Shown in pieces: positions 1 to 64,000 of a DNA stretch of 64,000 bases. This stretch comes from an uncultured Mycoplasmatota bacterium. Lineage in GTDB: Bacteria > Bacillota_I > Bacilli_A > RF39 > UBA660. The translations under genes were made by a program, and so were the position numbers. The notes beneath the pieces were generated by a model. It saw nothing but the letters and a program-made list of their open reading frames with translations, had not been told where the DNA came from and did not search any database. The DNA lies in contig URHW01000004.1 in the NCBI GenBank assembly GCA_900547775.1, positions 4,806-68,805 of the forward strand, written 5' to 3'. Within the stretch, counting starts at the first letter, position 1, and every line of letters begins with the position of its first letter.

Positions 1-20
1 TAAGTGGTATAATGATAAGA

Positions 21-605
21 CTAATGGTTTCCATGTTTTCTCCTTATGATGTAGTCTAGAGTAAGCCCGCCAATTGTAGAGCATGTAGTAGCAATGATGC
101 AGTATGGTAATACTACTGATGGATTAATACTTCCATAGAAGAGTCTTAATGATATTATGGTTGTTGGCACAATAGTTACTCCACTAGTGTTTAATACTAA
201 AAAGGTTATCATGGCTTCACTGGCAGTTTTTTTATCTTTATTTAATTTTTGAAGGCTTTCCATAGCTTTTAGACCAAATGGAGTTGCAGCGCTACCTAAG
301 CCAGCCATATTTGCAGCTATGTTACTTGCAATAAAACCAAGTGATTCATCACCATCTGGAACGCTAGGAAATATTTTTTTTAAAATTGGCGTCATTATTT
401 TGGATATCCAGGAAATAATACCTGCTTCTTCAGCTATTTTCATAAGTCCCATCCAAATTACTAGAAGTGGTAACATAGAGATAATTAAATCTAAAGCACT
501 TTTACCACTTAATAAAACCTCATTATTGATGGTGCAAAAGTCTTTATTAATAAAACTATAGATTATACCAACAATTATAAATATTCCCCAAATAATGTTT
601 ACCAT
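21..605 (-). CDS. Nucleoside-recognition (Gate) domain membrane protein, spore maturation protein SpmA-like
   Basis: 194 aa, polytopic and hydrophobic. The AANMAGLGSAATPFGLKAM motif is typical of SpmA/Gate-domain proteins. Confidence 0.45.
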   Translation of the reverse strand: MVNIIWGIFIIVGIIYSFINKDFCTINNEVLLSGKSALDLIISMLPLLVIWMGLMKIAEEAGIISWISKIMTPILKKIFPSVPDGDESLGFIASNIAANMAGLGSAATPFGLKAMESLQKLNKDKKTASEAMITFLVLNTSGVTIVPTTIISLRLFYGSINPSVVLPYCIIATTCSTIGGLTLDYIIRRKHGNH

Positions 606-1657
606 AATTCTTTTAACCTTTTAATAAGTCTTTGCCAGAAGTTAAGTTTAACTTCTTCTTTTTGAGGTTTATCTTTAATATAAATGTCTTCACTAAAATA
701 CTCTTTACCATCTAAACTAACACTAATTTTACCAATTACTTTAGAAGCACTGTTATCATAATAACTTATTTCTTTTTTGATACGTTTATATTCATCTTTA
801 GTTAAACTCATTTTAAATGATTTATCTACATAACTATTATCGTATTTGGTTTCAAGATAACCTTCACTTACAAGTTCATACTTTTTTAGTACACCAAAAT
901 ACTTCTCATATAAATCTTTATGATCACCAAAGTCATTGCCATCATTAAATGTAACTACTGTTAGATTAACTCCATCTTTACTAGCATTAGTAACAAGGGT
1001 TCTTCTAGCTCTTTCGGTAAATCCCGTTTTACCACCAACACAATATTTATAACTTGATAATAACTTATTTTTATTATGCCAAACATAAGTCTTTAAATCG
1101 GTTTTAACAGTGATGTCTTTTGTACCAACTATTTTTTTATATAATGAGTTATTAATTGCATAACTAGAAAGTAATGCCATATCATATACTGTACTTATAT
1201 TTGCATTATCTCCATCTTCTAGTCCTGAACTATTTACAAAATTAGTATTATTCATGCCTAAATCTTTTGCTTTATTATTCATTAGAAAAGCAAAGCCTTC
1301 CATTGATCCAGCAACATGATAAGCAAGAGCGATTGCTGCGTCATTACCACTTCTAAGCATAAGCCCATATAATAAATCTAAAACACTTATCTTTTCACCA
1401 ACACTTACATAAATACCACTACCAAAACTTTTTAGAACTTCTTCACCTATCGTAATATTTTTATTAACATTAGAAGTTTCAATAACAACCGTACTAGTCA
1501 TTATTTTAGTAATAGAAGCTATTAAACTTTTTTTATTAATATTACTACCTTCTAGAACCCTATTATTATCACTATCCATAACAATATAAGAACTAGCACT
1601 AATTGCTTTAACATTTAATGGAATAACTATAATTAAAAGTAATATTATCTTTTTCAT
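599..1657 (-). CDS. D-alanyl-D-alanine carboxypeptidase (PBP5/serine-type)
   Basis: Signal peptide. Motifs SITK (SxxK), SGND (SxN) and KTGFT (KTG) are present. The internal Met at 1657 (MKKIILLL) is the probable true start. Confidence 0.8.
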   Translation of the reverse strand: MKKIILLLIIVIPLNVKAISASSYIVMDSDNNRVLEGSNINKKSLIASITKIMTSTVVIETSNVNKNITIGEEVLKSFGSGIYVSVGEKISVLDLLYGLMLRSGNDAAIALAYHVAGSMEGFAFLMNNKAKDLGMNNTNFVNSSGLEDGDNANISTVYDMALLSSYAINNSLYKKIVGTKDITVKTDLKTYVWHNKNKLLSSYKYCVGGKTGFTERARRTLVTNASKDGVNLTVVTFNDGNDFGDHKDLYEKYFGVLKKYELVSEGYLETKYDNSYVDKSFKMSLTKDEYKRIKKEISYYDNSASKVIGKISVSLDGKEYFSEDIYIKDKPQKEEVKLNFWQRLIKRLKELW

Positions 1658-1685
1658 AATAAAAATATATTCCATAAAAAAAGAT

Positions 1686-1701
1686 GTATGACTAAACATA
1701 C
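1686..1701 (-). terminator. Hairpin plus T-run downstream of paralog-1 stop
   Basis: Inverted repeat gtatg-actaaa-catac, followed on the minus strand by a T-run. Confidence 0.4.
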
Positions 1702-1703
1702 AC

Positions 1704-3578
1704 CTATTTTACAACGTAAGGATCTTCTGAGGTGCCAGAGCCAGTTACTTCAACATTAGATGCAAGAGAAATTGATGGTCTCAAACCGATAACGGAACCA
1801 GCATAACTATAGAAAAGTTTTCCTGAACTGATGGCCCATAAGTAAGTATTAGAACCGAAATAACTAGGAGATAATGACCACCATACAGTAGTTCCTGTAT
1901 TCTCATATATATACGTAGAACGATTATAAGTATTATAAATAGAGCCAGAAAATGCTATTTCGTCTGCAGTTAATAAGCCTATTTTATAGGTTAGATTTCC
2001 ATTACCATTTGTTGTATCACTTACAGTAAATTTAGATAACTTCCCTCCATTATTATCGTCTAGACATTTTAGCGTTGGTATTTTAGTAGAAACTAATCTG
2101 ATACGCACGTCATAATTTGTAAGATCAGTTCCATATCCATGACCACTAGAAATACTTTTATCATTGCACCATATTGTATCTGCTAGTTTACTTTCATATT
2201 CAGTTAAATTATTTTTATACCAAGTTTCTAAATTTGTAAGGATTGTACTTTTATTTGTATTTGCATGCGTGCTTGCATAATCACTTGCACCAGTTGTTCC
2301 ATACATAAAACCAATATATGCGTTATCGTCATAACTTGAATTAAATGCAGTTTTATACGAATTTTCAGAATACCTTGCAAAAGCTGCTGTTTTACTATTA
2401 TTTGATGCAGAGCAAGGATTAGAAACATTAGATATATTATCATTATGGAGTACAAGTTTAATAGAACCATCACCAGTTATTCTTACTATTCTCCAACACT
2501 TATTTGCAAACTGTACGTAATTATTATTTATAGCACCTCTAAAATAATAACTAGTTCCATAATCATCTTCAGCGCTTGCTAAAATTGCCTCTGTTGTATT
2601 TTTATTGGAAGTTAATTTCTTATATACAAAACTATCTGATGTAGCACTTACTACATAATATACACTGTCTAAATTAGTTGTAGTCTGCATATCTCCTGCT
2701 GTACTTGAGCCTGTATCTGATAAATTCTGACTAGTCAAATATTTACCAACTAAACTTGAATATGAATTAGCATATGTATTATTTGTTACTGCTGTTCCGG
2801 TTAAATCAAACTTCGTACCATTTGCTGTCCACCCTGTACCATATGTTACATAATATGCTTGATATGCTGATGATACAGATGAAGTTTCACTTTCTGTGTC
2901 ATCCAAAGTATATGCACTAACTTCACTACCAGGCACTGTTAAAGGCTCTACTACTTTATTATCAGCAAGTATCGCTTCGTTAAGTGGCATTCCATCAGAT
3001 GCTTCACCAATAACTACTATCTTACCCTCCCATGATTTACCTAATCCTTGATCTAGTGTTACATTTTCATCCATCCAAAGTCTTAAATCAAAACTCTTCT
3101 CTTCATTAGCTTGTAACCCTGTATTAACAATTATATACCCTTTTCTATTATTATCTAAATCTGTTAACTTCTTACTACCTAGTACTATAGACTGTCCATC
3201 AGTAGTTCCTTTAGGTGATATATTAACCTTAATATAATTATCATCTAAATATTTTGTTCCTAAATTACCTCTATGTTCACTATCAATTGTAATATATAGT
3301 CTTATATAGCTACTACAATTATTTTTAAGTGTAAAAGTAAATGGCGTTCCTTTCAATCCTTCACTATCAACTACTGGATAAGCATTCTCTAAAACAATCT
3401 TTTCAGTGTTTTCAGTTAAACTAGTATCAAAACAAGTCCTTGATACAAGAGTATTATTATCACTTTGTTTTAAAAACAATTGAAAAAATGCATATGATAC
3501 ACCAATAATACATATCACAGTAACTAAAAGAGAAAAATAAATCCTAATCTTCTTTTTATCTTTAATAATTTCTTCCAT
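1704..3578 (-). CDS. Paralog 1 of a hypervariable-C-terminus surface protein family (membrane-anchored; DUF1566/C-type-lectin-like C-terminal domain inferred)
   Basis: N-terminal signal-anchor. The N-domain (TRTC..TLTE..PFTFTLKNNC..FDLRLW) is shared with 9959-11542 and 19816-21687. The conserved core FANKCWRIVRITGDGS..LHNDN and a C-terminal YWWSLSP..RPSISL cassette are present. Confidence 0.7.
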   Translation of the reverse strand: MEEIIKDKKKIRIYFSLLVTVICIIGVSYAFFQLFLKQSDNNTLVSRTCFDTSLTENTEKIVLENAYPVVDSEGLKGTPFTFTLKNNCSSYIRLYITIDSEHRGNLGTKYLDDNYIKVNISPKGTTDGQSIVLGSKKLTDLDNNRKGYIIVNTGLQANEEKSFDLRLWMDENVTLDQGLGKSWEGKIVVIGEASDGMPLNEAILADNKVVEPLTVPGSEVSAYTLDDTESETSSVSSAYQAYYVTYGTGWTANGTKFDLTGTAVTNNTYANSYSSLVGKYLTSQNLSDTGSSTAGDMQTTTNLDSVYYVVSATSDSFVYKKLTSNKNTTEAILASAEDDYGTSYYFRGAINNNYVQFANKCWRIVRITGDGSIKLVLHNDNISNVSNPCSASNNSKTAAFARYSENSYKTAFNSSYDDNAYIGFMYGTTGASDYASTHANTNKSTILTNLETWYKNNLTEYESKLADTIWCNDKSISSGHGYGTDLTNYDVRIRLVSTKIPTLKCLDDNNGGKLSKFTVSDTTNGNGNLTYKIGLLTADEIAFSGSIYNTYNRSTYIYENTGTTVWWSLSPSYFGSNTYLWAISSGKLFYSYAGSVIGLRPSISLASNVEVTGSGTSEDPYVVK

Positions 3579-3645
3579 CCTTTTACCCTACTTTCATAAA
3601 ATTATTATATCAAATTATTAATAATTAAAAAAGAAGAAATACAAT

Positions 3646-4260
3646 TTAATTCTTCTGTATTTCTTCAATTATTTTATAAACTTCCGTATAAGGATTAGTT
3701 TCAACCGTCTGTAGTATTCTTCCATTTTCTAATTGAAATTTTTCTAATCTTTTAGCATTAACAATTGCTTTATTTGTATTATTGCAAATCAAAGGATAAA
3801 TATCATAACTTTTATTATAACCAGCACAATGTTTTTTTAATTCTTCTATTACTTCATCATTACTGGAATATTGCGCCGTAGAATAACGATAATGCAATAA
3901 AAACCAAACCTCTACACAAGGTGCTGATACTATAGGAATAATATTATTTTCCTTTGCTAATCTTATTGCTTCACATATTTGTGAATTTTTTTCTGGCTTA
4001 ACATCCGTATCAAACATACAAAATGCTCTGTCATCACCAGTTAAGTCTAAAGATTCTTCTTTAACTTTTGCTATAGTATGCTCCACTAAACTAATTGGAT
4101 CAGTATCATTACCAGGAACTTTTCTAATCACATAATTATTATCTCTTCCATTATAATTTCCTAAGTAGATATCTTCTGTTTTATTTTTACCTTCATAAGA
4201 AACTAATATTGCTCTTTTTGATATTCTGTTTTTTCTATTTCTCTGCCTATCACTACTCAT
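3646..4260 (-). CDS. RloB-like (Toprim-like) protein, partner of AAA_21 ATPase
   Basis: 204 aa. The N-terminal R-rich segment is followed by ILVSYEGKNKTEDIYLG, resembling the RloB consensus ILIVCEGEKTE. It overlaps the upstream ATPase by 4 nt. Confidence 0.6.
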   Translation of the reverse strand: MSSDRQRNRKNRISKRAILVSYEGKNKTEDIYLGNYNGRDNNYVIRKVPGNDTDPISLVEHTIAKVKEESLDLTGDDRAFCMFDTDVKPEKNSQICEAIRLAKENNIIPIVSAPCVEVWFLLHYRYSTAQYSSNDEVIEELKKHCAGYNKSYDIYPLICNNTNKAIVNAKRLEKFQLENGRILQTVETNPYTEVYKIIEEIQKN

Positions 4261-5492
4261 AAATCAAAATTATTAGTTAAAAATGGAATTGCACCATACC
4301 TCCCTAACAAATATCCTTTCTCTACATTTTCAAGTTTTCTTACTGAGAAATCATCTAAAGGATATATTGCACTAGAACCATCATCCGGATTCTTTTCTGC
4401 AAACCAAATCTGATCTCTACGTAATATTTCTAAATTAAGTAAATTAGTATCATGTGTATTAAATATTAACTGAGCACCATTCTTATTAACTTCTGGATTA
4501 TTAAATATCTCAACCAAATACTTTACTATAAATGGATGTAAACTCTTATCAAATTCATCATAAATAAGAACCTTACCATTATCTAAAACATCTTTTAAAA
4601 CTGGTATAAAAGAAAATATAACCTGTGTTCCAAGTGATTCTTCATTAATATCAAATTCATACTTATGTCCATGAATCTCATGAACCGTACTTACTTTAAA
4701 TAAAGATGAATTTAAAGGAATAATAAACCTAAAAGTATCTGGTACTCTATTTAAAATATCTTCAGTCATCTTCTCTTCAGTAACTTTATAATCATCAATA
4801 TTAAAATCTGCTTTTTTTAAAAATCCAAGTGCAAAATCTCTTAACTTATTATCTTTATCTTTTGAATACATATTATAAGAATAATTATTTACTTGTTCAT
4901 AAGACATAATAACACCTAACTTCTCAGTTAAGAAATCAAATGCTGGTTTGGTCTTATCATAATTCCAGTTAGTTGCTGTAGCTACAAAAAATTTATTTGC
5001 TGAATTCTTACTCTTGATATCATTCAATATTCGCTCATCACTAGCATTAAAAGAATATTCATTAGTATTCTTTCTTTCAAATATCTTAGTAGGTCTACCA
5101 TTAGGATAATAATATAAGCTCTCTTCATAAACATATAAATTATCAGCACTAAAAGCATAAACATATCTTATACCATCGTATATAAATTTTATTTCAAACT
5201 CACTAGGTTTATCAGAGGTATCTTCACTTAACTTAAAAGGACTAATTGGCATTGCCATATTAGGAGTTCTGTAATTAGACCCTTTAATTATTGAACCAAC
5301 AATTGCGATTATTTTAAATAAATTAGTCTTACCAGAAGCATTAGCTCCATATAAAGCAGTAGTTCTTAAAAGCCTCTCTCCACCAACTTCCATAACATTA
5401 TTTAAAAGTTCCTTATCACTTGAAGCAACCATACTAAATGTATTCTTATCCTTAAAAGATAAAAAATTTGTAACACTAAACTCTATAAGCAT
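4257..5492 (-). CDS. AAA_21/ABC-type ATPase (OLD/PARIS-AriA-like), candidate defence ATPase
   Basis: Walker A GANASGKTNLF. The central region is long, and C-terminal Walker B/D-loop-like motifs (LIYDEFDKSLHP, FNTHD) are present. It is translationally coupled to the RloB-like gene. Confidence 0.6.
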   Translation of the reverse strand: MLIEFSVTNFLSFKDKNTFSMVASSDKELLNNVMEVGGERLLRTTALYGANASGKTNLFKIIAIVGSIIKGSNYRTPNMAMPISPFKLSEDTSDKPSEFEIKFIYDGIRYVYAFSADNLYVYEESLYYYPNGRPTKIFERKNTNEYSFNASDERILNDIKSKNSANKFFVATATNWNYDKTKPAFDFLTEKLGVIMSYEQVNNYSYNMYSKDKDNKLRDFALGFLKKADFNIDDYKVTEEKMTEDILNRVPDTFRFIIPLNSSLFKVSTVHEIHGHKYEFDINEESLGTQVIFSFIPVLKDVLDNGKVLIYDEFDKSLHPFIVKYLVEIFNNPEVNKNGAQLIFNTHDTNLLNLEILRRDQIWFAEKNPDDGSSAIYPLDDFSVRKLENVEKGYLLGRYGAIPFLTNNFDL

Positions 5493-5638
5493 AGTATCAT
5501 TCCTCTCTAAATGTATTATATGTATTTTTTACTAATAAATCAATTATTTTTACTAATTATTATTAATTTTTTGCACAATTTATGCAAATTTTGCCATTTA
5601 ATTAATAAATTTTACCAATTAAAAAGAGACCTAAGTCT

Positions 5639-7516
5639 CTATTTAACCTCTATATACTTATTAGTTTTATATGCTATATCATTCTCAACAATGAAAATGT
5701 AATACTTACCTGCTTTTAAATCAATAACAGTCTTATCAACCTTACTCTTATCTTTTTCTTTAATAGTATAAACAGCACCATCACTACTATCATTAATAAG
5801 TATCATCTTGGCTTCATCTATATCCATAAATAAAGCATTATTAGTAACAATATTATCACTATAACCAAAGTCTAAACTAATCTCATCACTAGCACTAGCA
5901 ATCTTACTAATAACATCACTAGTAATATCTTCTTTAGGACTAGCTTCTAATGTTGTATAACCTTTAACAGTAGTAAAATCAAAACTTACATCACCATTTA
6001 AATTAACCTTAGTAACAGAATAATAAGCACCCTTAATTCTAAGATTTAAAGTCTCCTTATTATTAGTAACCTCTAATAGTGCAGAAGATAAATTTCCATA
6101 TTCATGAATACTTCCACCCTTACTATAATCTACTCCATCAAGTTCTCTACCAAATAAGATAATATCTTTTCCATTACCAACAGTCTTTAAATCACCTAAA
6201 GCATAACTAAAATACTTCTTATTATCATTATAACTATTAGTAAGTGCTATTTTCTTATCAGTAATAGTATAAGTATTAACGCTAGAATATGAGCCCTTTA
6301 AATTACTTAAATCAGTCTCATTCTTAATAGTACTATAACCATTATCTAAAACCTTTAAAGTATCACCAGAAAGTTTAGCTTGATGCATTGCTTTTGGATA
6401 AACAAAACCATCATCACCCTTTAATAAATAACTATCAAATGTACTAGGTAAATTATCTGGATTAGTAAAGATCCAATTAATCTTAGAATCACTATAGTCT
6501 ATAGATACAACCATTTCTCCACCCCAGTAAGTTAATAATAATGTATCAGTATCTTCATAATACTCTATACCAGAGTTATAAAAGTAATCATCTCTTTCAA
6601 TACCATCAGTAAATGACTTATCAATACTTTCAAATAACTTATAAACATCTATTTGTTTAACTATCTTACCAGTATTCTTATCTATCTCAAGTACTAAATC
6701 AGATATTGTAATTCTATCAGCATTCTTACTAGTAACAATAATATTACCATTACTCTTAACAAAGAAATCATTTAAATATCCACTATCTATTGTATATTCA
6801 TTATAAATTCTTCCTAAATAGTCAATTTCGCGAATAACTGTAGGTAAACCACTAGTACTATCAGTATCAATACCAATAAGTAAATGTCCATTATCTAACA
6901 CTTTAATATTATGATAATAAGTATCATTAAGCATCCATCTAACATTACCATAACCATCTAACCCAAATGAATTCATACTAATTGGACTAGTAAGTAAATA
7001 TAAATCACCTGGAGTAGTAACATTACCACTTTTGGTAGTAACACTAGGAACTTCTACTTTATCAATCTTAATTTTAAATTCTTTAGTAATTTTATCACCC
7101 AACGTAACTACTACTGTATTTTCATAATCTGAATATAAACCATAAACAGGAATATAATGATAATTACTCTTACCATAATTTATTGTAAAATCATCATTAT
7201 TCTTTCCTTTAACAGTTACACTAACTTCCAGACTCTTATCTGTATAAAAGATAATCATTGCACTAAGAGGATTCGCATTATAAGGATTAACATAAACCTT
7301 AGCTCTATCTAAAGTATATTTATTCTTAACAAGTTCATCCTTTAAATAATTATCAACCTCAGCTTGTTCTTTACTACTTAAACTTTGACCAATAACTGTA
7401 TCACCATTAAGTAAATTCTCATGTGTCTTACCACTAAAATACTTAACTAATAATGCACCTACTATAACTACAATAAGTACACCTATTAAAATATAATTCT
7501 TTTTATTCTCCATCAT
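5639..7516 (-). CDS. Membrane-anchored extracellular protein, hypothetical (beta-rich; possibly arylsulfotransferase-like propeller)
   Basis: 625 aa with an N-terminal TM anchor (YILIGVLIVVIVGALLV). It is rich in Y/N/D/G/T. Any fold assignment is weak. Confidence 0.3.
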   Translation of the reverse strand: MMENKKNYILIGVLIVVIVGALLVKYFSGKTHENLLNGDTVIGQSLSSKEQAEVDNYLKDELVKNKYTLDRAKVYVNPYNANPLSAMIIFYTDKSLEVSVTVKGKNNDDFTINYGKSNYHYIPVYGLYSDYENTVVVTLGDKITKEFKIKIDKVEVPSVTTKSGNVTTPGDLYLLTSPISMNSFGLDGYGNVRWMLNDTYYHNIKVLDNGHLLIGIDTDSTSGLPTVIREIDYLGRIYNEYTIDSGYLNDFFVKSNGNIIVTSKNADRITISDLVLEIDKNTGKIVKQIDVYKLFESIDKSFTDGIERDDYFYNSGIEYYEDTDTLLLTYWGGEMVVSIDYSDSKINWIFTNPDNLPSTFDSYLLKGDDGFVYPKAMHQAKLSGDTLKVLDNGYSTIKNETDLSNLKGSYSSVNTYTITDKKIALTNSYNDNKKYFSYALGDLKTVGNGKDIILFGRELDGVDYSKGGSIHEYGNLSSALLEVTNNKETLNLRIKGAYYSVTKVNLNGDVSFDFTTVKGYTTLEASPKEDITSDVISKIASASDEISLDFGYSDNIVTNNALFMDIDEAKMILINDSSDGAVYTIKEKDKSKVDKTVIDLKAGKYYIFIVENDIAYKTNKYIEVK

Positions 7517-7521
7517 CTCAC

Positions 7522-9243
7522 CTACTTTACAATAAATGGATTACTACTAGTTCCATTTCCACCAATAATCTTAGCATTCTTAAGTTGTAATGTTGGTCTT
7601 ACTTTATTAGTATCAGTAACAACACTAGCAGTATCAGTACCACCACCATATGATTTATATGATCCACCAGTAGCAACTGCATAACTACTACTATTAACAT
7701 AATTATTATAAACATGAGCTTCCGGAGTACCATAGTTAAAGTTTGAAGTATCCATATTAAATCCAGTAATCTCAATTAACCAGAAATTCTTACCAGCATT
7801 ACTATTATTAGTTAAATAACTTCTATAACAATTATTACCATTACAATTAGCAACTTTACTATAATCATTCTTACTCATAAGAGCAACCTTAGTATTAAGT
7901 GATCCACCACCAAATACAGTACCAGAAATATATTGATTCTCTACATATCTAGGATTAACTGCACTATAGAAACTATTAACTACATTATCCATAGTATAAC
8001 TAAATGAACCATTCAAATTATGTCCACCTAATCCTTGATAATAATATCTTCCACCATTACAGCATCCACTATACTTACAAGCACCAACTTGTCCATAAAC
8101 TAAATCAGTTCTATTATTATAACTATAAGGATCATTAGCAATTATCTTAATACTATTACCTTTTCTATGATAAATTCTAAATACATAAGAATTATTATTA
8201 AACTTCAAATAATTACTTTCAACTTCACCTTTGTAATAACACTCATCACTCTTACCTGTTTCAGGTGTACAATCATTATTAATAAAATCAATCAAATTAT
8301 CACTAACAACATAATCTAAAGTAAATGGACTAGGAACAGAACCATCACTATTAGTCTTATTATAAGTAATTATTGCACTCTTACTACCAATTGGTTCAGT
8401 AACAAAACCTTTCATTGTAAAATCTGTAATATTATCTACAGGACTAGTAAATTCTTTCTTAGTACCATTCTTATAAGTAACAATTAATGTGACCTTAGTA
8501 TCCTTAGCCCCAAGAACTATCTTATTACCATTCTCATTTAAATAAGCCGTAAAACTATCAACATCAGTCTCACTAGCAGCAACATATACATTTCTAGTCT
8601 TACTAACACTCTTACCATTATAAGTATAAGTATAAACAACACTATAAGTACCAGCCTTAGTAACATCAACATTACAACTAGTAACCTTAATACTATCTCC
8701 CTTAACTAAAGGATAAGTCTTACTAGCATCATTTAAATCAGTTAATACTAACTTACCATACTTAGGATCACTACCATTTAAACCCTTAAACTCATTTTCT
8801 TCAGTACACCAATTACTACCACTAGCATCATAAGCTAAATAAATAGAATCAGCAACTAAATAAGTATTAGTTTCATCTGGTGGATTAAGTTCAAACTCTG
8901 TAGCACCAGTACCACCATTTAAAGTAACACGAACTATTTCATCATCTTTATACTTTTCGCTAGTTTCCTTATTAGTAATATCTTCACTAAGTAGTCCATT
9001 ACTCCTCAAATCACCAATAGTAATATCTACAAAATTATATCCTTCATATAGTTTCTCGATCTCACTCTTATTAGCACTAACATAAGCATCTGCTGCACTA
9101 AGTATCTGCTTAACTGTATCTTTATTATTCTCTTTAGGATCATTCTTACCAACCAAATTAACAATAAAAATACCAACAATAACTGCAATCAGTGCTATAA
9201 CCGCAATTATCTCTACTAATGTAAATCCTTTCTTATTCTTCAT
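7522..9243 (-). CDS. Prepilin-type N-terminal cleavage/methylation domain protein (large type IV pilin-like)
   Basis: N-terminus MKNKKGFTLVEIIAVIALIAVIV is a class III signal (G-F-T-L-V-E plus a hydrophobic helix). The C-terminal region is a 540-aa beta-rich segment. Confidence 0.75.
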   Translation of the reverse strand: MKNKKGFTLVEIIAVIALIAVIVGIFIVNLVGKNDPKENNKDTVKQILSAADAYVSANKSEIEKLYEGYNFVDITIGDLRSNGLLSEDITNKETSEKYKDDEIVRVTLNGGTGATEFELNPPDETNTYLVADSIYLAYDASGSNWCTEENEFKGLNGSDPKYGKLVLTDLNDASKTYPLVKGDSIKVTSCNVDVTKAGTYSVVYTYTYNGKSVSKTRNVYVAASETDVDSFTAYLNENGNKIVLGAKDTKVTLIVTYKNGTKKEFTSPVDNITDFTMKGFVTEPIGSKSAIITYNKTNSDGSVPSPFTLDYVVSDNLIDFINNDCTPETGKSDECYYKGEVESNYLKFNNNSYVFRIYHRKGNSIKIIANDPYSYNNRTDLVYGQVGACKYSGCCNGGRYYYQGLGGHNLNGSFSYTMDNVVNSFYSAVNPRYVENQYISGTVFGGGSLNTKVALMSKNDYSKVANCNGNNCYRSYLTNNSNAGKNFWLIEITGFNMDTSNFNYGTPEAHVYNNYVNSSSYAVATGGSYKSYGGGTDTASVVTDTNKVRPTLQLKNAKIIGGNGTSSNPFIVK

Positions 9244-9251
9244 AAATCCTC

Positions 9252-9818
9252 CTATTTAATTTCCAATATATTATCATGCACAGCACTTGACTTCTCATCA
9301 AAATATCCTAGCATGCTAACACTAAAATCATCAGTTAACCTTTTAAAAGAAATATAAACATTCCCCTTATCAAAATTAACACTTACTCCAGTGACATAAC
9401 CATCACTCACACTTAAATAACAATCATTAGCTTTGCCTTTAATAAACAAACTCTTCAAAAACTCCGGACTAGCTTCACATCTATACCCATCACCACTTTC
9501 ATCTATCTTAAACTTACTAACAATATCACCTAAATTAACATAACTAACATTAGTATCATATCTATAATAACCACCATCTAAAGCATAATACATTCCCTTA
9601 CTATCCATATAGACAGTTCCATCATCATAAATAACCCTACCAACACTCCCATCATAATCAAAACTCCTAGAATAACTATCACCATCATACATAATACCTA
9701 TCCTAGCACTATACTTATCATATACCTTAACACTATCACCCTTATTATAAAAAACAACAAAGATAACCAAACATATAACAACAAGTATACCTATCAAATA
9801 AATATATTTCTTTTTCAT
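9252..9818 (-). CDS. Membrane-anchored hypothetical protein
   Basis: Start chosen at MKKKYIYLIGILVV (TM anchor). The domain is Y/D/G-rich. Confidence 0.4.
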   Translation of the reverse strand: MKKKYIYLIGILVVICLVIFVVFYNKGDSVKVYDKYSARIGIMYDGDSYSRSFDYDGSVGRVIYDDGTVYMDSKGMYYALDGGYYRYDTNVSYVNLGDIVSKFKIDESGDGYRCEASPEFLKSLFIKGKANDCYLSVSDGYVTGVSVNFDKGNVYISFKRLTDDFSVSMLGYFDEKSSAVHDNILEIK

Positions 9819-9958
9819 AATCACCACCAATGTTGAAAACACGTACCAAAAACCTCTACTATTATTATTTATCTCTCTCGCCTGTCCGTTTGTCACTCGA
9901 AGGGTTTCTCAAAGGCTTTTGCGACTGACGATTTCGACCTTATAATTCTTTGCCCTGT

Positions 9959-11542
9959 TTACATACTTATTATGTACGGGGAACTACTGGTTCCTTCTCC
10001 GGTTACGTTGGTAGAGGGCTTAAGAGAAATCGAAGGGCGGACACCGGTGGTGCCATACACGTCGCCACTGCCGAAGCCGCCAAGGCTGCCGACAACGGCC
10101 CAAACGCGAGCGCTGTCACCACTGAAGCTGTAAGGAGACAAGGACCACCAATAATCACTAGTAGCATTTTCTTGTAAATATGTTGTAGAATTAACTAGAT
10201 TAAAAGCGTATCCAGCATATGCTAACTCATCTGCTGTTATTAAACCTATTTTTGAATTTATTTTACTTAGTTCTCCATTACATTTTAAACTAGGGCCCGT
10301 ACCTCCAGCACTTTCACTTGCGCTTACTAATCTTTGCGTAGCACCATAATATGTTTTATTTTTGCCATATCCAAAACCATTTGGTGCCATTCTCCATGGA
10401 TCAAATGTTGTATCTGTTACATTGGTTTTGTCATTGCACCATACAGTATCAGCTATTTTATCAGCATAATCTTTTAAATTATTTGTATACCAAGTTTCTA
10501 AATTAGTTAGTATTGTACTATTATTTGTATTTGCATGTGTAGCTTCATATGTACTAGAACCTGATGTTCCATACTTAAATCCTACATAAGCATTGTCATT
10601 CCAGTTTTCATTAAATTTACTTGTATATGTTGTACTAGAGTATCTTGCAAATGCTGCACTAGCACTATTATTAGCTGAATCACAAGGATTAGCTACTTTT
10701 GTAGTATTATCATTATGTAAGATAAGTTTTACTGAACCATCTCCACTAATTCTTACTATTCTCCAGCACTTATTAGCAAACTGTACATAGTTATTTGTTA
10801 CAGCTCCTCTAAAGTAGTATGATGTACCATTATTATCTTCTGCAGATGCAAGTAATGCTTCATCAGCAGTAGATACTGCTGCTCCTGGTTTAGTTATTGG
10901 AGCCTTAACTTCATTATTAGCTAATATAGTCTCTGCAAAAGTAGGTTCATCCGCAGCAACTATACTAACAACTATCTTACCTTTCCAAGTTTTATTTAAC
11001 CCTTGTTCATTAGTTGTTTCTGAATCTAACCAAAGTCTTAAATCAAAAGATTTTGCTTCTTTATTTTTAAGTCCTGTGGTTTTAAGTACATATCCTTGCG
11101 TATTAGTATCTACTTCCCCTAAAGAAAGTGTACTCAAGATTACTGAACTGCCATCATTAGTCCCTTTAGTTGATAAATTAGATTTAACATAATTATCTTT
11201 TAAATAAGCAGTGTTAGTACTAGTTCTATATTCACTAACTAGTGCTATAGTCACTTTTACATAACTATCACAATTATTAGTTAATGTAAAAGTAAATGGT
11301 GATTGTTTAAGTCCATCTTCATCACTAATTGGAAAAGCATCAGATAATACAATTTCACTTGTCTCTTCTGTTAAAGTGGTATTTAAACAAGTTCTTGTAC
11401 CAATAACATTACTATTAGTTTGAGTTTTAGTAATTCTATAATAAGCATAAGTTACTCCGATAAGTACTAATACAGTTACAAGTAACCCATATAAAATTGT
11501 TCTTTTCTTCTTTTCATTCTCTATAATATCCATTAGCCTCAC
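9959..11542 (-). CDS. Paralog 2 of the hypervariable surface protein family; putative DGR target
   Basis: Same N-domain and core as paralogs 1 and 3, without the roughly 100-aa central insertion. The C-terminal cassette at about 10030-10135 is GC-rich and NNC-codon-rich. Confidence 0.75.
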   Translation of the reverse strand: MRLMDIIENEKKKRTILYGLLVTVLVLIGVTYAYYRITKTQTNSNVIGTRTCLNTTLTEETSEIVLSDAFPISDEDGLKQSPFTFTLTNNCDSYVKVTIALVSEYRTSTNTAYLKDNYVKSNLSTKGTNDGSSVILSTLSLGEVDTNTQGYVLKTTGLKNKEAKSFDLRLWLDSETTNEQGLNKTWKGKIVVSIVAADEPTFAETILANNEVKAPITKPGAAVSTADEALLASAEDNNGTSYYFRGAVTNNYVQFANKCWRIVRISGDGSVKLILHNDNTTKVANPCDSANNSASAAFARYSSTTYTSKFNENWNDNAYVGFKYGTSGSSTYEATHANTNNSTILTNLETWYTNNLKDYADKIADTVWCNDKTNVTDTTFDPWRMAPNGFGYGKNKTYYGATQRLVSASESAGGTGPSLKCNGELSKINSKIGLITADELAYAGYAFNLVNSTTYLQENATSDYWWSLSPYSFSGDSARVWAVVGSLGGFGSGDVYGTTGVRPSISLKPSTNVTGEGTSSSPYIISM

Positions 11543-11780
11543 CTACTATAAACAATTATAAATGATAAGTATCTTTTAATCAAGGCTCTTTAATTTAATT
11601 TAATGAAAATTATAAAAAAAAGATAACTTCATGATATCAATAGTTATCTTACTTAAATCTTGCTTAAATCCTACTTAAATTAATTTTTATAATACATCTA
11701 ATTTCTTTATAATAATGAGTATTAAAACAATATTATAACTTTACCAAAAACCTACAAAATTATTTGACATTTACATTTAA

Positions 11781-11958
11781 AAGCAGCAAAAAACAGCAAA
11801 AAAGCAGCAAAAAAGCAGCAAAAAAACAGCAAAAAAACAGCAAAAAGCAGCAAAAAAGAAGCAAAAAACAGCAAAAAACAGCAAAAAGTAGCAAAAAAAC
11901 AGCAAAAAGCAGCAAAAAAACAGCAAAAAACAGCAAAAAAACAGCAAAAGTAGCAAAA
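11781..11958. repeat. Tandem A-tract repeat (about 16 units of cagcaaaaaa(c/g), 10-12 bp period)
   Basis: Direct reading. Phased A5-7 tracts lie between the stop of 11962-13632 and the promoter region of paralog 2. Confidence 0.9.
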
Positions 11959-11961
11959 CTA

Positions 11962-13632
11962 CTACTTCAATTTCCAACAAGAATGACCTGATTTATTATC
12001 ATGATAAATTTTTCCTTCTTTCTTCAATAAATCTAATAGATACCTAACTCGGCTTAGTTTAGTGCCTTCATCTAATGAATTAGGTAACTTATCTTTAAGT
12101 AAAGAAATAATTTCTTTTCTACTTGCTGAACCATATTCTTTTATATATTTAATTATTAGTTCCATATAAAACTCATTTTCTAATCCAGAATTATAAACAT
12201 ACTCTTCCTTCTTTTCTGTTAAGCTAGCAAGACTTGATGAAATATAAATGTTTGGATATCTTCCTTCAATTAAATGTTCTTTTTTTAGATAATCACTTTG
12301 CTCTTTACTTATCGTATATCTCTTTTGTAATCTATCAAGTAATATTATTGCACTAATATCTAAGTTAGTTCTTTCAAATAACAATCTACTATAATTTTCA
12401 TCAATTATTTTTCCATATAATGTTACAATAACTCGGTTAGAATTACTTAAATCATAATCAGGCATTGGAAAATATTTTTTCTTTTGAATATCATAAACTC
12501 GTTTAATTCCACTACCAACTGTATCTATCATATTCAAATTAACCATCGCACTTATTAAAAAAGGATTCCTATAATATGGAGAAGAATATCCATCTTTTAA
12601 AACGTTCTCAATTGTTTCCGGAATAAAACTGCCTTCATTTATGATCATCAATCTATCTGAATATTCAATTATATTAATGTTTCCATGAAGTCTGTAATCT
12701 TGATGAGCAATACAATTATTAATTAACTCACGAAGAATATAATTATCATACTTATCTACTTCATAAGGAAATAAAGTTGCATCACTAATCATGTATCTAT
12801 ACTTTAAATTTCTAATCTTAGATTTTATTTTATCAATATTAATAATAAAAGGTATTCCAAAATGTTCATAATCAATCACATTAAAATCATCATAAAGTTT
12901 CCACGTCATTCGTGGAATATATCCTTCCATCAAATAATCATAATCACTATTTCCTAAAAGCAACATACAAGCCATAGTTATCTTATTATTAATTGTTAAT
13001 CTTGCTTTATTTAAAAATTCAATATCAGTCAAATTATCAACTTCATCTATTAATTTATCATCTTTATGTTTAACTTTAAATTGTTCTCTAGCAACTTTAA
13101 TTGCACCTTTATCAAGATTATCTATTGTAGTTTCTTCAAGAACTTGTCTTGACCAATCATAATTTATAGTAGTTTTAATTTGTTCAATCTTATTTAGTGA
13201 TAAAGGAGATAATGATTCGCCTATTCTTCCATAAGGAAACCCTTTCCAATTAATTGGAGTTCCAGAGGCGGCTGGTACTTGAAACATTATCACTCTTTTA
13301 CCATTAACAACAATTGTATAAATTTCAATAAAACTTATATTATCCGTAGTATTATCAGAAATTTGTTTTTTCACCTTATTAAAATCATTATCTATGCAAT
13401 AATTAGTACTAGTTAACTCATGTGTTTTATCATCAACACCAAATATTATCCAAGAATAAAGTTTGTTTTTTAAATTAGCTTCATTAGCTAAAGCTGAGAA
13501 ATATTTTCCTAAGGTATCAACATCAAAATTATTCTTAGCTCTTTTAAACTCAACACATTCATTTTCAGAAACTTTTAATAGATTACTTAATATTACAAGT
13601 AGCTCCTCAGTTGTCTTATACAAACTTATCAC
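11962..13632 (-). CDS. AlbA_2 (Schlafen-like) plus HATPase_c_4-type putative transcriptional regulator
   Basis: 556 aa. The N-terminal divergent AAA-4/AlbA_2-like region (ECVEFKRAKNNFD) is followed by an ATPase-like region and a C-terminal wHTH-like tail. Confidence 0.5.
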   Translation of the reverse strand: MISLYKTTEELLVILSNLLKVSENECVEFKRAKNNFDVDTLGKYFSALANEANLKNKLYSWIIFGVDDKTHELTSTNYCIDNDFNKVKKQISDNTTDNISFIEIYTIVVNGKRVIMFQVPAASGTPINWKGFPYGRIGESLSPLSLNKIEQIKTTINYDWSRQVLEETTIDNLDKGAIKVAREQFKVKHKDDKLIDEVDNLTDIEFLNKARLTINNKITMACMLLLGNSDYDYLMEGYIPRMTWKLYDDFNVIDYEHFGIPFIINIDKIKSKIRNLKYRYMISDATLFPYEVDKYDNYILRELINNCIAHQDYRLHGNINIIEYSDRLMIINEGSFIPETIENVLKDGYSSPYYRNPFLISAMVNLNMIDTVGSGIKRVYDIQKKKYFPMPDYDLSNSNRVIVTLYGKIIDENYSRLLFERTNLDISAIILLDRLQKRYTISKEQSDYLKKEHLIEGRYPNIYISSSLASLTEKKEEYVYNSGLENEFYMELIIKYIKEYGSASRKEIISLLKDKLPNSLDEGTKLSRVRYLLDLLKKEGKIYHDNKSGHSCWKLK

Positions 13633-13737
13633 CTCTATTAGTTATTGTTGTAAGAACATCCCAGATTTCCTTTTTATTTTTTTAATAAAATAAAAAAAAT
13701 TTTTGATTAATACCCATATTAAAAGAACTCAAAGTTT

Positions 13738-16700
13738 TTAACTCTGAGTTCCATCATTTGTTTCTACTGTTATATCATAATCTGTATCATAATAGTAATT
13801 ACTAAATAAAACATTTGAATTATTAATAACTGTTCTTATACCTAAGTCTCCTCTACCATATATAGCGTTTCTTTCAATAGATTTAACACTATCAGTTAAA
13901 GTTATTGTCTTAAGTATAATATTATTCATAAGTGCATAACTACTAATATTTTCTGCATCTATTACATATTCTAACTTCTCATAATAACTAGGAACACTTA
14001 TTAAAGTCGTACCATCCTTATTAAACAATACTCCATCTCTGCTACTATAATTATTATTATCAGCACTAACTATAAATTTATTTATATTTAGGTTTATTCT
14101 TGATTCTATACTAGTAACAGAGCTTGGCACACTTAAACTCATCTTCTTATCATCAGCACTTACTAATCCATTTAATGAGTCATATATAATTCTCGTTGTT
14201 CCTTCTCTAATTTGTACATCTCCTTCAAGTTTATCAGGAACTAAAATAAGTGTATCCCCATTATATAATATATTATTTTCTACTTCTAAAGTACTTGCTT
14301 TTATTTCTTTAAAGTTAACTCCCCTAAATGGTGCTATACCTACATAAGCATTTCCTATATCAGCACTCTTACCCTTAAAGTTATAAAACGCATAATCTCC
14401 AATAGTTTGAACACTTCTAGGAATAACAATATCACCTAAACTACTATCTATAAAAGCATAATCTCTAATATATTCTAAGCCTTCATTAAATGTTATATTA
14501 CTTAAACTAGTATTTGTACTAAAAGCATACTGCTCAATAGTTCTAACCGAACTTCCTATAGTAACACTAGTAAGACCTAAATTATTAGCAAATGCTCTCT
14601 TACCAATCTTTTCACTATTAACATTAAGCATCTTTAAACTAGTACTTTCAAAGGCCGATGTTCCAATAGATTTAACACTTGATGGAATATTAATATTAGT
14701 AATACCAGTTCCATAAAATGCATTATTACCAATACTACTAACATTATTCCCAATAACAATATTATTAATTTGGCTCGCATAATTATCCCAAGGAGCGCTT
14801 ATAAAATCTTGCATATCTCCGGTTCCATACACGCTTAATGTATAACCATTACTTCCATCTATCACTTTGTTACTATATAAAAATGCGATTACATCTTCTT
14901 TATTATTCTTACCGATCTTATAATAATTCACATATTCATGCTCTGCACTTACTATCTCACTAGTAGTACGCTTTTGATTAACTAAGCCATATATATCTCT
15001 AACTGCACCATCACTTAAAGTTAATGTAAATAGTCCATAATAATTATTTGCTTTTACCACTACTTCAAATCGGTATCCATTAGTAATATCTTTAACCTTA
15101 GTAACACTATCAACTAAAACACCATTACTAGCACTAATCATACCCTTATCAAGAGATGCACTAGCAAGTCCTCCACCAATATCCGTACATTCCAAATACG
15201 CCTTACCAGTTCCATAAATATCACTTGGTACATCAGTAAACATACAACTAGGTGCTGGATTATCTGCAATAGCATAATAAGTAGTTCCTTTATTTCTACT
15301 ATTAATTGTAACTGTACTTCCAATATTTTTAATGTTTCCACCACTAGGACTTGTACTCCATCCCTTTTTAGTTATTCCATCTGGAACACTAAAGTCAGGT
15401 AATGTAACTGTGCATCCTGAACCTAACCTACTTTCTGTACAAGTAAGTGTTGTCTCACCAAGAGTTCCATAAGTTCCCCCATTTAAATTAATTTGAAATA
15501 CATTAGTAACATATATAGGTATTCTAAGTTCTCCACAATCTGCACCTTTAATAACTAAATATGTAGTTCCAGTTCTGTATGATCTTATCTTTATCTTATC
15601 AGTAAACACCTTATTAATATTATCAGGTTCATATGAGAAATTACTTTGTGATACCACATTAACACTTGCTGTCCAACTATTACTAACACTATAACTAAGT
15701 TTGCCAGTAGCAGCATAACTAATTGTAATCTCTGCACTTTCCCTATTAACACCTAAAGTAATTGAATTTAGATTACTTTTTAAAGAATAAACATTATAAT
15801 CAAGTTCAGCAAGTCTATTACCATTATTTTCTCTTAAGTAAATAACTGCTTTACCCGTATTAGTTCTTCCTAACTTATAAGGAAGACTACTATCATACTG
15901 CGTACTAGTAACATTATGTCTTACTAATGACATCTGTCCATATCTTCCACCATTATTGGCACAATTATTACTTAAACTAATCGCTGGCTGACTAGGATTA
16001 TTACCTAAATCTACTAAATAATAATCAGTCATACTATCAAACACTATATTATTCTTCGTACTATCACAAGTCTTACCACTACTATCTAATACTCCCAAAT
16101 TAATCCCATGAATTGTAATGGTATTATTACTAAGATCAGAACCAACCTCTTTACACACTTTAGTAACCGTATTATTATTCTCTCTAAAATATAAACTTGT
16201 CTTATAAATAACTGGTATAAATATATCTAATGAGCCATCTCTTACACTCTTAACATTAACTTTAAAATCTTCTACATTATCATAAATATCTTCACCATTA
16301 GTGGTCTCTAAAATAACTGTATCATTTTCTATATGACAATTTAAATAATCAGTATTTTCTTCATATCCACCATAAGTACTTTTCTTATAAACAGTGCAAG
16401 TAAAATCATTACTAGAGCTTCCGTTTATCTTAGACTTAAACTGTGTCTTATCATTATTTTGTCTTCTTCCCCCATTAAAATATAAATATTCTGGTATATC
16501 TGTATTATCTAATTTAATATTTGAAACATTAACCTCAAAACTAGTTTCACCACAAATTGATCCTTTTATTCTAATGGTAACAGTTCCAATACTATTTCCT
16601 TTTATATAAAAGTAATTCTGATTATTTAAAGTTATTGTACTTCCAAATGAACTATTATTTGCTGATATACTAGCAGCACTACTATCAACTGATACAGTAA

Positions 16701-17769
16701 TTCTTCCTGTACCACCAGCCTTAAGTTCTACTCTCTTAGCAGCCTCACCTACAATAACATTCGTAATATGCGTTACTACATCTAAATCATAAACTTCTCT
16801 AGTTATAACCTTACTAATACCTGCATGATCTTCAGTTATCGTAAAACTTTTCTCACCTGTACTAGTACCACTATTCATATATAGAACGTCTCCCTTTATA
16901 GTAGCATTCAAATCATCACTAATCCCACTAAGAGAAAACTCGCCATAATTCTTCCCCGTAATCCTAAAAAGTTCATTAGTAAGTGTTTTCATACACATCT
17001 TAGGTGTATATCCATCTATATCATAATTAACAACATACACCCCTAAATTCATATGTCGATATAACTTCTTTTCTGCTCCTTCATCATCTCTGTATGTACC
17101 AGTTACTTGTACTTGATAATTTCCATCACTTCCAGTACCATTATCATTTAAAGTAATAACTAAATCATCACCAACAACTTTACAACTAAATGGACCTGTC
17201 GCTTCACATGTAATACTTTTAAAAGTTCCTTTAGTATAAATCTTAGTTTTAAATTCCTCATGAAGTCCCCAATAAAAATCTTTCTTTGTAGTTCCTAAAT
17301 TAAGTGAATAATTACCATCAACTGCTGGACATGAATAATTCTTATTTTTTATATCATAAAAAGTAGCACTTATCGTTACTGTAGATGGATCATAACATAA
17401 AAGAACATTACCACTGAGTCTTCCACCAGTAACTGGATTGCCAACATAACTAGCATCATCTTTAGTAGTATCATACTCTAAATAACCTAGACCTACTAAA
17501 TCATCAACACTTATTATGCACTCATCATACGCATCATCATTAATAACTCCAGATTCTAACCCATTAGTACACTTCTGATAAGTATTAATATTATCTTCAC
17601 CATACTTAGAAGCACTAGTTTCAATAGTACTAATCTTAGAATTTAAAATACTCTCTTTTGTATTTTTTGAAATATTAGTAACCGCTGGTATCAAAATAAC
17701 CATAATAATTGCAAGTATTGTAATAACTGCAAGAAGTTCCACCATTGTAAAACCCTTATGGTTCTTCAT
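13738..17769 (-). CDS. Giant prepilin-type N-terminal domain protein with Ig-like middle region and C-terminal BspA-type leucine-rich repeats
   Basis: N-terminus MKNHKGFTMVELLAVITILAIIMV is a class III signal. The C-terminal 350 aa carry repeated IPSSV.SIG..AF LRR_5-like units. Confidence 0.75.
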   Translation of the reverse strand: MKNHKGFTMVELLAVITILAIIMVILIPAVTNISKNTKESILNSKISTIETSASKYGEDNINTYQKCTNGLESGVINDDAYDECIISVDDLVGLGYLEYDTTKDDASYVGNPVTGGRLSGNVLLCYDPSTVTISATFYDIKNKNYSCPAVDGNYSLNLGTTKKDFYWGLHEEFKTKIYTKGTFKSITCEATGPFSCKVVGDDLVITLNDNGTGSDGNYQVQVTGTYRDDEGAEKKLYRHMNLGVYVVNYDIDGYTPKMCMKTLTNELFRITGKNYGEFSLSGISDDLNATIKGDVLYMNSGTSTGEKSFTITEDHAGISKVITREVYDLDVVTHITNVIVGEAAKRVELKAGGTGRITVSVDSSAASISANNSSFGSTITLNNQNYFYIKGNSIGTVTIRIKGSICGETSFEVNVSNIKLDNTDIPEYLYFNGGRRQNNDKTQFKSKINGSSSNDFTCTVYKKSTYGGYEENTDYLNCHIENDTVILETTNGEDIYDNVEDFKVNVKSVRDGSLDIFIPVIYKTSLYFRENNNTVTKVCKEVGSDLSNNTITIHGINLGVLDSSGKTCDSTKNNIVFDSMTDYYLVDLGNNPSQPAISLSNNCANNGGRYGQMSLVRHNVTSTQYDSSLPYKLGRTNTGKAVIYLRENNGNRLAELDYNVYSLKSNLNSITLGVNRESAEITISYAATGKLSYSVSNSWTASVNVVSQSNFSYEPDNINKVFTDKIKIRSYRTGTTYLVIKGADCGELRIPIYVTNVFQINLNGGTYGTLGETTLTCTESRLGSGCTVTLPDFSVPDGITKKGWSTSPSGGNIKNIGSTVTINSRNKGTTYYAIADNPAPSCMFTDVPSDIYGTGKAYLECTDIGGGLASASLDKGMISASNGVLVDSVTKVKDITNGYRFEVVVKANNYYGLFTLTLSDGAVRDIYGLVNQKRTTSEIVSAEHEYVNYYKIGKNNKEDVIAFLYSNKVIDGSNGYTLSVYGTGDMQDFISAPWDNYASQINNIVIGNNVSSIGNNAFYGTGITNINIPSSVKSIGTSAFESTSLKMLNVNSEKIGKRAFANNLGLTSVTIGSSVRTIEQYAFSTNTSLSNITFNEGLEYIRDYAFIDSSLGDIVIPRSVQTIGDYAFYNFKGKSADIGNAYVGIAPFRGVNFKEIKASTLEVENNILYNGDTLILVPDKLEGDVQIREGTTRIIYDSLNGLVSADDKKMSLSVPSSVTSIESRINLNINKFIVSADNNNYSSRDGVLFNKDGTTLISVPSYYEKLEYVIDAENISSYALMNNIILKTITLTDSVKSIERNAIYGRGDLGIRTVINNSNVLFSNYYYDTDYDITVETNDGTQS

Positions 17770-17779
17770 AAAATCACCT

Positions 17780-18316
17780 CTATTCTGCTATCTTAAAATA
17801 AATATTAGATGTAAAATCATTTCCATTAGAAGCAAGCATTTTAACCCTTAACTCCCTAAGACTAGTATTTTCAAACTCCTTATAATTAACAAAATCATTC
17901 TCATCTATTATTGCTCCATCAGGAACTTTACGCACAAAATTACGTGTCCTCTCATCACTAGTTAAATTATTATTAACATATTCATATTTAATATATCTTG
18001 CATCATCAGTTAATGATAACTTCTTTACAATAAGTTCATTTAAATTACCTTCCCTAAAAGCATTAAAAGTAATTGTAACACTTTTCTTCCCATCTAAACT
18101 CACACTCTTGACTCCATATCTATTAATATCCGTACTAATCGTATCAATTAAAATGGTATCTAATACTTCAAAATCAACTTCTAACTTACTCTTCTTATAT
18201 AACCCATTAACTGTAATTAATAATCTTGTAATAAAAATAAGAATAATTGACACAAGCACAATAGATACAATAATCTCAACAAGAGTCATCCCCTTCTTAT
18301 TCATCACTATCACCAA
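17780..18316 (-). CDS. Pseudopilin (prepilin-type N-terminal domain)
   Basis: N-terminus KKGMTLVEIIVSIVLVSIILIF. It overlaps the upstream gene by 20 nt. Confidence 0.7.
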   Translation of the reverse strand: MVIVMNKKGMTLVEIIVSIVLVSIILIFITRLLITVNGLYKKSKLEVDFEVLDTILIDTISTDINRYGVKSVSLDGKKSVTITFNAFREGNLNELIVKKLSLTDDARYIKYEYVNNNLTSDERTRNFVRKVPDGAIIDENDFVNYKEFENTSLRELRVKMLASNGNDFTSNIYFKIAE

Positions 18317-18806
18317 ACCTTAATGAAGCATACTGATAAATAGTCGGATTATTATTATAATTATTCTCATCTACATACATAACAATAATTCTATAACCAC
18401 TTTCCTTAGTTGGATCTAACTTCTTTATATAATTCTGTGTAGTAGCCTCTAAATCAGATAACTCCCCACTATTAATATCACTAGTAAACCACTTAGTAAA
18501 ATAAATAGAATTTATTCTCATATTAGTAACTAATGATTTAAAATAAGTATCACCCTTACCTAAACAATCACTATTACCCTGACAATAAATATACACACTA
18601 GAGCCATCATAACCATTAAACCCACTATCTTCAAAATACTCTTTAACTAAATTAGTCTTATAAATATATTCTGTATTATCATAATAACTCTTTCTTTGTA
18701 CAGCACTAATAACATTCATATAACCACCATAAAGCATAATTAAAAGCACACACAAAACAAGAATAACTACAATTGTCTCTACTAAAACAAAACCCTTATT
18801 CTTCAT
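18297..18806 (-). CDS. Pseudopilin (prepilin-type N-terminal domain)
   Basis: N-terminus MKNKGFVLVETIVVILVLCVLLIM. Confidence 0.7.
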   Translation of the reverse strand: MKNKGFVLVETIVVILVLCVLLIMLYGGYMNVISAVQRKSYYDNTEYIYKTNLVKEYFEDSGFNGYDGSSVYIYCQGNSDCLGKGDTYFKSLVTNMRINSIYFTKWFTSDINSGELSDLEATTQNYIKKLDPTKESGYRIIVMYVDENNYNNNPTIYQYASLRFGDSDE

Positions 18807-18814
18807 AATACCTC

Positions 18815-19735
18815 CTAATCATGCTTAAAACTAATATTACACTTACTAGCATGCCCATTATTCTTATACTTAAATAAATACTTAGTATTACTTTCATTAG
18901 TAATTGGACTAATCTCATAATCATTATAATTACAACTTACTTCATCTAATTCATAACCCGCATAAGGAACAATCGTAAAAGAAATCTCATCATCATCTAT
19001 AAAATCCTTTGTAATAAATGAAACTGTACCATCAAAATAATCTATATTATTATCAAGCCACTCTAAACTAACAATATCATTATAAGCGTAAGTAATATCC
19101 ATAAGTAATAAATTAGTATAATAAGTTCTATTAGTGTTATAAGTACTCTGTTTACCAACAATCATATAACTAAGAGTTTCACTACCAGTTAAATCAACTA
19201 TTTTAGAAACACTCTTCCAACCATCATTATTAGAAGTACTAATAACCCTACTACTATCTATAACATCACCACTCACTGTATTAGAAACAAACACATCACT
19301 GGTATAACCAATACTAGGTTGATAATATTCCATACGAATATAATATTTATGAGTAGAATCTACACTTATTGGCTGAGATAAATTACCACTTGATCCCGTC
19401 TTAATAACACACCTCTTACCAAAATCTGCAACCTGAAAATTACCATTATTTTGAATACTCCAATCAGTAAGATTATTATTAGCATCAACACTATTAAAAT
19501 TACCATTACGCACTAAATTAGTAATACTCTTTCCACCATCAACACTAGCATAAGAAACATATAAACTTATACTACCACTACCATCATTAAGTTTCTCTCG
19601 AATCTCACCATTATATCTATCCAAAATAGTCTTATTTGCAATATAATTACTCAAAAGAGCCGTCAAAATAGCAATAAAAGCAAGAAAAAAAGTATAAATC
19701 AAACTAGTAGCAATAAACCCACTCTCATTCTTCAT
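18815..19735 (-). CDS. Pilin-like protein (atypical prepilin N-terminus)
   Basis: N-terminus MKNESGFIATSLIYTFFLAFIAIL is followed by a beta-rich domain. It is the first gene of the pilin operon. Confidence 0.5.
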   Translation of the reverse strand: MKNESGFIATSLIYTFFLAFIAILTALLSNYIANKTILDRYNGEIREKLNDGSGSISLYVSYASVDGGKSITNLVRNGNFNSVDANNNLTDWSIQNNGNFQVADFGKRCVIKTGSSGNLSQPISVDSTHKYYIRMEYYQPSIGYTSDVFVSNTVSGDVIDSSRVISTSNNDGWKSVSKIVDLTGSETLSYMIVGKQSTYNTNRTYYTNLLLMDITYAYNDIVSLEWLDNNIDYFDGTVSFITKDFIDDDEISFTIVPYAGYELDEVSCNYNDYEISPITNESNTKYLFKYKNNGHASKCNISFKHD

Positions 19736-19790
19736 AACACCAGCCCTATTCTCTTTAAATTATAACATTATCTTAAAAGAAAAAAAAGCC

Positions 19791-19805
19791 CTAACTAAAA
19801 GTTAG
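19791..19805 (-). terminator. Rho-independent terminator after paralog 3
   Basis: Hairpin ctaact-aaaa-gttag, followed on the minus strand by a T-run of 8 or more. Confidence 0.5.
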
Positions 19806-19815
19806 AACTCTATAA

Positions 19816-21687
19816 TTAATTTATAATATAAGGATTATCACTCGTACCATTACCAGTTACGCTGGTCGAAGATATAAGAGAAATGGCCGGGCGAACACCA
19901 GTGTCGCCGTCAATGTTGCCGTCGCGCAAGTCACCCGAGCGCACGCCCCGATCGAGAGTGATGATGCTATCGAAGTAGCTAGGCGACAAGGACCACCACC
20001 AATTCGTCCCAGTATTTTCTTGTAAATATGTAGAACGATTATAATAACCAGATACCGACCCAGCAAATGCTATTTCATCTGCAGTTAATAATCCTATTTT
20101 ATAAGTTAAGTTACCATTACCATTCTTTGTATCATCAACAGTAAATTTAGATAATTTTCCACCATTATTATCATTTGGACATTTTAATGTTGGCTGTTTA
20201 GTGGAATCCAATCTATTATATGCAGCATAATTTGTATACTCTGTCCCATAACCTAATCCTCCACTTACTGTACTTTTATCATTACACCAAATTGTATCAG
20301 CTAGTTTATCTTCATATGGTGCTAAATTTTTTGTATACCATATCTCCAAATTTTTTAGTATTGTACTTTTATTTGTATTTGCATGTGTACTTGCATAATC
20401 ACTTGCTCCAGCAGTACCATACATAAATCCTACATAAGCATTATCATTATGGTTTGTATTAAATGCACTTTTATATGTTTCACCAGAGTATCTTGCAAAT
20501 GCTGCATTAGTACTATTATTTGCTGATGAACAAGGATTAGCTACTTTTGTAGTATTATCATTATGAAGAACAAGTTTTACTGAACCATCGCCTGTTATTC
20601 TTACTATTCTCCAGCATTTATTAGCAAATTGTACATAATTATTTTTTACTGCCCCTCTAAAGTAGTAAGATGTTCCATAATCATCTTCTGTACTAGCAAG
20701 TAATGCTTCTGTTGTATTTTTATTTGATGTTATTTGTTTGTACGTAAAACTGCTTGATGTAGCGCTTACTACATAATATATACTGCTTAAATTAGTGGTT
20801 GTTGTCATTGATCCTGCAGTACTTGAACCAGAACTTGATAAAGAACTATATGGCAAATATTTTCCAACTAAGCTTGAATATGAATTAGCATATGTATCAC
20901 TTGTTACTGCAGTACCAGTTAAATTAAAGTTTGTCCCATTTGCTTCGTATCCAGTACCATAAGTTATATAATATGCTTGAGATGTTGATAATACACTTGT
21001 TGACTGACTTTCAACATCATCTTTAGTATGAGCATTTACTTCTTTTCCTGGTGTTGTAAGTGGTGATTTTATCTCGTTATTTGCAAGTATTGCATCTTTC
21101 AATGTAACCTCTTCATTAGCAGCTACTCCAACAACGACTATCTTACCTTCCCAGTTCTTATTAAGTCCATCTGCAATAGATGTTTCACCATCCATCCATA
21201 CTCTTAAATCGTAACTTTTCTCTTCATTTGCTTTAAGTCCAGTAGTTACTAAAATATAACCTTTATTTGTGCCTTCCAATTCAGTTAAAGTCTGACTTCC
21301 AAGAAGCACGGAAGAGCCATCAGTCGTTCCTTTGCTAGATAAATTAACTTTTAAAAAACTATCCTTTAAGTATGCTACATCAGTACTTGTTCTATACTTA
21401 CTATCAATCGTAATATACACTTTAACATAACTATCACAATTATTTTTTAAAGTGAATGTAAATGGTGTTTGTTTAAGACCATCTTCATCACTTATCGGAA
21501 AAGCATCACTTAAAGTTATTTTAGATGTTTCTTCAGTAAGCGTTGCATCTAAACAAGTTCTAGTTCCAATAACATTACTATTAGTTTGCGTTAATTTCAA
21601 TCTAAACCAAGCATAACTTACACCCATAAAAACAACTAAAGTTATAAGTAATCCATAATAAATTTTTATTTTCTTTTTATCTTCCAT
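19816..21687 (-). CDS. Paralog 3 of the hypervariable surface protein family; putative DGR target
   Basis: Full-length architecture like paralog 1. The C-terminal cassette at about 19890-19985 is GC-rich and NNC-rich. Confidence 0.75.
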   Translation of the reverse strand: MEDKKKIKIYYGLLITLVVFMGVSYAWFRLKLTQTNSNVIGTRTCLDATLTEETSKITLSDAFPISDEDGLKQTPFTFTLKNNCDSYVKVYITIDSKYRTSTDVAYLKDSFLKVNLSSKGTTDGSSVLLGSQTLTELEGTNKGYILVTTGLKANEEKSYDLRVWMDGETSIADGLNKNWEGKIVVVGVAANEEVTLKDAILANNEIKSPLTTPGKEVNAHTKDDVESQSTSVLSTSQAYYITYGTGYEANGTNFNLTGTAVTSDTYANSYSSLVGKYLPYSSLSSSGSSTAGSMTTTTNLSSIYYVVSATSSSFTYKQITSNKNTTEALLASTEDDYGTSYYFRGAVKNNYVQFANKCWRIVRITGDGSVKLVLHNDNTTKVANPCSSANNSTNAAFARYSGETYKSAFNTNHNDNAYVGFMYGTAGASDYASTHANTNKSTILKNLEIWYTKNLAPYEDKLADTIWCNDKSTVSGGLGYGTEYTNYAAYNRLDSTKQPTLKCPNDNNGGKLSKFTVDDTKNGNGNLTYKIGLLTADEIAFAGSVSGYYNRSTYLQENTGTNWWWSLSPSYFDSIITLDRGVRSGDLRDGNIDGDTGVRPAISLISSTSVTGNGTSDNPYIIN

Positions 21688-21694
21688 ATTTCAC

Positions 21695-23011
21695 CTACTT
21701 ACTCTTAATTAATGGACTAGTCACAGTTGTCCTAACCATAATATCATTTCCATTCTCATCAACCTTTTCATTCTCTATCGGTTTACTAGAATCATAATAA
21801 GAAAGTACCATTTTTGGATATGCAAGTGATGTATCTCCATTAACATCAAATAAATTAATCCAAGAAGTATCATTTGCTTCCAATACCTCATTTAAAGATA
21901 AACCTCTATCCTGTGAAAACTCACTTAACTTACTCTTAGCACTAGTAGTTCCCCAATTATATGCACAAAGTGCTGCTGGTACATTATAATCCATATTAAC
22001 CAAACAATTCTGAAAATACATACAAGCAATCTTTATATTAGTATCAAGTTCTCTAATATTACTATCAGTAACATGAAAAGTCTCCCAAGAAGAAGTATCA
22101 AAATTATACGCTTTAACATCCTGATTTACCCAAACGGCATACTGCATTTGCATAAGACCTACTCCACCGCCTGGATCAATCTCTGTACTATGTACTCCCT
22201 TTTCTTGTGTTGCTATCGCCATTATCAAATCTTTATCTATTCCATAAGTTTTAGCATACTTGCTAACTAACTCATAATAATTTTCTTTTGCATTAACTGC
22301 TTTCTCATCGCTAGTTCTATCACTAAAATCAATATTAAAATTCTGATAAATAGTGTCTTTTTCTTCCACTAACTGTGCAAGTAACTCTCCATTAGTTGGT
22401 TCCTTATTTTCTGCTTCTTCTACATCTAATAAACTTATCATCTGCGTATCCATTAAAAGTTTATCATATCCTGGATCTTTTTCCTCTGTACTCGGCTGCG
22501 CACTTATCTCTTGATCCTCAGTTTCATTTAAATATTTTTCCACACTATCATGATTAACTTCTTCCATCCAAGTTGCACTAACACTAGGAGTAAAAGGATC
22601 CTCAAACTCTTTAAGTTTATGACCAATACTTAAAACAGATACCATAATAAGAAGAACCATAAGTCCCTTAGTAATTGTCCCAGTCTTAGATACCCTTTTA
22701 GCTTTCCTACTACCATTCATATACTTACTAGCCCTACTAGCATTATACTTATCTACTTTTTTTCTAGCATCTACTCTTTCAAATACCTGCTTATAATCCT
22801 TAATAAAAATAACTCTATCAGAATAAACAACTCTTATAACCTTTCCATCTTTACTAATTCTAGCATCAGTAGCATTTCTTCTTTCTACTTCATTTAAAAA
22901 TTTCTTCGCTTCATCACCAAAAAAGATATTACTATAAGAACTATCAGTATAACTATTATAATACTTAGTCGTTAATCTATTTCTATCACAGCAAACAACT
23001 ATTTTGTCCAT
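21695..23011 (-). CDS. Membrane-anchored lytic transglycosylase (SLT domain)
   Basis: An N-terminal cytoplasmic region and a TM segment (LMVLLIMVSVL) are present. The SLT motifs are E...GLMQMQ, AYN.G. Confidence 0.7.
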   Translation of the reverse strand: MDKIVVCCDRNRLTTKYYNSYTDSSYSNIFFGDEAKKFLNEVERRNATDARISKDGKVIRVVYSDRVIFIKDYKQVFERVDARKKVDKYNASRASKYMNGSRKAKRVSKTGTITKGLMVLLIMVSVLSIGHKLKEFEDPFTPSVSATWMEEVNHDSVEKYLNETEDQEISAQPSTEEKDPGYDKLLMDTQMISLLDVEEAENKEPTNGELLAQLVEEKDTIYQNFNIDFSDRTSDEKAVNAKENYYELVSKYAKTYGIDKDLIMAIATQEKGVHSTEIDPGGGVGLMQMQYAVWVNQDVKAYNFDTSSWETFHVTDSNIRELDTNIKIACMYFQNCLVNMDYNVPAALCAYNWGTTSAKSKLSEFSQDRGLSLNEVLEANDTSWINLFDVNGDTSLAYPKMVLSYYDSSKPIENEKVDENGNDIMVRTTVTSPLIKSK

Positions 23012-23235
23012 AAGTCATCCCTTTTTTCTAACTCTGCATCAATCATATCCCATTCTTCATCTGTAGTTATAGGAAGAAGCGTTACATCATCACTAAGTAT
23101 AGAAGCAGAAATATCCCCATTTTCTAAAACATATACAATATACCTTTTATTATTATTTTCAAATATAAATAGAACATGTAACTTCTCACCATTAACCTCT
23201 ATCACACCATCTAATAATATCTCATCCATACTCAT
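22999..23235 (-). CDS. DUF1292 family small protein
   Basis: 78 aa with the ..YIVYVLENGD.. and ..DEEW..I..EL pattern. Confidence 0.5.
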   Translation of the reverse strand: MSMDEILLDGVIEVNGEKLHVLFIFENNNKRYIVYVLENGDISASILSDDVTLLPITTDEEWDMIDAELEKRDDLWTK

Positions 23236-23301
23236 CTTCCTATTCTATACAAAAATTATAACAACAAATTTCCCTTTTGTAAACATAAGAAAAGAGTAAG
23301 A

Positions 23302-24528
23302 TTACTTACCAATATAGTATTTCTTCTTACCCTTACGTACAATTAAATATTTATTATATAACAACTTATCACTGGTAATTGCATCACCCTCATCATTAAC
23401 TTTTTCTCCATTAATACTAATACTACCAGCACTAATAAATTCTCTTGCTTCTCTTTTACTAGAACATATCTTAGCATTTATTAACATATCAATAACTTTA
23501 TCGTGAGCATTTACATCAAATGAAGGAGCCCCCTTAAAGGCATCTTCTAGTTCATCTTCATCTAAAAGTGTAATATCACCTTTAAATAAACAATCACTAA
23601 TCTTTTTCGCTTTCAAATATTCTTCTTCCCCACGAATATCAGTAATAATCTCTCTAGCTAAAGCAATATGTGCTTCTCTTGCTTCTGGATGCTCATTATT
23701 CTTTCTTTCATACTCTTCTATTTCCTCTCTACTTAAGAAAGTAAATATCTTTAAATAATCAATAACAAGTGAATCATCCACATTAACTAAGTATTGATAT
23801 AACTCATAACTTGAAGTCTTATTCTTATCAAGCCATAAAGCATTACCTTCACTCTTACCAAACTTCTTACCAGTCTTATCAAGAACAAGTGGCATTGTAA
23901 ACCCATAAGCCTCCTTACCAGTTTTCTTTCTAATTAAATCAATACCAGTTGTAATATTACCCCATTGATCAGAACCTTCTGCTTGAAGTACACAATTCTT
24001 ATCTTCAAATAATCTTAAGAAATCATATCCTTGAATTAAAGTATAAGAAAACTCTGCATAAGTAATACCTGTCTCTAATCTTCTTCTAATAATATCTTTA
24101 TCAAGCATATAATTAACATTAATATACTTACCAACATCTCTTAAGAAATCTAAAAATTCATAACCTTTAAACCAATCATAATTATTAACAAGTTCTGCTT
24201 TGCCATCAAATAAAGCACTAACTTGTTTAGAAATACCTTCTAAGTTTTTATTAAGAGTCTCTTTACTAATAATTTCTCTTTCAGCAGTTGGTCTAGGATC
24301 TCCAATAAGTCCCGTAGCTCCACCAATTAATAAAATTGGATGATGACCTGCTTTAGCAAGTCTTTTCGCGGTAACAAGTGATGAGTAATGTCCTAAATGC
24401 AAACTATCTGCAGTTGGGTCTGTTCCCCAATAAAAACTAATTGGCTCTCCATTTAATAACTTTTCTATATCAGGACTACTAATATCTTTAACAAGTCCTC
24501 TCCATTTTAAATCTTCAAATAAATTCAT
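23302..24528 (-). CDS. tyrS: Tyrosyl-tRNA synthetase
   Basis: HIGH-type motif HLGH, KMSKS-type KFGKS and a C-terminal S4-like domain. Confidence 0.95.
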   Translation of the reverse strand: MNLFEDLKWRGLVKDISSPDIEKLLNGEPISFYWGTDPTADSLHLGHYSSLVTAKRLAKAGHHPILLIGGATGLIGDPRPTAEREIISKETLNKNLEGISKQVSALFDGKAELVNNYDWFKGYEFLDFLRDVGKYINVNYMLDKDIIRRRLETGITYAEFSYTLIQGYDFLRLFEDKNCVLQAEGSDQWGNITTGIDLIRKKTGKEAYGFTMPLVLDKTGKKFGKSEGNALWLDKNKTSSYELYQYLVNVDDSLVIDYLKIFTFLSREEIEEYERKNNEHPEAREAHIALAREIITDIRGEEEYLKAKKISDCLFKGDITLLDEDELEDAFKGAPSFDVNAHDKVIDMLINAKICSSKREAREFISAGSISINGEKVNDEGDAITSDKLLYNKYLIVRKGKKKYYIGK

Positions 24529-24539
24529 AATATCTCCTC

Positions 24540-25154
24540 CTATAATATATCTTTCAATTTTCTAATATCATTTATTGTACTTTCAGTATTTTCATTATCT
24601 TTACTTATATAAATAGTTTTCATTCCAAGTGCTTTAGCCGGATTAATATCACTAGTTAAACTATCACCAATCATTACACATTCATCATAATTATCTTTTT
24701 CTCTAGCTAAATCAAAAAACTCTTTATTAGGTTTAATTCCATATTCACACCCGTATATATTCTTAAAATATTTATCTAAGCCGTGGTATCGCAATCTTCC
24801 CTTTTGAGCATCAGTGTACCAATTAGTAAGTACCACTAAAGTATACTTCTTACTTAAATAATCAAGAACATCACTAGTATCATCATTTAATAAAGTTGAA
24901 TATCCTGCATAAATATCTAAACATCTATTTAAATCATCTTTACTAAACATAATCTTTAACCTATCACTAATATATTTGGAAAGTTCATCTTTATCAAACC
25001 CAATACCTTTTAACTCAAACTCTCCAATAACATCATAAAACATCTTAGGCTTAATATTAGGATAATCTTTTAGAAATTCCGTATAAGCATTTATACAATC
25101 TTTATATGTATCAAAAAGGGTATTATCTACATCAAATATAATTCTCTTAATCAT
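24540..25154 (-). CDS. HAD-superfamily hydrolase
   Basis: DVDNTLFD motif I. Start moved to MIKRII, which has a GGAGG RBS. Confidence 0.7.
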   Translation of the reverse strand: MIKRIIFDVDNTLFDTYKDCINAYTEFLKDYPNIKPKMFYDVIGEFELKGIGFDKDELSKYISDRLKIMFSKDDLNRCLDIYAGYSTLLNDDTSDVLDYLSKKYTLVVLTNWYTDAQKGRLRYHGLDKYFKNIYGCEYGIKPNKEFFDLAREKDNYDECVMIGDSLTSDINPAKALGMKTIYISKDNENTESTINDIRKLKDIL

Positions 25155-25184
25155 ATATTCCTCCACAAAAAAAATCATAAACTA

Positions 25185-25470
25185 AAGGACGAATAAAATC
25201 CGCGGTACCACCTTAATTCATGATTACATGCTCTCTTAATCTTATCGCGATTTTCCACGTTTTAGCTCCAAGGTCGTAAATCTCTTCATCACTAACAAAC
25301 ATAGTATATCAAATGAAAATATTTATTTCAAGCAAAAAAACTTGTATAAATTAGCTTTAATGTTGTATAATTAACTTAAGGAAGAGCACTAACCCTGAAA
25401 GTTAGGCTTCTCCAGTTTGTTCTTTTGAAGCTACTTAACAGGTAATGTTACTAGCTTCTTTTATTTTATC
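25185..25470 (-). promoter_or_regulatory. T-box riboswitch leader (probably Tyr-specific) upstream of HAD hydrolase-tyrS
   Basis: Minus-strand AATTAAGGTGGTACCGCGG T-box core at 25200-25216. Stem-I-like elements lie upstream and a U-run lies before the RBS. Confidence 0.75.
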
Positions 25471-25725
25471 TAAAAATAATAATAATCACTTTTAAAATAA
25501 GTAAAAGGACGAATATGATAATTAAATTATCTAAAATAGATTTTAATTTTCTCATAAACATCACTCCCCTCTTTATAAGAAAGGAGAAGTCTAACATAGT
25601 ACTCTTCAAATAAGTATATTAACATAATCATTAAACTAGTGCAAGCCCTTTATTTATGCTGGTTTGCAGACTTTTAAAATCTGTAATCATCTTATAAAAA
25701 AAGATAACACTTTAAACATGTCATC

Positions 25726-26013
25726 TTACAATTTTTCAATAACTGCCGCATTCTTCTCTAAGCACCTAATCAAATCTGCATGATCATACTTTTCAAAGAT
25801 TGCTCTAAATCTATCTGGATTTATAAAGAACATATGAGTATGTCCCATAAACACCTCTTTATAATTCTTAATTCCAATACCTTTTAAATAAGTATAATTT
25901 TCTTTAACTAGCGATGGAAACAATTTAAGTTTCTCAATAACGCTTGCTTCACTAGAACCATTAATTATTGTAATATCATCATCAGTTAATCCTAAATCTT
26001 TTAAATAATTCAT
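25726..26013 (-). CDS. Hypothetical protein
   Basis: 95-aa ORF. Its start overlaps the upstream gene's stop. Confidence 0.35.
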   Translation of the reverse strand: MNYLKDLGLTDDDITIINGSSEASVIEKLKLFPSLVKENYTYLKGIGIKNYKEVFMGHTHMFFINPDRFRAIFEKYDHADLIRCLEKNAAVIEKL

Positions 26014-27452
26014 TATCTGTTACCTCCTAAATCATTCAAATGTTTAGCCTTAACAATTAAATCAGTAATATTTGCTTCACTAACCTTAGGACCATAACTC
26101 TTAACAACCTCATTTAAATCAAAACTATTAATAAGTGGAAGTGCTGATAATACATAACTTATATTACTAGTAGTTTGTCCAGCAAGTAAAAGTTTACTAA
26201 TTACATGTTCTATCTCAGCAGGTGTACTTGTCGTAAATAAATCTGCTGAATCATAAATAGCATCTAACTTAATATTATTTCTCTTAAGTACATCAAATAC
26301 TTTCTTATACATTTCTTTATTATAATTAGATTTTAATCTATCTTGATCAGACTTACTAAAATTATAATAATCTACACCATTTTCTGTAAATAAATTAGCA
26401 AGTTCATTTTCATTATCATTTGTTTCAGCTACTGGTTCAAAACTTAAACTGTTTTCTTTTTGAGGCTCTTCTTTTACAATTCCTTCTTTATTAGAAACAG
26501 TTGTTTCTTCTGGCTCCATATTTAAATCATCTTCACTTAAACCTTCAAAACTAAAACTACCATCACCGTCAGAAACATTTTCATGTTCAAAAATATTCAA
26601 ATCATTACTTACAGGCTCATCTTTTACTTCATTTTTAGAAGGCTCTTCTTCAGTAACTTCTTCCTTAGATGGTACTACTGGTTCACTTTTTTTGTGATCA
26701 TCATCATCTAAACCTGTACCAAAAATGCTTGCATATTCACTGTCTATCGAATCATTTAACGCCTTAAAATCAATCTTTTTATAATCACTTACTGGTTCTT
26801 CTTCAGTCTTTACTTCTTCTTTTACAGCACTACTTGTTTCAGTTTCTTCATCCTCAGGTTCATCCATTTGACTTATTTCATCAAACACCGGACTATCTAA
26901 ATTTACATTATCATACTTCTTAACTTCAAAAGTAGGTTCAATTACTAAGTTTTCTGGGTTTTCAGATGAAAAATCAATAATACGATTTAATTCCTTAGAA
27001 TAATACTCCAAAGCCTTAGTATAATTATCTAATCTCTCTGTTTTAATTTCTTTATCCTTTTTTAAATTAATTAGTAAGTCTTTAATAGCTCTAGCTTTCT
27101 CAGTAAGTTCACCAATCTTTTCACGATATTTAGTAATCTCATTTTGTTTAGCAATCATCTTAGCATTAATTTCTTTATTACCAGCCTCAACAATCGCATT
27201 TAAATCTTTCTTACCAAATCTCTCATTTAAATCAGTTAAATCAACCTCAAGCGCTTTTATTTCTTCCTCTAAAGTTTTAATTTTATCTTTAGCACTATCA
27301 ACATCAACTTTATATCCTTTAGCCTCATCTATTTTTTTATCAATCTTAGACTTAACCTCATCTAAAACTTTTTCACATTCACTTTTCTTAGTTTCCAACT
27401 CACTAATAATTGCTTTTAACTTACTATTTATTTCATTTATCAAGTTTATCAT
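26013..27452 (-). CDS. Coiled-coil/acidic low-complexity protein, hypothetical
   Basis: An N-terminal 150-aa coiled coil is followed by an E/D/S-rich region. Confidence 0.4.
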   Translation of the reverse strand: MINLINEINSKLKAIISELETKKSECEKVLDEVKSKIDKKIDEAKGYKVDVDSAKDKIKTLEEEIKALEVDLTDLNERFGKKDLNAIVEAGNKEINAKMIAKQNEITKYREKIGELTEKARAIKDLLINLKKDKEIKTERLDNYTKALEYYSKELNRIIDFSSENPENLVIEPTFEVKKYDNVNLDSPVFDEISQMDEPEDEETETSSAVKEEVKTEEEPVSDYKKIDFKALNDSIDSEYASIFGTGLDDDDHKKSEPVVPSKEEVTEEEPSKNEVKDEPVSNDLNIFEHENVSDGDGSFSFEGLSEDDLNMEPEETTVSNKEGIVKEEPQKENSLSFEPVAETNDNENELANLFTENGVDYYNFSKSDQDRLKSNYNKEMYKKVFDVLKRNNIKLDAIYDSADLFTTSTPAEIEHVISKLLLAGQTTSNISYVLSALPLINSFDLNEVVKSYGPKVSEANITDLIVKAKHLNDLGGNR

Positions 27453-27562
27453 CGTACAACCCTTCCTATTCTAAAGAAATTATAGCAGACTTTTTCTAAC
27501 TTGTAAATAACATGCCTACCATTTTACAAGACTTTTAAAAAGAAAAATTCTCACTCTTCAAA

Positions 27563-27941
27563 TGTATCTAAATCAATTTCAAATTTCTGCAAATTAAAAA
27601 TAATCACTAAAACTATACATTGCTTTTTCATAATAAACATAAGTATTTTCCACATTCCTATCATAATTACTAACCATAAAAGTATAAATCCTATTATTAT
27701 CTGAAAAAAAAGAAATATCAGCTCCATAAGGAATATCTATACTTAGTGCACTAACTTCCTCTGGAATATCAAAATCTTCTTATATTTAAAATTATCTTTA
27801 TTAATAACCATCATCCACCATCTTTTTATTATACCTTAACTCTTCTTTTAAACTATTTAAATTTGCTTTACTTTCTTCTTTCTTACCTCAACCAGTAACC
27901 ATTAAAACAATAATCACTAACAAAAATACTTTCCTTTTCAT
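27563..27941 (-). pseudogene. Lipoprotein pseudogene (TGA at lipobox Cys plus downstream stops)
   Basis: Minus-strand translation MKRKVFLLVIIVLMVTG*GKKEE... has a stop exactly where the lipobox Cys is expected. Confidence 0.5.
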
Positions 27942-28101
27942 AATCTTCCTGCCTTATAAAATTTATATAAAAAATAATTATTCTTCAATCAAAAAAATTT
28001 TCAGTTGAGCACAATAAAAAAATCAACTTAAAATATTAATAAACACATTTCATTTAATAAAAACTGCAAAAATCTTAACAAAAATAAGAGCCCTAAAGCT
28101 C

Positions 28102-28800
28102 TTAACATTTCTTCTCAAGAATATCTAACACTCCATACAAAATAAATGAAATAATCATAATAATCACAATTCCTGCCATTACAAGTGTTAAATTAAATAC
28201 CTGAGTTCCATATAAAATTAAATATCCTATCCCTGCTTTACTTACCAAAAACTCTCCCATAATAACGCCAATTAAACTCATCGAAATATTAAGTTTCAAA
28301 CTAGAAAAGATTGTCTTCTTATTACTAGCGATCACTAACTTAGTCATAATCTGATAAGTACTTGCTCCAAAACTTTTAAACATCTTAATCTTATAAGCAT
28401 CCGTTGTAATCAGCCCATTATAAATCGTAACAAGCGTTACAATAACATTAATAAGTAAACTCATAACAACAATAGACTTCATATTAGCACCTAACCAAAT
28501 AATTAATATTGGCCCTAAAGATACTTTAGGTAAACTATTTAAAAGTGTAAGATATGGGTCCATTACTCTCTTTAAAAAAGGTACTAAATAAAAAATTACT
28601 GCTAAAATAAAACCTAATAAAGAACCTATCGTAAAACTAAGCATAATCTCCTTTAAAGTAGTTAGTACATGAATATAAAGTTCTCCACTAACAAGTAGTC
28701 CTTTAATCGACATCATTACTTTATATGGACTAGAGAAAATAAAACTATTTATTACTCCCTTATCACTAAGCACCTGCCATAACCCTAAAAATAATATCAA
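28102..28800 (-). CDS. ABC transporter permease (NitT/TauT-type)
   Basis: 6 TM segments and a BPD_transp_1-like pattern. Confidence 0.7.
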   Translation of the reverse strand: MILFLGLWQVLSDKGVINSFIFSSPYKVMMSIKGLLVSGELYIHVLTTLKEIMLSFTIGSLLGFILAVIFYLVPFLKRVMDPYLTLLNSLPKVSLGPILIIWLGANMKSIVVMSLLINVIVTLVTIYNGLITTDAYKIKMFKSFGASTYQIMTKLVIASNKKTIFSSLKLNISMSLIGVIMGEFLVSKAGIGYLILYGTQVFNLTLVMAGIVIIMIISFILYGVLDILEKKC

Positions 28801-28867
28801 AATAAATACTTGTAAGAAAATAACACTAAAAGATTCTAACTTTCTTCTTTTTAAAAATCTTTTTTGT

Positions 28868-29611
28868 CTAAGAGATATCTTTATCTAAATCACCCCATAT
28901 CTTATCATAATAATCATAAAAATTATTTGCTTTTCGCCTTTTAGAAGGAGTATCACCCAAAAGATTTATCTCATATATATTTTTTACTTTGGCTGGTCTT
29001 TTAGAAAGAACTATAACTCTATCACAAAATGAAACACACTCTGCAATATCATGACTTATCAAAATAGTAGTAACCTTAAGTTCCTTTAATATCTTATATA
29101 TATCATCTGTAATAGTAAGCCTTGTTACATAATCAAGTGCAGAAAGCGGCTCATCAAGCAGTACCAAATTAGGTCTTATTGCAAGTGTCCTAGCAAGAGC
29201 AACCCTTTGTCTCATACCACCAGAAAGTTCTGACGGCATCTTTTCTAAAAACTTATCTAAACCAAACTGATTAAGCAGTCCTTTTGTATAATTAATCGTT
29301 TCATCATTTAGCATCTTCTTTAACTTTAAACCAAGCGTTGCATTATCAAGTACATTTTTATATGGAAGAAGCGCATCACTTTGCAGCATATAACCATAAT
29401 TATTCTTATATCTTATAACCTGCCCACCAGTTTCCTTATCTAACCCAGCAATAATATTTAAAAGTGTACTCTTACCACACCCACTAGAGCCAACAATTCC
29501 AATAATCTCCCCATCTTTAACATCAAAAGATACATCACCTACTGCTTCCACCTCACCAGATAAAGTATTAAAACTTTTCTCTACATTAACTAGTTTTAAA
29601 ACATTATTCAT
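28868..29611 (-). CDS. ABC transporter ATP-binding protein
   Basis: Walker A GSSGCGKST, signature LSGGMRQR, Walker B LLDEP. Confidence 0.9.
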   Translation of the reverse strand: MNNVLKLVNVEKSFNTLSGEVEAVGDVSFDVKDGEIIGIVGSSGCGKSTLLNIIAGLDKETGGQVIRYKNNYGYMLQSDALLPYKNVLDNATLGLKLKKMLNDETINYTKGLLNQFGLDKFLEKMPSELSGGMRQRVALARTLAIRPNLVLLDEPLSALDYVTRLTITDDIYKILKELKVTTILISHDIAECVSFCDRVIVLSKRPAKVKNIYEINLLGDTPSKRRKANNFYDYYDKIWGDLDKDIS

Positions 29612-30575
29612 TTACAATCAAAGTACTATAAGGTAACCTTTCACTAATCATCTTATTCTTAATTAACATATCAGTTAAATTATCATAAGACTTCTCACTT
29701 ATAAAAGAACTATTAAGATAACTATCTGCTCTTTTATATCTGTCTATTATACTAGTTAAATCATCAAGTGAAGTATCTGGAAATTGACTTAAAATATCCT
29801 TAGCAATTACTTCCGCACTATTATTAAAAGTATAAACAAGACCTTTATCAATAGCTTTTCTAAAACCTTCTATAATATCTTTATTTGCACTTACATAACT
29901 TCTCTTCGCATTAAATGCAGTATATGGTACCTCACCAGAGTACTTACCAACACTATCATAAACATAACCATAACCCATTTTTTCAAGCTTAGTCGCATTA
30001 GGTTCAAATAAATTAACAAAGTCTCCCGTACCACCAACAAATGCACTAGTTAAATTAGCAAAATCTACTGAATCATTAACATTAACCCCAGTAATATTTT
30101 CCTTTTCTAAAGCATTATAAAAGTTAACAATCGGCATTCCACCACGTCTACCAGCAAGTACTTCCTTTCCCTTCAAACTATCTAATGTAAAATTATCTAT
30201 CTTTTTTCTAGAAACAATAAACTGCCCATCTCTTTTAGTAAGCCCAGCAAAAGAAACTAAATAATCCTTCTCGCCATTATCATAAACATACATAGTCGCT
30301 TCTGGTCCGCAGAAACCCACATGCACGTCCCCTGATATTACCGCAGCTGTAACATTATTTGCTCCACTAGTTAAAATTAAATCTATCTTTATACCTTCAT
30401 CTTCAAAATAGCCCTTTTCTATTGCTACATAAAATGGTGTATAAAAAGCACTATGAGTAACCTCTGCAACCTTAACCACATTTAAATCATTGCTCACTTT
30501 ATCATGCCTATTCATAAAAATCACTAAAAATAAAACTGTAAAAAAAACTACCAAACACAATATCTTTTTTTTCAT
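29604..30575 (-). CDS. ABC substrate-binding protein (NMT1/THI5-like)
   Basis: Signal peptide plus periplasmic-binding-protein-like sequence. Operon context with the ABC transporter genes. Confidence 0.6.
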   Translation of the reverse strand: MKKKILCLVVFFTVLFLVIFMNRHDKVSNDLNVVKVAEVTHSAFYTPFYVAIEKGYFEDEGIKIDLILTSGANNVTAAVISGDVHVGFCGPEATMYVYDNGEKDYLVSFAGLTKRDGQFIVSRKKIDNFTLDSLKGKEVLAGRRGGMPIVNFYNALEKENITGVNVNDSVDFANLTSAFVGGTGDFVNLFEPNATKLEKMGYGYVYDSVGKYSGEVPYTAFNAKRSYVSANKDIIEGFRKAIDKGLVYTFNNSAEVIAKDILSQFPDTSLDDLTSIIDRYKRADSYLNSSFISEKSYDNLTDMLIKNKMISERLPYSTLIVNE

Positions 30576-30635
30576 AAATCCCCCTTACTCACTTATAATT
30601 TATTCAAAATATAAAAAAAAGGCACAACTAATGCC

Positions 30636-31373
30636 TTAACCAATAACTTGAATATTCCCATGAAGTACTAATCTAATAACCCCACAAATAATTAAATGAG
30701 CTGGATATATAATATAGAAAAACCACTTCATCCATTTACAATTACCAGGTTTATTATTATATCTTTTAAGAAGCGGAATCGTAAAAATTGTACACATCTG
30801 CAATATACCATACGCTGGATTTAAAAATATTGCAAACACTAAAGCATAAAAGAAAGTAAAAAATGGAATAACAAACATTCTCTTATTAAAATTATCCTTG
30901 TTAATATATCCATATAACACCATAAGTGTACCTATCATACTCCAATCAGCTGGAAATGCTAATATGCAGACTAAACATATAAGCAAAAACTTATATATAC
31001 CCTTCATCTTAGAATCATATATCATTATTGACACAAGCCCTAAAAGTAAAGACCACATAACACTTGTCTGATTAAAAATAGAACCCCTAGTAAATGGAAT
31101 ATAATTAATCCCAAACGCAAAACAATAAGCAAAATGTGAAACTATGCTAAACAAAAATAACCTTAATGCATACTTCTTAACATTCCTTGTATAAATATAC
31201 CCCTCTGTTATAAAAAAACAAAATATAGGTGCTGCAAGTCTACCTATCGCATGTAAAAGTAAAATACATACACCATTATCATATCCCGGATATAGCGTCC
31301 ACAAAACATGATCAAAAAGCATTGCAAATATAGCAATCATCTTTAACTGATTTCTATTAAGTTCAAAGTTCAT
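30636..31373 (-). CDS. TraX-family membrane protein
   Basis: LKMIAIFAMLFDHV motif; polytopic. Confidence 0.55.
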   Translation of the reverse strand: MNFELNRNQLKMIAIFAMLFDHVLWTLYPGYDNGVCILLLHAIGRLAAPIFCFFITEGYIYTRNVKKYALRLFLFSIVSHFAYCFAFGINYIPFTRGSIFNQTSVMWSLLLGLVSIMIYDSKMKGIYKFLLICLVCILAFPADWSMIGTLMVLYGYINKDNFNKRMFVIPFFTFFYALVFAIFLNPAYGILQMCTIFTIPLLKRYNNKPGNCKWMKWFFYIIYPAHLIICGVIRLVLHGNIQVIG

Positions 31374-31463
31374 TCAATCACCACACTAATTATACATTAT
31401 TCTAAATTAAGTAGCAATTATTTTCTAATCTCATGGTATAATATCAAAGGAAGGTGCAGTATC

Positions 31464-33395
31464 ATGAATTACAAAAAAACATTATTATCAATTATCTATA
31501 TTTATTATTTAGAACTAATATATCACTTATTTATATTTAAATCTTTTACCATAAAAGAATTTTTATTTTTAACCCTATTTACCATTTTATTCGGTATATT
31601 TAATGACCTAATAACTAGTCTCTTTAATAAAAAAGTAAATAAATGGTTATTTATCTCTATAAATGTTTTCCTAAGTATTTTATTTATCGCTCAAGTAATA
31701 AACTTTAAATTCTACGGAAACATTATAAGTATCTACTCAGTAGTTCATGGAGGACAAGTATTTGGCTTCATGGGAGCAATCATCTCTGTTATTCTTAAAA
31801 ATATTCCATGTGTTCTTTTATTACTAATCCCCGCAATCTTACTACTAGTATTTAATAAACATATCAAGGCGGATGGCCTTAACTACAAAAACACTCTTAT
31901 CAAAACCTTAGTATTTGTAGGTCTATTTACAATCTGCACTCTTACTTTAAACATTGACAAGAAAGACATCTACTCTGCTAAAAACTTATATTATTACAAA
32001 CACGCACCTAATCAATCTGCTAAAACATTTGGCATCCTAACAACAATGCGTATTGATTTAGAAAGAATAATTCACTTTAAAGAAAAAACTATAGACGTTT
32101 TCACTGAGGACACAACCGAAGAAGAAAAACCGGCCGTTAAAAATATCGAATATAACAAAGAGGACATTGATTTTGCCGCTCTAGCAGAATCAGAAACAAA
32201 CGAAGAAATCAAAAATATTCATCTATACATGAATAATCAAGAGGCTACCGAAAAAAATAAATATACTGGTATGTTTGAAGGCAAAAATCTAATTGCTATA
32301 ACGGCTGAAGCCTTTTCGCCTCTTGCAGTTGATAAAGACTTAACTCCAACTCTATACAAACTAGTTCATGAAGGATTTAACTTTACCAATATGTACTCAC
32401 CTATCTATTATGTTAGTACATCCGATGGTGAATATGTTACTTTAACAAGTCTCCTACCTAAAGAAAGTGTCTGGTCTTTCTATAAATCAAGTAAAAATTA
32501 TCTGCCTTATGTCTATGGAAACATCTTTAAAAAATTAGGATACTCAGCATACGCTTTTCATGATGGACAATATAAATATTATGATCGTAACCTATCACAT
32601 CCAAATATGGGATACACCTATATGGCATGTGGTAATGGCTTACAAAAACTAATGAACTGCAAAAAATGGCCTCAAAGTGATATAGAAATGATTGACGCAA
32701 CATTTAATATGTATAAAGATGAAGAAAAATTTGTAACCTATTACATGACAATATCTGGTCACTTAGAATATAACTTCTACGGAAATAATATGGCTGCTAA
32801 AAACAAATCCCTTGTTGAAAATACTAACTACAGTACTGCCGTAAAAGCATATAAAGCAACACAAATTGAACTAGATCGTGCACTTGAAAAACTATTAACA
32901 AAACTAAAAGATAATAACTTACTTGACAAAACAGTCATCGTCCTATCTGCAGACCACTATCCATATGGCCTAACAAACGATGAAATAAATGAAGTAACCC
33001 CACTTACTAATCCAAAATTCGATATTCACAAAAACAATCTAATCATCTGGTCATCAGACATCAAAGAACCAATTAAAGTAGATAAACTAGCTGAAAGCCT
33101 AGACATCCTTCCTACAGTTTTAAACCTATTTGGAGTTAAATTTGACTCAAGACTTCTAATGGGTAGAGACATCCTATCAAACGCTGATGGACTAGTTATC
33201 TTAAATGATCGTTCATGGATAACTGAAAAAGGCTTTTATGATGCAAGCACCAATAAATTTACCAAAACAACTGACGAAGAATTACCAGAAAACTATGTTG
33301 ATAAAATAAGCACAATCGTCTATAACAAATTCGTAATATCAAAAAATATCTTAGAAACAAACTATTATAAATATGTATTTAAGGAGGAAGCATGA
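31464..33395 (+). CDS. LTA synthase family protein (LtaS-like sulfatase-domain)
   Basis: 5 N-terminal TM segments plus an extracellular alkaline-phosphatase-superfamily domain. Confidence 0.7.
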   Translation: MNYKKTLLSIIYIYYLELIYHLFIFKSFTIKEFLFLTLFTILFGIFNDLITSLFNKKVNKWLFISINVFLSILFIAQVINFKFYGNIISIYSVVHGGQVFGFMGAIISVILKNIPCVLLLLIPAILLLVFNKHIKADGLNYKNTLIKTLVFVGLFTICTLTLNIDKKDIYSAKNLYYYKHAPNQSAKTFGILTTMRIDLERIIHFKEKTIDVFTEDTTEEEKPAVKNIEYNKEDIDFAALAESETNEEIKNIHLYMNNQEATEKNKYTGMFEGKNLIAITAEAFSPLAVDKDLTPTLYKLVHEGFNFTNMYSPIYYVSTSDGEYVTLTSLLPKESVWSFYKSSKNYLPYVYGNIFKKLGYSAYAFHDGQYKYYDRNLSHPNMGYTYMACGNGLQKLMNCKKWPQSDIEMIDATFNMYKDEEKFVTYYMTISGHLEYNFYGNNMAAKNKSLVENTNYSTAVKAYKATQIELDRALEKLLTKLKDNNLLDKTVIVLSADHYPYGLTNDEINEVTPLTNPKFDIHKNNLIIWSSDIKEPIKVDKLAESLDILPTVLNLFGVKFDSRLLMGRDILSNADGLVILNDRSWITEKGFYDASTNKFTKTTDEELPENYVDKISTIVYNKFVISKNILETNYYKYVFKEEA

Positions 33396-34504
33396 ATATA
33401 AAAGAAAGAATGCTATTAAGAGAAAAATTCTATAGTCCATTTGCTACAAAAGACAAAGAATCAATAAGACTAATACCTATAGAAGAAGACATTAGACCAA
33501 ACTTTTTTAGAGATATAGACCGTATTATCCATAGTACATCTTACACAAGATATATGGACAAAACTCAAGTTTTTTCTCTAAAAGACAATGACAACATTTC
33601 CAAAAGAATGGTTCATGTACAATTAGTATCTAAAATAGCTCGCACCATCGGTAGAGCTCTATCACTAAACGAAGATTTAATTGAAGCTGCTGCTCTAGGT
33701 CATGACTTAGGACACGTCCCATTCGGTCATGAAGGAGAAAGAATATTAAATAAAATTAGTCTTAAACATAACGAAGGATATTTCAATCATAACGTTCAAA
33801 GTGTAAGAGAACTAATGGATATTGAAAATGACGGAGAAGGCATCAACCTATCAATTCAAACCCTAGATGCTATCCTATGCCATAATGGAGAACTTGAACT
33901 TAAAGAATACCATCCAAAAAAGAAAACAACTGATGAATTCTTACAAGACTATGAAAATTGTTATAAAATTGAAGGATACATCAAAACACTCATCCCAAAC
34001 ACTTTAGAAGGATGTGTTGTTAGAATAAGCGACATCATCGCCTATCTTGGAAGAGATATTGAAGACGCTGAACGTCTTAATCTAATAAAAAAAGAAGACC
34101 TACCAAAAGAAATAACTGACATTATTGGTTCAACCAACAAAGAAATAGTAAATACATTTATAATGGATATCATAAATAATAGTATAGACAAACCTTATCT
34201 TAAAATGAGTGATAACGTTTTCGAAGCACTAAAAAAGCTAAAAAAATTCAACTACGAAAACATCTACTCAAAAGCAAACACCAAAGAAGAACTCACTGAA
34301 TATGAAAACATGTTTGAAAGCCTATTTAACCATCTACTAAAAGACATTAAAGACAACAACACAGATAGTAACATCTACAAAATATTTATAAAAAATAAAA
34401 ATGAAAAATATAGGCAAAATACCCCAGAAAGAATTGCTATTGATTACATTGCAGGTATGACCGATGACTTCTTCTTAAAAGAATATAAAAAATATGAGAA
34501 CTAA
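33392..34504 (+). CDS. HD-domain dGTP triphosphohydrolase-like protein
   Basis: GHDLGHVPFGH HD motif. Confidence 0.75.
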   Translation: MNIKERMLLREKFYSPFATKDKESIRLIPIEEDIRPNFFRDIDRIIHSTSYTRYMDKTQVFSLKDNDNISKRMVHVQLVSKIARTIGRALSLNEDLIEAAALGHDLGHVPFGHEGERILNKISLKHNEGYFNHNVQSVRELMDIENDGEGINLSIQTLDAILCHNGELELKEYHPKKKTTDEFLQDYENCYKIEGYIKTLIPNTLEGCVVRISDIIAYLGRDIEDAERLNLIKKEDLPKEITDIIGSTNKEIVNTFIMDIINNSIDKPYLKMSDNVFEALKKLKKFNYENIYSKANTKEELTEYENMFESLFNHLLKDIKDNNTDSNIYKIFIKNKNEKYRQNTPERIAIDYIAGMTDDFFLKEYKKYEN

Positions 34505-34565
34505 TACTCATATTTTTTTATAATCTCTTTGACAATAAAAAATGAGAATCCATTAAATCCTCATT

Positions 34566-35099
34566 TTATTTTACTGAAACAATCAACTCTAGTTCCTTCT
34601 TAGTAACCTCCTTACCTATCACAACAGGTAACTTTACCAAATACTCATAAAAAGGCTCCTCATCTGCTTTAAAAATCTCATCCTTCTTATTTTCCCAATA
34701 ACACTTAGCATAATAAATAGTACTTTCCATATTCCAGCCTCTAACCAAGTTCATGACATACTTTTGATAACAATCATCACTAACCTCAATCTCATAAATC
34801 TTATAAAACACTTCATCCAATTTTCTTTTTTCAATTCCTTTTAATACACTTGCCGCATCAGATGCATAAAAAGAAGTTAATCTAGAAAATCTATCACTAT
34901 AATGTAATCTTCTTTCATACTCAAAAACAGCTTCTAAAGTATCATCTTTACTTTTAAAATCACCTAAATAATAATGAACTCCATGACTAGATAAACCCTC
35001 AAAATAATACTCTGGAACTAACTTTTCAAAATTCTTAACAAGATCAATCTTCATTCCTGTCGCTAAATGACCACTTCTATCAACATGATATAAAATCAT
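34566..35099 (-). CDS. Hypothetical protein
   Basis: 177-aa ORF. Confidence 0.3.
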   Translation of the reverse strand: MILYHVDRSGHLATGMKIDLVKNFEKLVPEYYFEGLSSHGVHYYLGDFKSKDDTLEAVFEYERRLHYSDRFSRLTSFYASDAASVLKGIEKRKLDEVFYKIYEIEVSDDCYQKYVMNLVRGWNMESTIYYAKCYWENKKDEIFKADEEPFYEYLVKLPVVIGKEVTKKELELIVSVK

Positions 35100-35356
35100 T
35101 TCTTCACACTCTCAATTTCTTGTAACTCTAAACGGTATTTCTGCTTAACATTAGGATACTTCTCATGATCAACTTCGCTCAAAAAATTATTAATCTCTCT
35201 TAAATAAACCTTACCTTCACCATATAAAGCCCTATAAATAACATACTCCTCTAAAGTTTCTGAGTTAATTCCTGTTCCAAGAACAATATAATAATCCCCC
35301 TTAAAATGCTTATAAATACGATTTACTTCTAACTTTCTCATATATCCTCCTATCAA
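35096..35356 (-). CDS. DUF1653-like small protein
   Basis: YKHFKGDYY motif. Confidence 0.45.
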   Translation of the reverse strand: MIGGYMRKLEVNRIYKHFKGDYYIVLGTGINSETLEEYVIYRALYGEGKVYLREINNFLSEVDHEKYPNVKQKYRLELQEIESVKK

Positions 35357-35372
35357 AAGTATAACATAATTT

Positions 35373-36260
35373 TTACTTTTTTCTAACCTTTATCACATCA
35401 TCACGTTGAATACTACCAATAAGTAAAGAAGAATTATCATCATGCCTCTCAAAATTATTACTAACTGCTTTCTCATCATAATTAGCATAACAATACTTAC
35501 ACATATGCATACATGAATTATAATCACCTATATCAACCATCTGCACGCACTCACACTTCTTCTCTTTTCTTACATTACTACTTTTAAACTTCTTACCAGT
35601 TAAAATATACGCTAGTTCATGTGACAAACACTCGCCCTTAACAAAACCATACTGAGTTAAATCTTCATCCTCAAAACAAGTCTGTACACTCATCCCATTA
35701 TCCATAGCACTCTTACTAAAAGCTTCACCTATTTTTTTATAATCTTCTCTAGTAAATGCTCTATATTTTAAAATATTTTTATTACTTCTAACATTCTTAT
35801 ATTCATCCATAAAAGAGACAATTATCTTATTAACATAACCATTAAGATTTTTACACAACTTATCAAACGCTTTAATATGATAATCAACATTATACTTATC
35901 ACTTAAAAATATTGGATCATATCTCACCACCACGTTATCTATACCAAGAACTAAAGATAACTTCTTTACTCCATCAATAATCAATCTCTTATCTGGAATA
36001 TTAGGCTCTACATCTTTACCATAAGGAGTTATAGTAACATAAAATAAAACAGGTAACTTTAATATATCTAACTTATTAATCATTGGTAATGGATTCTTAC
36101 TACAAAACATAATCAAATCCACATCACTAAAATAAATTCTACTGACAAGTTTTTGATTAAAAGGATTTCTCACATCAACAAAACCAGCCTCAACCCTATT
36201 TATAAACCAATTAGAATAAAAAGCCGGTATATCAGTTCTACCACTTGCAAACAAAATCAT
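35373..36260 (-). CDS. DUF1848-like protein with C-terminal CxxxCxxC motif
   Basis: N-terminal SGRTDIPAFY; C-terminal CMHMCKYC. Confidence 0.3.
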   Translation of the reverse strand: MILFASGRTDIPAFYSNWFINRVEAGFVDVRNPFNQKLVSRIYFSDVDLIMFCSKNPLPMINKLDILKLPVLFYVTITPYGKDVEPNIPDKRLIIDGVKKLSLVLGIDNVVVRYDPIFLSDKYNVDYHIKAFDKLCKNLNGYVNKIIVSFMDEYKNVRSNKNILKYRAFTREDYKKIGEAFSKSAMDNGMSVQTCFEDEDLTQYGFVKGECLSHELAYILTGKKFKSSNVRKEKKCECVQMVDIGDYNSCMHMCKYCYANYDEKAVSNNFERHDDNSSLLIGSIQRDDVIKVRKK

Positions 36261-36754
36261 AGCTTAGCCTCATAAACCTCATTACCATGCTCTTTAATAA
36301 TATCCTTTAAATCTTTGACTTTAAGCCACAACGAAGCCGTATTATCATTCGGATGCATTCCAATAATATCCTCATCGTGAAAATCACTATCCAAATAAAA
36401 TTTAACTTTTCTTTCATTATCATTAAGTAACCCTAAAGGACTTACCGCTCCTGGATAAAGACCAAGAATTCTTTCTAAATCCTCACTAGAAGCAAAAGTT
36501 AAAGGCCTAGTATTAAACTCTTTTCTAAACAAAGACAAATTAACACGTTTTGCTTCCCTAACCATAATTAAATAATAATTTTTCTTCTTATCATCACGCA
36601 CAAATAAATTCTTAGCATTACCTTCCCTATAAGGAAGTTCAACATCCTTTAAATCATCCATCGAATAAACTGCCTTATGTTCAGTTACCTCGTACCAGAT
36701 TCCCTTACCCTTAATAAAATTATAAACTTCATCTTTATTCATAATATTCACCAT
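36257..36754 (-). CDS. YbaK/ProX-type aminoacyl-tRNA deacylase
   Basis: Domain pattern ..VTEH.A..S......NLFVRDDKK. Confidence 0.55.
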   Translation of the reverse strand: MVNIMNKDEVYNFIKGKGIWYEVTEHKAVYSMDDLKDVELPYREGNAKNLFVRDDKKKNYYLIMVREAKRVNLSLFRKEFNTRPLTFASSEDLERILGLYPGAVSPLGLLNDNERKVKFYLDSDFHDEDIIGMHPNDNTASLWLKVKDLKDIIKEHGNEVYEAKL

Positions 36755-36807
36755 CTAACAACAAATATTATAACATAAAAAAAGCAGACATAAAGTCTAC
36801 TTAACAT

Positions 36808-37374
36808 CTATCTTAATCCTTTCGGTGTCACATCAGACATCCCAGAATCTCCAAACATATCTAAAATTTCATCTGCCTTTTCATCATCATATTTAAATGT
36901 AGATACAAGAGCAGCAATAATATCACTATCATCAGTTGGTACATAAGAATCATTATCGTCTCCACTCTTCATCTTATCTGTTAAAACAGATTTTAAAATT
37001 AAACTAAGATCTCTACTTTCTTTATTTAACTGGGCTACACGAATCATATTTTCTCTAATTTCAGCAGTTAAATATTTTACAAAATCTTTTTGAGTTCTAA
37101 TAAAGAAACTACCCACTAAAGCACTACCATATGTTGCTTCATAAGTTCTTCCATTTTCACCAACAATAGAATAAATATACTCACACCACATAGGTCCATC
37201 ATAACCACCTACAGATAAACTTTCAGATACTCTATGGCTCACTATGGTCCCCTTAATATAAGCACCATCCTCAAACCCCTCTACATGATTATTATTAGAA
37301 CCATGAAATACATAAACCTCAGTTCCATTTGGTATTAAATCTTCACTAATACTAAAATAACCTTTATTTTCCAT
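36808..37374 (-). CDS. Hypothetical protein
   Basis: 188-aa ORF. Confidence 0.3.
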   Translation of the reverse strand: MENKGYFSISEDLIPNGTEVYVFHGSNNNHVEGFEDGAYIKGTIVSHRVSESLSVGGYDGPMWCEYIYSIVGENGRTYEATYGSALVGSFFIRTQKDFVKYLTAEIRENMIRVAQLNKESRDLSLILKSVLTDKMKSGDDNDSYVPTDDSDIIAALVSTFKYDDEKADEILDMFGDSGMSDVTPKGLR

Positions 37375-37603
37375 ATAAACCTCCTATAAGTGTATTATAA
37401 CATCAAAAAAGAACTCTATTCAAGTTCTTAATCTTTTTCAATATAACCACTTATACCTTTAGTATACATATTATCACTTATAGATTTATATCTTTCACCA
37501 TCATAATCATATGTAAATCCATTGTAAGCCTTATAAACATCGTTAGTTTCCGTATCATAAACTCTTTCATAACCAAGTGTTACATCACTTTATTTTTGAC
37601 TCA

Positions 37604-37861
37604 TTATGCACTTCTCTTATTCCAAGAATCTATTATTCCATCACTAATCTGATTACAAATATTTCTTATACTTTGAAAATTCTTCATTACTGCATCTTGT
37701 TGCTGATTAAATCCATTTAAGAAAGTATCTGTAAATTCTAATGAACTAGCTACTATATTTAAAATTTCTTCCCAGATAACAAATTCATTTTTTGGAGCAG
37801 TAATAAATATTGAGTCATACACATTAAACTTACAAATATCAATTTTTTTTACCAGACATTA
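37604..37861 (-). pseudogene. Small ORF whose ATG start is put out of frame by a T8 homopolymer (37843-37850)
   Basis: With T7 it reads MSGKKIDICKFNVYDSIFITAPKNEF.... With T8 only a GTG-initiated 72-aa ORF remains. Confidence 0.35.
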
Positions 37862-38155
37862 TATTTTCATTAACATAACAAGACCAATCATCATAAACAT
37901 ACGCTGTAAAAATTCCTTCACCTTTTATAAAAAAAGATGGATACCCAAGACGAGATGAATACTCACATACATAGTGCACGGGTTCGATACACCTTAAAGG
38001 TCTTCTAATAGAATTATATCATTCTTTTATAAATTTACATAGTTGAACCATCAACAATAACTCATTAATTAATATTTAATAAAAAACTACTCTCAAATTA
38101 ACATGAAAGTAGTTTTTTTATCATCTCTAAAATCAAAGATTTAAATCATTTTAAG

Positions 38156-38231
38156 TGGTGCTGAAAATAGGACTTGAACCTACAACCTACGCGTTACGAG
38201 GGCGTTGCTCTACCTATTGAGCTATTTCAGC
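38156..38231 (-). tRNA. tRNA-Thr (anticodon CGU), CCA encoded
   Basis: Manual cloverleaf: acceptor GCTGAAA, D-arm GCTC/GAGC, anticodon loop CTCGTAA, T-arm GTAGG-TTCAAGT-CCTAT, 3' CCA. Confidence 0.7.
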
Positions 38232-38287
38232 AAACAATTATATTATACCATTACTCTCAAAAAATTCAAACACAAAAAAAGAAGAAA

Positions 38288-38620
38288 TTACTCTTCTTCC
38301 TCTAAATCAGATAACTCTGTACAAAGCATATTATACTTTTCTTTAATCTTGCTTTTATCTGCTTCCTCTAAAACATACCATCCATTTTCAAACATTACTT
38401 CATAAACAGCACGCTGAGCATCAATTATCTTATCAAAATCTCTCTTTAACTTCTTATACAAAACCTCATTACTAGCTTCTGTCAAAGCAACAACATAATT
38501 CTTACTCATCTCTTTCAAACTAGAAAGAATACTATTCATATAATCCTTATCATTCATACAAATTCCACAAGGAACTTCAGTCTTACTATTCTTAACTTCC
38601 TTACTCATTATCCTCACCAC
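38288..38620 (-). CDS. Spore coat protein F-like
   Basis: Coat_F-like pattern ...A..E......L......Q..V...M...GWY. Confidence 0.5.
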   Translation of the reverse strand: MVRIMSKEVKNSKTEVPCGICMNDKDYMNSILSSLKEMSKNYVVALTEASNEVLYKKLKRDFDKIIDAQRAVYEVMFENGWYVLEEADKSKIKEKYNMLCTELSDLEEEE

Positions 38621-38879
38621 CTAAAATATCTAATACTGTATCCATATTATTCATAAATAAATCTGATACCTTTCTTGCACACTTACTAAGCGCTTTATCA
38701 GTAAATTCGCTTTCCATATTAATTACTGACTTAAAAGCTCCATAATTCCAATTAAAAATATCTGTTAAATAATCTAAATCCTTTGTACTTATCATACTAG
38801 GTACTTTTTCCATATTATCAACTCCCACTATTATTATGGTCCAAAAAAAAGAAATAATACTACTTATTTCTTCCTTCAT
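38601..38879 (-). CDS. Small spore-coat-associated protein (CotF partner-like)
   Basis: Overlaps the Coat F gene. Confidence 0.3.
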   Translation of the reverse strand: MKEEISSIISFFWTIIIVGVDNMEKVPSMISTKDLDYLTDIFNWNYGAFKSVINMESEFTDKALSKCARKVSDLFMNNMDTVLDILGGEDNE

Positions 38880-40311
38880 TAATTCGTCTTAAAGTCTTAA
38901 CAAGTTCTAGTCTCTCCTTATCATACAGAAGTTTATCACTCGTCCCTTTAGGTATTGTTTTAAACTCCCTTAAACTAGTAACATTCTTATACTCATCTCT
39001 ATCATTAAATAGAATATATGCAATAAAATTAGCTCTTGTCTCTCTTCTTCTAGCAACACGTACAACATCTTCAAAATCTAGTTCATAATCTGCTCCATAA
39101 ACAAATTGACTTCTTCTAACAAAATATAATAGTCTCAAAAACTCATCATAACCTAAATTATTCTCAAATAGTTTTAGATAAGTTAAATGCAAAAGATCTA
39201 TATCATACTTAGTAATATTATCCTTTGCTGCAATATCACGTAAAAGAACTAGCCCTTCATTATAACCTAACTTAGTAAATTCCTCTTCCAAACGTTCAAA
39301 AAGTGTACCAAACATTCTCTTACTAATTTTTATATCCTTACTTGCTCCTAACTTAATAAGCTGTGTACAATTATTAAAACTCCTTAAAAGATTCCCACCA
39401 CTTGCACTTCTACCTACCGCACTAAGAGCACTGACTTTCTTACACCTCTCACTAAATACTGGTGAAAGACCAAACCAATAGTACTTAGAAACAAATCCAA
39501 TATCCTTTTCACTATTCCTAGAATCCCATGTTGGATCAAACTCTAAGAAACTATGAAAATTATACTTATCATCATTTATATAACTGACCACAGTAGCATG
39601 ACCATCATATTTATTAAGCATATTTATATAAGTTTTCACATAAGTAGAAATTCCAATCAAATTAGCAATCGCACTAAATAAATTAGAATAACCTAAACAA
39701 ACTATACTCTCACCAAGAGTAACCCTCGAAAGAGATGTGGAATTAGAATAATTCTTATCTTCTTTATATATTCTTGTCTTTAAATAATCATATAAAAACA
39801 TCAATTTTTCTAAAGGACTAAGTTTTCCATCATCAAGTTTCTTTGCAAAATCAAAAACTACCTCTAAAGACTCTTTCATCTCATTAACTGAAACAACCTC
39901 AGTATTATAAATATTCTTTATCATGGGCGTAGCCGCATAATCTAAAGTACAAAAATGATACACATCAGTTAAATCCATATCATCAGTATCAATAATTGTC
40001 TTATAAGGAAAACTCTTAAAAAAATCACGAACCTGTTCTACTGAAACACCTTTATTTAAAGCAATCTTAATACTCTCAAATCCGCTAAAATCTTCAAAAT
40101 AAGGCATATTTTTAACTTGATAAACCTCATCAATAAGTGTATCATCATACGCTGCATCTAAAAGTATTCTATTTTCATCAATAAAATCCTGTCGAAGATC
40201 ACTATTATTAATAACATCTTTAAGTCTATTTAAATTACTTACCCTTAAACATATAGTGTCATCCCTAAATGAAAAAGAATCTTCATCAGCAAAAGTAACT
40301 ATTAATTTCAT
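38860..40311 (-). CDS. Transglutaminase-like domain protein
   Basis: Cys-His-Asp core: IVCLGYSNLFSAIANLIGIST...GHATVV...EFDPTWD. Confidence 0.5.
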   Translation of the reverse strand: MKLIVTFADEDSFSFRDDTICLRVSNLNRLKDVINNSDLRQDFIDENRILLDAAYDDTLIDEVYQVKNMPYFEDFSGFESIKIALNKGVSVEQVRDFFKSFPYKTIIDTDDMDLTDVYHFCTLDYAATPMIKNIYNTEVVSVNEMKESLEVVFDFAKKLDDGKLSPLEKLMFLYDYLKTRIYKEDKNYSNSTSLSRVTLGESIVCLGYSNLFSAIANLIGISTYVKTYINMLNKYDGHATVVSYINDDKYNFHSFLEFDPTWDSRNSEKDIGFVSKYYWFGLSPVFSERCKKVSALSAVGRSASGGNLLRSFNNCTQLIKLGASKDIKISKRMFGTLFERLEEEFTKLGYNEGLVLLRDIAAKDNITKYDIDLLHLTYLKLFENNLGYDEFLRLLYFVRRSQFVYGADYELDFEDVVRVARRRETRANFIAYILFNDRDEYKNVTSLREFKTIPKGTSDKLLYDKERLELVKTLRRINEGRNK

Positions 40312-40391
40312 AAAATCACCTATTCTACTACTAATAATATTACAATAAAATGAATATAAAGTCCATTAAAAAAGACCAGCATTTTGGTCTT

Positions 40392-40838
40392 CTACTTATT
40401 CTTAGCTAACTTTTTAGGTTCAGGTTTTTCAATAGCATCAATTGCTTTATTTAATACCTCAACAGTTTTTTTTCTAACATCATCAGCAGCCTTTTCTAAA
40501 ACTGGTGTTCCTTTTTCAACTGCCATATTATAAAGTTCTTCAGCTTTAATTTGAATCATCTTAGCTTTTTCTTTAACCACAGAAGCAACCTTTTCTTGAT
40601 CTAAATCAGCAAGTTCCTTCTTTAATTCTTTAATCTTTTTTTCTAAAGATTTCTTAACATCATCATACTCTAGTTCTTTAACCTTATCCCAAAGTTCGTT
40701 AATCTTAATAGTTAACTCCTTTCTAGTCTCAGAACCTTTCTTTGGTGCAAATAATATTCCAAGTCCAGCTCCTATTGCTAAACCAGTTAATAAACTGCAT
40801 CCTTTTCCACTATTTTTACTCATAAAAATCATCCTCAT
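40392..40838 (-). CDS. YtxH-domain protein
   Basis: GLAIGAGLGILFAPKKGSETRKEL. Confidence 0.6.
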   Translation of the reverse strand: MRMIFMSKNSGKGCSLLTGLAIGAGLGILFAPKKGSETRKELTIKINELWDKVKELEYDDVKKSLEKKIKELKKELADLDQEKVASVVKEKAKMIQIKAEELYNMAVEKGTPVLEKAADDVRKKTVEVLNKAIDAIEKPEPKKLAKNK

Positions 40839-41109
40839 CCTTTCTTCTTTTTAATCCAGTAATCTTATTAATCAAACCTACTACTCCCTGAGTCAATTTT
40901 CCACCTAGATAAGCCATTTTATTTGATACACCATCAATAAACCCAAATACTGTATCAAGTGTTGCTACTTTTTTAGAAACATCATCCAAAATAGCATTTG
41001 TCTTATCTATAGTAATTATAAGTTTAATTCCTAAAATAATACCTATAACTAGTAAAATAATAAGTAATAAATAAATAATTACTGGTAACGCTGTTGTTAA
41101 TCCTTCCAT
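40816..41109 (-). CDS. DUF948-family membrane protein
   Basis: N-terminal TM segment plus coiled coil. Confidence 0.5.
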   Translation of the reverse strand: MEGLTTALPVIIYLLLIILLVIGIILGIKLIITIDKTNAILDDVSKKVATLDTVFGFIDGVSNKMAYLGGKLTQGVVGLINKITGLKRRKDEDDFYE

Positions 41110-41882
41110 TATTCTTCATCCTCACTTTCTTTATTTTTTTCTTCATACATTGAATCGATTAAATTAAATAAATCGTTTTCAAGTGTATCTTCCTTAGTTT
41201 CATTTACTGGGGCTTCTTCTAATACAGGTTCATCTTTTTCCTCTATAACCTCAGCATCTATCTTCTTATCTTCATCTTTAGAAGTTAAAATCTCATCTAA
41301 ACTCTTTAAAGGTTCAGTAAACTCATCTTCTTCAACCTCAATCTTAGTTGTTTCTTTACTAACCTTCTTTTTCTTTTCTTCAACTCCATAAGCCTTTTTT
41401 CTTACTTCATCTAAATCTGGTGCTTTAACACCCATATCAGTTTTTACAATAACATCATCTTTAGTATAATTCTGATCCAATATTCCATACACAGGTGAAA
41501 TAATTGGTGTAGGTTTAAAAGGCTTACTAGGTTCCTTCTTACGAGGCTCCTCCTTTAAGAACTTACTATAATCCATCCTTCTTTCATCCTTCTTAGGCTC
41601 AATCGGAGCACTTCTTCTAGGAGTATAATCAAAATCAAAATCATCTCTAACTTCTCTTACCCTAGTTTTAGGTTTCTCCTCTTCAAAATCATCAAGTGGA
41701 AAATTAAAATTGCTACTTCTAGTAGGAATCACTTCCTCCTTAGGCATCTTAACTTCCTTAATTGGGTTAACCTCTCTCTTAGGTTCTTCCCTAACAGGTT
41801 TCTTCTCTTCTTTAGTTATTACTGGTATCTCTTCTTCTTCAACATCAAAGAGTACATCTTTTAATTTCTTAAAAACACTCAT
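41109..41882 (-). CDS. K/E-rich hypothetical protein
   Basis: 257 aa of low complexity. Confidence 0.35.
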   Translation of the reverse strand: MSVFKKLKDVLFDVEEEEIPVITKEEKKPVREEPKREVNPIKEVKMPKEEVIPTRSSNFNFPLDDFEEEKPKTRVREVRDDFDFDYTPRRSAPIEPKKDERRMDYSKFLKEEPRKKEPSKPFKPTPIISPVYGILDQNYTKDDVIVKTDMGVKAPDLDEVRKKAYGVEEKKKKVSKETTKIEVEEDEFTEPLKSLDEILTSKDEDKKIDAEVIEEKDEPVLEEAPVNETKEDTLENDLFNLIDSMYEEKNKESEDEE

Positions 41883-41893
41883 TTTATCACTCC

Positions 41894-42541
41894 TTATTTA
41901 ATCACATCTAAATCCGGAACTTTATCGTCGCCTTCATAATTACCATATTCTTTATATACTTCTAAGAAATTACTATCACTAGCATCTTCATCAAACACAC
42001 TAAACTTTTCTTCAGAAGAAGTAACCTCATCAATAGATAACAAGTTCTTAACAATATCATCCGTATATGTAATAGTAGATAAAACAATCATCGCATTAGT
42101 AACGCTTTTATTAATATCTTCCTTCTCTACTATCACTTCTATTTTAGCATAATTATACATAATTTCAATTAGATATTTATCATTTTTTTCATTTATTTCT
42201 AAATATCCCTTATCATCAAGTGTCATACTTAAATAAGCATTTTCATTAACTTTATAACTAAGTTCTGTCTTTTTTAAATAACTAACTAAGTCAACATACA
42301 AGTAATATTTATACTTATCATCATTAAGTATCTCATTATATTTTTTAGACGAATTAACATTAAGTCCTTGTGGTAAATAATACTTATAACCAGTCCTATA
42401 CTCATTATAACTATTTATCTTAGAACCTAATACTTCTTTTGTTATATCTTGAACACTAGCATTATTAATATTAGTGCATCCACAAAGTAATAAAAGAGTT
42501 ATTACCAAAATATATTTTTTCATATAGTCTCCTACAAACAT
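41894..42541 (-). CDS. Lipoprotein, hypothetical
   Basis: Lipobox LLLCGC. Confidence 0.5.
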   Translation of the reverse strand: MFVGDYMKKYILVITLLLLCGCTNINNASVQDITKEVLGSKINSYNEYRTGYKYYLPQGLNVNSSKKYNEILNDDKYKYYLYVDLVSYLKKTELSYKVNENAYLSMTLDDKGYLEINEKNDKYLIEIMYNYAKIEVIVEKEDINKSVTNAMIVLSTITYTDDIVKNLLSIDEVTSSEEKFSVFDEDASDSNFLEVYKEYGNYEGDDKVPDLDVIK

Positions 42542-42549
42542 TATACCAG

Positions 42550-43164
42550 TTATTTATCATTTGGTAAACTTTTTATAACATCTGCATAATTTATTGTCTG
42601 ACCTAAACTAATAAACTTATTCTCATATTCACTTCTAACATTAGGAATATCACTATTAGTTAAATCTAAAGAAATCTTATTAAACTTATATCCATAATTA
42701 TTGAACATCTCTAACGAATAAGCAAATAATCCCTTATTATCAGTCTTCTGAATAATATGAACATCACTTTTAGAAATCTTCTCATAAAGTGGTAAAAAAG
42801 TTTCACTAGTTAATCTTCTTTTAGCATGTCTAGTCTTAGGCCATGGATCACTAAAATTTAAATATATTGTATCAACATTATGATCAAAATAATCACAAAT
42901 ATTCTTAGCGTCAAAACACATAAATCTTAAATTACATGGAATATCCTCTATCTTCTGCACTGCTCTAACTAATACAGAAGGATACTTCTCAATACCAATA
43001 AAATTTACATCCGGATTATTCCTCGCCATCCCAATAATAAAATCACCCTTACCAGTACCAATCTCAATACATAACTTCTTCTTATCATTAAAAGGATTAG
43101 CTTCTACAAGTAATCCACTATTTATTAAAATATTATTTGCATCTTTAACATTTCTTAATCTCAT
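42550..43164 (-). CDS. trmB: tRNA (guanine46-N7)-methyltransferase
   Basis: IEIGTGKGDF SAM motif and NFSDPWPK. Confidence 0.85.
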   Translation of the reverse strand: MRLRNVKDANNILINSGLLVEANPFNDKKKLCIEIGTGKGDFIIGMARNNPDVNFIGIEKYPSVLVRAVQKIEDIPCNLRFMCFDAKNICDYFDHNVDTIYLNFSDPWPKTRHAKRRLTSETFLPLYEKISKSDVHIIQKTDNKGLFAYSLEMFNNYGYKFNKISLDLTNSDIPNVRSEYENKFISLGQTINYADVIKSLPNDK

Positions 43165-43219
43165 AAATCCTCCATTAAACTTTTATTCACTCTTACATAT
43201 ATTATTGTAGAGGTGAATT

Positions 43220-43516
43220 ATGAAAAAAGACCGAAACTCATTTTTCCAAGAATACGGCTTTAATAGTTATAATAACAACTACCAGCAAATGCCTAACATG
43301 AGTGCTCCTATGAACATGCCAATGAACACTCAAATGCAAGCAAACTCTTCATTTTATGCTGGACCTGTTGCTGGCACTTCTGAAGAACTAGATGCCAGAA
43401 TCTCTAAGCTAGAAAGACAAGTATCAAGACTAGAAACCAGAATCTCTAACTTAGAAAAAGGTACTACCACTAATCCAAGTGATTATAACTATTCAAGCAA
43501 TATGTACATGCTTTAA
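43220..43516 (+). CDS. N/Q/M-rich small protein with C-terminal coiled coil, hypothetical
   Basis: 98-aa ORF, convergent with the flippase gene. Confidence 0.3.
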   Translation: MKKDRNSFFQEYGFNSYNNNYQQMPNMSAPMNMPMNTQMQANSSFYAGPVAGTSEELDARISKLERQVSRLETRISNLEKGTTTNPSDYNYSSNMYML

Positions 43517-45162
43517 CTTTCCTTTATTTGAAACTTACCAAACGTAAGTTTTTTTATGATCTTATTTATTTCTTTAGTTCCAAATATATGTTGTGGTATC
43601 TTCATCCAAATACTAAGTCCAATATAAATAAATGCTCCAATAACTGCATCAACAACAATTAACTTAACACTACTAGTACGACTATAAACATTAAATGGTA
43701 AGAAATTATTAAGTACAAGAAGTACTGCTGTCATAACTAGTGCAGGGACAAGAGTCTTAAACACTGTAATAAAAGTATCTTTATAATTAATCTTATGAAC
43801 TCCATTAAACGCTTTAAGCCCAACATAAATAGATACAGAATAACCTATAAATGATGCAAGAACTGCTCCATAATAAGCGCCTATTCCAAAATGATTACAA
43901 ATAATCATAAGTGGCATATCTAAAGCAGCATTAAACAAACATCCAAATATATTCGTTAAATAAACTGCCTTAAACTTATTACAACTTTGAAGTGCCGTAG
44001 ACACTACCAAACTAATATTACCAACAAGAGCATTAAATACCATTATCTTAAGTATATCTCCACCATAATGATTTATATTATAAAACACTGTCCATACAGG
44101 AGTAGCAAGTATAGATAACCCAATCGTCATTGGTAAACTTACATAAATAATTATCTGCAAACTCTTATTTAACTTTTCATTTAAATCTTTCCAATTACTC
44201 GTCGCATGTGCAGACACTATTGATGGAATAAGTGTAACTGTCATTCCCATTGCTATTGAGTTAACAATCATACATATCTTACTGCCCCATGTACTAATAA
44301 CACTTGTAATAAACTCTACATCATGTGCTGAATATCCTAAATGATCAAGTACACGCAAAATAATAACCATATCCGTAAAACTATAAACACTACTAATCAA
44401 ATTAAGTACAATAGCGGGAACAGCATATATTGCTATTTTCTTAATAATCTCTTTATTGCTAATATCATCTTTTTCAAGTTTCTTATCTAAATCAAGAACC
44501 TTTTTATTCTTATTAATCTGTCTCTTTAAATAATAATAAGCAACTAATCCACCAAAGAAAGCCCCACTTACCGCAATTCCAATCGTAAGCGTTAAACTTC
44601 CATTTAATACCTTATAACACAAATAAGAACCAGCCAAAATAACAAATATTCTAACAACTTGCTCTATTAAATTAGCAGTTGATGAAGGCCCTACATACTC
44701 ATGACCTTGTAAATATCCTTTAGCTACGCTTAAATGAGGTACAATCAAAACAGCAAATGAAACACATCTAATAACAAACGCAACATCTGTAATGGTATTA
44801 CCACCTTGTAAATCACCTAAAATAAGTGAACCAAGTTCCTCTGCAAACACAAATAAAAGTATAAACGTTGCAAAAGAAAAATAACTAATAAACTTCCTAC
44901 TTAACTTATAAGCCCTCGTCTTCGCTTCTATCTTCCCCGTCGCATTATACTCACTAATAAGTTTACTCATCGCACTAGGAATGCCTGCAGAACTAATAGA
45001 TAAAAATATCAAATAGATATTATAACCATAACTATATAATGCTCCACCTTTTGATCCAACAATAATATAAAAAGGCACAACATAAAGCATCCCTAATATC
45101 TTTACCAAAATTACGGATGCTGTCGCAATAAAAGTCCCAGTTACAAAACTATTTTTCTTCAT
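43513..45162 (-). CDS. MOP-superfamily flippase (MurJ/SpoVB-like)
   Basis: 549 aa, about 14 TM segments, polysacc_synt/MurJ-like pattern. Confidence 0.65.
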   Translation of the reverse strand: MKKNSFVTGTFIATASVILVKILGMLYVVPFYIIVGSKGGALYSYGYNIYLIFLSISSAGIPSAMSKLISEYNATGKIEAKTRAYKLSRKFISYFSFATFILLFVFAEELGSLILGDLQGGNTITDVAFVIRCVSFAVLIVPHLSVAKGYLQGHEYVGPSSTANLIEQVVRIFVILAGSYLCYKVLNGSLTLTIGIAVSGAFFGGLVAYYYLKRQINKNKKVLDLDKKLEKDDISNKEIIKKIAIYAVPAIVLNLISSVYSFTDMVIILRVLDHLGYSAHDVEFITSVISTWGSKICMIVNSIAMGMTVTLIPSIVSAHATSNWKDLNEKLNKSLQIIIYVSLPMTIGLSILATPVWTVFYNINHYGGDILKIMVFNALVGNISLVVSTALQSCNKFKAVYLTNIFGCLFNAALDMPLMIICNHFGIGAYYGAVLASFIGYSVSIYVGLKAFNGVHKINYKDTFITVFKTLVPALVMTAVLLVLNNFLPFNVYSRTSSVKLIVVDAVIGAFIYIGLSIWMKIPQHIFGTKEINKIIKKLTFGKFQIKES

Positions 45163-45164
45163 TA

Positions 45165-45356
45165 CTATTCACTCAAATTTCTATAAATAATCATCGCAGT
45201 AAAACAATAAATCTGCTCTTCTCCAAACGTTGCTACTCCCACACTATACTTAATATCAATAAGTTCTATATTCGTCATAAGAAAAGCATTAACTGCTTGT
45301 TCTAAATCTTTTTCATGCGATTCATCAAAAACTTTAACCAACATTTCATCCTCCAA
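45165..45356 (-). CDS. Sporulation protein Cse60-like
   Basis: VKVFDESHEKDLE...IDIKYSV......LYCF.A.IIYR resembles B. subtilis Cse60. Confidence 0.55.
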   Translation of the reverse strand: MEDEMLVKVFDESHEKDLEQAVNAFLMTNIELIDIKYSVGVATFGEEQIYCFTAMIIYRNLSE

Positions 45357-45458
45357 TTACCATGGTATCAAAATGAAATGTCAATAAATGTCAGTTTTCG
45401 CCTAAATCCACATAACAATTATACCTTATATTTACATTACTTGCACAATACTTTACAT

Positions 45459-46091
45459 TTATTTGATAATATTCTTCACATATTCTAAAACTTCATCACT
45501 AATTGAATTTATATCTTTAAGCTTATCATCATTAACACAACTAACAACTCCAAAATCATATCTTCTGCTAAGTAAATGATAAGTCATCTCAATATTATGA
45601 TACTTAGGATCTGCTACTTCACCAACTAAAGGTCTATACTGATAAGGTAAAAATAAGAAAATAACTTTATCTGGTCTTGGCAAATCTAGCAAATTAAATT
45701 CAAGTTGTTCCATCCAAAATATCATATTAACCCTATCTTTAACATCTTCAAACTTACTAGCCTGATAAGCCATATTAGATTCAACATATCTATCAAGTAC
45801 AACATGCGCACCTTTATCTAATAACTCATTAATCTTTCCTATATTATTAACTCTATCAGCAGCATAATATAAAGATAATGCTTTAGGATCAACCTCTTCA
45901 TCAAAATAACTATTCCCATCCTTATTTAAAATATGCTCATAAATTATCTTACCAGTTGGCGTATCATACATCGGAAAACGCATCTTTACAGCTTTTTCAC
46001 CCATCTCATTTAATCTTCTAACAAGTAAATCAGCCTGTGTCTCTTTTCCAGAACCTTCAGTTCCCTCAATAACAAGTAACTTACCTCTCAT
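45459..46091 (-). CDS. tmk: Thymidylate kinase
   Basis: IEGTEGSGKETQ P-loop and DRYVESNMAYQ motif. Confidence 0.75.
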   Translation of the reverse strand: MRGKLLVIEGTEGSGKETQADLLVRRLNEMGEKAVKMRFPMYDTPTGKIIYEHILNKDGNSYFDEEVDPKALSLYYAADRVNNIGKINELLDKGAHVVLDRYVESNMAYQASKFEDVKDRVNMIFWMEQLEFNLLDLPRPDKVIFLFLPYQYRPLVGEVADPKYHNIEMTYHLLSRRYDFGVVSCVNDDKLKDINSISDEVLEYVKNIIK

Positions 46092-46614
46092 TTTTCTTCC
46101 TTCTTAAACACCTAGCGCAAAGTGCAATATAATTATCATTACCTACCAAAATATCCCCCTTCTTCTTCCCGTCATAATAAGTATAAATAGCATCTCTATT
46201 ACACTCATTACAAGAAGCATGAAGTATCTCTATCTCATCAGCAATTGAAAGTAACTGTGGCATAATTCCAAAAGGTGCTTGCTCACTAGTCATATTAAGT
46301 CCAGCAATATAAATATCTAAATCTTCCATAACAGATAACTCCAACAAAATTTTTATATCACCCTTTAAAAAGTTAGCTTCATCAATAAAAATTGTATTAA
46401 TCTTATCCGTTATATAACTAGGTATATCCTTAATATCGTCAACCAATATAGCATTAATCTCTTTACCTTTACGAGTCTTAACAACCCCATAATCCCTTGT
46501 ATCCATCTTAGGTTTAAATAAAAGAATTCTACTCTTATGGTATCTCTTGTCATACTCATTAAGTAAAGCATCACTCTTTCCACTAAACATAGGACCTGTA
46601 AATACCTTTATCAT
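46081..46614 (-). CDS. tdk: Thymidine kinase
   Basis: GPMFSGKS P-loop and C-terminal Zn ribbon CNEC...CARC. Confidence 0.9.
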   Translation of the reverse strand: MIKVFTGPMFSGKSDALLNEYDKRYHKSRILLFKPKMDTRDYGVVKTRKGKEINAILVDDIKDIPSYITDKINTIFIDEANFLKGDIKILLELSVMEDLDIYIAGLNMTSEQAPFGIMPQLLSIADEIEILHASCNECNRDAIYTYYDGKKKGDILVGNDNYIALCARCLRRKKNER

Positions 46615-46753
46615 GTTACCACCACCATAATTATATAATTTTTAAAACCTTTAGTAAATACATCAATAACCAGTGTGAAACTTTTTTATTAATTTTGGTC
46701 AAAAAAGTTTCACACCAACTTTTATTTAATTAAAAAAACTTCCATAAAGGAAG

Positions 46754-47707
46754 TTAATCTAACAAATGTCCACACTTTACACAGGCTTTCATAGAAGCAC
46801 CATTAGTATACCCACAATTAGGACAAACCTTACTATTACTACTACTCATTATCTCCTCAGCAATATCATCACTACTTACTCTAGGAAGTTCAACTTCACC
46901 ACTAGGCATCTCTGGATTACTAATCTTTTCAATAGATATCGTATTTTCAAACTGAGGACTATTAAATATCTCTTCAGGTTTCTTCTCATCTACTGCTTGT
47001 GTTTTTAAAGCAGGCATATCAAATATATTATCAGCATAACTAGGTTCATTAACTGGAGCAGGACTACTACTTACCTCTTCTGAACCAAATATATTATCAG
47101 CATTATCACTAACTGGAATATCTAGCACTTCAGGAGTACTATCCATAACCTCAACCTTAACAGGCTCTGCAGTAATTTGCTCCTCTAACCCAGGTTTTTC
47201 ATCTAAATCAAAGCCTTTAATTTCTTCAGGCTCACTAGGAATATTACTTATTGGATCCGGAGTCATTAAATCCAGTTCTCCACTTTCATTAGGATCACTA
47301 GCCATCAAATCAAACTGAACATCACCATCAGTTTCACTTACAACACTCGCTTTACCAAATCCTAAAATCATATAGAATATCGGTGGTAAAAACACCAATC
47401 CCAATCCAAATCCAGCACCCTTACCAAACTTACCAGCAAGCCTATAATTAGCAACAATAAGTGCAATTCCATTAGCTACCGGAAGTATAGAAAGCCATCC
47501 AGGCAAACCAACAGCCTTCAAAAGTATCCACTGACCATATATAGGAACAATAGCTCCCCATCCAGGTAACCCTAACTTCTTATATACCTTAATCGTAGCA
47601 ACTAAACTAATAATAGCAAGTAATAAACAAACAAAAAACATTACAAACATTACCCCAGAAAACACTAAAGTAACATTATTACTACCATAAACTGCATAAT
47701 CACTCAT
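46754..47707 (-). CDS. Membrane protein with C-terminal zinc-ribbon
   Basis: N-terminal TM segments, an acidic linker and CPNCGYT...CVKCGH. Confidence 0.4.
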   Translation of the reverse strand: MSDYAVYGSNNVTLVFSGVMFVMFFVCLLLAIISLVATIKVYKKLGLPGWGAIVPIYGQWILLKAVGLPGWLSILPVANGIALIVANYRLAGKFGKGAGFGLGLVFLPPIFYMILGFGKASVVSETDGDVQFDLMASDPNESGELDLMTPDPISNIPSEPEEIKGFDLDEKPGLEEQITAEPVKVEVMDSTPEVLDIPVSDNADNIFGSEEVSSSPAPVNEPSYADNIFDMPALKTQAVDEKKPEEIFNSPQFENTISIEKISNPEMPSGEVELPRVSSDDIAEEIMSSSNSKVCPNCGYTNGASMKACVKCGHLLD

Positions 47708-47755
47708 ACATCCAACCTCTTTCTTATCATTAATACCATTTTACTACACAAATAT

Positions 47756-49045
47756 CTAATTTACAACATAAGGTTTTTCCCTCGTACCATTTCCGGTTAC
47801 GTTGGTCGTCGATTTAAGAGAAATCGAAGGACGAAGCCCGTAGGCGTTGCTCACGTTGAAGCCGACACCTTGTCCGCCAATGCCCCAAACGCTAGCGTTG
47901 CCGCCACGGAAGCCGTCAGGAGACAAAGACCACCAATAAGTGGCTGTAGCATTTTCTTGTAAATATGTTGTAGATACATTTTTATTATAAGCATATCCTG
48001 CAAACGCTAGTTCATCTGCTGTTATTAATCCTACTTTTGATGTTATTTTACTTAGTTCTCCATTACATTTTAAACTAGGGCCCGTGCCTCCAGCACTACC
48101 ACTAGTACCTACTAATCTCTTGGTAGCGCCATAATATGTTTTATTTGTACCATATCCTAATCCAGTTGCATTTCCACCATATGACCATGGATTATAACTT
48201 GTATCTGTTACATTTGTTTTATCATTACACCATATACTATTATCTATTACACTTTCATATGCTGTTAGATTATTATTATACCATGTTTCTAAATTAGTTA
48301 GTATTGTACTCTTATTAGTGTTTGCATGTGTAGCTTCATATGTACTAGAGCCTGGTGTTCCATACTTAAATCCTACATAAGCATTATCATAATAGTTTGT
48401 ATTAAATGCACTTTTATATGTTTCACCAGAGTATCTTGCAAATGCTGCACTTGCACTATTATTTGCAGCATCACAAGGATTAGCTGCTCCAGTTGGATTA
48501 TCATTATGTAAGATAAGTTTTACTGAACCATCTCCACCAATTCTAACTATTCTCCAGCACTTATTAGCAAATTCTACATAGTTATTTGTTACTGCACCTC
48601 TAAAGTAATAAGATGTTCCATAATCATCTTCTGCAGATGCAAGTAATGCTTCATCAGCAGTAGATACTGCTGCTCCTGGTGTGGTTATTGGAGTCTTTAC
48701 TTCATTATTTGCAAGTATTTTATCTTTAAATTTCAGATTAAATGAAACATTGCACCTCACATTACCAGCACTTATATCATTAAAAGACACTACCCATTTT
48801 GTGCCATTCCATGTAGCCTTTGCTCCTGCGTCTTGTTTTATTCCATTTCTAGTACACTCTACAGTTGCCATATACTTATTTGTAGTTGGAAATGTAGTAC
48901 TAGCTTTTCCATCAATAACAGCTGCTATGATAGGTCCATTATTATCTTCTAGTAAATCTTTTTTATCACTTTTACCATATATAAACATTCCAGAAATAAT
49001 TATCGTGCATACAATAATTAAACTAATTATTTTCTTCATATTCAT
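47756..49045 (-). CDS. Paralog 4 of the hypervariable surface protein family (distinct short N-domain); putative DGR target
   Basis: Shares the core (FANKCWRIVRIGGDGS) and C-terminal cassette. The N-terminal 110 aa are different. The cassette at about 47830-47925 is GC-rich and NNC-rich. Confidence 0.75.
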   Translation of the reverse strand: MNMKKIISLIIVCTIIISGMFIYGKSDKKDLLEDNNGPIIAAVIDGKASTTFPTTNKYMATVECTRNGIKQDAGAKATWNGTKWVVSFNDISAGNVRCNVSFNLKFKDKILANNEVKTPITTPGAAVSTADEALLASAEDDYGTSYYFRGAVTNNYVEFANKCWRIVRIGGDGSVKLILHNDNPTGAANPCDAANNSASAAFARYSGETYKSAFNTNYYDNAYVGFKYGTPGSSTYEATHANTNKSTILTNLETWYNNNLTAYESVIDNSIWCNDKTNVTDTSYNPWSYGGNATGLGYGTNKTYYGATKRLVGTSGSAGGTGPSLKCNGELSKITSKVGLITADELAFAGYAYNKNVSTTYLQENATATYWWSLSPDGFRGGNASVWGIGGQGVGFNVSNAYGLRPSISLKSTTNVTGNGTREKPYVVN

Positions 49046-49122
49046 ACCTTCCTTATGATAACATTATATAATAATAATTTTATTTAGTCCATAGAAAAAC
49101 TTGGAAATATTTCATCCAAGTT

Positions 49123-51522
49123 TTATTTAACTACAACACTAACAATTCTCTTTGGTACTACAATAACTTTAACTATATTAAGGCCATCGGTATACTTTTT
49201 TACGTTTTCATTATTAAGTGCTTTCGCCTTTATTTCTTCTTCAGTATCTTCTTCACTAATTAGTACGCTTCCTCTAAGTTTTCCATTAACTTGTACGCCT
49301 ATCTCAAACTCAGAATCAGTTGTTTTACTTTCGTCATATTCTGGCCAAGAACTTACTGCAAATTCTTTGCCTAACTTACATTCCTCATTTAACTCTTCAG
49401 TAATATGAGGTGCAATTGGATTAAGAAGTGCTAGTAATGTTCTATAATCCTTATGCGTAATAGACTCTTCTTTTTCCATAGCATTAAGTAAAATCATTAA
49501 AGCACTTACTGCTGTATTATATTTCATACTAAGTAAATCATTAGTAACCTTCTTAATTGTCTTATGCATTAAACTTTCTAAATTTTTAGAATACTCATCA
49601 CCACAGGTAAGTTTACCCTTAATTCTATCTACTCTTTCTAAGAATTTCTTGCATCCCTTTAAACCATTTTCACTCCAAGCAGCATCTTTAGGATAATCAC
49701 CGATAAACATTTCATAAGTTCTAAGAGCATCAGCACCATAATTAGCAACCATATCATCTGGATTTACTACATTACCTTTACTCTTACTCATCTTTTCATT
49801 GTTTTCACCTAAAATCATACCATGAGCAACTCTCTTTTTAAATGGTTCTCTAACGCTAACTAAGCCTTGATCATACAAAAATTGATTCCAGAATCTTGCA
49901 TAAAGCAAATGTCTCGTAGCATGTTCCATACCACCATTATAATAATCAACTTGTCCCCAGTAATCCATTGCATCACGACTAGCAAACTCTTTATCATTAT
50001 TTGGATCCATATATCTAATCCAGTACCAAGATGATCCAGCCCAGTTAGGCATTGTATCAGTTTCTCTCTTCGCCATCTTTCCGCAGTGTGGACAAGGAAC
50101 ATTTACCCATTCATCTAATGTACTTAGTGGGCTTTCTCCATTATCAGTTGGTTCATAACTCTTAACATCAGGTAGTACTAAAGGTAGTTCTTCCTCTGGA
50201 ACAGGAACCCATCCACAATCCTCACAATAAATCATTGGAATTGGTTCACCCCAGAATCTTTGTCTAGAGAAAATCCAGTCTTGTAATCTATAATTAGTAG
50301 TTTTCTTACCAATATGATTATCTTCTAAATACTTAAGGCATGTATTAATTGCATCTTCCTTACCAAGTCCATTTAAAACACCTGAATTAATATGAACACC
50401 ATCACCAGTATAAGCCTCCTTAGAAATATCTCCGCCTTCAATAACTGGAATAATCTTAATGCCAAACTTTTTTGCAAAAGCATAATCTCTAGTATCATGA
50501 GCAGGAACTGCCATAATAGCACCAGTACCATATCCCGCTAAAACATAATCAGAAACATATATTGGAATAACTTCCCCACTAACCGGATTAACCGCTTCAA
50601 GCCCATTTAATTTAATACCAGTCTTCTCCTTACTCTCATCAGTTCTTTCAATCTCACTCTTTGCTTTAGCAGCATCTTGATAAGCCTTTAACTCATCTAT
50701 ATTCTTAATTCTATCTTGATACTTTTCTAAAAATGGATGTTCAGGGCTCATTACCATAAATGTTACACCATACAAAGTATCACATCTTGTTGTAAATACC
50801 TTAAGCATATCTTCAGTATCCTTAAGTTTAAAATCAACTTCAGCACCAACACTCTTACCAATCCAGTTAATCTGTGCTGTCTTAATCTTCTCCATAAAGT
50901 CAGTATCTTTAAGTCCCTCAATCAAACTATCTGCATAAGCAGTCATCTTTAGCATCCACTGATTCTTAAGTTTCTTTTCAACCTTAGAACCACATCTTTC
51001 ACATACTCCCCCAGCAGCATCCTCATTAGATAATCCCATCTTACAATTAGGACACCAATTAATATCCTTCTCAGCCTTATATGCTAAACCAGCCTTATAA
51101 AACTGTAAAAACTGCCACTGCGTCCACTTATAATACTCTGGACTACTTGTATTAATCTCTCTACTCCAATCAAATGATATACCAAGTGCTTTAATTTGAT
51201 GTTTAAAATTATCTATACACTCACTAACCATCTTACTTGGATATACGTGATTTTTTATTGCATACTGCTCTGCTGGAGCCCCAAATGCATCCCAACCAAT
51301 TGGATATAAAACATTATACCCCTGTGCCCTTTTAAGTCTTGCCATTGCATCAAGTGCTGTATAACTTCTAACATGTCCTACATGAAGCCCAGCTCCTGAT
51401 GGATATGGAAACTCAACCAAAATATAATACTTTTTCTTATCACTATTATTCTTAGCAGTAAATACCCCTTCTTCTTCCCATCTCTTTTGCCATTTCCTTT
51501 CAATAACTCTTGTATTAATCAT
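49123..51522 (-). CDS. leuS: Leucyl-tRNA synthetase
   Basis: HVGH (HIGH) and KMSKS motifs; about 800 aa. Confidence 0.95.
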   Translation of the reverse strand: MINTRVIERKWQKRWEEEGVFTAKNNSDKKKYYILVEFPYPSGAGLHVGHVRSYTALDAMARLKRAQGYNVLYPIGWDAFGAPAEQYAIKNHVYPSKMVSECIDNFKHQIKALGISFDWSREINTSSPEYYKWTQWQFLQFYKAGLAYKAEKDINWCPNCKMGLSNEDAAGGVCERCGSKVEKKLKNQWMLKMTAYADSLIEGLKDTDFMEKIKTAQINWIGKSVGAEVDFKLKDTEDMLKVFTTRCDTLYGVTFMVMSPEHPFLEKYQDRIKNIDELKAYQDAAKAKSEIERTDESKEKTGIKLNGLEAVNPVSGEVIPIYVSDYVLAGYGTGAIMAVPAHDTRDYAFAKKFGIKIIPVIEGGDISKEAYTGDGVHINSGVLNGLGKEDAINTCLKYLEDNHIGKKTTNYRLQDWIFSRQRFWGEPIPMIYCEDCGWVPVPEEELPLVLPDVKSYEPTDNGESPLSTLDEWVNVPCPHCGKMAKRETDTMPNWAGSSWYWIRYMDPNNDKEFASRDAMDYWGQVDYYNGGMEHATRHLLYARFWNQFLYDQGLVSVREPFKKRVAHGMILGENNEKMSKSKGNVVNPDDMVANYGADALRTYEMFIGDYPKDAAWSENGLKGCKKFLERVDRIKGKLTCGDEYSKNLESLMHKTIKKVTNDLLSMKYNTAVSALMILLNAMEKEESITHKDYRTLLALLNPIAPHITEELNEECKLGKEFAVSSWPEYDESKTTDSEFEIGVQVNGKLRGSVLISEEDTEEEIKAKALNNENVKKYTDGLNIVKVIVVPKRIVSVVVK

Positions 51523-51875
51523 TTTTTATCACCTTTCTTCTCTTTTTTAATTAAAATTTTACCAAGTGCTCCATACACTAAAAATATCATTATAAATAAA
51601 AGTCCAAATCCCGTCAGTACCTGCCATACATAGCCTACCTTTAAACTAGTACATACTGTTCCACTTACACTTATTATAAACGCATTAAGAAGTGCAAATA
51701 CAATCCATAACCGTTTAAAATTCATATTCTTAATTTTAACCCCATACTTATAACATAAAAACTTAACCTCTTTAGTTTCCTTAATTGTTCCCTTCTTATA
51801 CTTAATTAAATAAATTATAAAATAAGTTACAAACACAAATACAAAACTAACTATAAATACAATTAAACTCTCCAT
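51519..51875 (-). CDS. Small membrane protein between T-box and leuS
   Basis: 118 aa, 3 TM segments, overlaps the leuS start. Confidence 0.4.
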   Translation of the reverse strand: MESLIVFIVSFVFVFVTYFIIYLIKYKKGTIKETKEVKFLCYKYGVKIKNMNFKRLWIVFALLNAFIISVSGTVCTSLKVGYVWQVLTGFGLLFIMIFLVYGALGKILIKKEKKGDKK

Positions 51876-51884
51876 ACGCCTCCA

Positions 51885-52080
51885 TTAAAAAACGGCCCTA
51901 CATCCAAAGGACGAAAGACCGTGGTACCACCTTAATTATTACTCTAAGTTTTAAAGATCTTCACCTAACACATCCAAAAGCAAGTTCATAAATCTTTATT
52001 GTTAACTCTCACCACCCGTTAACTCTCTTTAAAATAAACAATTTACTAATACTCTTTCTTCATCTGCTTAAAATGTATTA
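51885..52080 (-). promoter_or_regulatory. T-box riboswitch leader upstream of small membrane protein-leuS
   Basis: Minus-strand AATTAAGGTGGTACCACGG core at 51918-51935 and an AGAGA-like box upstream. Confidence 0.7.
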
Positions 52081-52082
52081 TA

Positions 52083-54488
52083 TTAAATTTCTGCAATATA
52101 TTCAAGTAATTTTATAAACATTCTTATATATTTACCATTTAATCCTTTAACTCTTAATTTTCTAATCTCGATTCTCTTACTCTTAATTTCTAAGTCACTA
52201 AATAAAATTGCCGCTATATTCTCTTTCAAACTAGTCTTAATCTGTAAATCACTTAAAATACTATCAATATCATCATTAATAATTCTCTCTGCATCAATCT
52301 CAATATCTTTACCCCTACAATTGATTGTAAGCTGCTTAGCAGTAGATACGTCCTTAACAAGCACTACAAAATCATTACCATCAACATAACTATCATAATT
52401 ATCATACTGTGCATCAGCAATATAAACTGTTACATCACTAGCTTTTCTTGTATTTCTAAAACGTACTAAATAATCTCTCTTTAACGGAACTATTCCACTC
52501 TTACCCTCTGTAGGTCTAATAATAACCGTAAAATTATTCGCCTGGTAATTATAATCAATATCTGTAACTAAATAAAAACCATCCTCATAAGCCGTACTAA
52601 TTCCATCATCCTCATATAACTTATAAACATTACTAGCACCAGGAAATACATGTACCTCTAACTTACTAGGTACTCCTGTATTATTTAAATCCTCATTAGA
52701 TATAAAACTCATTGGAATAATCGTTCCTTGTTTAGCAAACACTGGATAATCCTCATCTTTAAAGAATGATACGTACCTCTTACCACCAATAAACTTCTTA
52801 CCAGTCTTAAAATCATACCACACACCATTAGGTAAAAATATCCTATGAATAGTACGATTCATTAAAACATCCTTCTTAGACGTAATTGGCGCTATAAATA
52901 ACTCTGTTCCAAAATAGTATTCATTTCTATATATAGGTTCATCATAAATCTCTGGATACTTATAATAAAGTGGTTGAACCAAAGGAAGACCAGTCTTAGA
53001 ATACTTATAAGCCTCTGTATAAATATATGGAATAAGTCTGTGTCTAAGTTTCAAATACTCCTTAACAACACTAAATGTTTTAACATCCCAAAGCCAAGGC
53101 TCTCTCTTATAAAAATGAGAAGCATCACTACTAAAACGAAGTATTGGACTATACGTCCCAAACTGTACATATCTCATATAAAGTTCAGGATCCTCTATTC
53201 CCCCTTTAAATCCTCCAATATCATGACTCCACCAAGATAGTCCAATATTCGCAGCCCTTGAATTATACTCTGGAAGCATCTTCAAACTATCCCAAGACAC
53301 AATTGTCTTACCACTATATAAAACAGGCATCAAATGAGAAGCAAGCATTCCATTTCTAGATAATATCATTCCTCTACTCTTCTTACCAGACTTATAATTA
53401 TTAAAATGATAATAATTAAGTGCTCTTAATGTATATAAATCACTAGGATTATTATAATCTATCCAATAAAAATCTACTCCCATATCATTAAGTGGCTTAA
53501 TAAACTCATCAAAATATGCTGTTAACATTTGCTTATTAAAAACATTAAAAGGAATAACCCCATCACCAGTATAACCAGCTATCTGCTTAAATCTTGTATA
53601 GCCTATCTCATCAGGACTAATTCCACCAGAAGGATCCACATTAAGGCCAAGCCTTATATTATTACTATGTAAATAATCAGTAAGTTCTTTAGGATTAGGT
53701 ATCAAATTATAATCAAAAGTATATCCACTATAAGTATTTTCATAAGTCATGTGCCATTCAGGTCCAAGCAAAAACACAGATAACGGAATCTCATTCTTCT
53801 TAAAAGCCCAAACTAAATCTTCAATCATCTTAGTATTATAAGTTACATCCTTATTCCACCATACACCTAAAGCATATCTAGGAAGCAAATTAGGTTTTAA
53901 AGTAAGTTTAAAATAATCTCTTAAACAATATCCAAAATCTTTTCGATACATAAACACATAAGTATCTATTCTCTCATCACTTCTCCTACCAAGTGATCCA
54001 TCCTTATTAAATATAAGACTCTTACTATCATCTAAAGAAACAAAACCATCAGTTGAATAAAGACCTTTACTAAAACTAGCACTACTATCATCTAAACTAG
54101 AACTTGTACCTTTAAAATTTCTCGCTTCAGCAGCACCAAAAAACCAAACCTTATCTGTATTATTTAAACTAATCTTAAAATTAGCACTAGGGTTCATCTT
54201 AGTTCCATAAAAAGGCTTACCTTTCTGATACTCAAGTTTAAAATAATTAGTCGTAATAACTAAAAAGTTATCATCTTCCTTCTTCATAAACTTAGGAACA
54301 TCAAATTTTCTAAACTTAACAAGTTCAGTAGGCCTATCCTCAAACTTACCATTAGCATTATACTCTATACGCACTAAAATATCAGATAATATAGTTATCC
54401 TATAATTAACTCCTCTAATAATAGCAGCATCTAAACTTATCGCATCATCATAATTTTTAAATTCAAAATAGTCTTTCACCTTAATCAA
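52083..54488 (-). CDS. Glycoside hydrolase family 31 (alpha-glucosidase/xylosidase-like)
   Basis: FYWIDYNNP nucleophile region; about 800 aa. Confidence 0.7.
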   Translation of the reverse strand: MIKVKDYFEFKNYDDAISLDAAIIRGVNYRITILSDILVRIEYNANGKFEDRPTELVKFRKFDVPKFMKKEDDNFLVITTNYFKLEYQKGKPFYGTKMNPSANFKISLNNTDKVWFFGAAEARNFKGTSSSLDDSSASFSKGLYSTDGFVSLDDSKSLIFNKDGSLGRRSDERIDTYVFMYRKDFGYCLRDYFKLTLKPNLLPRYALGVWWNKDVTYNTKMIEDLVWAFKKNEIPLSVFLLGPEWHMTYENTYSGYTFDYNLIPNPKELTDYLHSNNIRLGLNVDPSGGISPDEIGYTRFKQIAGYTGDGVIPFNVFNKQMLTAYFDEFIKPLNDMGVDFYWIDYNNPSDLYTLRALNYYHFNNYKSGKKSRGMILSRNGMLASHLMPVLYSGKTIVSWDSLKMLPEYNSRAANIGLSWWSHDIGGFKGGIEDPELYMRYVQFGTYSPILRFSSDASHFYKREPWLWDVKTFSVVKEYLKLRHRLIPYIYTEAYKYSKTGLPLVQPLYYKYPEIYDEPIYRNEYYFGTELFIAPITSKKDVLMNRTIHRIFLPNGVWYDFKTGKKFIGGKRYVSFFKDEDYPVFAKQGTIIPMSFISNEDLNNTGVPSKLEVHVFPGASNVYKLYEDDGISTAYEDGFYLVTDIDYNYQANNFTVIIRPTEGKSGIVPLKRDYLVRFRNTRKASDVTVYIADAQYDNYDSYVDGNDFVVLVKDVSTAKQLTINCRGKDIEIDAERIINDDIDSILSDLQIKTSLKENIAAILFSDLEIKSKRIEIRKLRVKGLNGKYIRMFIKLLEYIAEI

Positions 54489-54585
54489 CCCTAACTATCA
54501 TAAATTAATTTTAACACACAAAAACCATCATTTCAATTAACTTATAAAAAGAATAAAAAAAGGTGCAAATAATACACCAATTTAT

Positions 54586-55785
54586 CTACTCATCACTAAG
54601 CAACCAATCAACAACATTAACTTTTCTTATACCATCATAATCAGTTTCAAGGTCCATATCCAAGGTTAATAATGTTTTAGGATAATGATCTCCAGTTTTT
54701 TGAAGAGATCGTAATTCTCTTTCAAGTACCTTTTCATCTCTAACAGTTAATGCAACTTGATAATATCTAAGCCCATCTCTATTCTCAGCAACAAAATCAA
54801 CTTCTAAATCATCAACTTTTCCAACATATACCTTATAACCCCTTCTTAAAAGTTCAAGATATACTATATTTTCTAATATATGGCCCATATCACTATCAGC
54901 TTTTTTACCTAATAAATAACTTCTTAAACCAGAATCTACAACATAATACTTATAATCCCTAGCAAGCAAATTCTTCCCCTTTACATCAAATCTTTCAGCT
55001 TTATATATCAAAAAGCTTTCTAAAAGTGCAGTTATATAATTTTCTACAGTATGATTACTTGTTGAAATGCCTTTACTAGTTAATGTATCACTTATCTTTT
55101 TTATAGATATAGGACTACCAATACTATCAAATATATATTTTATTACACTCTCTAATAACAACTTATCTGTAATATTATTTCTAGCCATGATATCTTTGTA
55201 AACAATTGTTGAAAATATACCATCTAAATACTTATCTAAATCATTTACATTAGACTTTAATATATTTATATTTCCTGGCATTCCACCATTTCTCATGTAA
55301 TCTAAAAATAACTGTTGATAATTATTATTATCAAATGCAGACACATATTCTTTAAAAGACAATGGTAACATTTTGATTTCTATGTATCTTCCAGATAATA
55401 ACGTTGCAAGTTCACCAGATAAAAGATAAGCATTAGATCCTGTTATATAAACATCAACATTCTTCTTTATATATAAACTATCAACTGCTCTCTGAAAGCC
55501 TGGAACATTTTGTACTTCATCTAAAAAAACATAAAAATTATCTTCAGAAATTATTTTCTCATTAATAAAATGATATAACTCTTTATAATCCTTAAAATCA
55601 TAGTCAGCATCCTCTAAATTAATATATATTATTTGATTAGACTTTACTCCACTCATTTTTAAATAATCTATAAATAAATCAAATAACGTGGACTTACCAC
55701 ATCTTCTTATACCAGTAACAACCTTAATCAAATCTTTATCTTTCCATCTTATCAACTCATCAAGATATTCTTCCCTATTTATCAT
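54586..55785 (-). CDS. AAA ATPase with DUF4143 domain
   Basis: GIRRCGKST P-loop and DUF4143-like C-terminal region. Confidence 0.7.
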   Translation of the reverse strand: MINREEYLDELIRWKDKDLIKVVTGIRRCGKSTLFDLFIDYLKMSGVKSNQIIYINLEDADYDFKDYKELYHFINEKIISEDNFYVFLDEVQNVPGFQRAVDSLYIKKNVDVYITGSNAYLLSGELATLLSGRYIEIKMLPLSFKEYVSAFDNNNYQQLFLDYMRNGGMPGNINILKSNVNDLDKYLDGIFSTIVYKDIMARNNITDKLLLESVIKYIFDSIGSPISIKKISDTLTSKGISTSNHTVENYITALLESFLIYKAERFDVKGKNLLARDYKYYVVDSGLRSYLLGKKADSDMGHILENIVYLELLRRGYKVYVGKVDDLEVDFVAENRDGLRYYQVALTVRDEKVLERELRSLQKTGDHYPKTLLTLDMDLETDYDGIRKVNVVDWLLSDE

Positions 55786-55932
55786 CTTACCACCTCAATA
55801 TAAATTATACACAAATTTATGAAATTGTCAAGTTTTGGAAATATTTTTCCAAAACTATTACTTTTTAGATACTTGTGGAAACGATAACTTAAATATATTA
55901 ATCATAAATTATCATTTCTTAAGCAACTTCAA

Positions 55933-55961
55933 TTGACATTTGCATACATTTAATATATAAT
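55933..55961 (+). promoter_or_regulatory. Sigma-A promoter for rpsD (TTGACA-17-TATAAT)
   Basis: Exact consensus hexamers with a 17-bp spacer. About 145 nt of leader lie before the ATG. Confidence 0.6.
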
Positions 55962-56109
55962 ACTCTTGCGTATTTAGGCAGGTTCTTATTAACTTATAAC
56001 GTGTTTATTTGCAAGAACTTTAGTAACTTAACTGCCTTAAGTGAAAAAAATAATAAACACCCTACTTAGAAGATAAGAATTCCTTTAAACGAAAGAAAGG
56101 AGAAATATT

Positions 56110-56712
56110 ATGTCAAGATATACTGGTCCAGCATATAAGAAGTCTCGTAAATTAGGTTTCTCATGCCTAGAAAATGGTAAAGAACTAGCAAGACGTCCTT
56201 ATGCTCCTGGAATTCATGGAACAAGTAGAAGAAGAAAACTTAGTGAATATGGTATTCAGTTAGAAGAAAAACAAAAAGTTAGATTTATGTATGGTTTAAC
56301 TGAAAAACAATTTGCTCATACTTTCGAAAAAGCTTCTAAAATGAAAGGTATCGCTGGTGAAAACTTCCTAAAACTTTTAGAAAGTCGTTTAGATAACGTT
56401 GTATATCGTATGGGTCTAGCTAATACTAGACGTGGTGCAAGACAACTTGTTAACCATGGACACATTCTTGTTAATGGAGAATGTGTAGATATCCCATCAT
56501 ATACTGTTAAAGTTGGTAGTACTATTTCTGTTAAAGAAAAGTCACTTAACCATCCAGCAATGAAACAAGCTTTAGAAAACACTTTAAATCGTCCTGCATA
56601 TGTTGAATTTGACGATAAGAAGATGACTGGAACTTACTTAAGACTTCCAGAAAGAAGCGAACTAAACGCTGATATCAATGAATCACTAATTGTTGAATAC
56701 TACAACAGATAG
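56110..56712 (+). CDS. rpsD: 30S ribosomal protein S4
   Basis: [17 protein letters not shown]-terminus and S4 domain. Confidence 0.95.
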
Positions 56713-56788
56713 TAACAAACTCCCATTTTGGGAGTTTTATTTTGCTTTAATTTATGCTATTATAGAGAACAAAAAGAAGGAATTTAAT

Positions 56789-58672
56789 ATGGATAATTTT
56801 ATTAAAAGCAAAATTAACAGAATAATTGAACTTAATCTGAAAATCTACGACTACTATCAAAGTCTAATCACTTTAGAAGAAACTAAAGATAAACACCCAG
56901 ACTATGAAAAAAGAAAAAAGAATATATCATCATTCATTCTAGAATTATTACAACAAGAACACGAAGAATATAGTTTTTTTATCGCAAATCCAACAATTGC
57001 TCTATCCACCTACACTGAATTAGCAAGACAATTTATAAATAAAAATACACCTCTAGAAGTTCTATGCACACCTTCAAAAGACGCTCTAATTTCAAGAAGA
57101 ATTCTAACAACATTAGAAATCATTATAATTAGTGATAGAACCTTATTTAATTACCTAATAAATCGAAAACTTATAGCAAGAATAAAATTTCAATCTGATG
57201 AAAAAAGTTCAATTGAAGCATATCTTTTTAAAGAAATACCTCTTATAGACGAATCATTTGCTAAAACATTATACACTCTACTAGATGATGAAGGAAATAC
57301 TAAAGCAAAATATCATCTATCTTTCATCACACCTTACATCGAAACTATCCTTGTTCCTTCTTCATTTGAACCAATACCTAAAAAACAGAATACTGACATC
57401 TCATTTAATACAATGGTAACAAGAGTTCAAAAAGAAATATTTCTAGATACGCATATTGGTGAAAAAATAGATGAAGCACTTGATAGCATGGCCTATGACG
57501 ATAACAGTATTTTATACACATACTTTAAAGCTGCCCTAACATATCAATCAAAAGAAGCCATAAAAGATATTAAAAGTCTTATTAATTCTTTAGATGAAAA
57601 TGAATCCTTAAAAGAAAAATTATTTAAAATCATTCAAGATAACTCTAAAACAAAAAAAGAATTATCAAAAGATGACGACCTAGAAGCCCAAAGAATGTCC
57701 GCCTATGGTTTAAGTAGTACAGATGTCAAAATACTTAATGAACTTCTTGAACTAGAATCACAAATTCTTAATGCTTACAGAGGCCTAGCAAGTCTAGAAA
57801 TCAAAAACTTAAAAGAAAGTTTTTTCTCAAAAAATCTAATTGAACTTTTGGCTTTATACACAGAAGAAGAAAAAACTCTTTTAAACTACTTTAGAATGTA
57901 TCCTGAAATTATTCCAAATATTTTAGAATATCTAATTGAAACAATTAACGATGAAATAAAATCACCAGTAGAACTTCTTTTACTTTATGAAGATAACGAA
58001 ACCGTTGTAACCGCATACCGCACTATTCAGCAAATAAAAAGCGTTCTATTTGAAAGTGATGAAGCATATGAACACAACTTGCATGCAGACGTTAAAGAAA
58101 TAGTTCCATCATATCACGAAAAAATATCATCAGTAAGAGACTACGAAAAACGCATAAGTGATGAAGTAAGTAAAAGAACAATCATCTTCATAAGTGAAGA
58201 TAATTCCTTAGAAAGTATCAAAAAAAAATATTATATGCTATATGCATGCCCAGGTCTTGAAAATGAATTCTTTCAAAATAAAGGTACTTTTCCAAGAAAC
58301 TTAACTGACTCTATTACAGTCAAAAACGATTTAACTGAAGAAGAAAAAGCAGAATTAAATATAACACTTGGATTAAACACTGCTGATCTAGCACTTGATA
58401 CATTATTAGATTATTTTGATGCCGATTTAGATGATTACGCTCATGAAATATCTTTATTAATAAGCATGTTACGAAGCGGCTTACTTCTAACAGACGAAAC
58501 AGAAAGACAAATGCTTTTAGAAGAACTAGAAGAAACATTTACTACAGATGAAGATTACTTAAAAGAACATGAAGATGATGAAGAAATAAGACAATTAATT
58601 AAAAAAACTATTAATGAAGCAAATGAAGATTTTAAAGATATGAATAAAGACAGTAAAAAAACCTTACAATAA
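56789..58672 (+). CDS. Hypothetical protein (E/K-rich, helical)
   Basis: Start chosen at ATG 56789 with an RBS. The ORF-track start at 56690 overlaps rpsD. Confidence 0.4.
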   Translation: MDNFIKSKINRIIELNLKIYDYYQSLITLEETKDKHPDYEKRKKNISSFILELLQQEHEEYSFFIANPTIALSTYTELARQFINKNTPLEVLCTPSKDALISRRILTTLEIIIISDRTLFNYLINRKLIARIKFQSDEKSSIEAYLFKEIPLIDESFAKTLYTLLDDEGNTKAKYHLSFITPYIETILVPSSFEPIPKKQNTDISFNTMVTRVQKEIFLDTHIGEKIDEALDSMAYDDNSILYTYFKAALTYQSKEAIKDIKSLINSLDENESLKEKLFKIIQDNSKTKKELSKDDDLEAQRMSAYGLSSTDVKILNELLELESQILNAYRGLASLEIKNLKESFFSKNLIELLALYTEEEKTLLNYFRMYPEIIPNILEYLIETINDEIKSPVELLLLYEDNETVVTAYRTIQQIKSVLFESDEAYEHNLHADVKEIVPSYHEKISSVRDYEKRISDEVSKRTIIFISEDNSLESIKKKYYMLYACPGLENEFFQNKGTFPRNLTDSITVKNDLTEEEKAELNITLGLNTADLALDTLLDYFDADLDDYAHEISLLISMLRSGLLLTDETERQMLLEELEETFTTDEDYLKEHEDDEEIRQLIKKTINEANEDFKDMNKDSKKTLQ

Positions 58673-58698
58673 AAATTTTTAAGTAAGGTTTTTTCATT

Positions 58699-60180
58699 TC
58701 ATGAATTATCATCACAATATTCTAAATCTTTAAAATATTTAAATTGATTATAATTATCTTTCTTATAAACTTTCGCTTTTTGAGAAATAATAGTTATATA
58801 ATTAGAAGGTTTATCATTAATTCCAAAATAAGTATAACATGAGTTTACTGATTCATCATTTATATAAGATACAAATAAATCTTGATAAACATCGCCATCA
58901 TAAATAACTGTTCCAGTTACCTTTTTAGCATAATCGACAATATTTAACTTCTTATCATTAGATTCCGAAAGTTTATAAATAATATGCTCCCTATCAATAT
59001 TATCAAAATAAGAATATAAATCATCAGAATCATATAATAGTTTCCCCTTATTATCAAATAAACTTACCTTAAACGCCTCATCTCGTCTATCATAATATTC
59101 TTTATAACACAAAATATTATCATAATTATTAAACTCGCAACTACTATAACTATCATCCATTAATGAATAATCATCACCATTAAATAATCCAAATGCTTCA
59201 AAAGATGCATCTTTTTTTCTAACTTTGATTAACTTACCATCAGTCTTAATTGATTCAAAATGAGCATCGTCACCAATTGTAATAAAACTAGCATCCCTTA
59301 ATTCATAGTCCTTATTAAATCCATAATAAGCCTCATTCTTATCTAAATTAATATATATTTGTCCTGCATCAGTAACAACACCATAAGCATTAGTATCTTC
59401 TCCATTTTTATCTATATAAGAAGTAACAAATAAAGGATTCGAATCAACTTTAAATACCTTCTCTGTCTCTAAAACAAACTTTTCTTCCTTAAAATCATAA
59501 AGATAATATTTATCATTCTTATAAAAAAGCATCTTACTATCATGCCAAAAATTACGAACTGGAATATATGACTTATCAATATTTACTTTAACCTTTTCAC
59601 AATCCATAAATTTATATTCAGCGTAATCAAACTTTGTATAAATAACCGCATCTTTACCATTAATTAAACCATAATAACCAGAATCAGTACATTTATAAAA
59701 AGTACCATCTTCATAAAGTAAAGTTTTCTTATTACCAACCTTGTACTCTATCCCATCTTTATCAATCAAACTAATATCATATAACTCAACATAAAGTTTC
59801 TTAGTCTCATCAGATACAACAAACTGAAAACCTAAACTATCAGTTAAAATACTATTACCATTTAACTTTATCGTATACTTATTTTTATTAACTTCATAAT
59901 CGGTAATTTGACTTCCCTTTACAATCTCATTCTTAACAAGTTTTAAGCCATCACTATATCTAAGTTTAAATGACATCTTCTTAATCTTTATTTGCACATA
60001 AGTTTCATAATCTACATAAACATTTATATATTCTCCGCCAGAATAAGACTTAATATAATCTGTTGTACCTATATTAAAACTTCCATCAAACTTTTCATAT
60101 GATAAATAACTCCACAAAAAATATCCACATGTACAAACAACAATTACAATACTTACAAATAAAAACACCTTCTTTTTCAT
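58699..60180 (-). CDS. Membrane-anchored hypothetical protein
   Basis: N-terminal TM segment plus a Y/D/K-rich beta domain. Confidence 0.35.
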   Translation of the reverse strand: MKKKVFLFVSIVIVVCTCGYFLWSYLSYEKFDGSFNIGTTDYIKSYSGGEYINVYVDYETYVQIKIKKMSFKLRYSDGLKLVKNEIVKGSQITDYEVNKNKYTIKLNGNSILTDSLGFQFVVSDETKKLYVELYDISLIDKDGIEYKVGNKKTLLYEDGTFYKCTDSGYYGLINGKDAVIYTKFDYAEYKFMDCEKVKVNIDKSYIPVRNFWHDSKMLFYKNDKYYLYDFKEEKFVLETEKVFKVDSNPLFVTSYIDKNGEDTNAYGVVTDAGQIYINLDKNEAYYGFNKDYELRDASFITIGDDAHFESIKTDGKLIKVRKKDASFEAFGLFNGDDYSLMDDSYSSCEFNNYDNILCYKEYYDRRDEAFKVSLFDNKGKLLYDSDDLYSYFDNIDREHIIYKLSESNDKKLNIVDYAKKVTGTVIYDGDVYQDLFVSYINDESVNSCYTYFGINDKPSNYITIISQKAKVYKKDNYNQFKYFKDLEYCDDNS

Positions 60181-60237
60181 CTCACACTACCCTTCTATCT
60201 GAAGTATATCATAATATTTTAAAAAAAAGAATAACGA

Positions 60238-62958
60238 TTACTCATTATCCTTTAATATACTAGCACATCTATGACAAATACCATCATCTAGTTCGTCAAC
60301 ATAGTTCCAGCATCTATTACACTTCTCACCAGTACTTCTTTCAATCTTAACAGATACATTATCATACTTAGTTAATTCCTCACTAGTAAACACTACCTTA
60401 GATACAATCAATAATTGATGCATAACATTCCCTAAAACATCTTTAACATTATTAAATGCTTCAGGTAGATTTAGATATACATTTGCTTCTAATCCAGAAC
60501 CAATTATCTTTTCATTACGAGCAGTCTCTAATGCCTTATAAACATCATCTTTAACCTTAAAGAAATTACTCCATAACTCTTCATCTATCTTTACATCCAT
60601 ACCTTCTGGCATATCTAATAAATGAACACTTTCCTTCTTCTCTCCTGGAATATAACGATAAATTTCTTCAGCAGTATAAGGTAAAATTGGTGCAAGAAGA
60701 ACATCCAACTTAGTAATAATATTATATAACACTGTCTGTACACTTCTTCTTACTAAAGAATCCTTCTTTTCAATATACAAAATATCCTTAGTGAAATCTA
60801 AATAGAAATTAGATAAAGTAAAACTTATAAAATTATTAGTATACTTATAAACCTCTTGATAAGAATATCTATCATAAGCACCTCTAACATTCTTAACATA
60901 TTTATTAAGTTCACTCATCATGTACTTATCATACTCTTTCATCTCATCAAAACTAATCATATCTTTATTAGGATCAAAATCATTTAAATTACCTAAAATA
61001 AACTTAGCAGTATTTCTAATCTTACGATAACTCTCTTGAACCTGTTTAAGAATCTCATCACCAATTCTTACATCCTCAGTATAATCAGTAGATGCTACCC
61101 ATAAACGTAATACATCAGCACCCCTAATACTAATCTCTTTAAGTGGATCAATACCATTACCAAGACTCTTACTCATCTTATTACCCTTAGCATCTAAAGT
61201 AAATCCATGACTTATACAAGTCTTATAAGGACTCTTACCATGAACTGCTACACCAGTAATTAATGATGAATTAAACCATCCACGATATTGATCACAACCC
61301 TCTAAATAAACATCAGCTGGATATGGTAAATTTCTACCTAATAATACACCAGTATGAGTAGAACCTGAATCAAACCAAACATCCATAATATCCATTTCTT
61401 TAGTAAACTTACCATTAGGACTTGCTGGATTAGTATACCCTTCAGGAAGTAAATCCTTAGCATCTTTCTGGAACCAATAATTAGAACCATGCTCTCTAAA
61501 TAACTCTGCAACATGCATCATAACATCATAATCTAAAATAGCAGAACCATCTTCATTATAGAAAATAGGTAGTGGTACTCCCCAAACTCTTTGACGAGAA
61601 ATACACCAGTCTCCTCTTCCTTCAATCATATTATGAAGTCTTACTTTACCCCACTCAGGAAGCCAATTAATATTATTATCAATCTCATTTAAGATATCAT
61701 CTTTAATCTTATCAATACTACAGAACCACTGAGCAGTTGCTCTAAATATAATAGGTTTTTTAGTACGCCAATCATGTGGATAAGAGTGAGTAATAAACTT
61801 AAGCTTTAATAATACACCTAACTCATCTAAATACTTAACAACCTCTTTATTAGCATCCTCAAAGAATAATCCCTTAAATCTTTCACCAGACTCAGCATTT
61901 AAGCATCCATTATCATCAACACCAAACACCATCTCTAGATTATACTTCTTACCAACATTAAAGTCATCCTCACCATAACTAGGTGCTGTATGAACAAGAC
62001 CAGAACCTGCATCAAGTGTAACATGATCACCTAACACAACTGGACTAATTCTATCCATAAATGGATGTTTATACTTAACATACTCTAAATCAGTACCATA
62101 GAAATTATTTATTACTTCTACATTTTCCCATCCAAACTCACCCTTAAGTGAATCTAAAAGGTCAGCAGCAACAACATACTTCTTACCATCAACAAGTACT
62201 CTAGAATACTCTAAATTAGGTCCAACACATATAGCAGTATTACCAGGAAGTGTCCAAGGAGTAGTAGTCCAAATAACTAAATAATCTCCCTTATCAACAA
62301 CACTATTACCTTCCTCTACCTCAAAAGCAACAAATATAGAAGGATCTTTTCTATCATGATACTCAATCTCAGCCTCGGCTAAAGCACTCTCACTTGATGG
62401 TGACCAATATACAGGTTTCATTCCCTTAAAAATTAACCCTTTACGAGCCATCTCAGCAAACACTTCAATTTGTCTAGCCTCTAACTCATGCTGAAAAGTA
62501 GCATAATAATTATCCCAATCAGCAATAACATTTAAAGCCTTAAAACCTTCCATCTGCATAGCAATCTGCTTCTTAGCATACTCTTCACAAATAGCCCTAA
62601 ATTCAGCCTTATCCATACTCTTACGATCAACACCACTATTAGTAACTGCTTGCTCTATTGGAAGACCATGAGTATCCCATCCAGGAATATAAATCATATC
62701 CCTACCACTCATCGCAGCATAACGATTAACAAAATCCTTTAAAATCTTATTCATCGCATGACCAATATGAATAGAACCATTCGCATAAGGAGGCCCATCA
62801 TGTAACACAAAAGGCTCCCTTCCCTTATTCTTCTCTCTTAACTTATTATATAAGTCCATCTCTTCCCACTTAGCACGTTGTACCTTCTCATTCTCCGGTA
62901 AATTGCCCTTCATCTGAAACTCAGTCTTAGGCATCAAAAGTGTTTCCTTATAATCCAT
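60238..62958 (-). CDS. ileS: Isoleucyl-tRNA synthetase
   Basis: HIGH, KMSKS and C-terminal Zn-binding Cys motifs. Start taken at MDYKETLLMPKTEF. Confidence 0.95.
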   Translation of the reverse strand: MDYKETLLMPKTEFQMKGNLPENEKVQRAKWEEMDLYNKLREKNKGREPFVLHDGPPYANGSIHIGHAMNKILKDFVNRYAAMSGRDMIYIPGWDTHGLPIEQAVTNSGVDRKSMDKAEFRAICEEYAKKQIAMQMEGFKALNVIADWDNYYATFQHELEARQIEVFAEMARKGLIFKGMKPVYWSPSSESALAEAEIEYHDRKDPSIFVAFEVEEGNSVVDKGDYLVIWTTTPWTLPGNTAICVGPNLEYSRVLVDGKKYVVAADLLDSLKGEFGWENVEVINNFYGTDLEYVKYKHPFMDRISPVVLGDHVTLDAGSGLVHTAPSYGEDDFNVGKKYNLEMVFGVDDNGCLNAESGERFKGLFFEDANKEVVKYLDELGVLLKLKFITHSYPHDWRTKKPIIFRATAQWFCSIDKIKDDILNEIDNNINWLPEWGKVRLHNMIEGRGDWCISRQRVWGVPLPIFYNEDGSAILDYDVMMHVAELFREHGSNYWFQKDAKDLLPEGYTNPASPNGKFTKEMDIMDVWFDSGSTHTGVLLGRNLPYPADVYLEGCDQYRGWFNSSLITGVAVHGKSPYKTCISHGFTLDAKGNKMSKSLGNGIDPLKEISIRGADVLRLWVASTDYTEDVRIGDEILKQVQESYRKIRNTAKFILGNLNDFDPNKDMISFDEMKEYDKYMMSELNKYVKNVRGAYDRYSYQEVYKYTNNFISFTLSNFYLDFTKDILYIEKKDSLVRRSVQTVLYNIITKLDVLLAPILPYTAEEIYRYIPGEKKESVHLLDMPEGMDVKIDEELWSNFFKVKDDVYKALETARNEKIIGSGLEANVYLNLPEAFNNVKDVLGNVMHQLLIVSKVVFTSEELTKYDNVSVKIERSTGEKCNRCWNYVDELDDGICHRCASILKDNE

Positions 62959-62994
62959 AAAAATCTCCCTTCCTAAAATAAAAAAGCCCATAAT

Positions 62995-63235
62995 CTAAGG
63001 ACGAGTCAAACCCGTGTTACCACCTTAGTTTATGAACTTATTTCATACACTCATTATCTATAACGTAGATACCGTACTATACTTATCCTATAGTAACATC
63101 CGAAGTGATCCTTAATACTTCCAGTATACTTACTTTCACCACAACGTAAGCTCTCTAAATACCTTCCATATCAACGTCTTCATCAACTGCTTATGCCATA
63201 AATTATATGCCAATAACACATACTTGTCAAGCACA
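62995..63235 (-). promoter_or_regulatory. T-box riboswitch leader upstream of ileS
   Basis: Minus-strand AAGGTGGTAACACGGG core at 63013-63030, followed by a hairpin/T-run. Confidence 0.6.
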
Positions 63236-63239
63236 AACT

Positions 63240-64000
63240 TTATTGTACTACATATGGTTCTTCTGAAGTACCAGAACCGATTACTGTAATTGATGGTGAC
63301 AAACTTATTGCTGGGCGTACTCCGATTTCGTCACTCACACTATCATTAAGCAACATGCCGTCAATAACAAGCCAAACGCATGGCATATTTCCCAAATCAG
63401 AATCAGGAGACAACAGCCACCAATAATCATCAGTAGCATTTTCTTGTAAATAAGAACCAGCTCCAATTAAATTATATGCGTACCCAGCAAATGCTACCTC
63501 ATCTGCGGACAATAAACCTATCTTTGTTGTTACTTTACTTAAAGTACCATTACATTTCAAACTCGGACCAGTACCACCAGTACTACCACCACCATTAACT
63601 AATCGTTTAGTGGGATTATAATAAGTTACATTTTCACCATAACCCAAACCAGTTGGATTCCAACCCCATGGATCATATGTCAAATCTGTCACAATACTTT
63701 TATCATTACACCATACCGTGTCAGCAATTTTACTTTCATAAGTTAATAAATTATTATTATACCATTTTTCTAAACTGGTAAGTATCGTACTTTTATTTAT
63801 GTTTTCATGAGTTTCAGCGTAACTAGTAGAGTATGGCGTTCCATACATAAAGCCTATGCCAGCATTATCATCAGAGATTTCATTAAATTGACTTACATAT
63901 GAAGTTCCAGAATATCTTGCAAACGCTGAAGTTGTACTATTACTAGAAGAAGAGCACGGGTTTGAAACATTTGAAGTATTATCATTATGAAGCACTAATT
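63240..64000 (-). CDS. Paralog 5 (C-terminal part; gene continues beyond window) of the hypervariable surface protein family
   Basis: Shares the LHNDN..NPC..AAFARYS core. The C-terminal cassette is degenerate (WLLSP, MPCVWLVIDGMLLND). Confidence 0.65.
   Translation of the reverse strand, partial: LVLHNDNTSNVSNPCSSSSNSTTSAFARYSGTSYVSQFNEISDDNAGIGFMYGTPYSTSYAETHENINKSTILTSLEKWYNNNLLTYESKIADTVWCNDKSIVTDLTYDPWGWNPTGLGYGENVTYYNPTKRLVNGGGSTGGTGPSLKCNGTLSKVTTKIGLLSADEVAFAGYAYNLIGAGSYLQENATDDYWWLLSPDSDLGNMPCVWLVIDGMLLNDSVSDEIGVRPAISLSPSITVIGSGTSEEPYVVQ

Follow-up and report, generated by a model that had tools for sequence, protein, structure and literature searches.

Modular pilins have been proposed to be tip-exposed adhesins (Raynaud 2021, PMC8179133). 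Among their architectures, the joining of a pilin domain to a BspA-type LRR region (IPR012902-IPR026906, the second entry being the LRR region) is the seventh most common, represented by 18 proteins with one LRR region and 6 with two (Raynaud 2021, Dataset S1). These proteins are only listed there, their domain is described as having "no clear function", and none was studied. A bulky minor pilin without Glu5 characterizes both HIJK, as its K subunit, and PilABC, as PilA (Shahin 2023, PMC9934059). The PilA-PilB-PilC set of S. sanguinis, a monoderm, is a minor-pilin operon of three genes for a proposed tip complex; one subunit lacks Glu5, and the large modular pilins have vWA and ConA-like lectin heads grafted on the pilin module through a short loop. 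The HIJK set (GspH-I-J-K or FimU-PilV-W-X) consists of four co-encoded minor pilins, one of them a bulky, Glu5-less candidate cap, with an expected role in assembly priming and effector display at the tip.

The 64-kb window analyzed here (the whole stretch of DNA under study) contains four consecutive minus-strand genes, 19735-13738, that all encode pilin-like proteins, of 306, 169, 174, and 1343 aa. This block is probably an operon that encodes minor type IV pilus subunits in uncultured, small-genome Bacilli from the human gut ("Clostridium sp. CAG:533"-like). The six minus-strand ORFs and the N-termini of the pilin-like proteins were all as an earlier note on this DNA had reported them, and its reading of the genes as type IV pilin-like was borne out by HMM matches and class III motifs. 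To find class III motifs, defined as G[FM]xxxE with 20 hydrophobic residues among the next 21, the six-frame translation of the 64-kb window was searched. Exactly four sites were found, each at the N-terminus of a gene: three in the block and one in a 573-aa pilin at 7522-9243. Since there were only four in the window and all were at gene N-termini, chance is not a plausible explanation for them. The earlier note had credited all four genes of the block with class III leaders; three are canonical (G|F/M-x-x-x-E), but the leader of the 306-aa protein is degenerate and lacks Glu5. A short, hydrophilic leader ending in Gly, with about 21 hydrophobic residues after it and Glu at +5, was found in the 1343-, 174-, 169-, and 573-aa proteins and not in the 306-aa protein. 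PF07963 (N_methyl, cutoff 21.2 bits) matched the 1343-, 174-, and 573-aa proteins with 29.5, 23.7, and 27.1 bits, respectively. The 169-aa protein scored 15.9 bits, under the Pfam cutoff, and matched TIGR02532 with 17.4 bits against a cutoff of 16.3.

It is highly improbable that these N-termini are ordinary Sec signals or membrane anchors of unrelated surface proteins. The lack of a pilin HMM match for the 306-aa protein and of machinery genes in the window would suit such an explanation, but the other matches exceed curated cutoffs, the G-F-T-x-x-E pattern is invariant, there is homology to pilins encoded beside pilC-pilD, and a prepilin peptidase gene is directly adjacent in a relative. The pilin proteins are 97-99.7% identical across strains, which indicates that they are under constraint. 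Across roughly 14 genome assemblies, some 18 contigs (L025-L042) preserve the gene order 306-169-174-LRR pilin, and about 11 of these contigs include the LRR pilin; in these loci, the LRR pilin is often followed by a 573-like pilin and an arylsulfotransferase-like (ASST) gene.

On its domain matches and predicted structure, the 1343-aa protein is a modular pilin composed of a pilin module, an Ig-like stalk, and a BspA-type LRR head, and with N_methyl, LRR_5, and an Ig-like stalk it falls within the definition of Raynaud et al. (2021). The Ig-like repeats and C-terminal LRR of the earlier note were thus recovered, through the N_methyl and LRR_5 matches and through AF2 and Foldseek for the stalk. 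The pilin module (aa 1-~145; 17335-17769, minus strand) begins MKNHKG|FTMVE and has an alpha-1 helix and a small beta sheet; it accounts for the 29.5-bit PF07963 match. In the AF2 model, a helix at residues 9-72 is followed by strands, and G6, F7, T8, and E11 are invariant. This module is 34-39% identical to the 155/163-aa pilins encoded beside pilC-pilD. The stalk (aa ~146-985; 14815-17334, minus strand) is predicted to consist of about 7-8 all-beta Ig-like domains, and its Foldseek matches were the Ig arrays of titin, contactin, DSCAM, and SbsB/SbsC. The mean pLDDT of the model of residues 1-1000 was 72, with low confidence at aa 557-632. The LRR head (aa ~986-1343; 13738-14814, minus strand) matched PF13306 (LRR_5) in three stretches with 197.2 bits against a cutoff of 27.7 (E 1e-58). 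The HupY/LrrG adhesin model was matched in part, with 59 bits compared to an equivalog cutoff of 1250. Between species, the LRR head is better conserved than the stalk, and the family is narrow, with 14 full-length clusters.

The fusion of a pilin to an LRR module had been called unusual, which does not hold given its seventh place among modular-pilin architectures. The design has already been described, and the locus is a further example rather than a new kind of system. Compared to the listed proteins, it adds a long Ig-like stalk and a conserved cassette, and it carries the concept of the modular pilin over to a subunit of very large size. BspA and LrrG (HupY) adhesins share the LRR_5 head but use Sec signals and wall or membrane anchoring in place of a pilin module. 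Likewise, diderm type IV pili use a separate, non-pilin adhesin (PilY1), whereas the 1343-aa adhesin here is itself a pilin subunit. Display of an LRR adhesin at a pilus tip, as the earlier note proposed, is kept as the best reading.

The first gene of the block encodes the 306-aa protein (18815-19735, minus strand), which begins MKNESG|FIATSLIY and has a jelly-roll/CBM-like C-terminal part. Its leader ends Gly-Phe, Ser takes the +5 position (G|FIATS), and neither PF07963 nor TIGR02532 matched it. In its orthologues, the first 37 residues are nearly invariant though overall identity is 34-44%, and this N-terminal module was found in 74 loci. CBM_4_9 gave a "faint" match in an orthologue, and PDB profile matches to CBM-like domains were weak (E 0.03-0.6). 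The 306-aa protein is a candidate cap (K-type) subunit of the tip complex, and it provides an example of a cap-type, Glu5-less pilin whose head has been exchanged between species. The 169-aa minor pilin (18297-18806, minus strand; MKNKG|FVLVE) has a weak ComGF-like match, and its orthologues are 58% and 47% identical in two related loci (L005 and L007). For the 174-aa minor pilin (17780-18304, minus strand; MNKKG|MTLVE), gene callers choose the ATG at 18304, while the longest ORF (178 aa) starts from a TTG at 18316. The 20-nt overlap claimed for these two genes applies to the longest ORF only and is 8 nt from the ATG.

Like the S. sanguinis operon, the block lies in a monoderm, includes one subunit without Glu5, and carries large modular pilins for a possible tip complex; here the heads are LRR, CBM-like, and DUF6273-like. 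In contrast to S. sanguinis, there are four genes, the Glu5-less subunit is itself bulky, and the LRR head is carried by a stalk with about 7-8 Ig-like domains. The genes are also not beside assembly machinery, a PilF/PilT-type ATPase was not found, and there is no detectable sequence homology to PilABC beyond the N-terminal motif. The likeness to HIJK, including the expected role, is at the level of gene content. Unlike HIJK, the K-like gene comes first here, and the NCBIfam models gave no significant similarity to GspH/I/J/K or ComGD-GG, with weak N-terminal matches only.

The pilin island extends beyond the range given in the earlier note; the block itself was confirmed, but a second modular pilin and more cassette genes lie outside that range, at 5639-9896. 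The second modular pilin is the 573-aa protein (minus strand), which has an MKNKKG|FTLVE leader and an Ig-like region. In other species, its orthologues come after the LRR pilin. Just upstream of it is a cassette-conserved, membrane-anchored protein of 214 aa (9252-9896, minus strand). The conserved last gene of the cassette encodes the membrane-anchored ASST-like protein (5639-7516, minus strand; PF05935 and PF17425). Some genomes hold two cassettes.

The absence of an assembly ATPase, a platform protein, and a prepilin peptidase from the window was confirmed by domain, tblastn, and motif scans. T2SSE, T2SSF, and Peptidase_A24 were not found in the 50 window ORFs of at least 100 aa, and tblastn and motif scans of the 64 kb for PilB, PilC, and PilD were negative. 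The search for machinery elsewhere, which the earlier note had recommended, was successful for PilC and PilD but not for an assembly ATPase, so that the refuting condition set in that note failed for two of three components. The link is an indirect one, through a 1,137,987-bp NCBI contig that comes not from the assembly of the window but from its species or a very near relative: besides PilC fragments, it carries a protein of the 90% cluster to which the 573-aa pilin belongs. In the pilC locus of that species or very close relative, pilD is directly 3' of pilC. The platform protein, PilC (547-553 aa), has a full-length GspF match (E 1e-82) that is under the equivalog cutoffs. A short major pilin of 155-163 aa is encoded with pilC-pilD, and PilC and this pilin are retained and conserved. 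In the window's species, the pilin island is physically apart from pilC/pilD. A relative, with 42% identity in the LRR pilin, has the order pilC-pilD-pilin-[302]-[171]-[184]-[1355 LRR pilin], with short gaps, and a Peptidase_A24 (PilD) gene adjoins the orthologous block in L004/L005. There was no sign of PilM/N/O or PilT, including near pilC. A PilB/ComGA-type (T2SSE) ATPase was found neither in the window nor in the 98 related loci scanned (L001-L098), which counts against the type IV pilus reading, as filament extension would lack a motor in the DNA covered.

This minimal machinery is one reason to consider a competence (Com-type) pseudopilus, in which pilC-pilD-pilA and the four genes would correspond to ComGB-ComC-ComGC-GD/GE/GF/GG, with a function mainly in DNA uptake and the LRR protein as an add-on. 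For the pilin N-termini, ComGC, ComGE, ComGF, and ComGD gave the best NCBIfam matches, weak as these were, four minor pilins with one lacking Glu5 resemble ComGD-GG, and competence genes are often kept in small-genome gut lineages (PMC12306168). However, all the Com equivalog cutoffs were missed by far (bits: ComGC, 31.2 compared to 75; ComGF, 20.5 compared to 80; ComGD, 18 compared to 70), and PilC fits full-length GspF/PilC better than ComGB. ComGC is about 100 aa in size, shorter than the major pilin of 155-163 aa. Three bulky heads of lectin or LRR type also fit adhesion more than DNA capture, and some genomes have two cassettes. A competence pseudopilus is, therefore, rather unlikely.

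The missing ATPase could instead mean that no filament is made. The PilD-cleaved proteins would then stay anchored in the membrane by alpha-1, and the 1343-aa protein would be a fibrillar adhesin whose stalk spans the wall; about eight Ig-like domains could plausibly cross a Gram-positive wall. The separation of the island from pilC/pilD in the window's species also agrees with this explanation. On the other hand, a conserved, co-linear set of four genes, one Glu5-less, would be useless for simple anchoring, the PilC platform and the short major pilin have been retained and conserved, and both are in an operon-like array with the cassette in the relative. We consider an explanation without a filament unlikely.

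Under the type IV pilus reading, we infer how the subunits may be processed, ordered, placed at the tip, and used to attach to a ligand. PilD, which is unlinked and is encoded with the platform PilC and the 163-aa major pilin at another locus, would cleave the short leaders after Gly. The four processed subunits would pack through their hydrophobic alpha-1 helices, and the resulting complex would prime the filament and remain at its tip. The bulky, Glu5-less 306-aa subunit may sit on top, like GspK/PilX or S. sanguinis PilA, with the 169- and 174-aa subunits as small connectors. The pilin module of the 1343-aa subunit would be embedded in the filament, and its stalk would hold the LRR head tens of nanometres out, where it could bind a host or microbial ligand. 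The 573-aa pilin of the same island may supply another head.

The earlier note had the operon headed by a lytic transglycosylase, which was not supported. A terminator-like hairpin with a T-run (19785-19811, minus strand) immediately follows the stop codon of paralog 3, the gene upstream of the block. An extended -10-like element, TGTTATAAT (19759-19767, minus strand), lies 24 nt ahead of the 306-aa gene's start codon and may act as a promoter element. A second terminator-like hairpin is at the end of the 1343-aa gene (13724-13752, minus strand). The terminator count in the region, two, is not above the 1.6 expected from shuffling. It seems likely that the four pilin genes form one transcription unit, with borders that are known as sequence motifs. 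The block has a promoter-like site of its own and a hairpin on either side; the SLT gene and paralog 3 therefore seem to belong to another unit, and paralog 3 is probably outside the pilin transcription unit. The membrane-anchored SLT-domain transglycosylase (21695-23011, minus strand) matched PF01464 with 41.5 bits against a cutoff of 21.3, and on its side a promoter-like site lies at 23283-23255, upstream of a DUF1292 gene. It is a neighbor rather than a conserved cassette member: it occurs with the cassette in the window species and in two close species only (L025 and L026), and the cassettes of L005/L027/L028 and L029-L042 lack it.

Paralog 3 (623 aa; 19816-21687, minus strand) has a Sec/SipW-like signal, an N-terminal beta-sandwich, and a C-terminal domain that is probably related to DUF6273. 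Its family includes paralog 2 (527 aa, or 524 from the ATG; 9959-11542, minus strand) and paralog 1 (624 aa; 1704-3578, minus strand), and numbers at least five copies in the window, of which two lie well away from any pilin gene (47756-49045, with a different N-terminus from other members, and from 63240 onwards). Of 55 close family members, 22 matched DUF6273 at E values up to 1 (lowest, 2.6e-5), but paralog 3 itself did not; the window ORF at 63240-63995 scored 27.9 bits against a cutoff of 23.5. The earlier note was right that paralog 3 is hypervariable, with 72-80% identity between strains compared to 97-99.8% for flanking genes, but its suggestion of a specific coupling to the pilins was not upheld, since the family is multi-copy and two copies are unlinked; linkage is frequent, not exclusive. 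It also appears quite unlikely that the SLT gene, paralog 3, and the four pilin genes are one functional operon, in which the SLT protein would open the wall and the paralog would be a receptor-binding partner. The SLT gene is upstream of the cassette in the three close species and directly abuts the 306-aa gene in L025, paralogs follow the LRR pilin with gaps of 12-82 nt in L005, and the C-terminal ~130 residues of the 573-aa pilin are homologous to the end of the paralogs' DUF6273-like domain (hhalign probability 96%, E 2e-9). Against this stand the hairpin and promoter-like site between paralog 3 and the 306-aa gene, the cassettes without SLT, the unlinked copies, and the paralog N-termini, which lack a conserved Gly and so do not resemble those of prepilins.

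In the literature, DUF6273 is described as C-type-lectin-like, and gut phages have receptor-binding domains of this type (tentaclins, Mtd-like; PMC10743442). The hot spot of variability in the paralogs is at the C-terminal end of their DUF6273-like domain, which is also where the variable regions of the phages lie. Unlike the phage proteins, the paralogs are chromosomal, multi-copy cellular genes with no retroelement in the window, and they vary across the whole protein. A diversity-generating retroelement target was rejected: the window ORFs contained no RVT domain, a near-copy of the 3' ends (template repeat) was not found in non-coding DNA of the window, and the six clustered substitutions were not adenine-specific. 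The presence of this hypervariable family beside near-invariant pilins clearly illustrates how surface proteins diversify at the strain level.

A further reading, which we regard as doubtful, is that the tip is a multi-headed platform of exchangeable adhesins, that the hypervariable paralogs load onto it or compete with it, and that it attaches a reduced-genome cell to a host surface or to another bacterium that it depends on. The heads would be the Glu5-less cap, swapped between species (CBM-like, ConA-like, and others), the LRR pilin, and the DUF6273-like-ended pilin, with the paralogs as secreted partners. A bolder form of it has the lineage building its filament without a linked or canonical PilB-type ATPase. 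The clade, uncultured Bacilli of the gut, has contigs of about 1.1-1.2 Mb. The LRR, CBM-like, and DUF6273-like heads on pilin modules are concrete candidates for attachment to a host or partner and could be used in ligand screens and in capture-based enrichment of these bacteria. The host lineage, which is uncultured and has an apparently very small genome, is prevalent in human guts, the 90% clusters of these proteins comprising hundreds to more than 1400 metagenomic copies.

The window has a GC content of about 30%, and its minus strand carries nearly all of the genes. The six open reading frames reported in the earlier note were all present as described: an SLT-domain transglycosylase (SLT; 21695-23011; PF01464, 41.5 bits), paralog 3, a 623-aa protein with no Pfam match (19816-21687), and four genes encoding proteins of 306, 169, 178, and 1343 aa (19735-13738), all on the minus strand. 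These four had been read as prepilins with class III leaders. A leader ending in glycine was seen in every one of them, but the 306-aa protein does not fit the class fully. Its leader, MKNESG↓FIATSLIY, has Gly-Phe at its end but Ser instead of Glu at +5, and neither PF07963 nor TIGR02532 matched it. The 1343-aa and 178-aa proteins passed both models (29.5 and 23.7 bits for PF07963, cutoff 21.2; TIGR02532 cutoff 16.3), while the 169-aa protein scored 15.9 bits for PF07963 and passed TIGR02532 with 17.4 bits. A six-frame translation of the whole window was also scanned for a PilFind-like motif, in which G[FM]xxxE precedes a stretch with 20/21 hydrophobic residues. All four matches were at gene starts, and the fourth was a 573-aa modular pilin (7522-9243), beyond the range of the earlier note. 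The 20-nt overlap described for two of the pseudopilin genes holds for the longest open reading frame only; it is 8 nt from the ATG at 18304, the start taken by gene callers, which gives MNKKG↓MTLVE.

The 1343-aa protein begins with a complete pilin module (residues 1 to ~145), in which G6, F7, T8, and E11 do not vary across 11 homologues. This module shares 39% identity with a relative's 155-aa pilin and 34% with a 163-aa pilin whose gene is next to pilC-pilD in a species that is most likely that of the window. Residues 1-1000 were modeled with AF2 (mean pLDDT 72), giving a long N-terminal helix (9-72) and a small sheet followed by about 7-8 all-beta domains, with low confidence at residues 557-632. 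Foldseek matched the model to strings of Ig-like domains (titin, contactin, DSCAM, and S-layer SbsB/SbsC). The final ~360 residues are a BspA-type LRR region (PF13306, E 1e-58). Full-length homologues fall into 14 clusters, with identity declining from 98% to 26%, and the LRR head is better conserved between species than the stalk (94 vs 84%, 71 vs 68%, and 46 vs 41%).

The earlier observation stands with small corrections, and its interpretation was borne out in part. Modular pilins have been defined, with 264 architectures (Raynaud et al. 2021, PMC8179133). IPR012902-IPR026906, where IPR026906 is the BspA-type LRR region, is listed for 18 proteins, and 6 more have two copies; "no clear function" is given for the domain (Raynaud et al. 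2021). The window block belongs to this known design, as the pilin plus BspA-type LRR architecture is already catalogued. What makes it notable is its size, its stalk, and the cassette around it in a gut clade that is uncultured and has small genomes, with the ATPase still missing from the window and 98 related loci. The GspH-I-J-K-type (HIJK) minor-pilin tip complex has a bulky K subunit without Glu5, the glutamate at +5 after the leader (Shahin et al. 2023, PMC9934059). In the Streptococcus sanguinis PilABC tip complex, PilA lacks Glu5 and PilB and PilC bear adhesive heads (Shahin et al. 2023, PMC9934059). The window block resembles these complexes at the gene-content level. We consider it reasonably probable that the block encodes a minor-pilin complex at the tip of a type IV pilus, with unlinked PilC and PilD building the pilus, and that this complex presents the LRR adhesin and probably further heads of lectin-like type. 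A competing reading of the same pilin genes is a Com-type DNA-uptake pilus; when compared to Gsp and ComG proteins, the block missed every equivalog cutoff. A literature search for type IV pili in RF39-like lineages gave nothing specific.

The earlier statement that the window lacks an assembly ATPase, a platform protein, and a prepilin peptidase was confirmed, as no T2SSE, T2SSF, or Peptidase_A24 domain was found in its 50 open reading frames of at least 100 aa. A tblastn search of the window with PilC and PilD was also negative. Both genes were found in relatives. One of these is the species with a 42%-identical LRR pilin; it is "Clostridium sp. CAG:533"-like, and NCBI MAGs from its clade are named Bacilli or Tenericutes bacterium. 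Its genes run pilC (552 aa), pilD (252 aa; A24_N_bact and Peptidase_A24), a 155-aa pilin, genes of 302, 171, and 184 aa, and the LRR pilin (1355 aa), after which come four paralogs, a 210-aa gene, a 606-aa pilin, and an arylsulfotransferase-like (ASST) gene. Also, one 1,137,987-bp NCBI contig carries UKI28420.1 together with the PilC fragments UKI29148.1 and UKI29149.1. UKI28420.1 is a fragment that clusters at 90% with the window's 573-aa pilin, so this contig is from the same species as the window or from a very close relative. The species in question has pilC, pilD, and the 163-aa pilin gene standing alone amid housekeeping genes. A genome lacking this machinery would have counted against the earlier interpretation; because pilC and pilD occur in relatives, that objection does not apply to the peptidase and platform, which exist in relatives and in the same or a very close species. 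As for the ATPase, a scan of the window and 98 related loci gave no PilB/ComGA-type gene, and none adjoins pilC-pilD-pilin in any species examined. Looser Walker-A matches near pilin-like genes in four loci (L064, L071, L074, and L087) were actually FtsK and an ABC transporter. Another possible explanation, to be weighed with the missing ATPase on one side and the platform and short pilin genes on the other, is that the adhesins are displayed from a membrane anchor with no filament.

The clade's PilC has an unusual N-terminal extension of ~145 aa with a hydrophobic segment (L004/L005 5043-6701; L010 5219-6862). In distant relatives without the adhesin cassette (L014-L019), pilC-pilD is followed directly by Peptidase_S11 and Gate genes, and these genes also end the island at the window's left edge (21-1699). 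This arrangement suggests that the cassette was first inserted between pilD/pilA and S11 and was later split from pilC-pilD in the window species.

A single operon containing SLT, paralog 3, and the pilin genes, headed by the lytic transglycosylase, had been proposed. On the minus strand, a terminator-like hairpin with a T-run (19811-19785) is immediately 3' of the paralog 3 stop codon, and an extended -10-like element, TGTTATAAT (19767-19759), is 5' of the 306-aa gene. The 1343-aa gene ends at another terminator-like hairpin (13752-13724). This strand has its best promoter-like site (23283-23255) upstream of a DUF1292 gene that itself precedes SLT. Judged by these motifs, DUF1292-SLT-paralog 3 and the four pilin genes would form two separate units. 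Outside the window species, SLT accompanies the cassette in just two close species (L025 and L026); elsewhere, pilC-pilD-pilin or other genes are found 5' of the cassette. The single-operon model, the third competing reading, was not supported, and on synteny SLT was rejected as a conserved member of the cassette. It is best regarded as a neighbor, which may play an accessory part in cell-wall crossing.

The cassette's distribution was scanned using the 306-aa alignment as the query and one genome per species. This gave 74 loci in gut Bacilli/Tenericutes MAGs (human, mouse, rabbit, and ruminant), Coprobacillus sp. CAG:605, and Mycoplasma sp. CAG:956. The order 306-169-174 (the last being the 178-aa gene read from its ATG) was conserved in ~18 contigs from ~14 assemblies (L025-L042), with the LRR pilin also visible in ~11 of these loci. 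The block is often then followed by a 573-like pilin and an ASST-like gene, and some genomes have two cassettes. Across the 74 loci, a near-invariant N-terminal module, KGFIATSLIY(S/T)FFL, is joined to highly diverse C-terminal parts of 62-435 aa. One of these gave a ConA-like lectin match (E 9e-6, just under the cutoff) and another a CBM_4_9-like match (E 2e-3). The window's 306-aa protein has weak yet consistent CBM-like signals after its helix. PDB profile searches with the paralog and 306-aa alignments gave no significant match, the 306-aa family being weakly CBM-like only.

Some relatives have a lone, Glu5-less, pilin-like "GFIATSLIY" gene of ~270 aa (L058 4446-5255; similar in L049, L051, L056, and L062). 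It lies within ~1.5-4 kb downstream of tyrS (L056, L058, L079, and L085), which is the window's neighborhood too, and the head of its protein ends "...IRPVIEVxxG". A DUF6273-like identity for the "IRPVIEV"-ending heads of cap pilins (L049-L062) was not established (hhalign probability 6%). The ASST-like protein (5639-7516), a membrane-anchored arylsulfotransferase-like protein, is the conserved final cassette gene (L005, L026, L031, L034, L036, and L042); a PilY1-like accessory role beside the pilins is pure speculation.

Paralog 3 is one member of a DUF6273-like family, of which the window has at least five copies (1704-3578, 9959-11542, 19816-21687, 47756-49045, and 63240 to the window end). 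The family as a whole is highly diverse and very large: a search gave 6615 matches, and the best 120 mostly fall in singleton 90% clusters. The description of paralog 3 as hypervariable was supported: among conspecific contigs, protein identity to the window was 72-80% for paralog 3 and 57-86% for paralog 2, compared to 97-99.8% for flanking genes. Variability in the family peaks at aa 561-600, near the C-terminus. As for the suggested coupling with the pilins, linkage is frequent but not exclusive. Two members lie among housekeeping genes (47756-49045 and 63240-64000); the first, of 429 aa, has a different, lipoprotein/Sec-like N-terminus, and the second runs past the window end.

A DUF6273 match was found in 22 of 55 family members. 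DUF6273 is a C-type-lectin-like receptor-binding domain with a C-terminal variable region and is a DGR target in gut phages (PMC10743442; bioRxiv 10.1101/2024.10.15.618418). One conspecific contig (L002) has 6 base differences from the window in 24 kb, all within 36 bp of paralog 3 (20388-20423), causing four amino-acid changes, FMYGTAGASDYASTH to FKYGTVGTSDYASAH. The window has no donor copy, and the cluster suggests either micro gene conversion, with a copy outside the window as the source, or a strain-mixture assembly artifact. A DGR was rejected as the source of hypervariability. Neither a reverse transcriptase domain nor a template-like non-coding copy is present in the window, and the six changes are not adenine-specific; therefore, recombination between copies is more likely.

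Homology links the paralogs to the 573-aa pilin, whose last ~130 residues match the end of their DUF6273-like domain (hhalign 96%, E 2e-9). The paralog N-termini were considered as degenerate prepilins and rejected because the glycine varies (paralog 1 has Ser, and G12 is outside the columns with at least 90% conservation). They share an invariant S-Y-A↓W site, which would fit signal-peptidase I or SipW-type cleavage. The AF2 model of paralog 3 had a mean pLDDT of 45 and no Foldseek match at E ≤0.001; a TasA-like, bundling-pilus type of N-terminal domain is a tentative suggestion for this protein.

The island is a hot spot of gene-content change between strains. It contains defense-like genes, RloB and an AAA_21 ATPase (3646-5492), that are absent in one strain (L020), and a second defense-like insertion encoding a Schlafen/AlbA_2 and HATPase_c_4 protein (11962-13632). 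Directly downstream of this Schlafen-like gene and ~240 nt upstream of paralog 2 is a tandem array (11779-11949) of ~16 copies of a 10-11-bp unit, TTGCTG[C/T]TTTT[T] on the minus strand. Its copy number varies among conspecific strains, with 14-15 regex matches in the window and L020 and 6 in L022/L023, and the intergenic region around it is otherwise conserved. The array might tune expression of the variable surface protein. Finally, the sporulation and germination genes CoatF, GerA/GerAC, and CotZ (window 38288-38620; L005 28-2485; L010 8557-9006), in a lineage whose largest contigs are ~1.1-1.2 Mb, suggest a spore-forming bacterium with a reduced genome.

Follow-up and report, generated by a model that had tools for sequence, protein, structure and literature searches.

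A GC-rich cassette in a chromosomal gene of an uncultured gut Bacilli genome and its fit to a DGR template repeat from related genomes

To our knowledge DGRs are the sole prokaryotic system of targeted protein hypermutation, and we know of little documentation of how often their remote targets are rewritten or of what becomes of such targets once the element is lost. The DGR of Bordetella phage BPP-1, whose target is Mtd, has an AAC-rich template repeat (TR), mutagenesis specific to adenines and a variable region (VR) located C-terminally in a ligand-binding domain; it is phage-borne, has a single cis target and carries no MSL. The gene studied here, which we call paralog 3, has the same mechanism class, an AAC-rich TR and a C-terminal VR, but unlike Mtd it appears to be a remote target. 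The DUF6273 or C-type-lectin-like DGR targets of gut phages (the tentaclins and those of Faecalibacterium prophages) are phage receptor-binding proteins, whereas the proteins here are chromosomal, membrane-anchored and encoded beside pilin-like genes, with a fold that is predicted only.

In the survey of Wu et al. 2018, MSL-containing DGRs (architecture D, which includes the Legionella DGR) pair a small MutS-like ORF with Avd (PMC5758913). The related loci described below likewise carry small MutS-like and Avd-like ORFs, in the order target, TR, MutS-like ORF, Avd-like ORF, reverse transcriptase (RT), and are chromosomal rather than phage-borne. They differ from the surveyed group in their host, a gut Bacilli lineage with a small (~1.1–1.2 Mb), 30%-GC genome, and in that the targets form a multi-copy paralogue family, with the DGR parts absent from the stretch of DNA under study. 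The Treponema denticola DGR is a case of one element with several non-adjacent targets, recognised by differences from the TR that are A-to-N only (PMC5758913). Paralog 3 resembles it in remote targeting, but its VR has extra non-adenine changes and lacks strain-to-strain variation; the Treponema DGR also belongs to the HRDC-containing DGRs (PMC5758913), whereas the loci here carry MSL plus Avd. Bacteroides DGRs are reported to diversify type V pilus adhesins (bioRxiv 10.1101/2024.11.15.621889). Both cases would be gut-bacterial DGRs aimed at adhesive pilus components, but ours is in another phylum, its pilins are of a type IV-like N-methyl kind, and target and pilus are linked by adjacency only. 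The mechanism, the accessory genes, the kind of domain and the targeting of remote genes all have precedents; mildly new are two template classes that would feed one paralogue family, the adjacency to pilin-like genes, and live cis VRs alongside apparently frozen, decaying remote ones.

The paralog 3 gene, its family and its cassette

The window, by which we mean the whole 64,000-nucleotide stretch analysed (contig URHW01000004.1), has ~30% GC, and almost all of its genes lie on the minus strand. Five paralogs are found in it:

19816..21687, minus strand: paralog 3 gene (623 aa), from its ORF and the paralog alignment
1704-3578: paralog 1
9959-11542: paralog 2
47756-49045: paralog 4
63240 to window end: paralog 5, truncated

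The paralog 3 protein has a membrane-anchor helix at its N-terminus (residues 4–36 in an AlphaFold2 model) and a DUF6273-like domain at its C-terminus, inside which the variable region sits. All five paralogs have 28–31 residues between WWSLSP and G[VL]RP[SA]ISL at the C-terminal end, and in paralog 3 this cassette occupies a position in the last 10% of the ORF. The domain assignment is a weak one: Pfam DUF6273 scored 16.6 bits against paralog 3, below the gathering cut-off of 23.5, and 25 bits against paralog 2, and it was matched by 24 of 71 family members at E ≤ 0.01. A PDB profile search gave no match, and in two AlphaFold2 models the C-terminal domain had a pLDDT of ~40 (<50), too poor for a test of the C-lectin-like fold.

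A previous reading of this DNA, made from its letters alone, had pointed to one string of codons in paralog 3:

19876..19980, minus strand: cassette quoted in the sequence-only reading (35 codons, AGC TAC TTC to TCT CTT), located by an exact in-frame string match

The quoted string was exact and in frame 0 on the minus strand, although it lies at 19876–19980 and not at 19890–19985 as had been given, an offset of ~5–14 nt. Its description as GC-rich and NNC-rich held up well. GC content was 0.59 in the cassette, against 0.31 in the rest of the gene and 0.30 in the window; 19 of the 35 cassette codons end in C, as do 29 of the gene's other 588 codons (Fisher p = 3e-14). The named flanks, WWSLSP and RPAISL, were both present. 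A GC content of at least 55% over 105 nt was reached at only three sites in the window, which are the cassettes of paralogs 2, 3 and 4; the cassettes of paralogs 1 and 5 are AT-rich (38–41% GC) and have no DGR signature. The supposed excess of about 4 codons over paralogs 2 and 4 was mistaken. From WWSLSP to RP the cassettes of paralogs 1–5 have 28, 31, 29, 28 and 29 codons, so that of paralog 3 is 2 codons shorter than that of paralog 2 and 1 codon longer than that of paralog 4.

We searched the window for the parts of a DGR. An adenine-tolerant sliding comparison of the five cassettes returned only self-matches and paralogue flanks, with no template-like copy in the window. No RT, Avd or MSL was found in the 64 kb, either by scanning for RT motifs or by using the corresponding proteins of a related locus (L129, see below) as tblastn queries.

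Template repeats in related genomes and the fit of the paralog 3 cassette

A first scan of the genome collection, using a consensus in which the sites varying among three VRs were masked as N, gave 0 matches; the pattern was too strict, since adenine-derived sites can coincide among few VRs. A fully A-compatible IUPAC pattern matched only in viral contigs, apparently at low-complexity contig ends, and these matches were discarded as junk; no TR of either template class (see below) was found in viral contigs. The pattern that succeeded was built from three alleles, with A forced at the most variable sites, "same base or A" allowed elsewhere, and plain bases at scaffold codons. In a metagenome scan the TR-only pattern recovered four identical TR copies. 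The sequence opens with TGGTGGTCCTTGTCGCCT, continues in largely AAC codons as AAC AAC TTC AAT GGC AGT AAC GCT AAC GTT TGG AAC GTG AAC TCG GGC AAC TTG AAC AAC AAC AAC GTT AAC AAC AAC AAT GGT TTG CGT CCG GTC A, and closes with ATTTCTC. Judged by its sequence this is a textbook template repeat, which we term class A; at 29 codons it equals the paralog 3 VR in length and has the same register.

The TRs lie in DGR loci, arranged in the order given above, in MAGs of related gut Bacilli; matching TRs and RT thus come from these relatives and not from the window's own genome. In locus L129 some 280 nt separate the TR from a paralog 3-like target gene that precedes it, and the VR of this gene departs from the TR at adenines only. 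The locus further encodes a MutS_I-domain ORF of 129 aa, an Avd-like ORF of 115 aa (its best NCBIfam match is the DGR Avd model NF033474, at E = 1e-5, below the model cut-off) and an RVT_1 reverse transcriptase of 369 aa with IGNMTSQ and YMDD. At least 25 further loci, from gut MAGs labelled "uncultured Bacilli", have the same type of cassette. Two chromosomal contexts are represented, one of them on a 1.2-Mb scaffold, and six TR sequence variants were recovered in the clade. Five RT sequences from the three closest clusters (representatives and members) were looked up, and none came from samples that hold the window's contig.

Comparison with these TRs defined the following features in paralog 3; the substitutions are relative to all five TR copies compared, with coordinates checked by hand:

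19875..19998, minus strand: DGR variable region (VR), from TGGTGGTCC to ATTTCTC, homologous to the 29-codon class-A TR
19914..19968, minus strand: span of six non-adenine substitutions
19968: non-adenine substitution G>A, Gly>Ser
19959: non-adenine substitution G>A, Ala>Thr
19952: non-adenine substitution T>A, Val>Asp
19950: non-adenine substitution T>C, Trp>Arg
19933: non-adenine substitution C>T, synonymous
19914: non-adenine substitution G>A, Val>Ile
19852..19884, minus strand: VR 3' flank, ATTTCTCTTATATCTTCG followed by a small hairpin (ACCAG-CGTAA-CTGGT); presumed homing-site region

The TRs of L129, L131, L135 and L138 aligned to exactly 19875–19998, and no other cassette in the window matched them over their full length. 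Against the best of them (L131), the paralog 3 VR was changed at 23 of 36 A sites but at only 7 of 81 non-A sites (Fisher p = 1.2e-9), a rate of change at TR adenines ~7 times that at other sites. The proposal that this is a template-driven, DGR-type diversified cassette was therefore upheld: related genomes have a 29-codon, AAC-rich TR beside a DGR RT, and the differences cluster on its adenines.

A cassette of this kind might instead have come from ordinary paralogue divergence, from gene conversion between paralogues, or from a GC-rich segment gained by horizontal transfer. Paralogues and strains have evidently recombined, and the window holds neither template nor RT, both of which such an origin would fit. 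It is opposed by the length of 29 codons and the register, which are those of a genuine TR; by changes ~7 times commoner at TR adenines (p = 1e-9); by the NNC enrichment (p = 3e-14); by two syntenic alleles (L004 and L005) that suit this TR too, their non-adenine changes numbering 2 and 7; and by the 38–41% GC of the non-DGR cassettes here, those of paralogs 1 and 5. The further notion that the TR-like sequences are themselves copies of a VR is contradicted by their RT adjacency and AAC content. We find an origin without a retroelement barely credible, the TR match effectively excluding non-DGR sources.

The six non-adenine substitutions lie in columns that are identical across six distinct TR variants. 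The five that change an amino acid fall on a scaffold (xxFxGxxAxVWxVxSGxLxxxxVxxxxG[VL]RP) that is otherwise kept in the homologues inspected, and its near-invariant Trp is lost in the paralog 3 VR. A count of 6–7 non-A changes exceeds the 0–1 usual for DGR VRs.

The sequence flanking the VR on its 3' side, ATTTCTCTTATATCTTCGACCAGCGTAACTGGT, has one A/G difference from the flank of an RT-adjacent VR in L130, a VR that departs from its cognate TR at just 1 non-A site. We presume this flank to be an IMH-like target recognition region, a function read from sequence likeness; no strong GC hairpin of the BPP-1 kind appeared with any consistency downstream of the VR. Since the flank is intact and near-identical to that of the near-perfect cis target in L130, the paralog 3 copy may still be targetable.

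Remote and RT-adjacent variable regions among strains

VR/TR pairs adjacent to an RT (cis pairs) served as a positive control. Eleven of 16 had zero non-A changes, and 14 of the 16 VR peptides were distinct; an identical RT protein was seen with completely different cis VRs between strains. By these sequence comparisons, RT-adjacent VRs behave as active DGR targets should. One of the RT clusters of the clade (P0123) is rich in RT fragments, which look like pseudogenes. In L150–L155 the DGR RT is split or truncated (for example L151, 9556–10639), with fragments of 84–231 aa, and the VRs beside these broken RTs are still perfect adenine-only TR derivatives; RT inactivation is therefore recent there, or the breaks are assembly frameshifts.

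Only four alleles were seen at the paralog 3 locus of the window's species: that of the window itself, those of L004 and L005, and a P0008 type present in L161–L164. L004 and L005 have 29-codon cassettes that differ mainly at the first two positions of NNC codons. Each of the four alleles has 2–7 non-A changes relative to the TR. Counting only TR columns invariant across the variants, they total 17 changes, of which 13 are GC-to-AT, the bias expected of the background spectrum in an AT-rich genome. The window cassette was identical in L001–L003 and in P0001–P0003, the latter being every copy of this gene type retrieved. There was no hypervariation among closely related strains at the paralog 3 VR, where the four alleles are shared between strains; these were read from assemblies, which collapse within-sample variation and would make low-level diversification invisible. 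The paralog 3 cassette had been called a third independent variant with the same signature as those of paralogs 2 and 4. A DGR-type variant it is, but in the window's species it looks like a fixed allele that is not currently diversifying.

VR alleles of paralogs 2 and 3 recur identically across strains, in different combinations, which points to stable alleles shuffled by recombination. Comparing the window with strain L003 revealed a 6.5-kb identical block at 15600–22200 (two differences in one 300-nt bin) that covers paralog 3 and most of the pilin-like genes, with the strains differing by ~3% on either side; this pattern indicates recent recombination or a sweep. Because paralog 3 lies in the block, finding it unchanged between the window and L003 does not count as separate evidence of stasis. 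We had taken the identity of paralog 3 together with the difference of paralog 2 as proof of differential activity; this argument was downgraded, given the block and given that the whole 3' half of paralog 2 is divergent.

Could the DGR itself have made the non-adenine changes, in a single recent homing, by error-prone reverse transcription at non-A sites or through a mosaic cDNA from two templates? Three cis pairs (L131, L156 and L157) do have 3–5 non-A differences. Zero non-A changes in 11 of 16 cis pairs argue against this, as does the spectrum of the remote alleles, which is mostly GC-to-AT like background mutation in a 30%-GC genome, and no second template supplies the observed bases. We think this quite improbable.

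A different possibility is that paralog 3 is a currently active remote target of an intact class-A DGR outside the window, whose TR already has the six "non-adenine" differences. Remote targets are documented for DGRs (PMC5758913), TRs drift (there are six variants in the clade), and the 3' flank with its hairpin is one A/G difference from that of the L130 cis target. The VR, moreover, has A at 4 of the 6 odd positions, which would fit retained TR adenines: if a TR in the window's own genome had A at 19968, 19959, 19952 and 19914, most of the apparent "decay" would vanish. But the six positions are invariant in every TR variant recovered and encode scaffold residues conserved in the ~200 homologues inspected, and an A in the Trp codon of the TR would scramble the fold in most progeny. 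Given the observed retention of 36%, the probability of A being kept at 4 of 4 sites is ~0.02. The same cassette is found in every copy retrieved (P0001–P0003), and sister alleles have the same kind of GC-to-AT non-adenine changes at other positions. Current activity of this sort seems to us unlikely, though less so than DGR-made non-adenine changes.

The account that we favour, and consider probable, is that the cassette was written by DGR mutagenic retrohoming from the class-A TR acting in trans, and has since been a static allele gathering ordinary mutations. At some point in the lineage an RT, with Avd-like and MutS-like accessory proteins, would have copied the 29-codon AAC-rich TR with misincorporation opposite template adenines, and in paralog 3 the cDNA would have taken the place of the 3' end of the DUF6273-type ligand-binding domain. 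Such adenine-directed rewriting would explain why a genome of 30% GC has a cassette rich in GC and NNC codons and poor in A. Paralog 3 would be a remote (trans) target, its own locus having neither template nor RT, with a template class that differs from that of paralogs 2 and 4. After the last rewriting only ordinary, mostly GC-to-AT point mutation would have acted, costing conserved scaffold residues (Gly, Ala, Val-Trp and Val), and the VR would now circulate as a fixed allele moved between strains by recombination. We infer that the six non-adenine changes postdate homing and that this copy is no longer acted on by the element; a frozen, slowly decaying allele is the most likely state of the cassette.

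Three states can thus be seen side by side: RT-adjacent VRs, nearly unique to each strain and usually with zero non-adenine changes; remote VR alleles, common to strains and with 2–7 ordinary mutations; and paralogs 1 and 5, without a DGR signature. The paralog 3 cassette is a clear but fairly ordinary example of the known DGR mechanism. For annotation, when a gene of an AT-rich genome has at its 3' end an island rich in GC and in NNC codons, this can be taken as a reliable footprint of a DGR, even with no RT in view.

A predicted second template class and the pilin-like neighbours

The other two GC-rich cassettes belong to a different class:

10022..10150, minus strand: paralog 2 VR (31 codons, class-B template type); different template class, same system
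47816..47935, minus strand: class-B-type VR of paralog 4 (28 codons), which has lost 9 nt and differs at several non-adenine sites

The 5' halves of these two cassettes resemble the class-A TR, and their 3' halves are not derivable from it. Three alleles of the paralog 2 VR occur in the species, and most of their differences fall on the two N positions of NNC codons. At the paralog 4 locus other genomes mostly have 31-codon cassettes with the scaffold xxFxGxxAxVWxVxGSxGxFxxxxVxxTxGV, and paralog 2 has the same scaffold as these 31-codon homologues. A separate 31-codon class-B template is implied by four DNA (VR) alleles; as DNA, a class-B TR was not found in any fetched locus. The template predicted from the alleles would read AAC AAC TTC AAT GGY AAC AAC GCT AAC GTT TGG AAC GTT AAC GGC AGC AAT GGC AAC TTS AAC AAC AAC AAC GTG AAC AAC ACC AAC GG... 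The sequence-only reading had implied one template for the cassettes of paralogs 2, 3 and 4, and in this part it was refuted. We found no template common to the three, because that of paralog 3 cannot yield the 3' halves of the other two cassettes and because the 31-codon class is a separate one. Nor do their length differences reflect indels relative to one shared template, barring the secondary 9-nt deletion of paralog 4 within the 31-codon class. Close homologues of paralog 4 include 29-codon versions with other residues at the deletion point (GGRQGVGF, GGDKGVGF); with residues and lengths both differing there, the spot is indel-prone.

The 70 nt after the paralog 2 stop codon (9889–9958) are homologous to the target-TR spacer of DGR loci (aaggtcga.atc...gagaaacccttcgag). 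This homology suggests that paralog 2 derives from a target that once lay beside an RT, with later loss or replacement of both TR and RT.

Paralog 3 had been placed directly upstream of a pseudopilin operon, and four pilin-like genes do come next, with a terminator-like hairpin in between:

13738..19735, minus strand: pilin-like gene cluster downstream of paralog 3, from Pfam results
19785..19811, minus strand: terminator-like hairpin and T-run between paralog 3 and the pilin-like genes (1 site against 0.1 expected)

The four genes 3' of paralog 3 encode a 306-aa ORF, two small ORFs and a 1343-aa protein, and three of them have an N_methyl motif. In the two small ORFs N_methyl scored above the gathering cut-off in one and below it in the other. 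The 1343-aa protein, last of the cluster, has an N_methyl motif and BspA leucine-rich repeats. Paralog 2 also precedes a pilin-like set (window 5639–9896), comprising a 214-aa ORF, a 573-aa protein with N_methyl and Ig-like domains, and a 625-aa arylsulfotransferase-like protein.

On the basis of gene adjacency, the DGR-type proteins may be pseudopilus-associated, and this context suggests DGR-diversified, lectin-like proteins working with pseudopili in an uncultured gut lineage. A full-text literature search for DGR plus pseudopilin returned no paper. We can offer a broader scenario for this lineage of gut Bacilli with small genomes, tentatively and with more doubt than belief. Two template classes, one of 29 and one of 31 codons, would have seeded a family of five DUF6273 proteins anchored in the membrane, of which paralogs 2 and 3, at the least, are encoded directly upstream of type IV-like pilin genes. 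The proteins might be diversifiable, pseudopilus-associated adhesins. Remote loci might be rewritten in rare bursts, after which their VR alleles would freeze, decay by ordinary mutation (to the point of losing the Trp of the scaffold) and pass between strains through recombination. The copy beside the RT would meanwhile keep diversifying, and the RT would be repeatedly pseudogenised.

Other observations concern the neighbourhoods of paralogs 1 and 2. Some 16 tandem copies of a 10–11 nt unit, AAAAA(A)CAGC(A), occupy 11779–11949, between a gene with a Schlafen/AlbA_2 domain (11962–13632) and the start of paralog 2 (11542). These A-tracts recur in phase with the helical repeat, a spacing that suggests intrinsically bent DNA. 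When the window is compared with strain L003, the 300-nt bin at this place has 91 differences, more than any other bin but one. Directly upstream of paralog 1, at 3646–5492, an RloB-like gene (204 aa) is paired with an AAA_21 ATPase gene (411 aa), an arrangement that resembles an OLD/Gabija-style defence pair.

Follow-up and report, generated by a model that had tools for sequence, protein, structure and literature searches.

The C-terminal cassette of gene p4, located in a 64,000-nucleotide stretch of DNA from an uncultured Mycoplasmatota bacterium (contig URHW01000004.1 of assembly GCA_900547775.1; the whole stretch is called the window here), is quite likely to be a variable region (VR) that was written by the diversity-generating retroelement (DGR) found beside polC in this species, and that is now dormant or a relic on a recombined segment resembling the paralog p2. 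In DGRs, a reverse transcriptase (RT) copies the transcript of a template repeat (TR) into cDNA, misincorporating opposite template adenines, and the cDNA replaces the homologous VR. Judged from the alleles compared, the p4 cassette does not appear to be undergoing rewriting in the sampled lineage, and it may still be competent for it.

The p4 gene, its paralogs and the codon footprint

Five paralogs, p1 to p5, are encoded in the window and share a common frame, consisting of WW(S/L)LSP, 26-29 variable residues and G(V/L)RP(S/A)ISL. Type IV pseudopilin genes are interspersed among the genes of this family. The paralogs and their C-terminal loops or cassettes are as follows:

1704..3578, minus strand: p1 gene; loop at 1788-1865, AT-rich, with no surviving relation to any template, 7/26 NNC codons
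9959..11542, minus strand: p2 gene; cassette at 10046-10132, a canonical 29-codon type-A VR, 19/29 NNC codons
19816..21687, minus strand: p3 gene; cassette at 19900-19980, a 27-codon type-B VR, 17/27 NNC codons
47756..49045, minus strand: p4 gene, encoding a 429-aa membrane-anchored protein of the paralog family (from the ORF, its translation and the family alignment)
47840..47917, minus strand: VR-like cassette of p4, 26 codons, DGFRGGNASVWGIGGQGVGFNVSNAY (from the NNC and GC signal and comparison with TRs)
63240..64000, minus strand: p5 gene, which runs off the window; loop at 63324-63404, with no template relation, 5/27 NNC codons

Databases call the start of p4 at 49039, yielding a 427-aa protein, and an exact-protein look-up of the 429-aa form found no match, as the database start codon differs. 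The window also encodes a 556-aa Schlafen-like protein with a GTG start, for which the exact-protein look-up likewise returned no match; a differing start call is assumed, as for p4.

In the p4 cassette, 17 of the 26 codons are NNC and the GC content is 0.63, compared with 5% NNC and a GC content of 0.33 elsewhere in this gene. The NNC fraction of the whole window is 0.048 (19,011 codons) and its GC content about 29%; with the window-wide NNC rate as base, the binomial probability of at least 17 NNC codons in 26 is 7e-17. Among 17,811 sliding 26-codon windows, more than 11 NNC codons were found only in p2, p3 and p4. Two plus-strand genes peaked at 10-11 NNC codons with a GC content of only about 0.3, because of strand compositional bias. 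The NNC and GC signal of the p4 cassette is thus confirmed as lying far past chance. An earlier, sequence-only reading of this DNA had quoted the cassette on the minus strand, and its quotation agrees letter for letter with the window sequence. Its count of 17/27 NNC codons is correct when the trailing GGG codon is included, the figure being 17/26 for the cassette between WWSLSP and GLRPSISL, and its codon pairs between p4 and p2 were reproduced, with the scaffold codons GCT, GTT, TGG and TTC identical as claimed. The GC enrichment it reported also stands, at a value slightly higher than the 55-60% given. The label "textbook" suits p2 better (29 codons, 19 of them NNC), since p4 is three codons short.

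The same reading had pointed to C-type-lectin/DUF1566-fold domains as DGR targets; the domain here is DUF6273-like, and DUF1566 is not the family that it matches. The C-terminal domain of p4 scored 16.1 bits (E=0.01) against DUF6273 (PF19789), below the cutoff of 23.5 bits, with the match covering profile positions 113-172 of 172, i.e. the C-terminal end. DUF6273 was matched by 5 of 29 relatives, with a best E value of 2.5e-6, and for some homologs in databases a PF19789 match is already precomputed. These matches weakly suggest that p4 is a divergent DUF6273 relative, below the threshold for membership. The AlphaFold2 model of the domain had a mean pLDDT of 34 and was unusable, and a profile search against the PDB turned up no relative. 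In published work, DGR VRs have been described at the C-terminus of DUF6273 and the domain has been modelled as C-type-lectin-like; a C-type-lectin fold of the p4 domain is a prediction drawn from those DUF6273 models.

A template predicted from the cassettes and the retroelement beside it

Ten conspecific syntenic strains were fetched by means of the short pseudopilin gene located between p2 and p3. Their cassettes comprised five alleles for the p2 locus and four for p3; these were reassorted between strains, and identical cassettes were seen with diverged flanks. The consensus of the six canonical 29-codon alleles begins nnC nnC TTC nnT GGn nnC nnn GCT nnC GTT TGG nnn and continues GTn nnn GGC nGC nnT GGn nnC TTn nnC ..., with 20, 18 and 11 variable sites at the first, second and third codon positions, respectively. 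Scaffold codons were invariant in the six alleles even at synonymous sites, whereas the flanks differed by 11-17%. This identity at synonymous sites despite diverged flanks points to repeated overwriting by a common AAC-bearing template.

A TR-specific pattern, GCTAANGTTTGGAANGTTAANGGCAGC, was derived from the cassettes alone by placing AAC at the variable codons. Of 185,579 species representatives, a single record (L013) was matched by the pattern; viral contigs gave 0 matches and hence no sign of an element carried by phages. Within the window, a sensitive blastn search (word size 7) for a template-like sixth copy returned the five paralogs only, and neither RT nor Avd was found by Pfam scans of about 30 ORFs, supplemented for the rest by the precomputed annotation of L001. 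The template with AAC at the variable codons that the sequence-only reading had predicted does exist, and it adjoins, in conspecific genomes and outside the window, an RT with a YMDD motif and a small Avd-like ORF, as was also foreseen.

The order in L013 starts with a family member, represented by its 3' end and VR, and goes on with a non-coding TR, a MutS-like (MSL) ORF, an Avd-like ORF and the RT. The first half of the TR reads AAC AAC TTC AAT GGC AGC AAC GCT AAC GTT TGG AAC GTT AAC, and the second half GGC AGC TCT GGC AAC TTC AAC AAC AAC AAC GTG AAC AAT ACC AAC. All 16 mismatches between this TR and its own VR fall at TR adenines, with none at the 54 other sites. The RT (328 aa; RVT_1, E=1e-13) bears the motifs IGNMTSQ and YMDD; against models of group II introns, retrons and DRTs it scores far under the cutoffs. 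The Avd-like ORF (117 aa) matches the NCBIfam model DivGenRetAVD with E=7.7e-6 over positions 16-104 of 104 and Pfam bAvd with E=0.005, both below the curated cutoffs. The MSL ORF (120 aa) gives weak matches, also below curated cutoffs, to MutS_I (E=1e-6) and MutS (E=6e-5), and is conserved in every DGR locus fetched. The accessory Avd was found in related loci, outside the window. MSL and avd occur here without HRDC, the combination that marks Architecture D, whose DGRs carry MSL and avd as accessory genes (survey of Wu et al., 2018; PMC5758913).

The element is chromosomal, lying directly upstream of polC in two flanking contexts and with several TR variants, and a DGR was present in all ten polC contexts sampled. 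A second, related DGR adjoins spoIVA and has a 27-codon TR and an RT that is 61% identical. The two DGRs, with TRs of 29 and 27 codons, each match their own paralog subfamily; the scope of this statement is the species complex, each DGR having been seen in separate genomes. The 3' boundary reads ...CCTTCGATTTCTCTTAAGTCGACG on the VR side and ...CCTT-ATTTTCTCTTAAAT on the TR side. At the sequence level, an IMH-like GC-rich boundary at the VR, a non-identical IMH* at the TR and an inverted repeat on the VR side only were all found.

Two records, L001 over 22 kb and L010 over 20 kb, match the window with 100% identity and therefore represent the window's own strain. The ENA contig_13135 (1,145,030 bp) carries the DGR-A' element beside polC at 32-53 kb and also, at 1.017-1.029 Mb, a GH31-LeuRS-p4 locus-DUF5684-TK block (L035) that is syntenic with the window. 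The flanks of this block are 96.4-98.1% identical to the window, and contig_13135 is therefore of the same species; the distance from DGR to p4 locus on this conspecific contig is about 1 Mb. A 1.2-Mb scaffold with the second DGR likewise bears a window-syntenic TyrRS-SLT-p3 locus-pseudopilin block (L050). In a scan of metagenomes, no contig with the TR came up for the JGI sample in which the identical strain occurs; by extension from the conspecific genomes, the DGR is likely to be resident in the window's exact strain.

State of the p4 cassette and rival accounts

Compared with the TR-A variants, p4 has 19-23 mismatches at adenine sites, 6-8 at other sites and a 9-nt deletion within an AAC run. 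About 70-79% of the mismatches thus fall at TR adenines, a bias that is significant by Fisher's test (p about 4e-7 to 6e-6) and therefore speaks for a DGR origin of the cassette. With the TR found and the bias significant in p4, the origin proposed in the sequence-only reading, adenine-specific mutagenesis of an AAC-rich template, was borne out, whereas its expectation of more than 90% of mismatches at template adenines failed at p4. No 26-codon TR was found among about 25 TR-bearing loci.

According to the account preferred here, the non-coding TR would be transcribed from the DGR beside polC, and the RT, together with Avd and the MutS-like accessory protein, would convert it to cDNA with misincorporation opposite adenines. 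This cDNA would then replace the homologous VR between the 5' arm coding for WWSLSP and the GC-rich IMH-like sequence with its hairpin at the 3' side, and AAC codons would become NNC within the constant scaffold F-G-A-VW-V-GS-G-F-V, which lies C-terminally in a domain of DUF6273 type. Since its last writing, p4 would have gained non-adenine substitutions, and the three-codon deletion would have been gained either then or at the writing itself. The elements around the p4 cassette that bear on this account are:

47918..47935, minus strand: 5' homology arm, TGGTGGTCTTTGTCTCCT, encoding WWSLSP, with no mismatch to the corresponding arm of the L014-type TR
47806..47839, minus strand: IMH-like 3' boundary, GGGCTTCGTCCTT, one base off the TR 3' arm of L039, GGGGTTCGTCCTT
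47779..48665, minus strand: p4 interior, about 85% identical to p2, which replaces the ordinary non-VR 3' part (breakpoints from Megablast against L035, L030 and L037)

Downstream of GGGCTTCGTCCTT, at about 47809-47827, lies the inverted repeat TCGATTT-CTCTT-AAATCGA, which forms a perfect 7-bp stem and is absent from the TRs. The p4 boundary has 4-5 mismatches to that of L013 and a single one to the TR variant L039, so a description of this boundary as heavily degenerate was set aside. [quoted passage not shown] The intact 5' arm, the near-intact boundary and the perfect hairpin suggest that p4 may remain homing-competent.

These elements lend themselves to a different account, in which p4 is a live remote target whose positions 47840-47917 are still occasionally rewritten by the strain's polC-side DGR or by a variant TR; the deletion and the non-adenine changes would then be products of non-canonical DGR mutagenesis, for example RT slippage in the (AAC)4 run. 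Besides the intact or nearly intact arm, boundary and hairpin, the presence of a DGR in every polC context sampled agrees with it. Indels opposite AAC and occasional non-adenine changes, some cases reaching about 7 non-adenine differences, have been reported in bona fide VRs, and non-phage DGRs with targets at distances above 100 kb are on record (PMC5758913). Given such indels in genuine VRs, the 9-nt deletion of p4 need not be decay, and its use as proof of decay was softened.

The alleles of p4 speak against current rewriting. The cassette DNA is identical in L001, and of the 12 next-closest orthologs (P0002-P0013; 91-99% identical overall), 10 keep the cassette unaltered while the rest of their sequence differs by up to 7-9%; across the 12 orthologs, 4 changes lie within the cassette and 130 outside it. 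The two variants, P0009 (an R insertion) and P0013 (DK and I changes), involve no adenine-type change. No ongoing hypervariation of p4 was thus observed in L001 and the 12 orthologs, nor was the heterogeneity at the p4 coordinates sought by the sequence-only reading seen in the same strain. In addition, active VRs have 0-1 non-adenine mismatches, against 6-8 in p4, and the TR-bearing loci included none of 26 codons. A live p4 target is therefore considered unlikely. A broader version of this account, in which one or two MSL/Avd DGRs would act in trans over up to about 1 Mb on the dispersed DUF6273 family, with p4 competent but rarely rewritten and its deletion due to RT slippage in (AAC)4, is given a similarly small chance; if true, live, dormant and dead VRs would stand side by side in one family.

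A further possibility is that exchange between paralogs, by recombination or by gene conversion and in the manner of pilin-type cassette shuffling, is the main source of variation in the family, and that p4 was never a DGR target at its locus and received its VR-bearing 3' half from the DGR-adjacent copy or a p2-like one. The structure of the gene is suggestive in this respect: at its two ends, over the first 380 nt and the last 23 nt, it is orthologous to a non-VR allele, and nine other strains have at the p4 locus a 543-aa allele with the same N-terminus and an ordinary AT-rich loop. The interior, 47779-48665, is probably an imported p2-like recombinant segment, as read from these breakpoints. 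The reassortment of p2 and p3 alleles among strains, the identical cassettes within diverged flanks, and a sequence of about 45 nt after the stop that the p2 locus shares with the DGR-adjacent target fit the same picture. However, neither the AAC-to-NNC pattern nor the identity of the scaffold codons to a non-coding template can be produced by recombination alone, so recombination explains the arrival of the cassette and not its origin, and is compatible with origin from a DGR; as a full replacement for DGR writing at p4 it is quite improbable. That no retroelement was involved, and that the GC-rich NNC stretch goes back to its amino acid make-up (Gly, Ser, Asn, Asp), to selection or to a patch acquired from some high-GC donor, is scarcely credible and was effectively refuted by the discovery of the TR, for although Gly, Ser and Asn are abundant in the loop and the window lacks RT and TR, codons for Gly, Asn, Asp and Ser elsewhere in the genome end in T or A (NNC 4.8%), the predicted AAC template lies beside an RT, and the adenine bias of the p4 mismatches is significant (p about 1e-6).

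A series of targets and its relation to known DGRs

The five cassettes of the window form a gradient, with p4 in its middle. Mismatches of the other four to the templates were distributed as follows:

p2 against TR-A': 23 at adenine sites; 3 at non-adenine sites in the cassette and 5 over the full unit; no gaps
p3 against TR-B (the second DGR, L025): 22 at adenine sites; 6-8 at non-adenine sites; gaps in 2 end columns, full unit
p1 against TR-B: 20 at adenine sites; about 32 at non-adenine sites; gaps in 5 columns
p5 against TR-B: 19 at adenine sites; 29 at non-adenine sites; gaps in 4 columns

The p3 scaffold TCG GGT nnC TTG matches the template of the second DGR. The adenine bias is not retained in p1 and p5 (Fisher p=0.47 for p5), which keep merely a weak NNC remnant (7/26 and 5/27). 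The p2 copy of the window has a disrupted downstream hairpin, one arm of the inverted repeat having been lost. From these alignments, the remote copies appear to display visible stages of decay, with p2 first, then p3 and p4, and then p1 and p5.

In eleven strains with one identical TR (A'), eleven distinct DGR-adjacent VRs were found, with 206 adenine-site mismatches against 2 at other sites, and these eleven sequences document hypervariation of the adjacent VR. Adjacent VRs, that of L013 included, gave 16/0, 18/0, 21/0 and 23/0 mismatches (adenine/non-adenine), and 99% of the mismatches in the VRs of active targets were at adenine sites. The remote p2 locus in L004 differs from one TR variant at 22 adenine and 0 other sites, and in L005 from another variant at 16 and 0. 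As read from such matches, remote p2 copies may be products of recent writing in trans, or else of recent recombination that carried over the VR of the adjacent target. An activity test based on identical flanks with different cassettes was rejected as unusable, since gene bodies are polymorphic even at the DGR-adjacent target, where they are only 74-93% identical between strains.

The kind of system is already known: an MSL/Avd DGR on the chromosome whose targets are dispersed, p4 being, on the preferred reading, a dormant member. As in Architecture D (PMC5758913), a target with a 3' VR, the TR, a MutS-domain-I-like ORF, an Avd-like ORF and the RT lie on one strand, mismatches are exclusively A-to-N, IMH and IMH* differ, and the inverted repeat is present on the VR side only. 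It departs from that architecture in the weak Avd and MSL matches, in the two related DGRs with TRs of 29 and 27 codons, and in the p4 cassette, which is neither beside the element nor a clean VR. The DGR of Treponema denticola serves TvpA and seven remote targets, and some targets of non-phage DGRs lie more than 100 kb from the RT (PMC5758913). The present system resembles it in being chromosomal with dispersed paralogous surface-protein targets, at about 1 Mb in this case; the Treponema DGR uses HRDC, whereas MSL is found here, and many of the remote copies here are decaying. Writing in trans is suggested in the present case by the perfect TR matches at the p2 locus of two strains. The targets also recall the DUF6273/C-type-lectin-like targets of gut phages (tentaclins; a Faecalibacterium prophage), in that the VR occupies the C-terminus of a domain of DUF6273 type. 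Unlike these, the proteins studied here are chromosomally encoded, N-terminally membrane-anchored and 430-650 aa long, their genes have pseudopilin rather than phage-tail neighbours, and the DUF6273 match of p4 is below threshold.

The case shows that a footprint of NNC codons and high GC can reveal a VR in raw sequence, and that a template prediction based on paralogs was good enough to locate the retroelement elsewhere in the species. A DGR-like codon footprint should not, however, be equated with a currently hypervariable locus. The window provides a natural series of VRs, from freshly written to fully decayed, which could inform how remote targets are gained through recombination, retained and lost. 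In addition, a hypervariable family of surface proteins was identified in an uncultured low-GC bacterium that is very common in the human gut; one protein of the window was found in more than 4,000 assembly blocks.

The p3 cassette and a second retroelement

The 27-codon cassette of p3, one of the five paralogous membrane-anchored surface proteins of the window, is a member of a second diversity-generating retroelement (DGR), which has its own template repeat (TR). This second DGR adjoins spoIVA, and its scaffold, 1.2 Mb long, bears a window-like locus as well. The window therefore holds variable region (VR) types of two different retroelements.

19900-19980 (window), p3 cassette, 27 codons; also 8938-9062 of L025, the spoIVA-side DGR locus

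Sequence downstream of the p2 cassette and genes around the polC-side DGR

The sequence 3' of the p2 cassette (window 10005-10045) was compared with positions 8247-8290 of L021, a DGR-adjacent target locus. Adjacent VRs, like the perfect remote VRs and p4, read AAGTCGACG or AAATCGACG at this site; the p2 copy of the window reads AAGCCCTCT. This costs the inverted repeat on the VR side, the hairpin downstream of the VR, its 3' arm, and the p2 protein reads KPST vs KSTT. The broken arm may be the reason for the few p2 mismatches that lie off TR adenines.

On the polC side, an Mbeg1-like gene always follows the DGR (L013 3883-5847; likewise in the related loci L014-L024), and in one flanking context a ToxN-type toxin gene also lies after the DGR, ahead of polC. 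The DGR-adjacent VR has 1-nt indels in two strains (L019 8162-8250; L020 8165-8209), and these frameshift the target to 471 aa vs ~520 aa. One of these two strains is the one whose contig joins the DGR to the p4 locus.

Neighbours of the paralogs and strand asymmetry

3646-5492, RloB-like and AAA_21 (AbiEii/OLD-type ATPase) gene pair, adjoining p1
7522-9243, 13738-17769 and 17780-18806, type IV pseudopilin-like gene cluster, N_methyl motif
11962-13632, Schlafen AlbA_2 + HATPase_c_4 gene
21695-23011, SLT transglycosylase

The pseudopilin-like genes, whose cluster contains a 1343-aa BspA-type LRR protein, are interspersed with p2 and p3. This cluster and the nearby SLT transglycosylase suggest that the paralog family perhaps works with a pilus-like surface apparatus. 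The gene pair beside p1 is a candidate defence module.

The Schlafen gene is a variable islet adjoining p2: some conspecific strains have it, whereas in others (L004, L005, L007, L008 and L011) it is missing or another sequence takes its place. Between its stop and the p2 start lies a tandem array (window 11746-11970) with ~16-20 copies of a 10-11-nt unit, which reads AAAAAGCAGC on the plus strand and gives phased T-tracts on the coding strand. Strains lacking the gene also lack the array, the length of which is strain-dependent (41, 113, 165 and 176 nt), with a one-unit difference between two strains with identical p2 alleles. The array may represent curved DNA or phase-variable promoter spacing.

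Strand asymmetry is strong in the window (31464-34504 vs the rest), the minus strand carrying nearly all genes, and GC skew on the plus strand is negative throughout. NNC codons make up ~20% in the few plus-strand genes vs ~5% in minus-strand genes.
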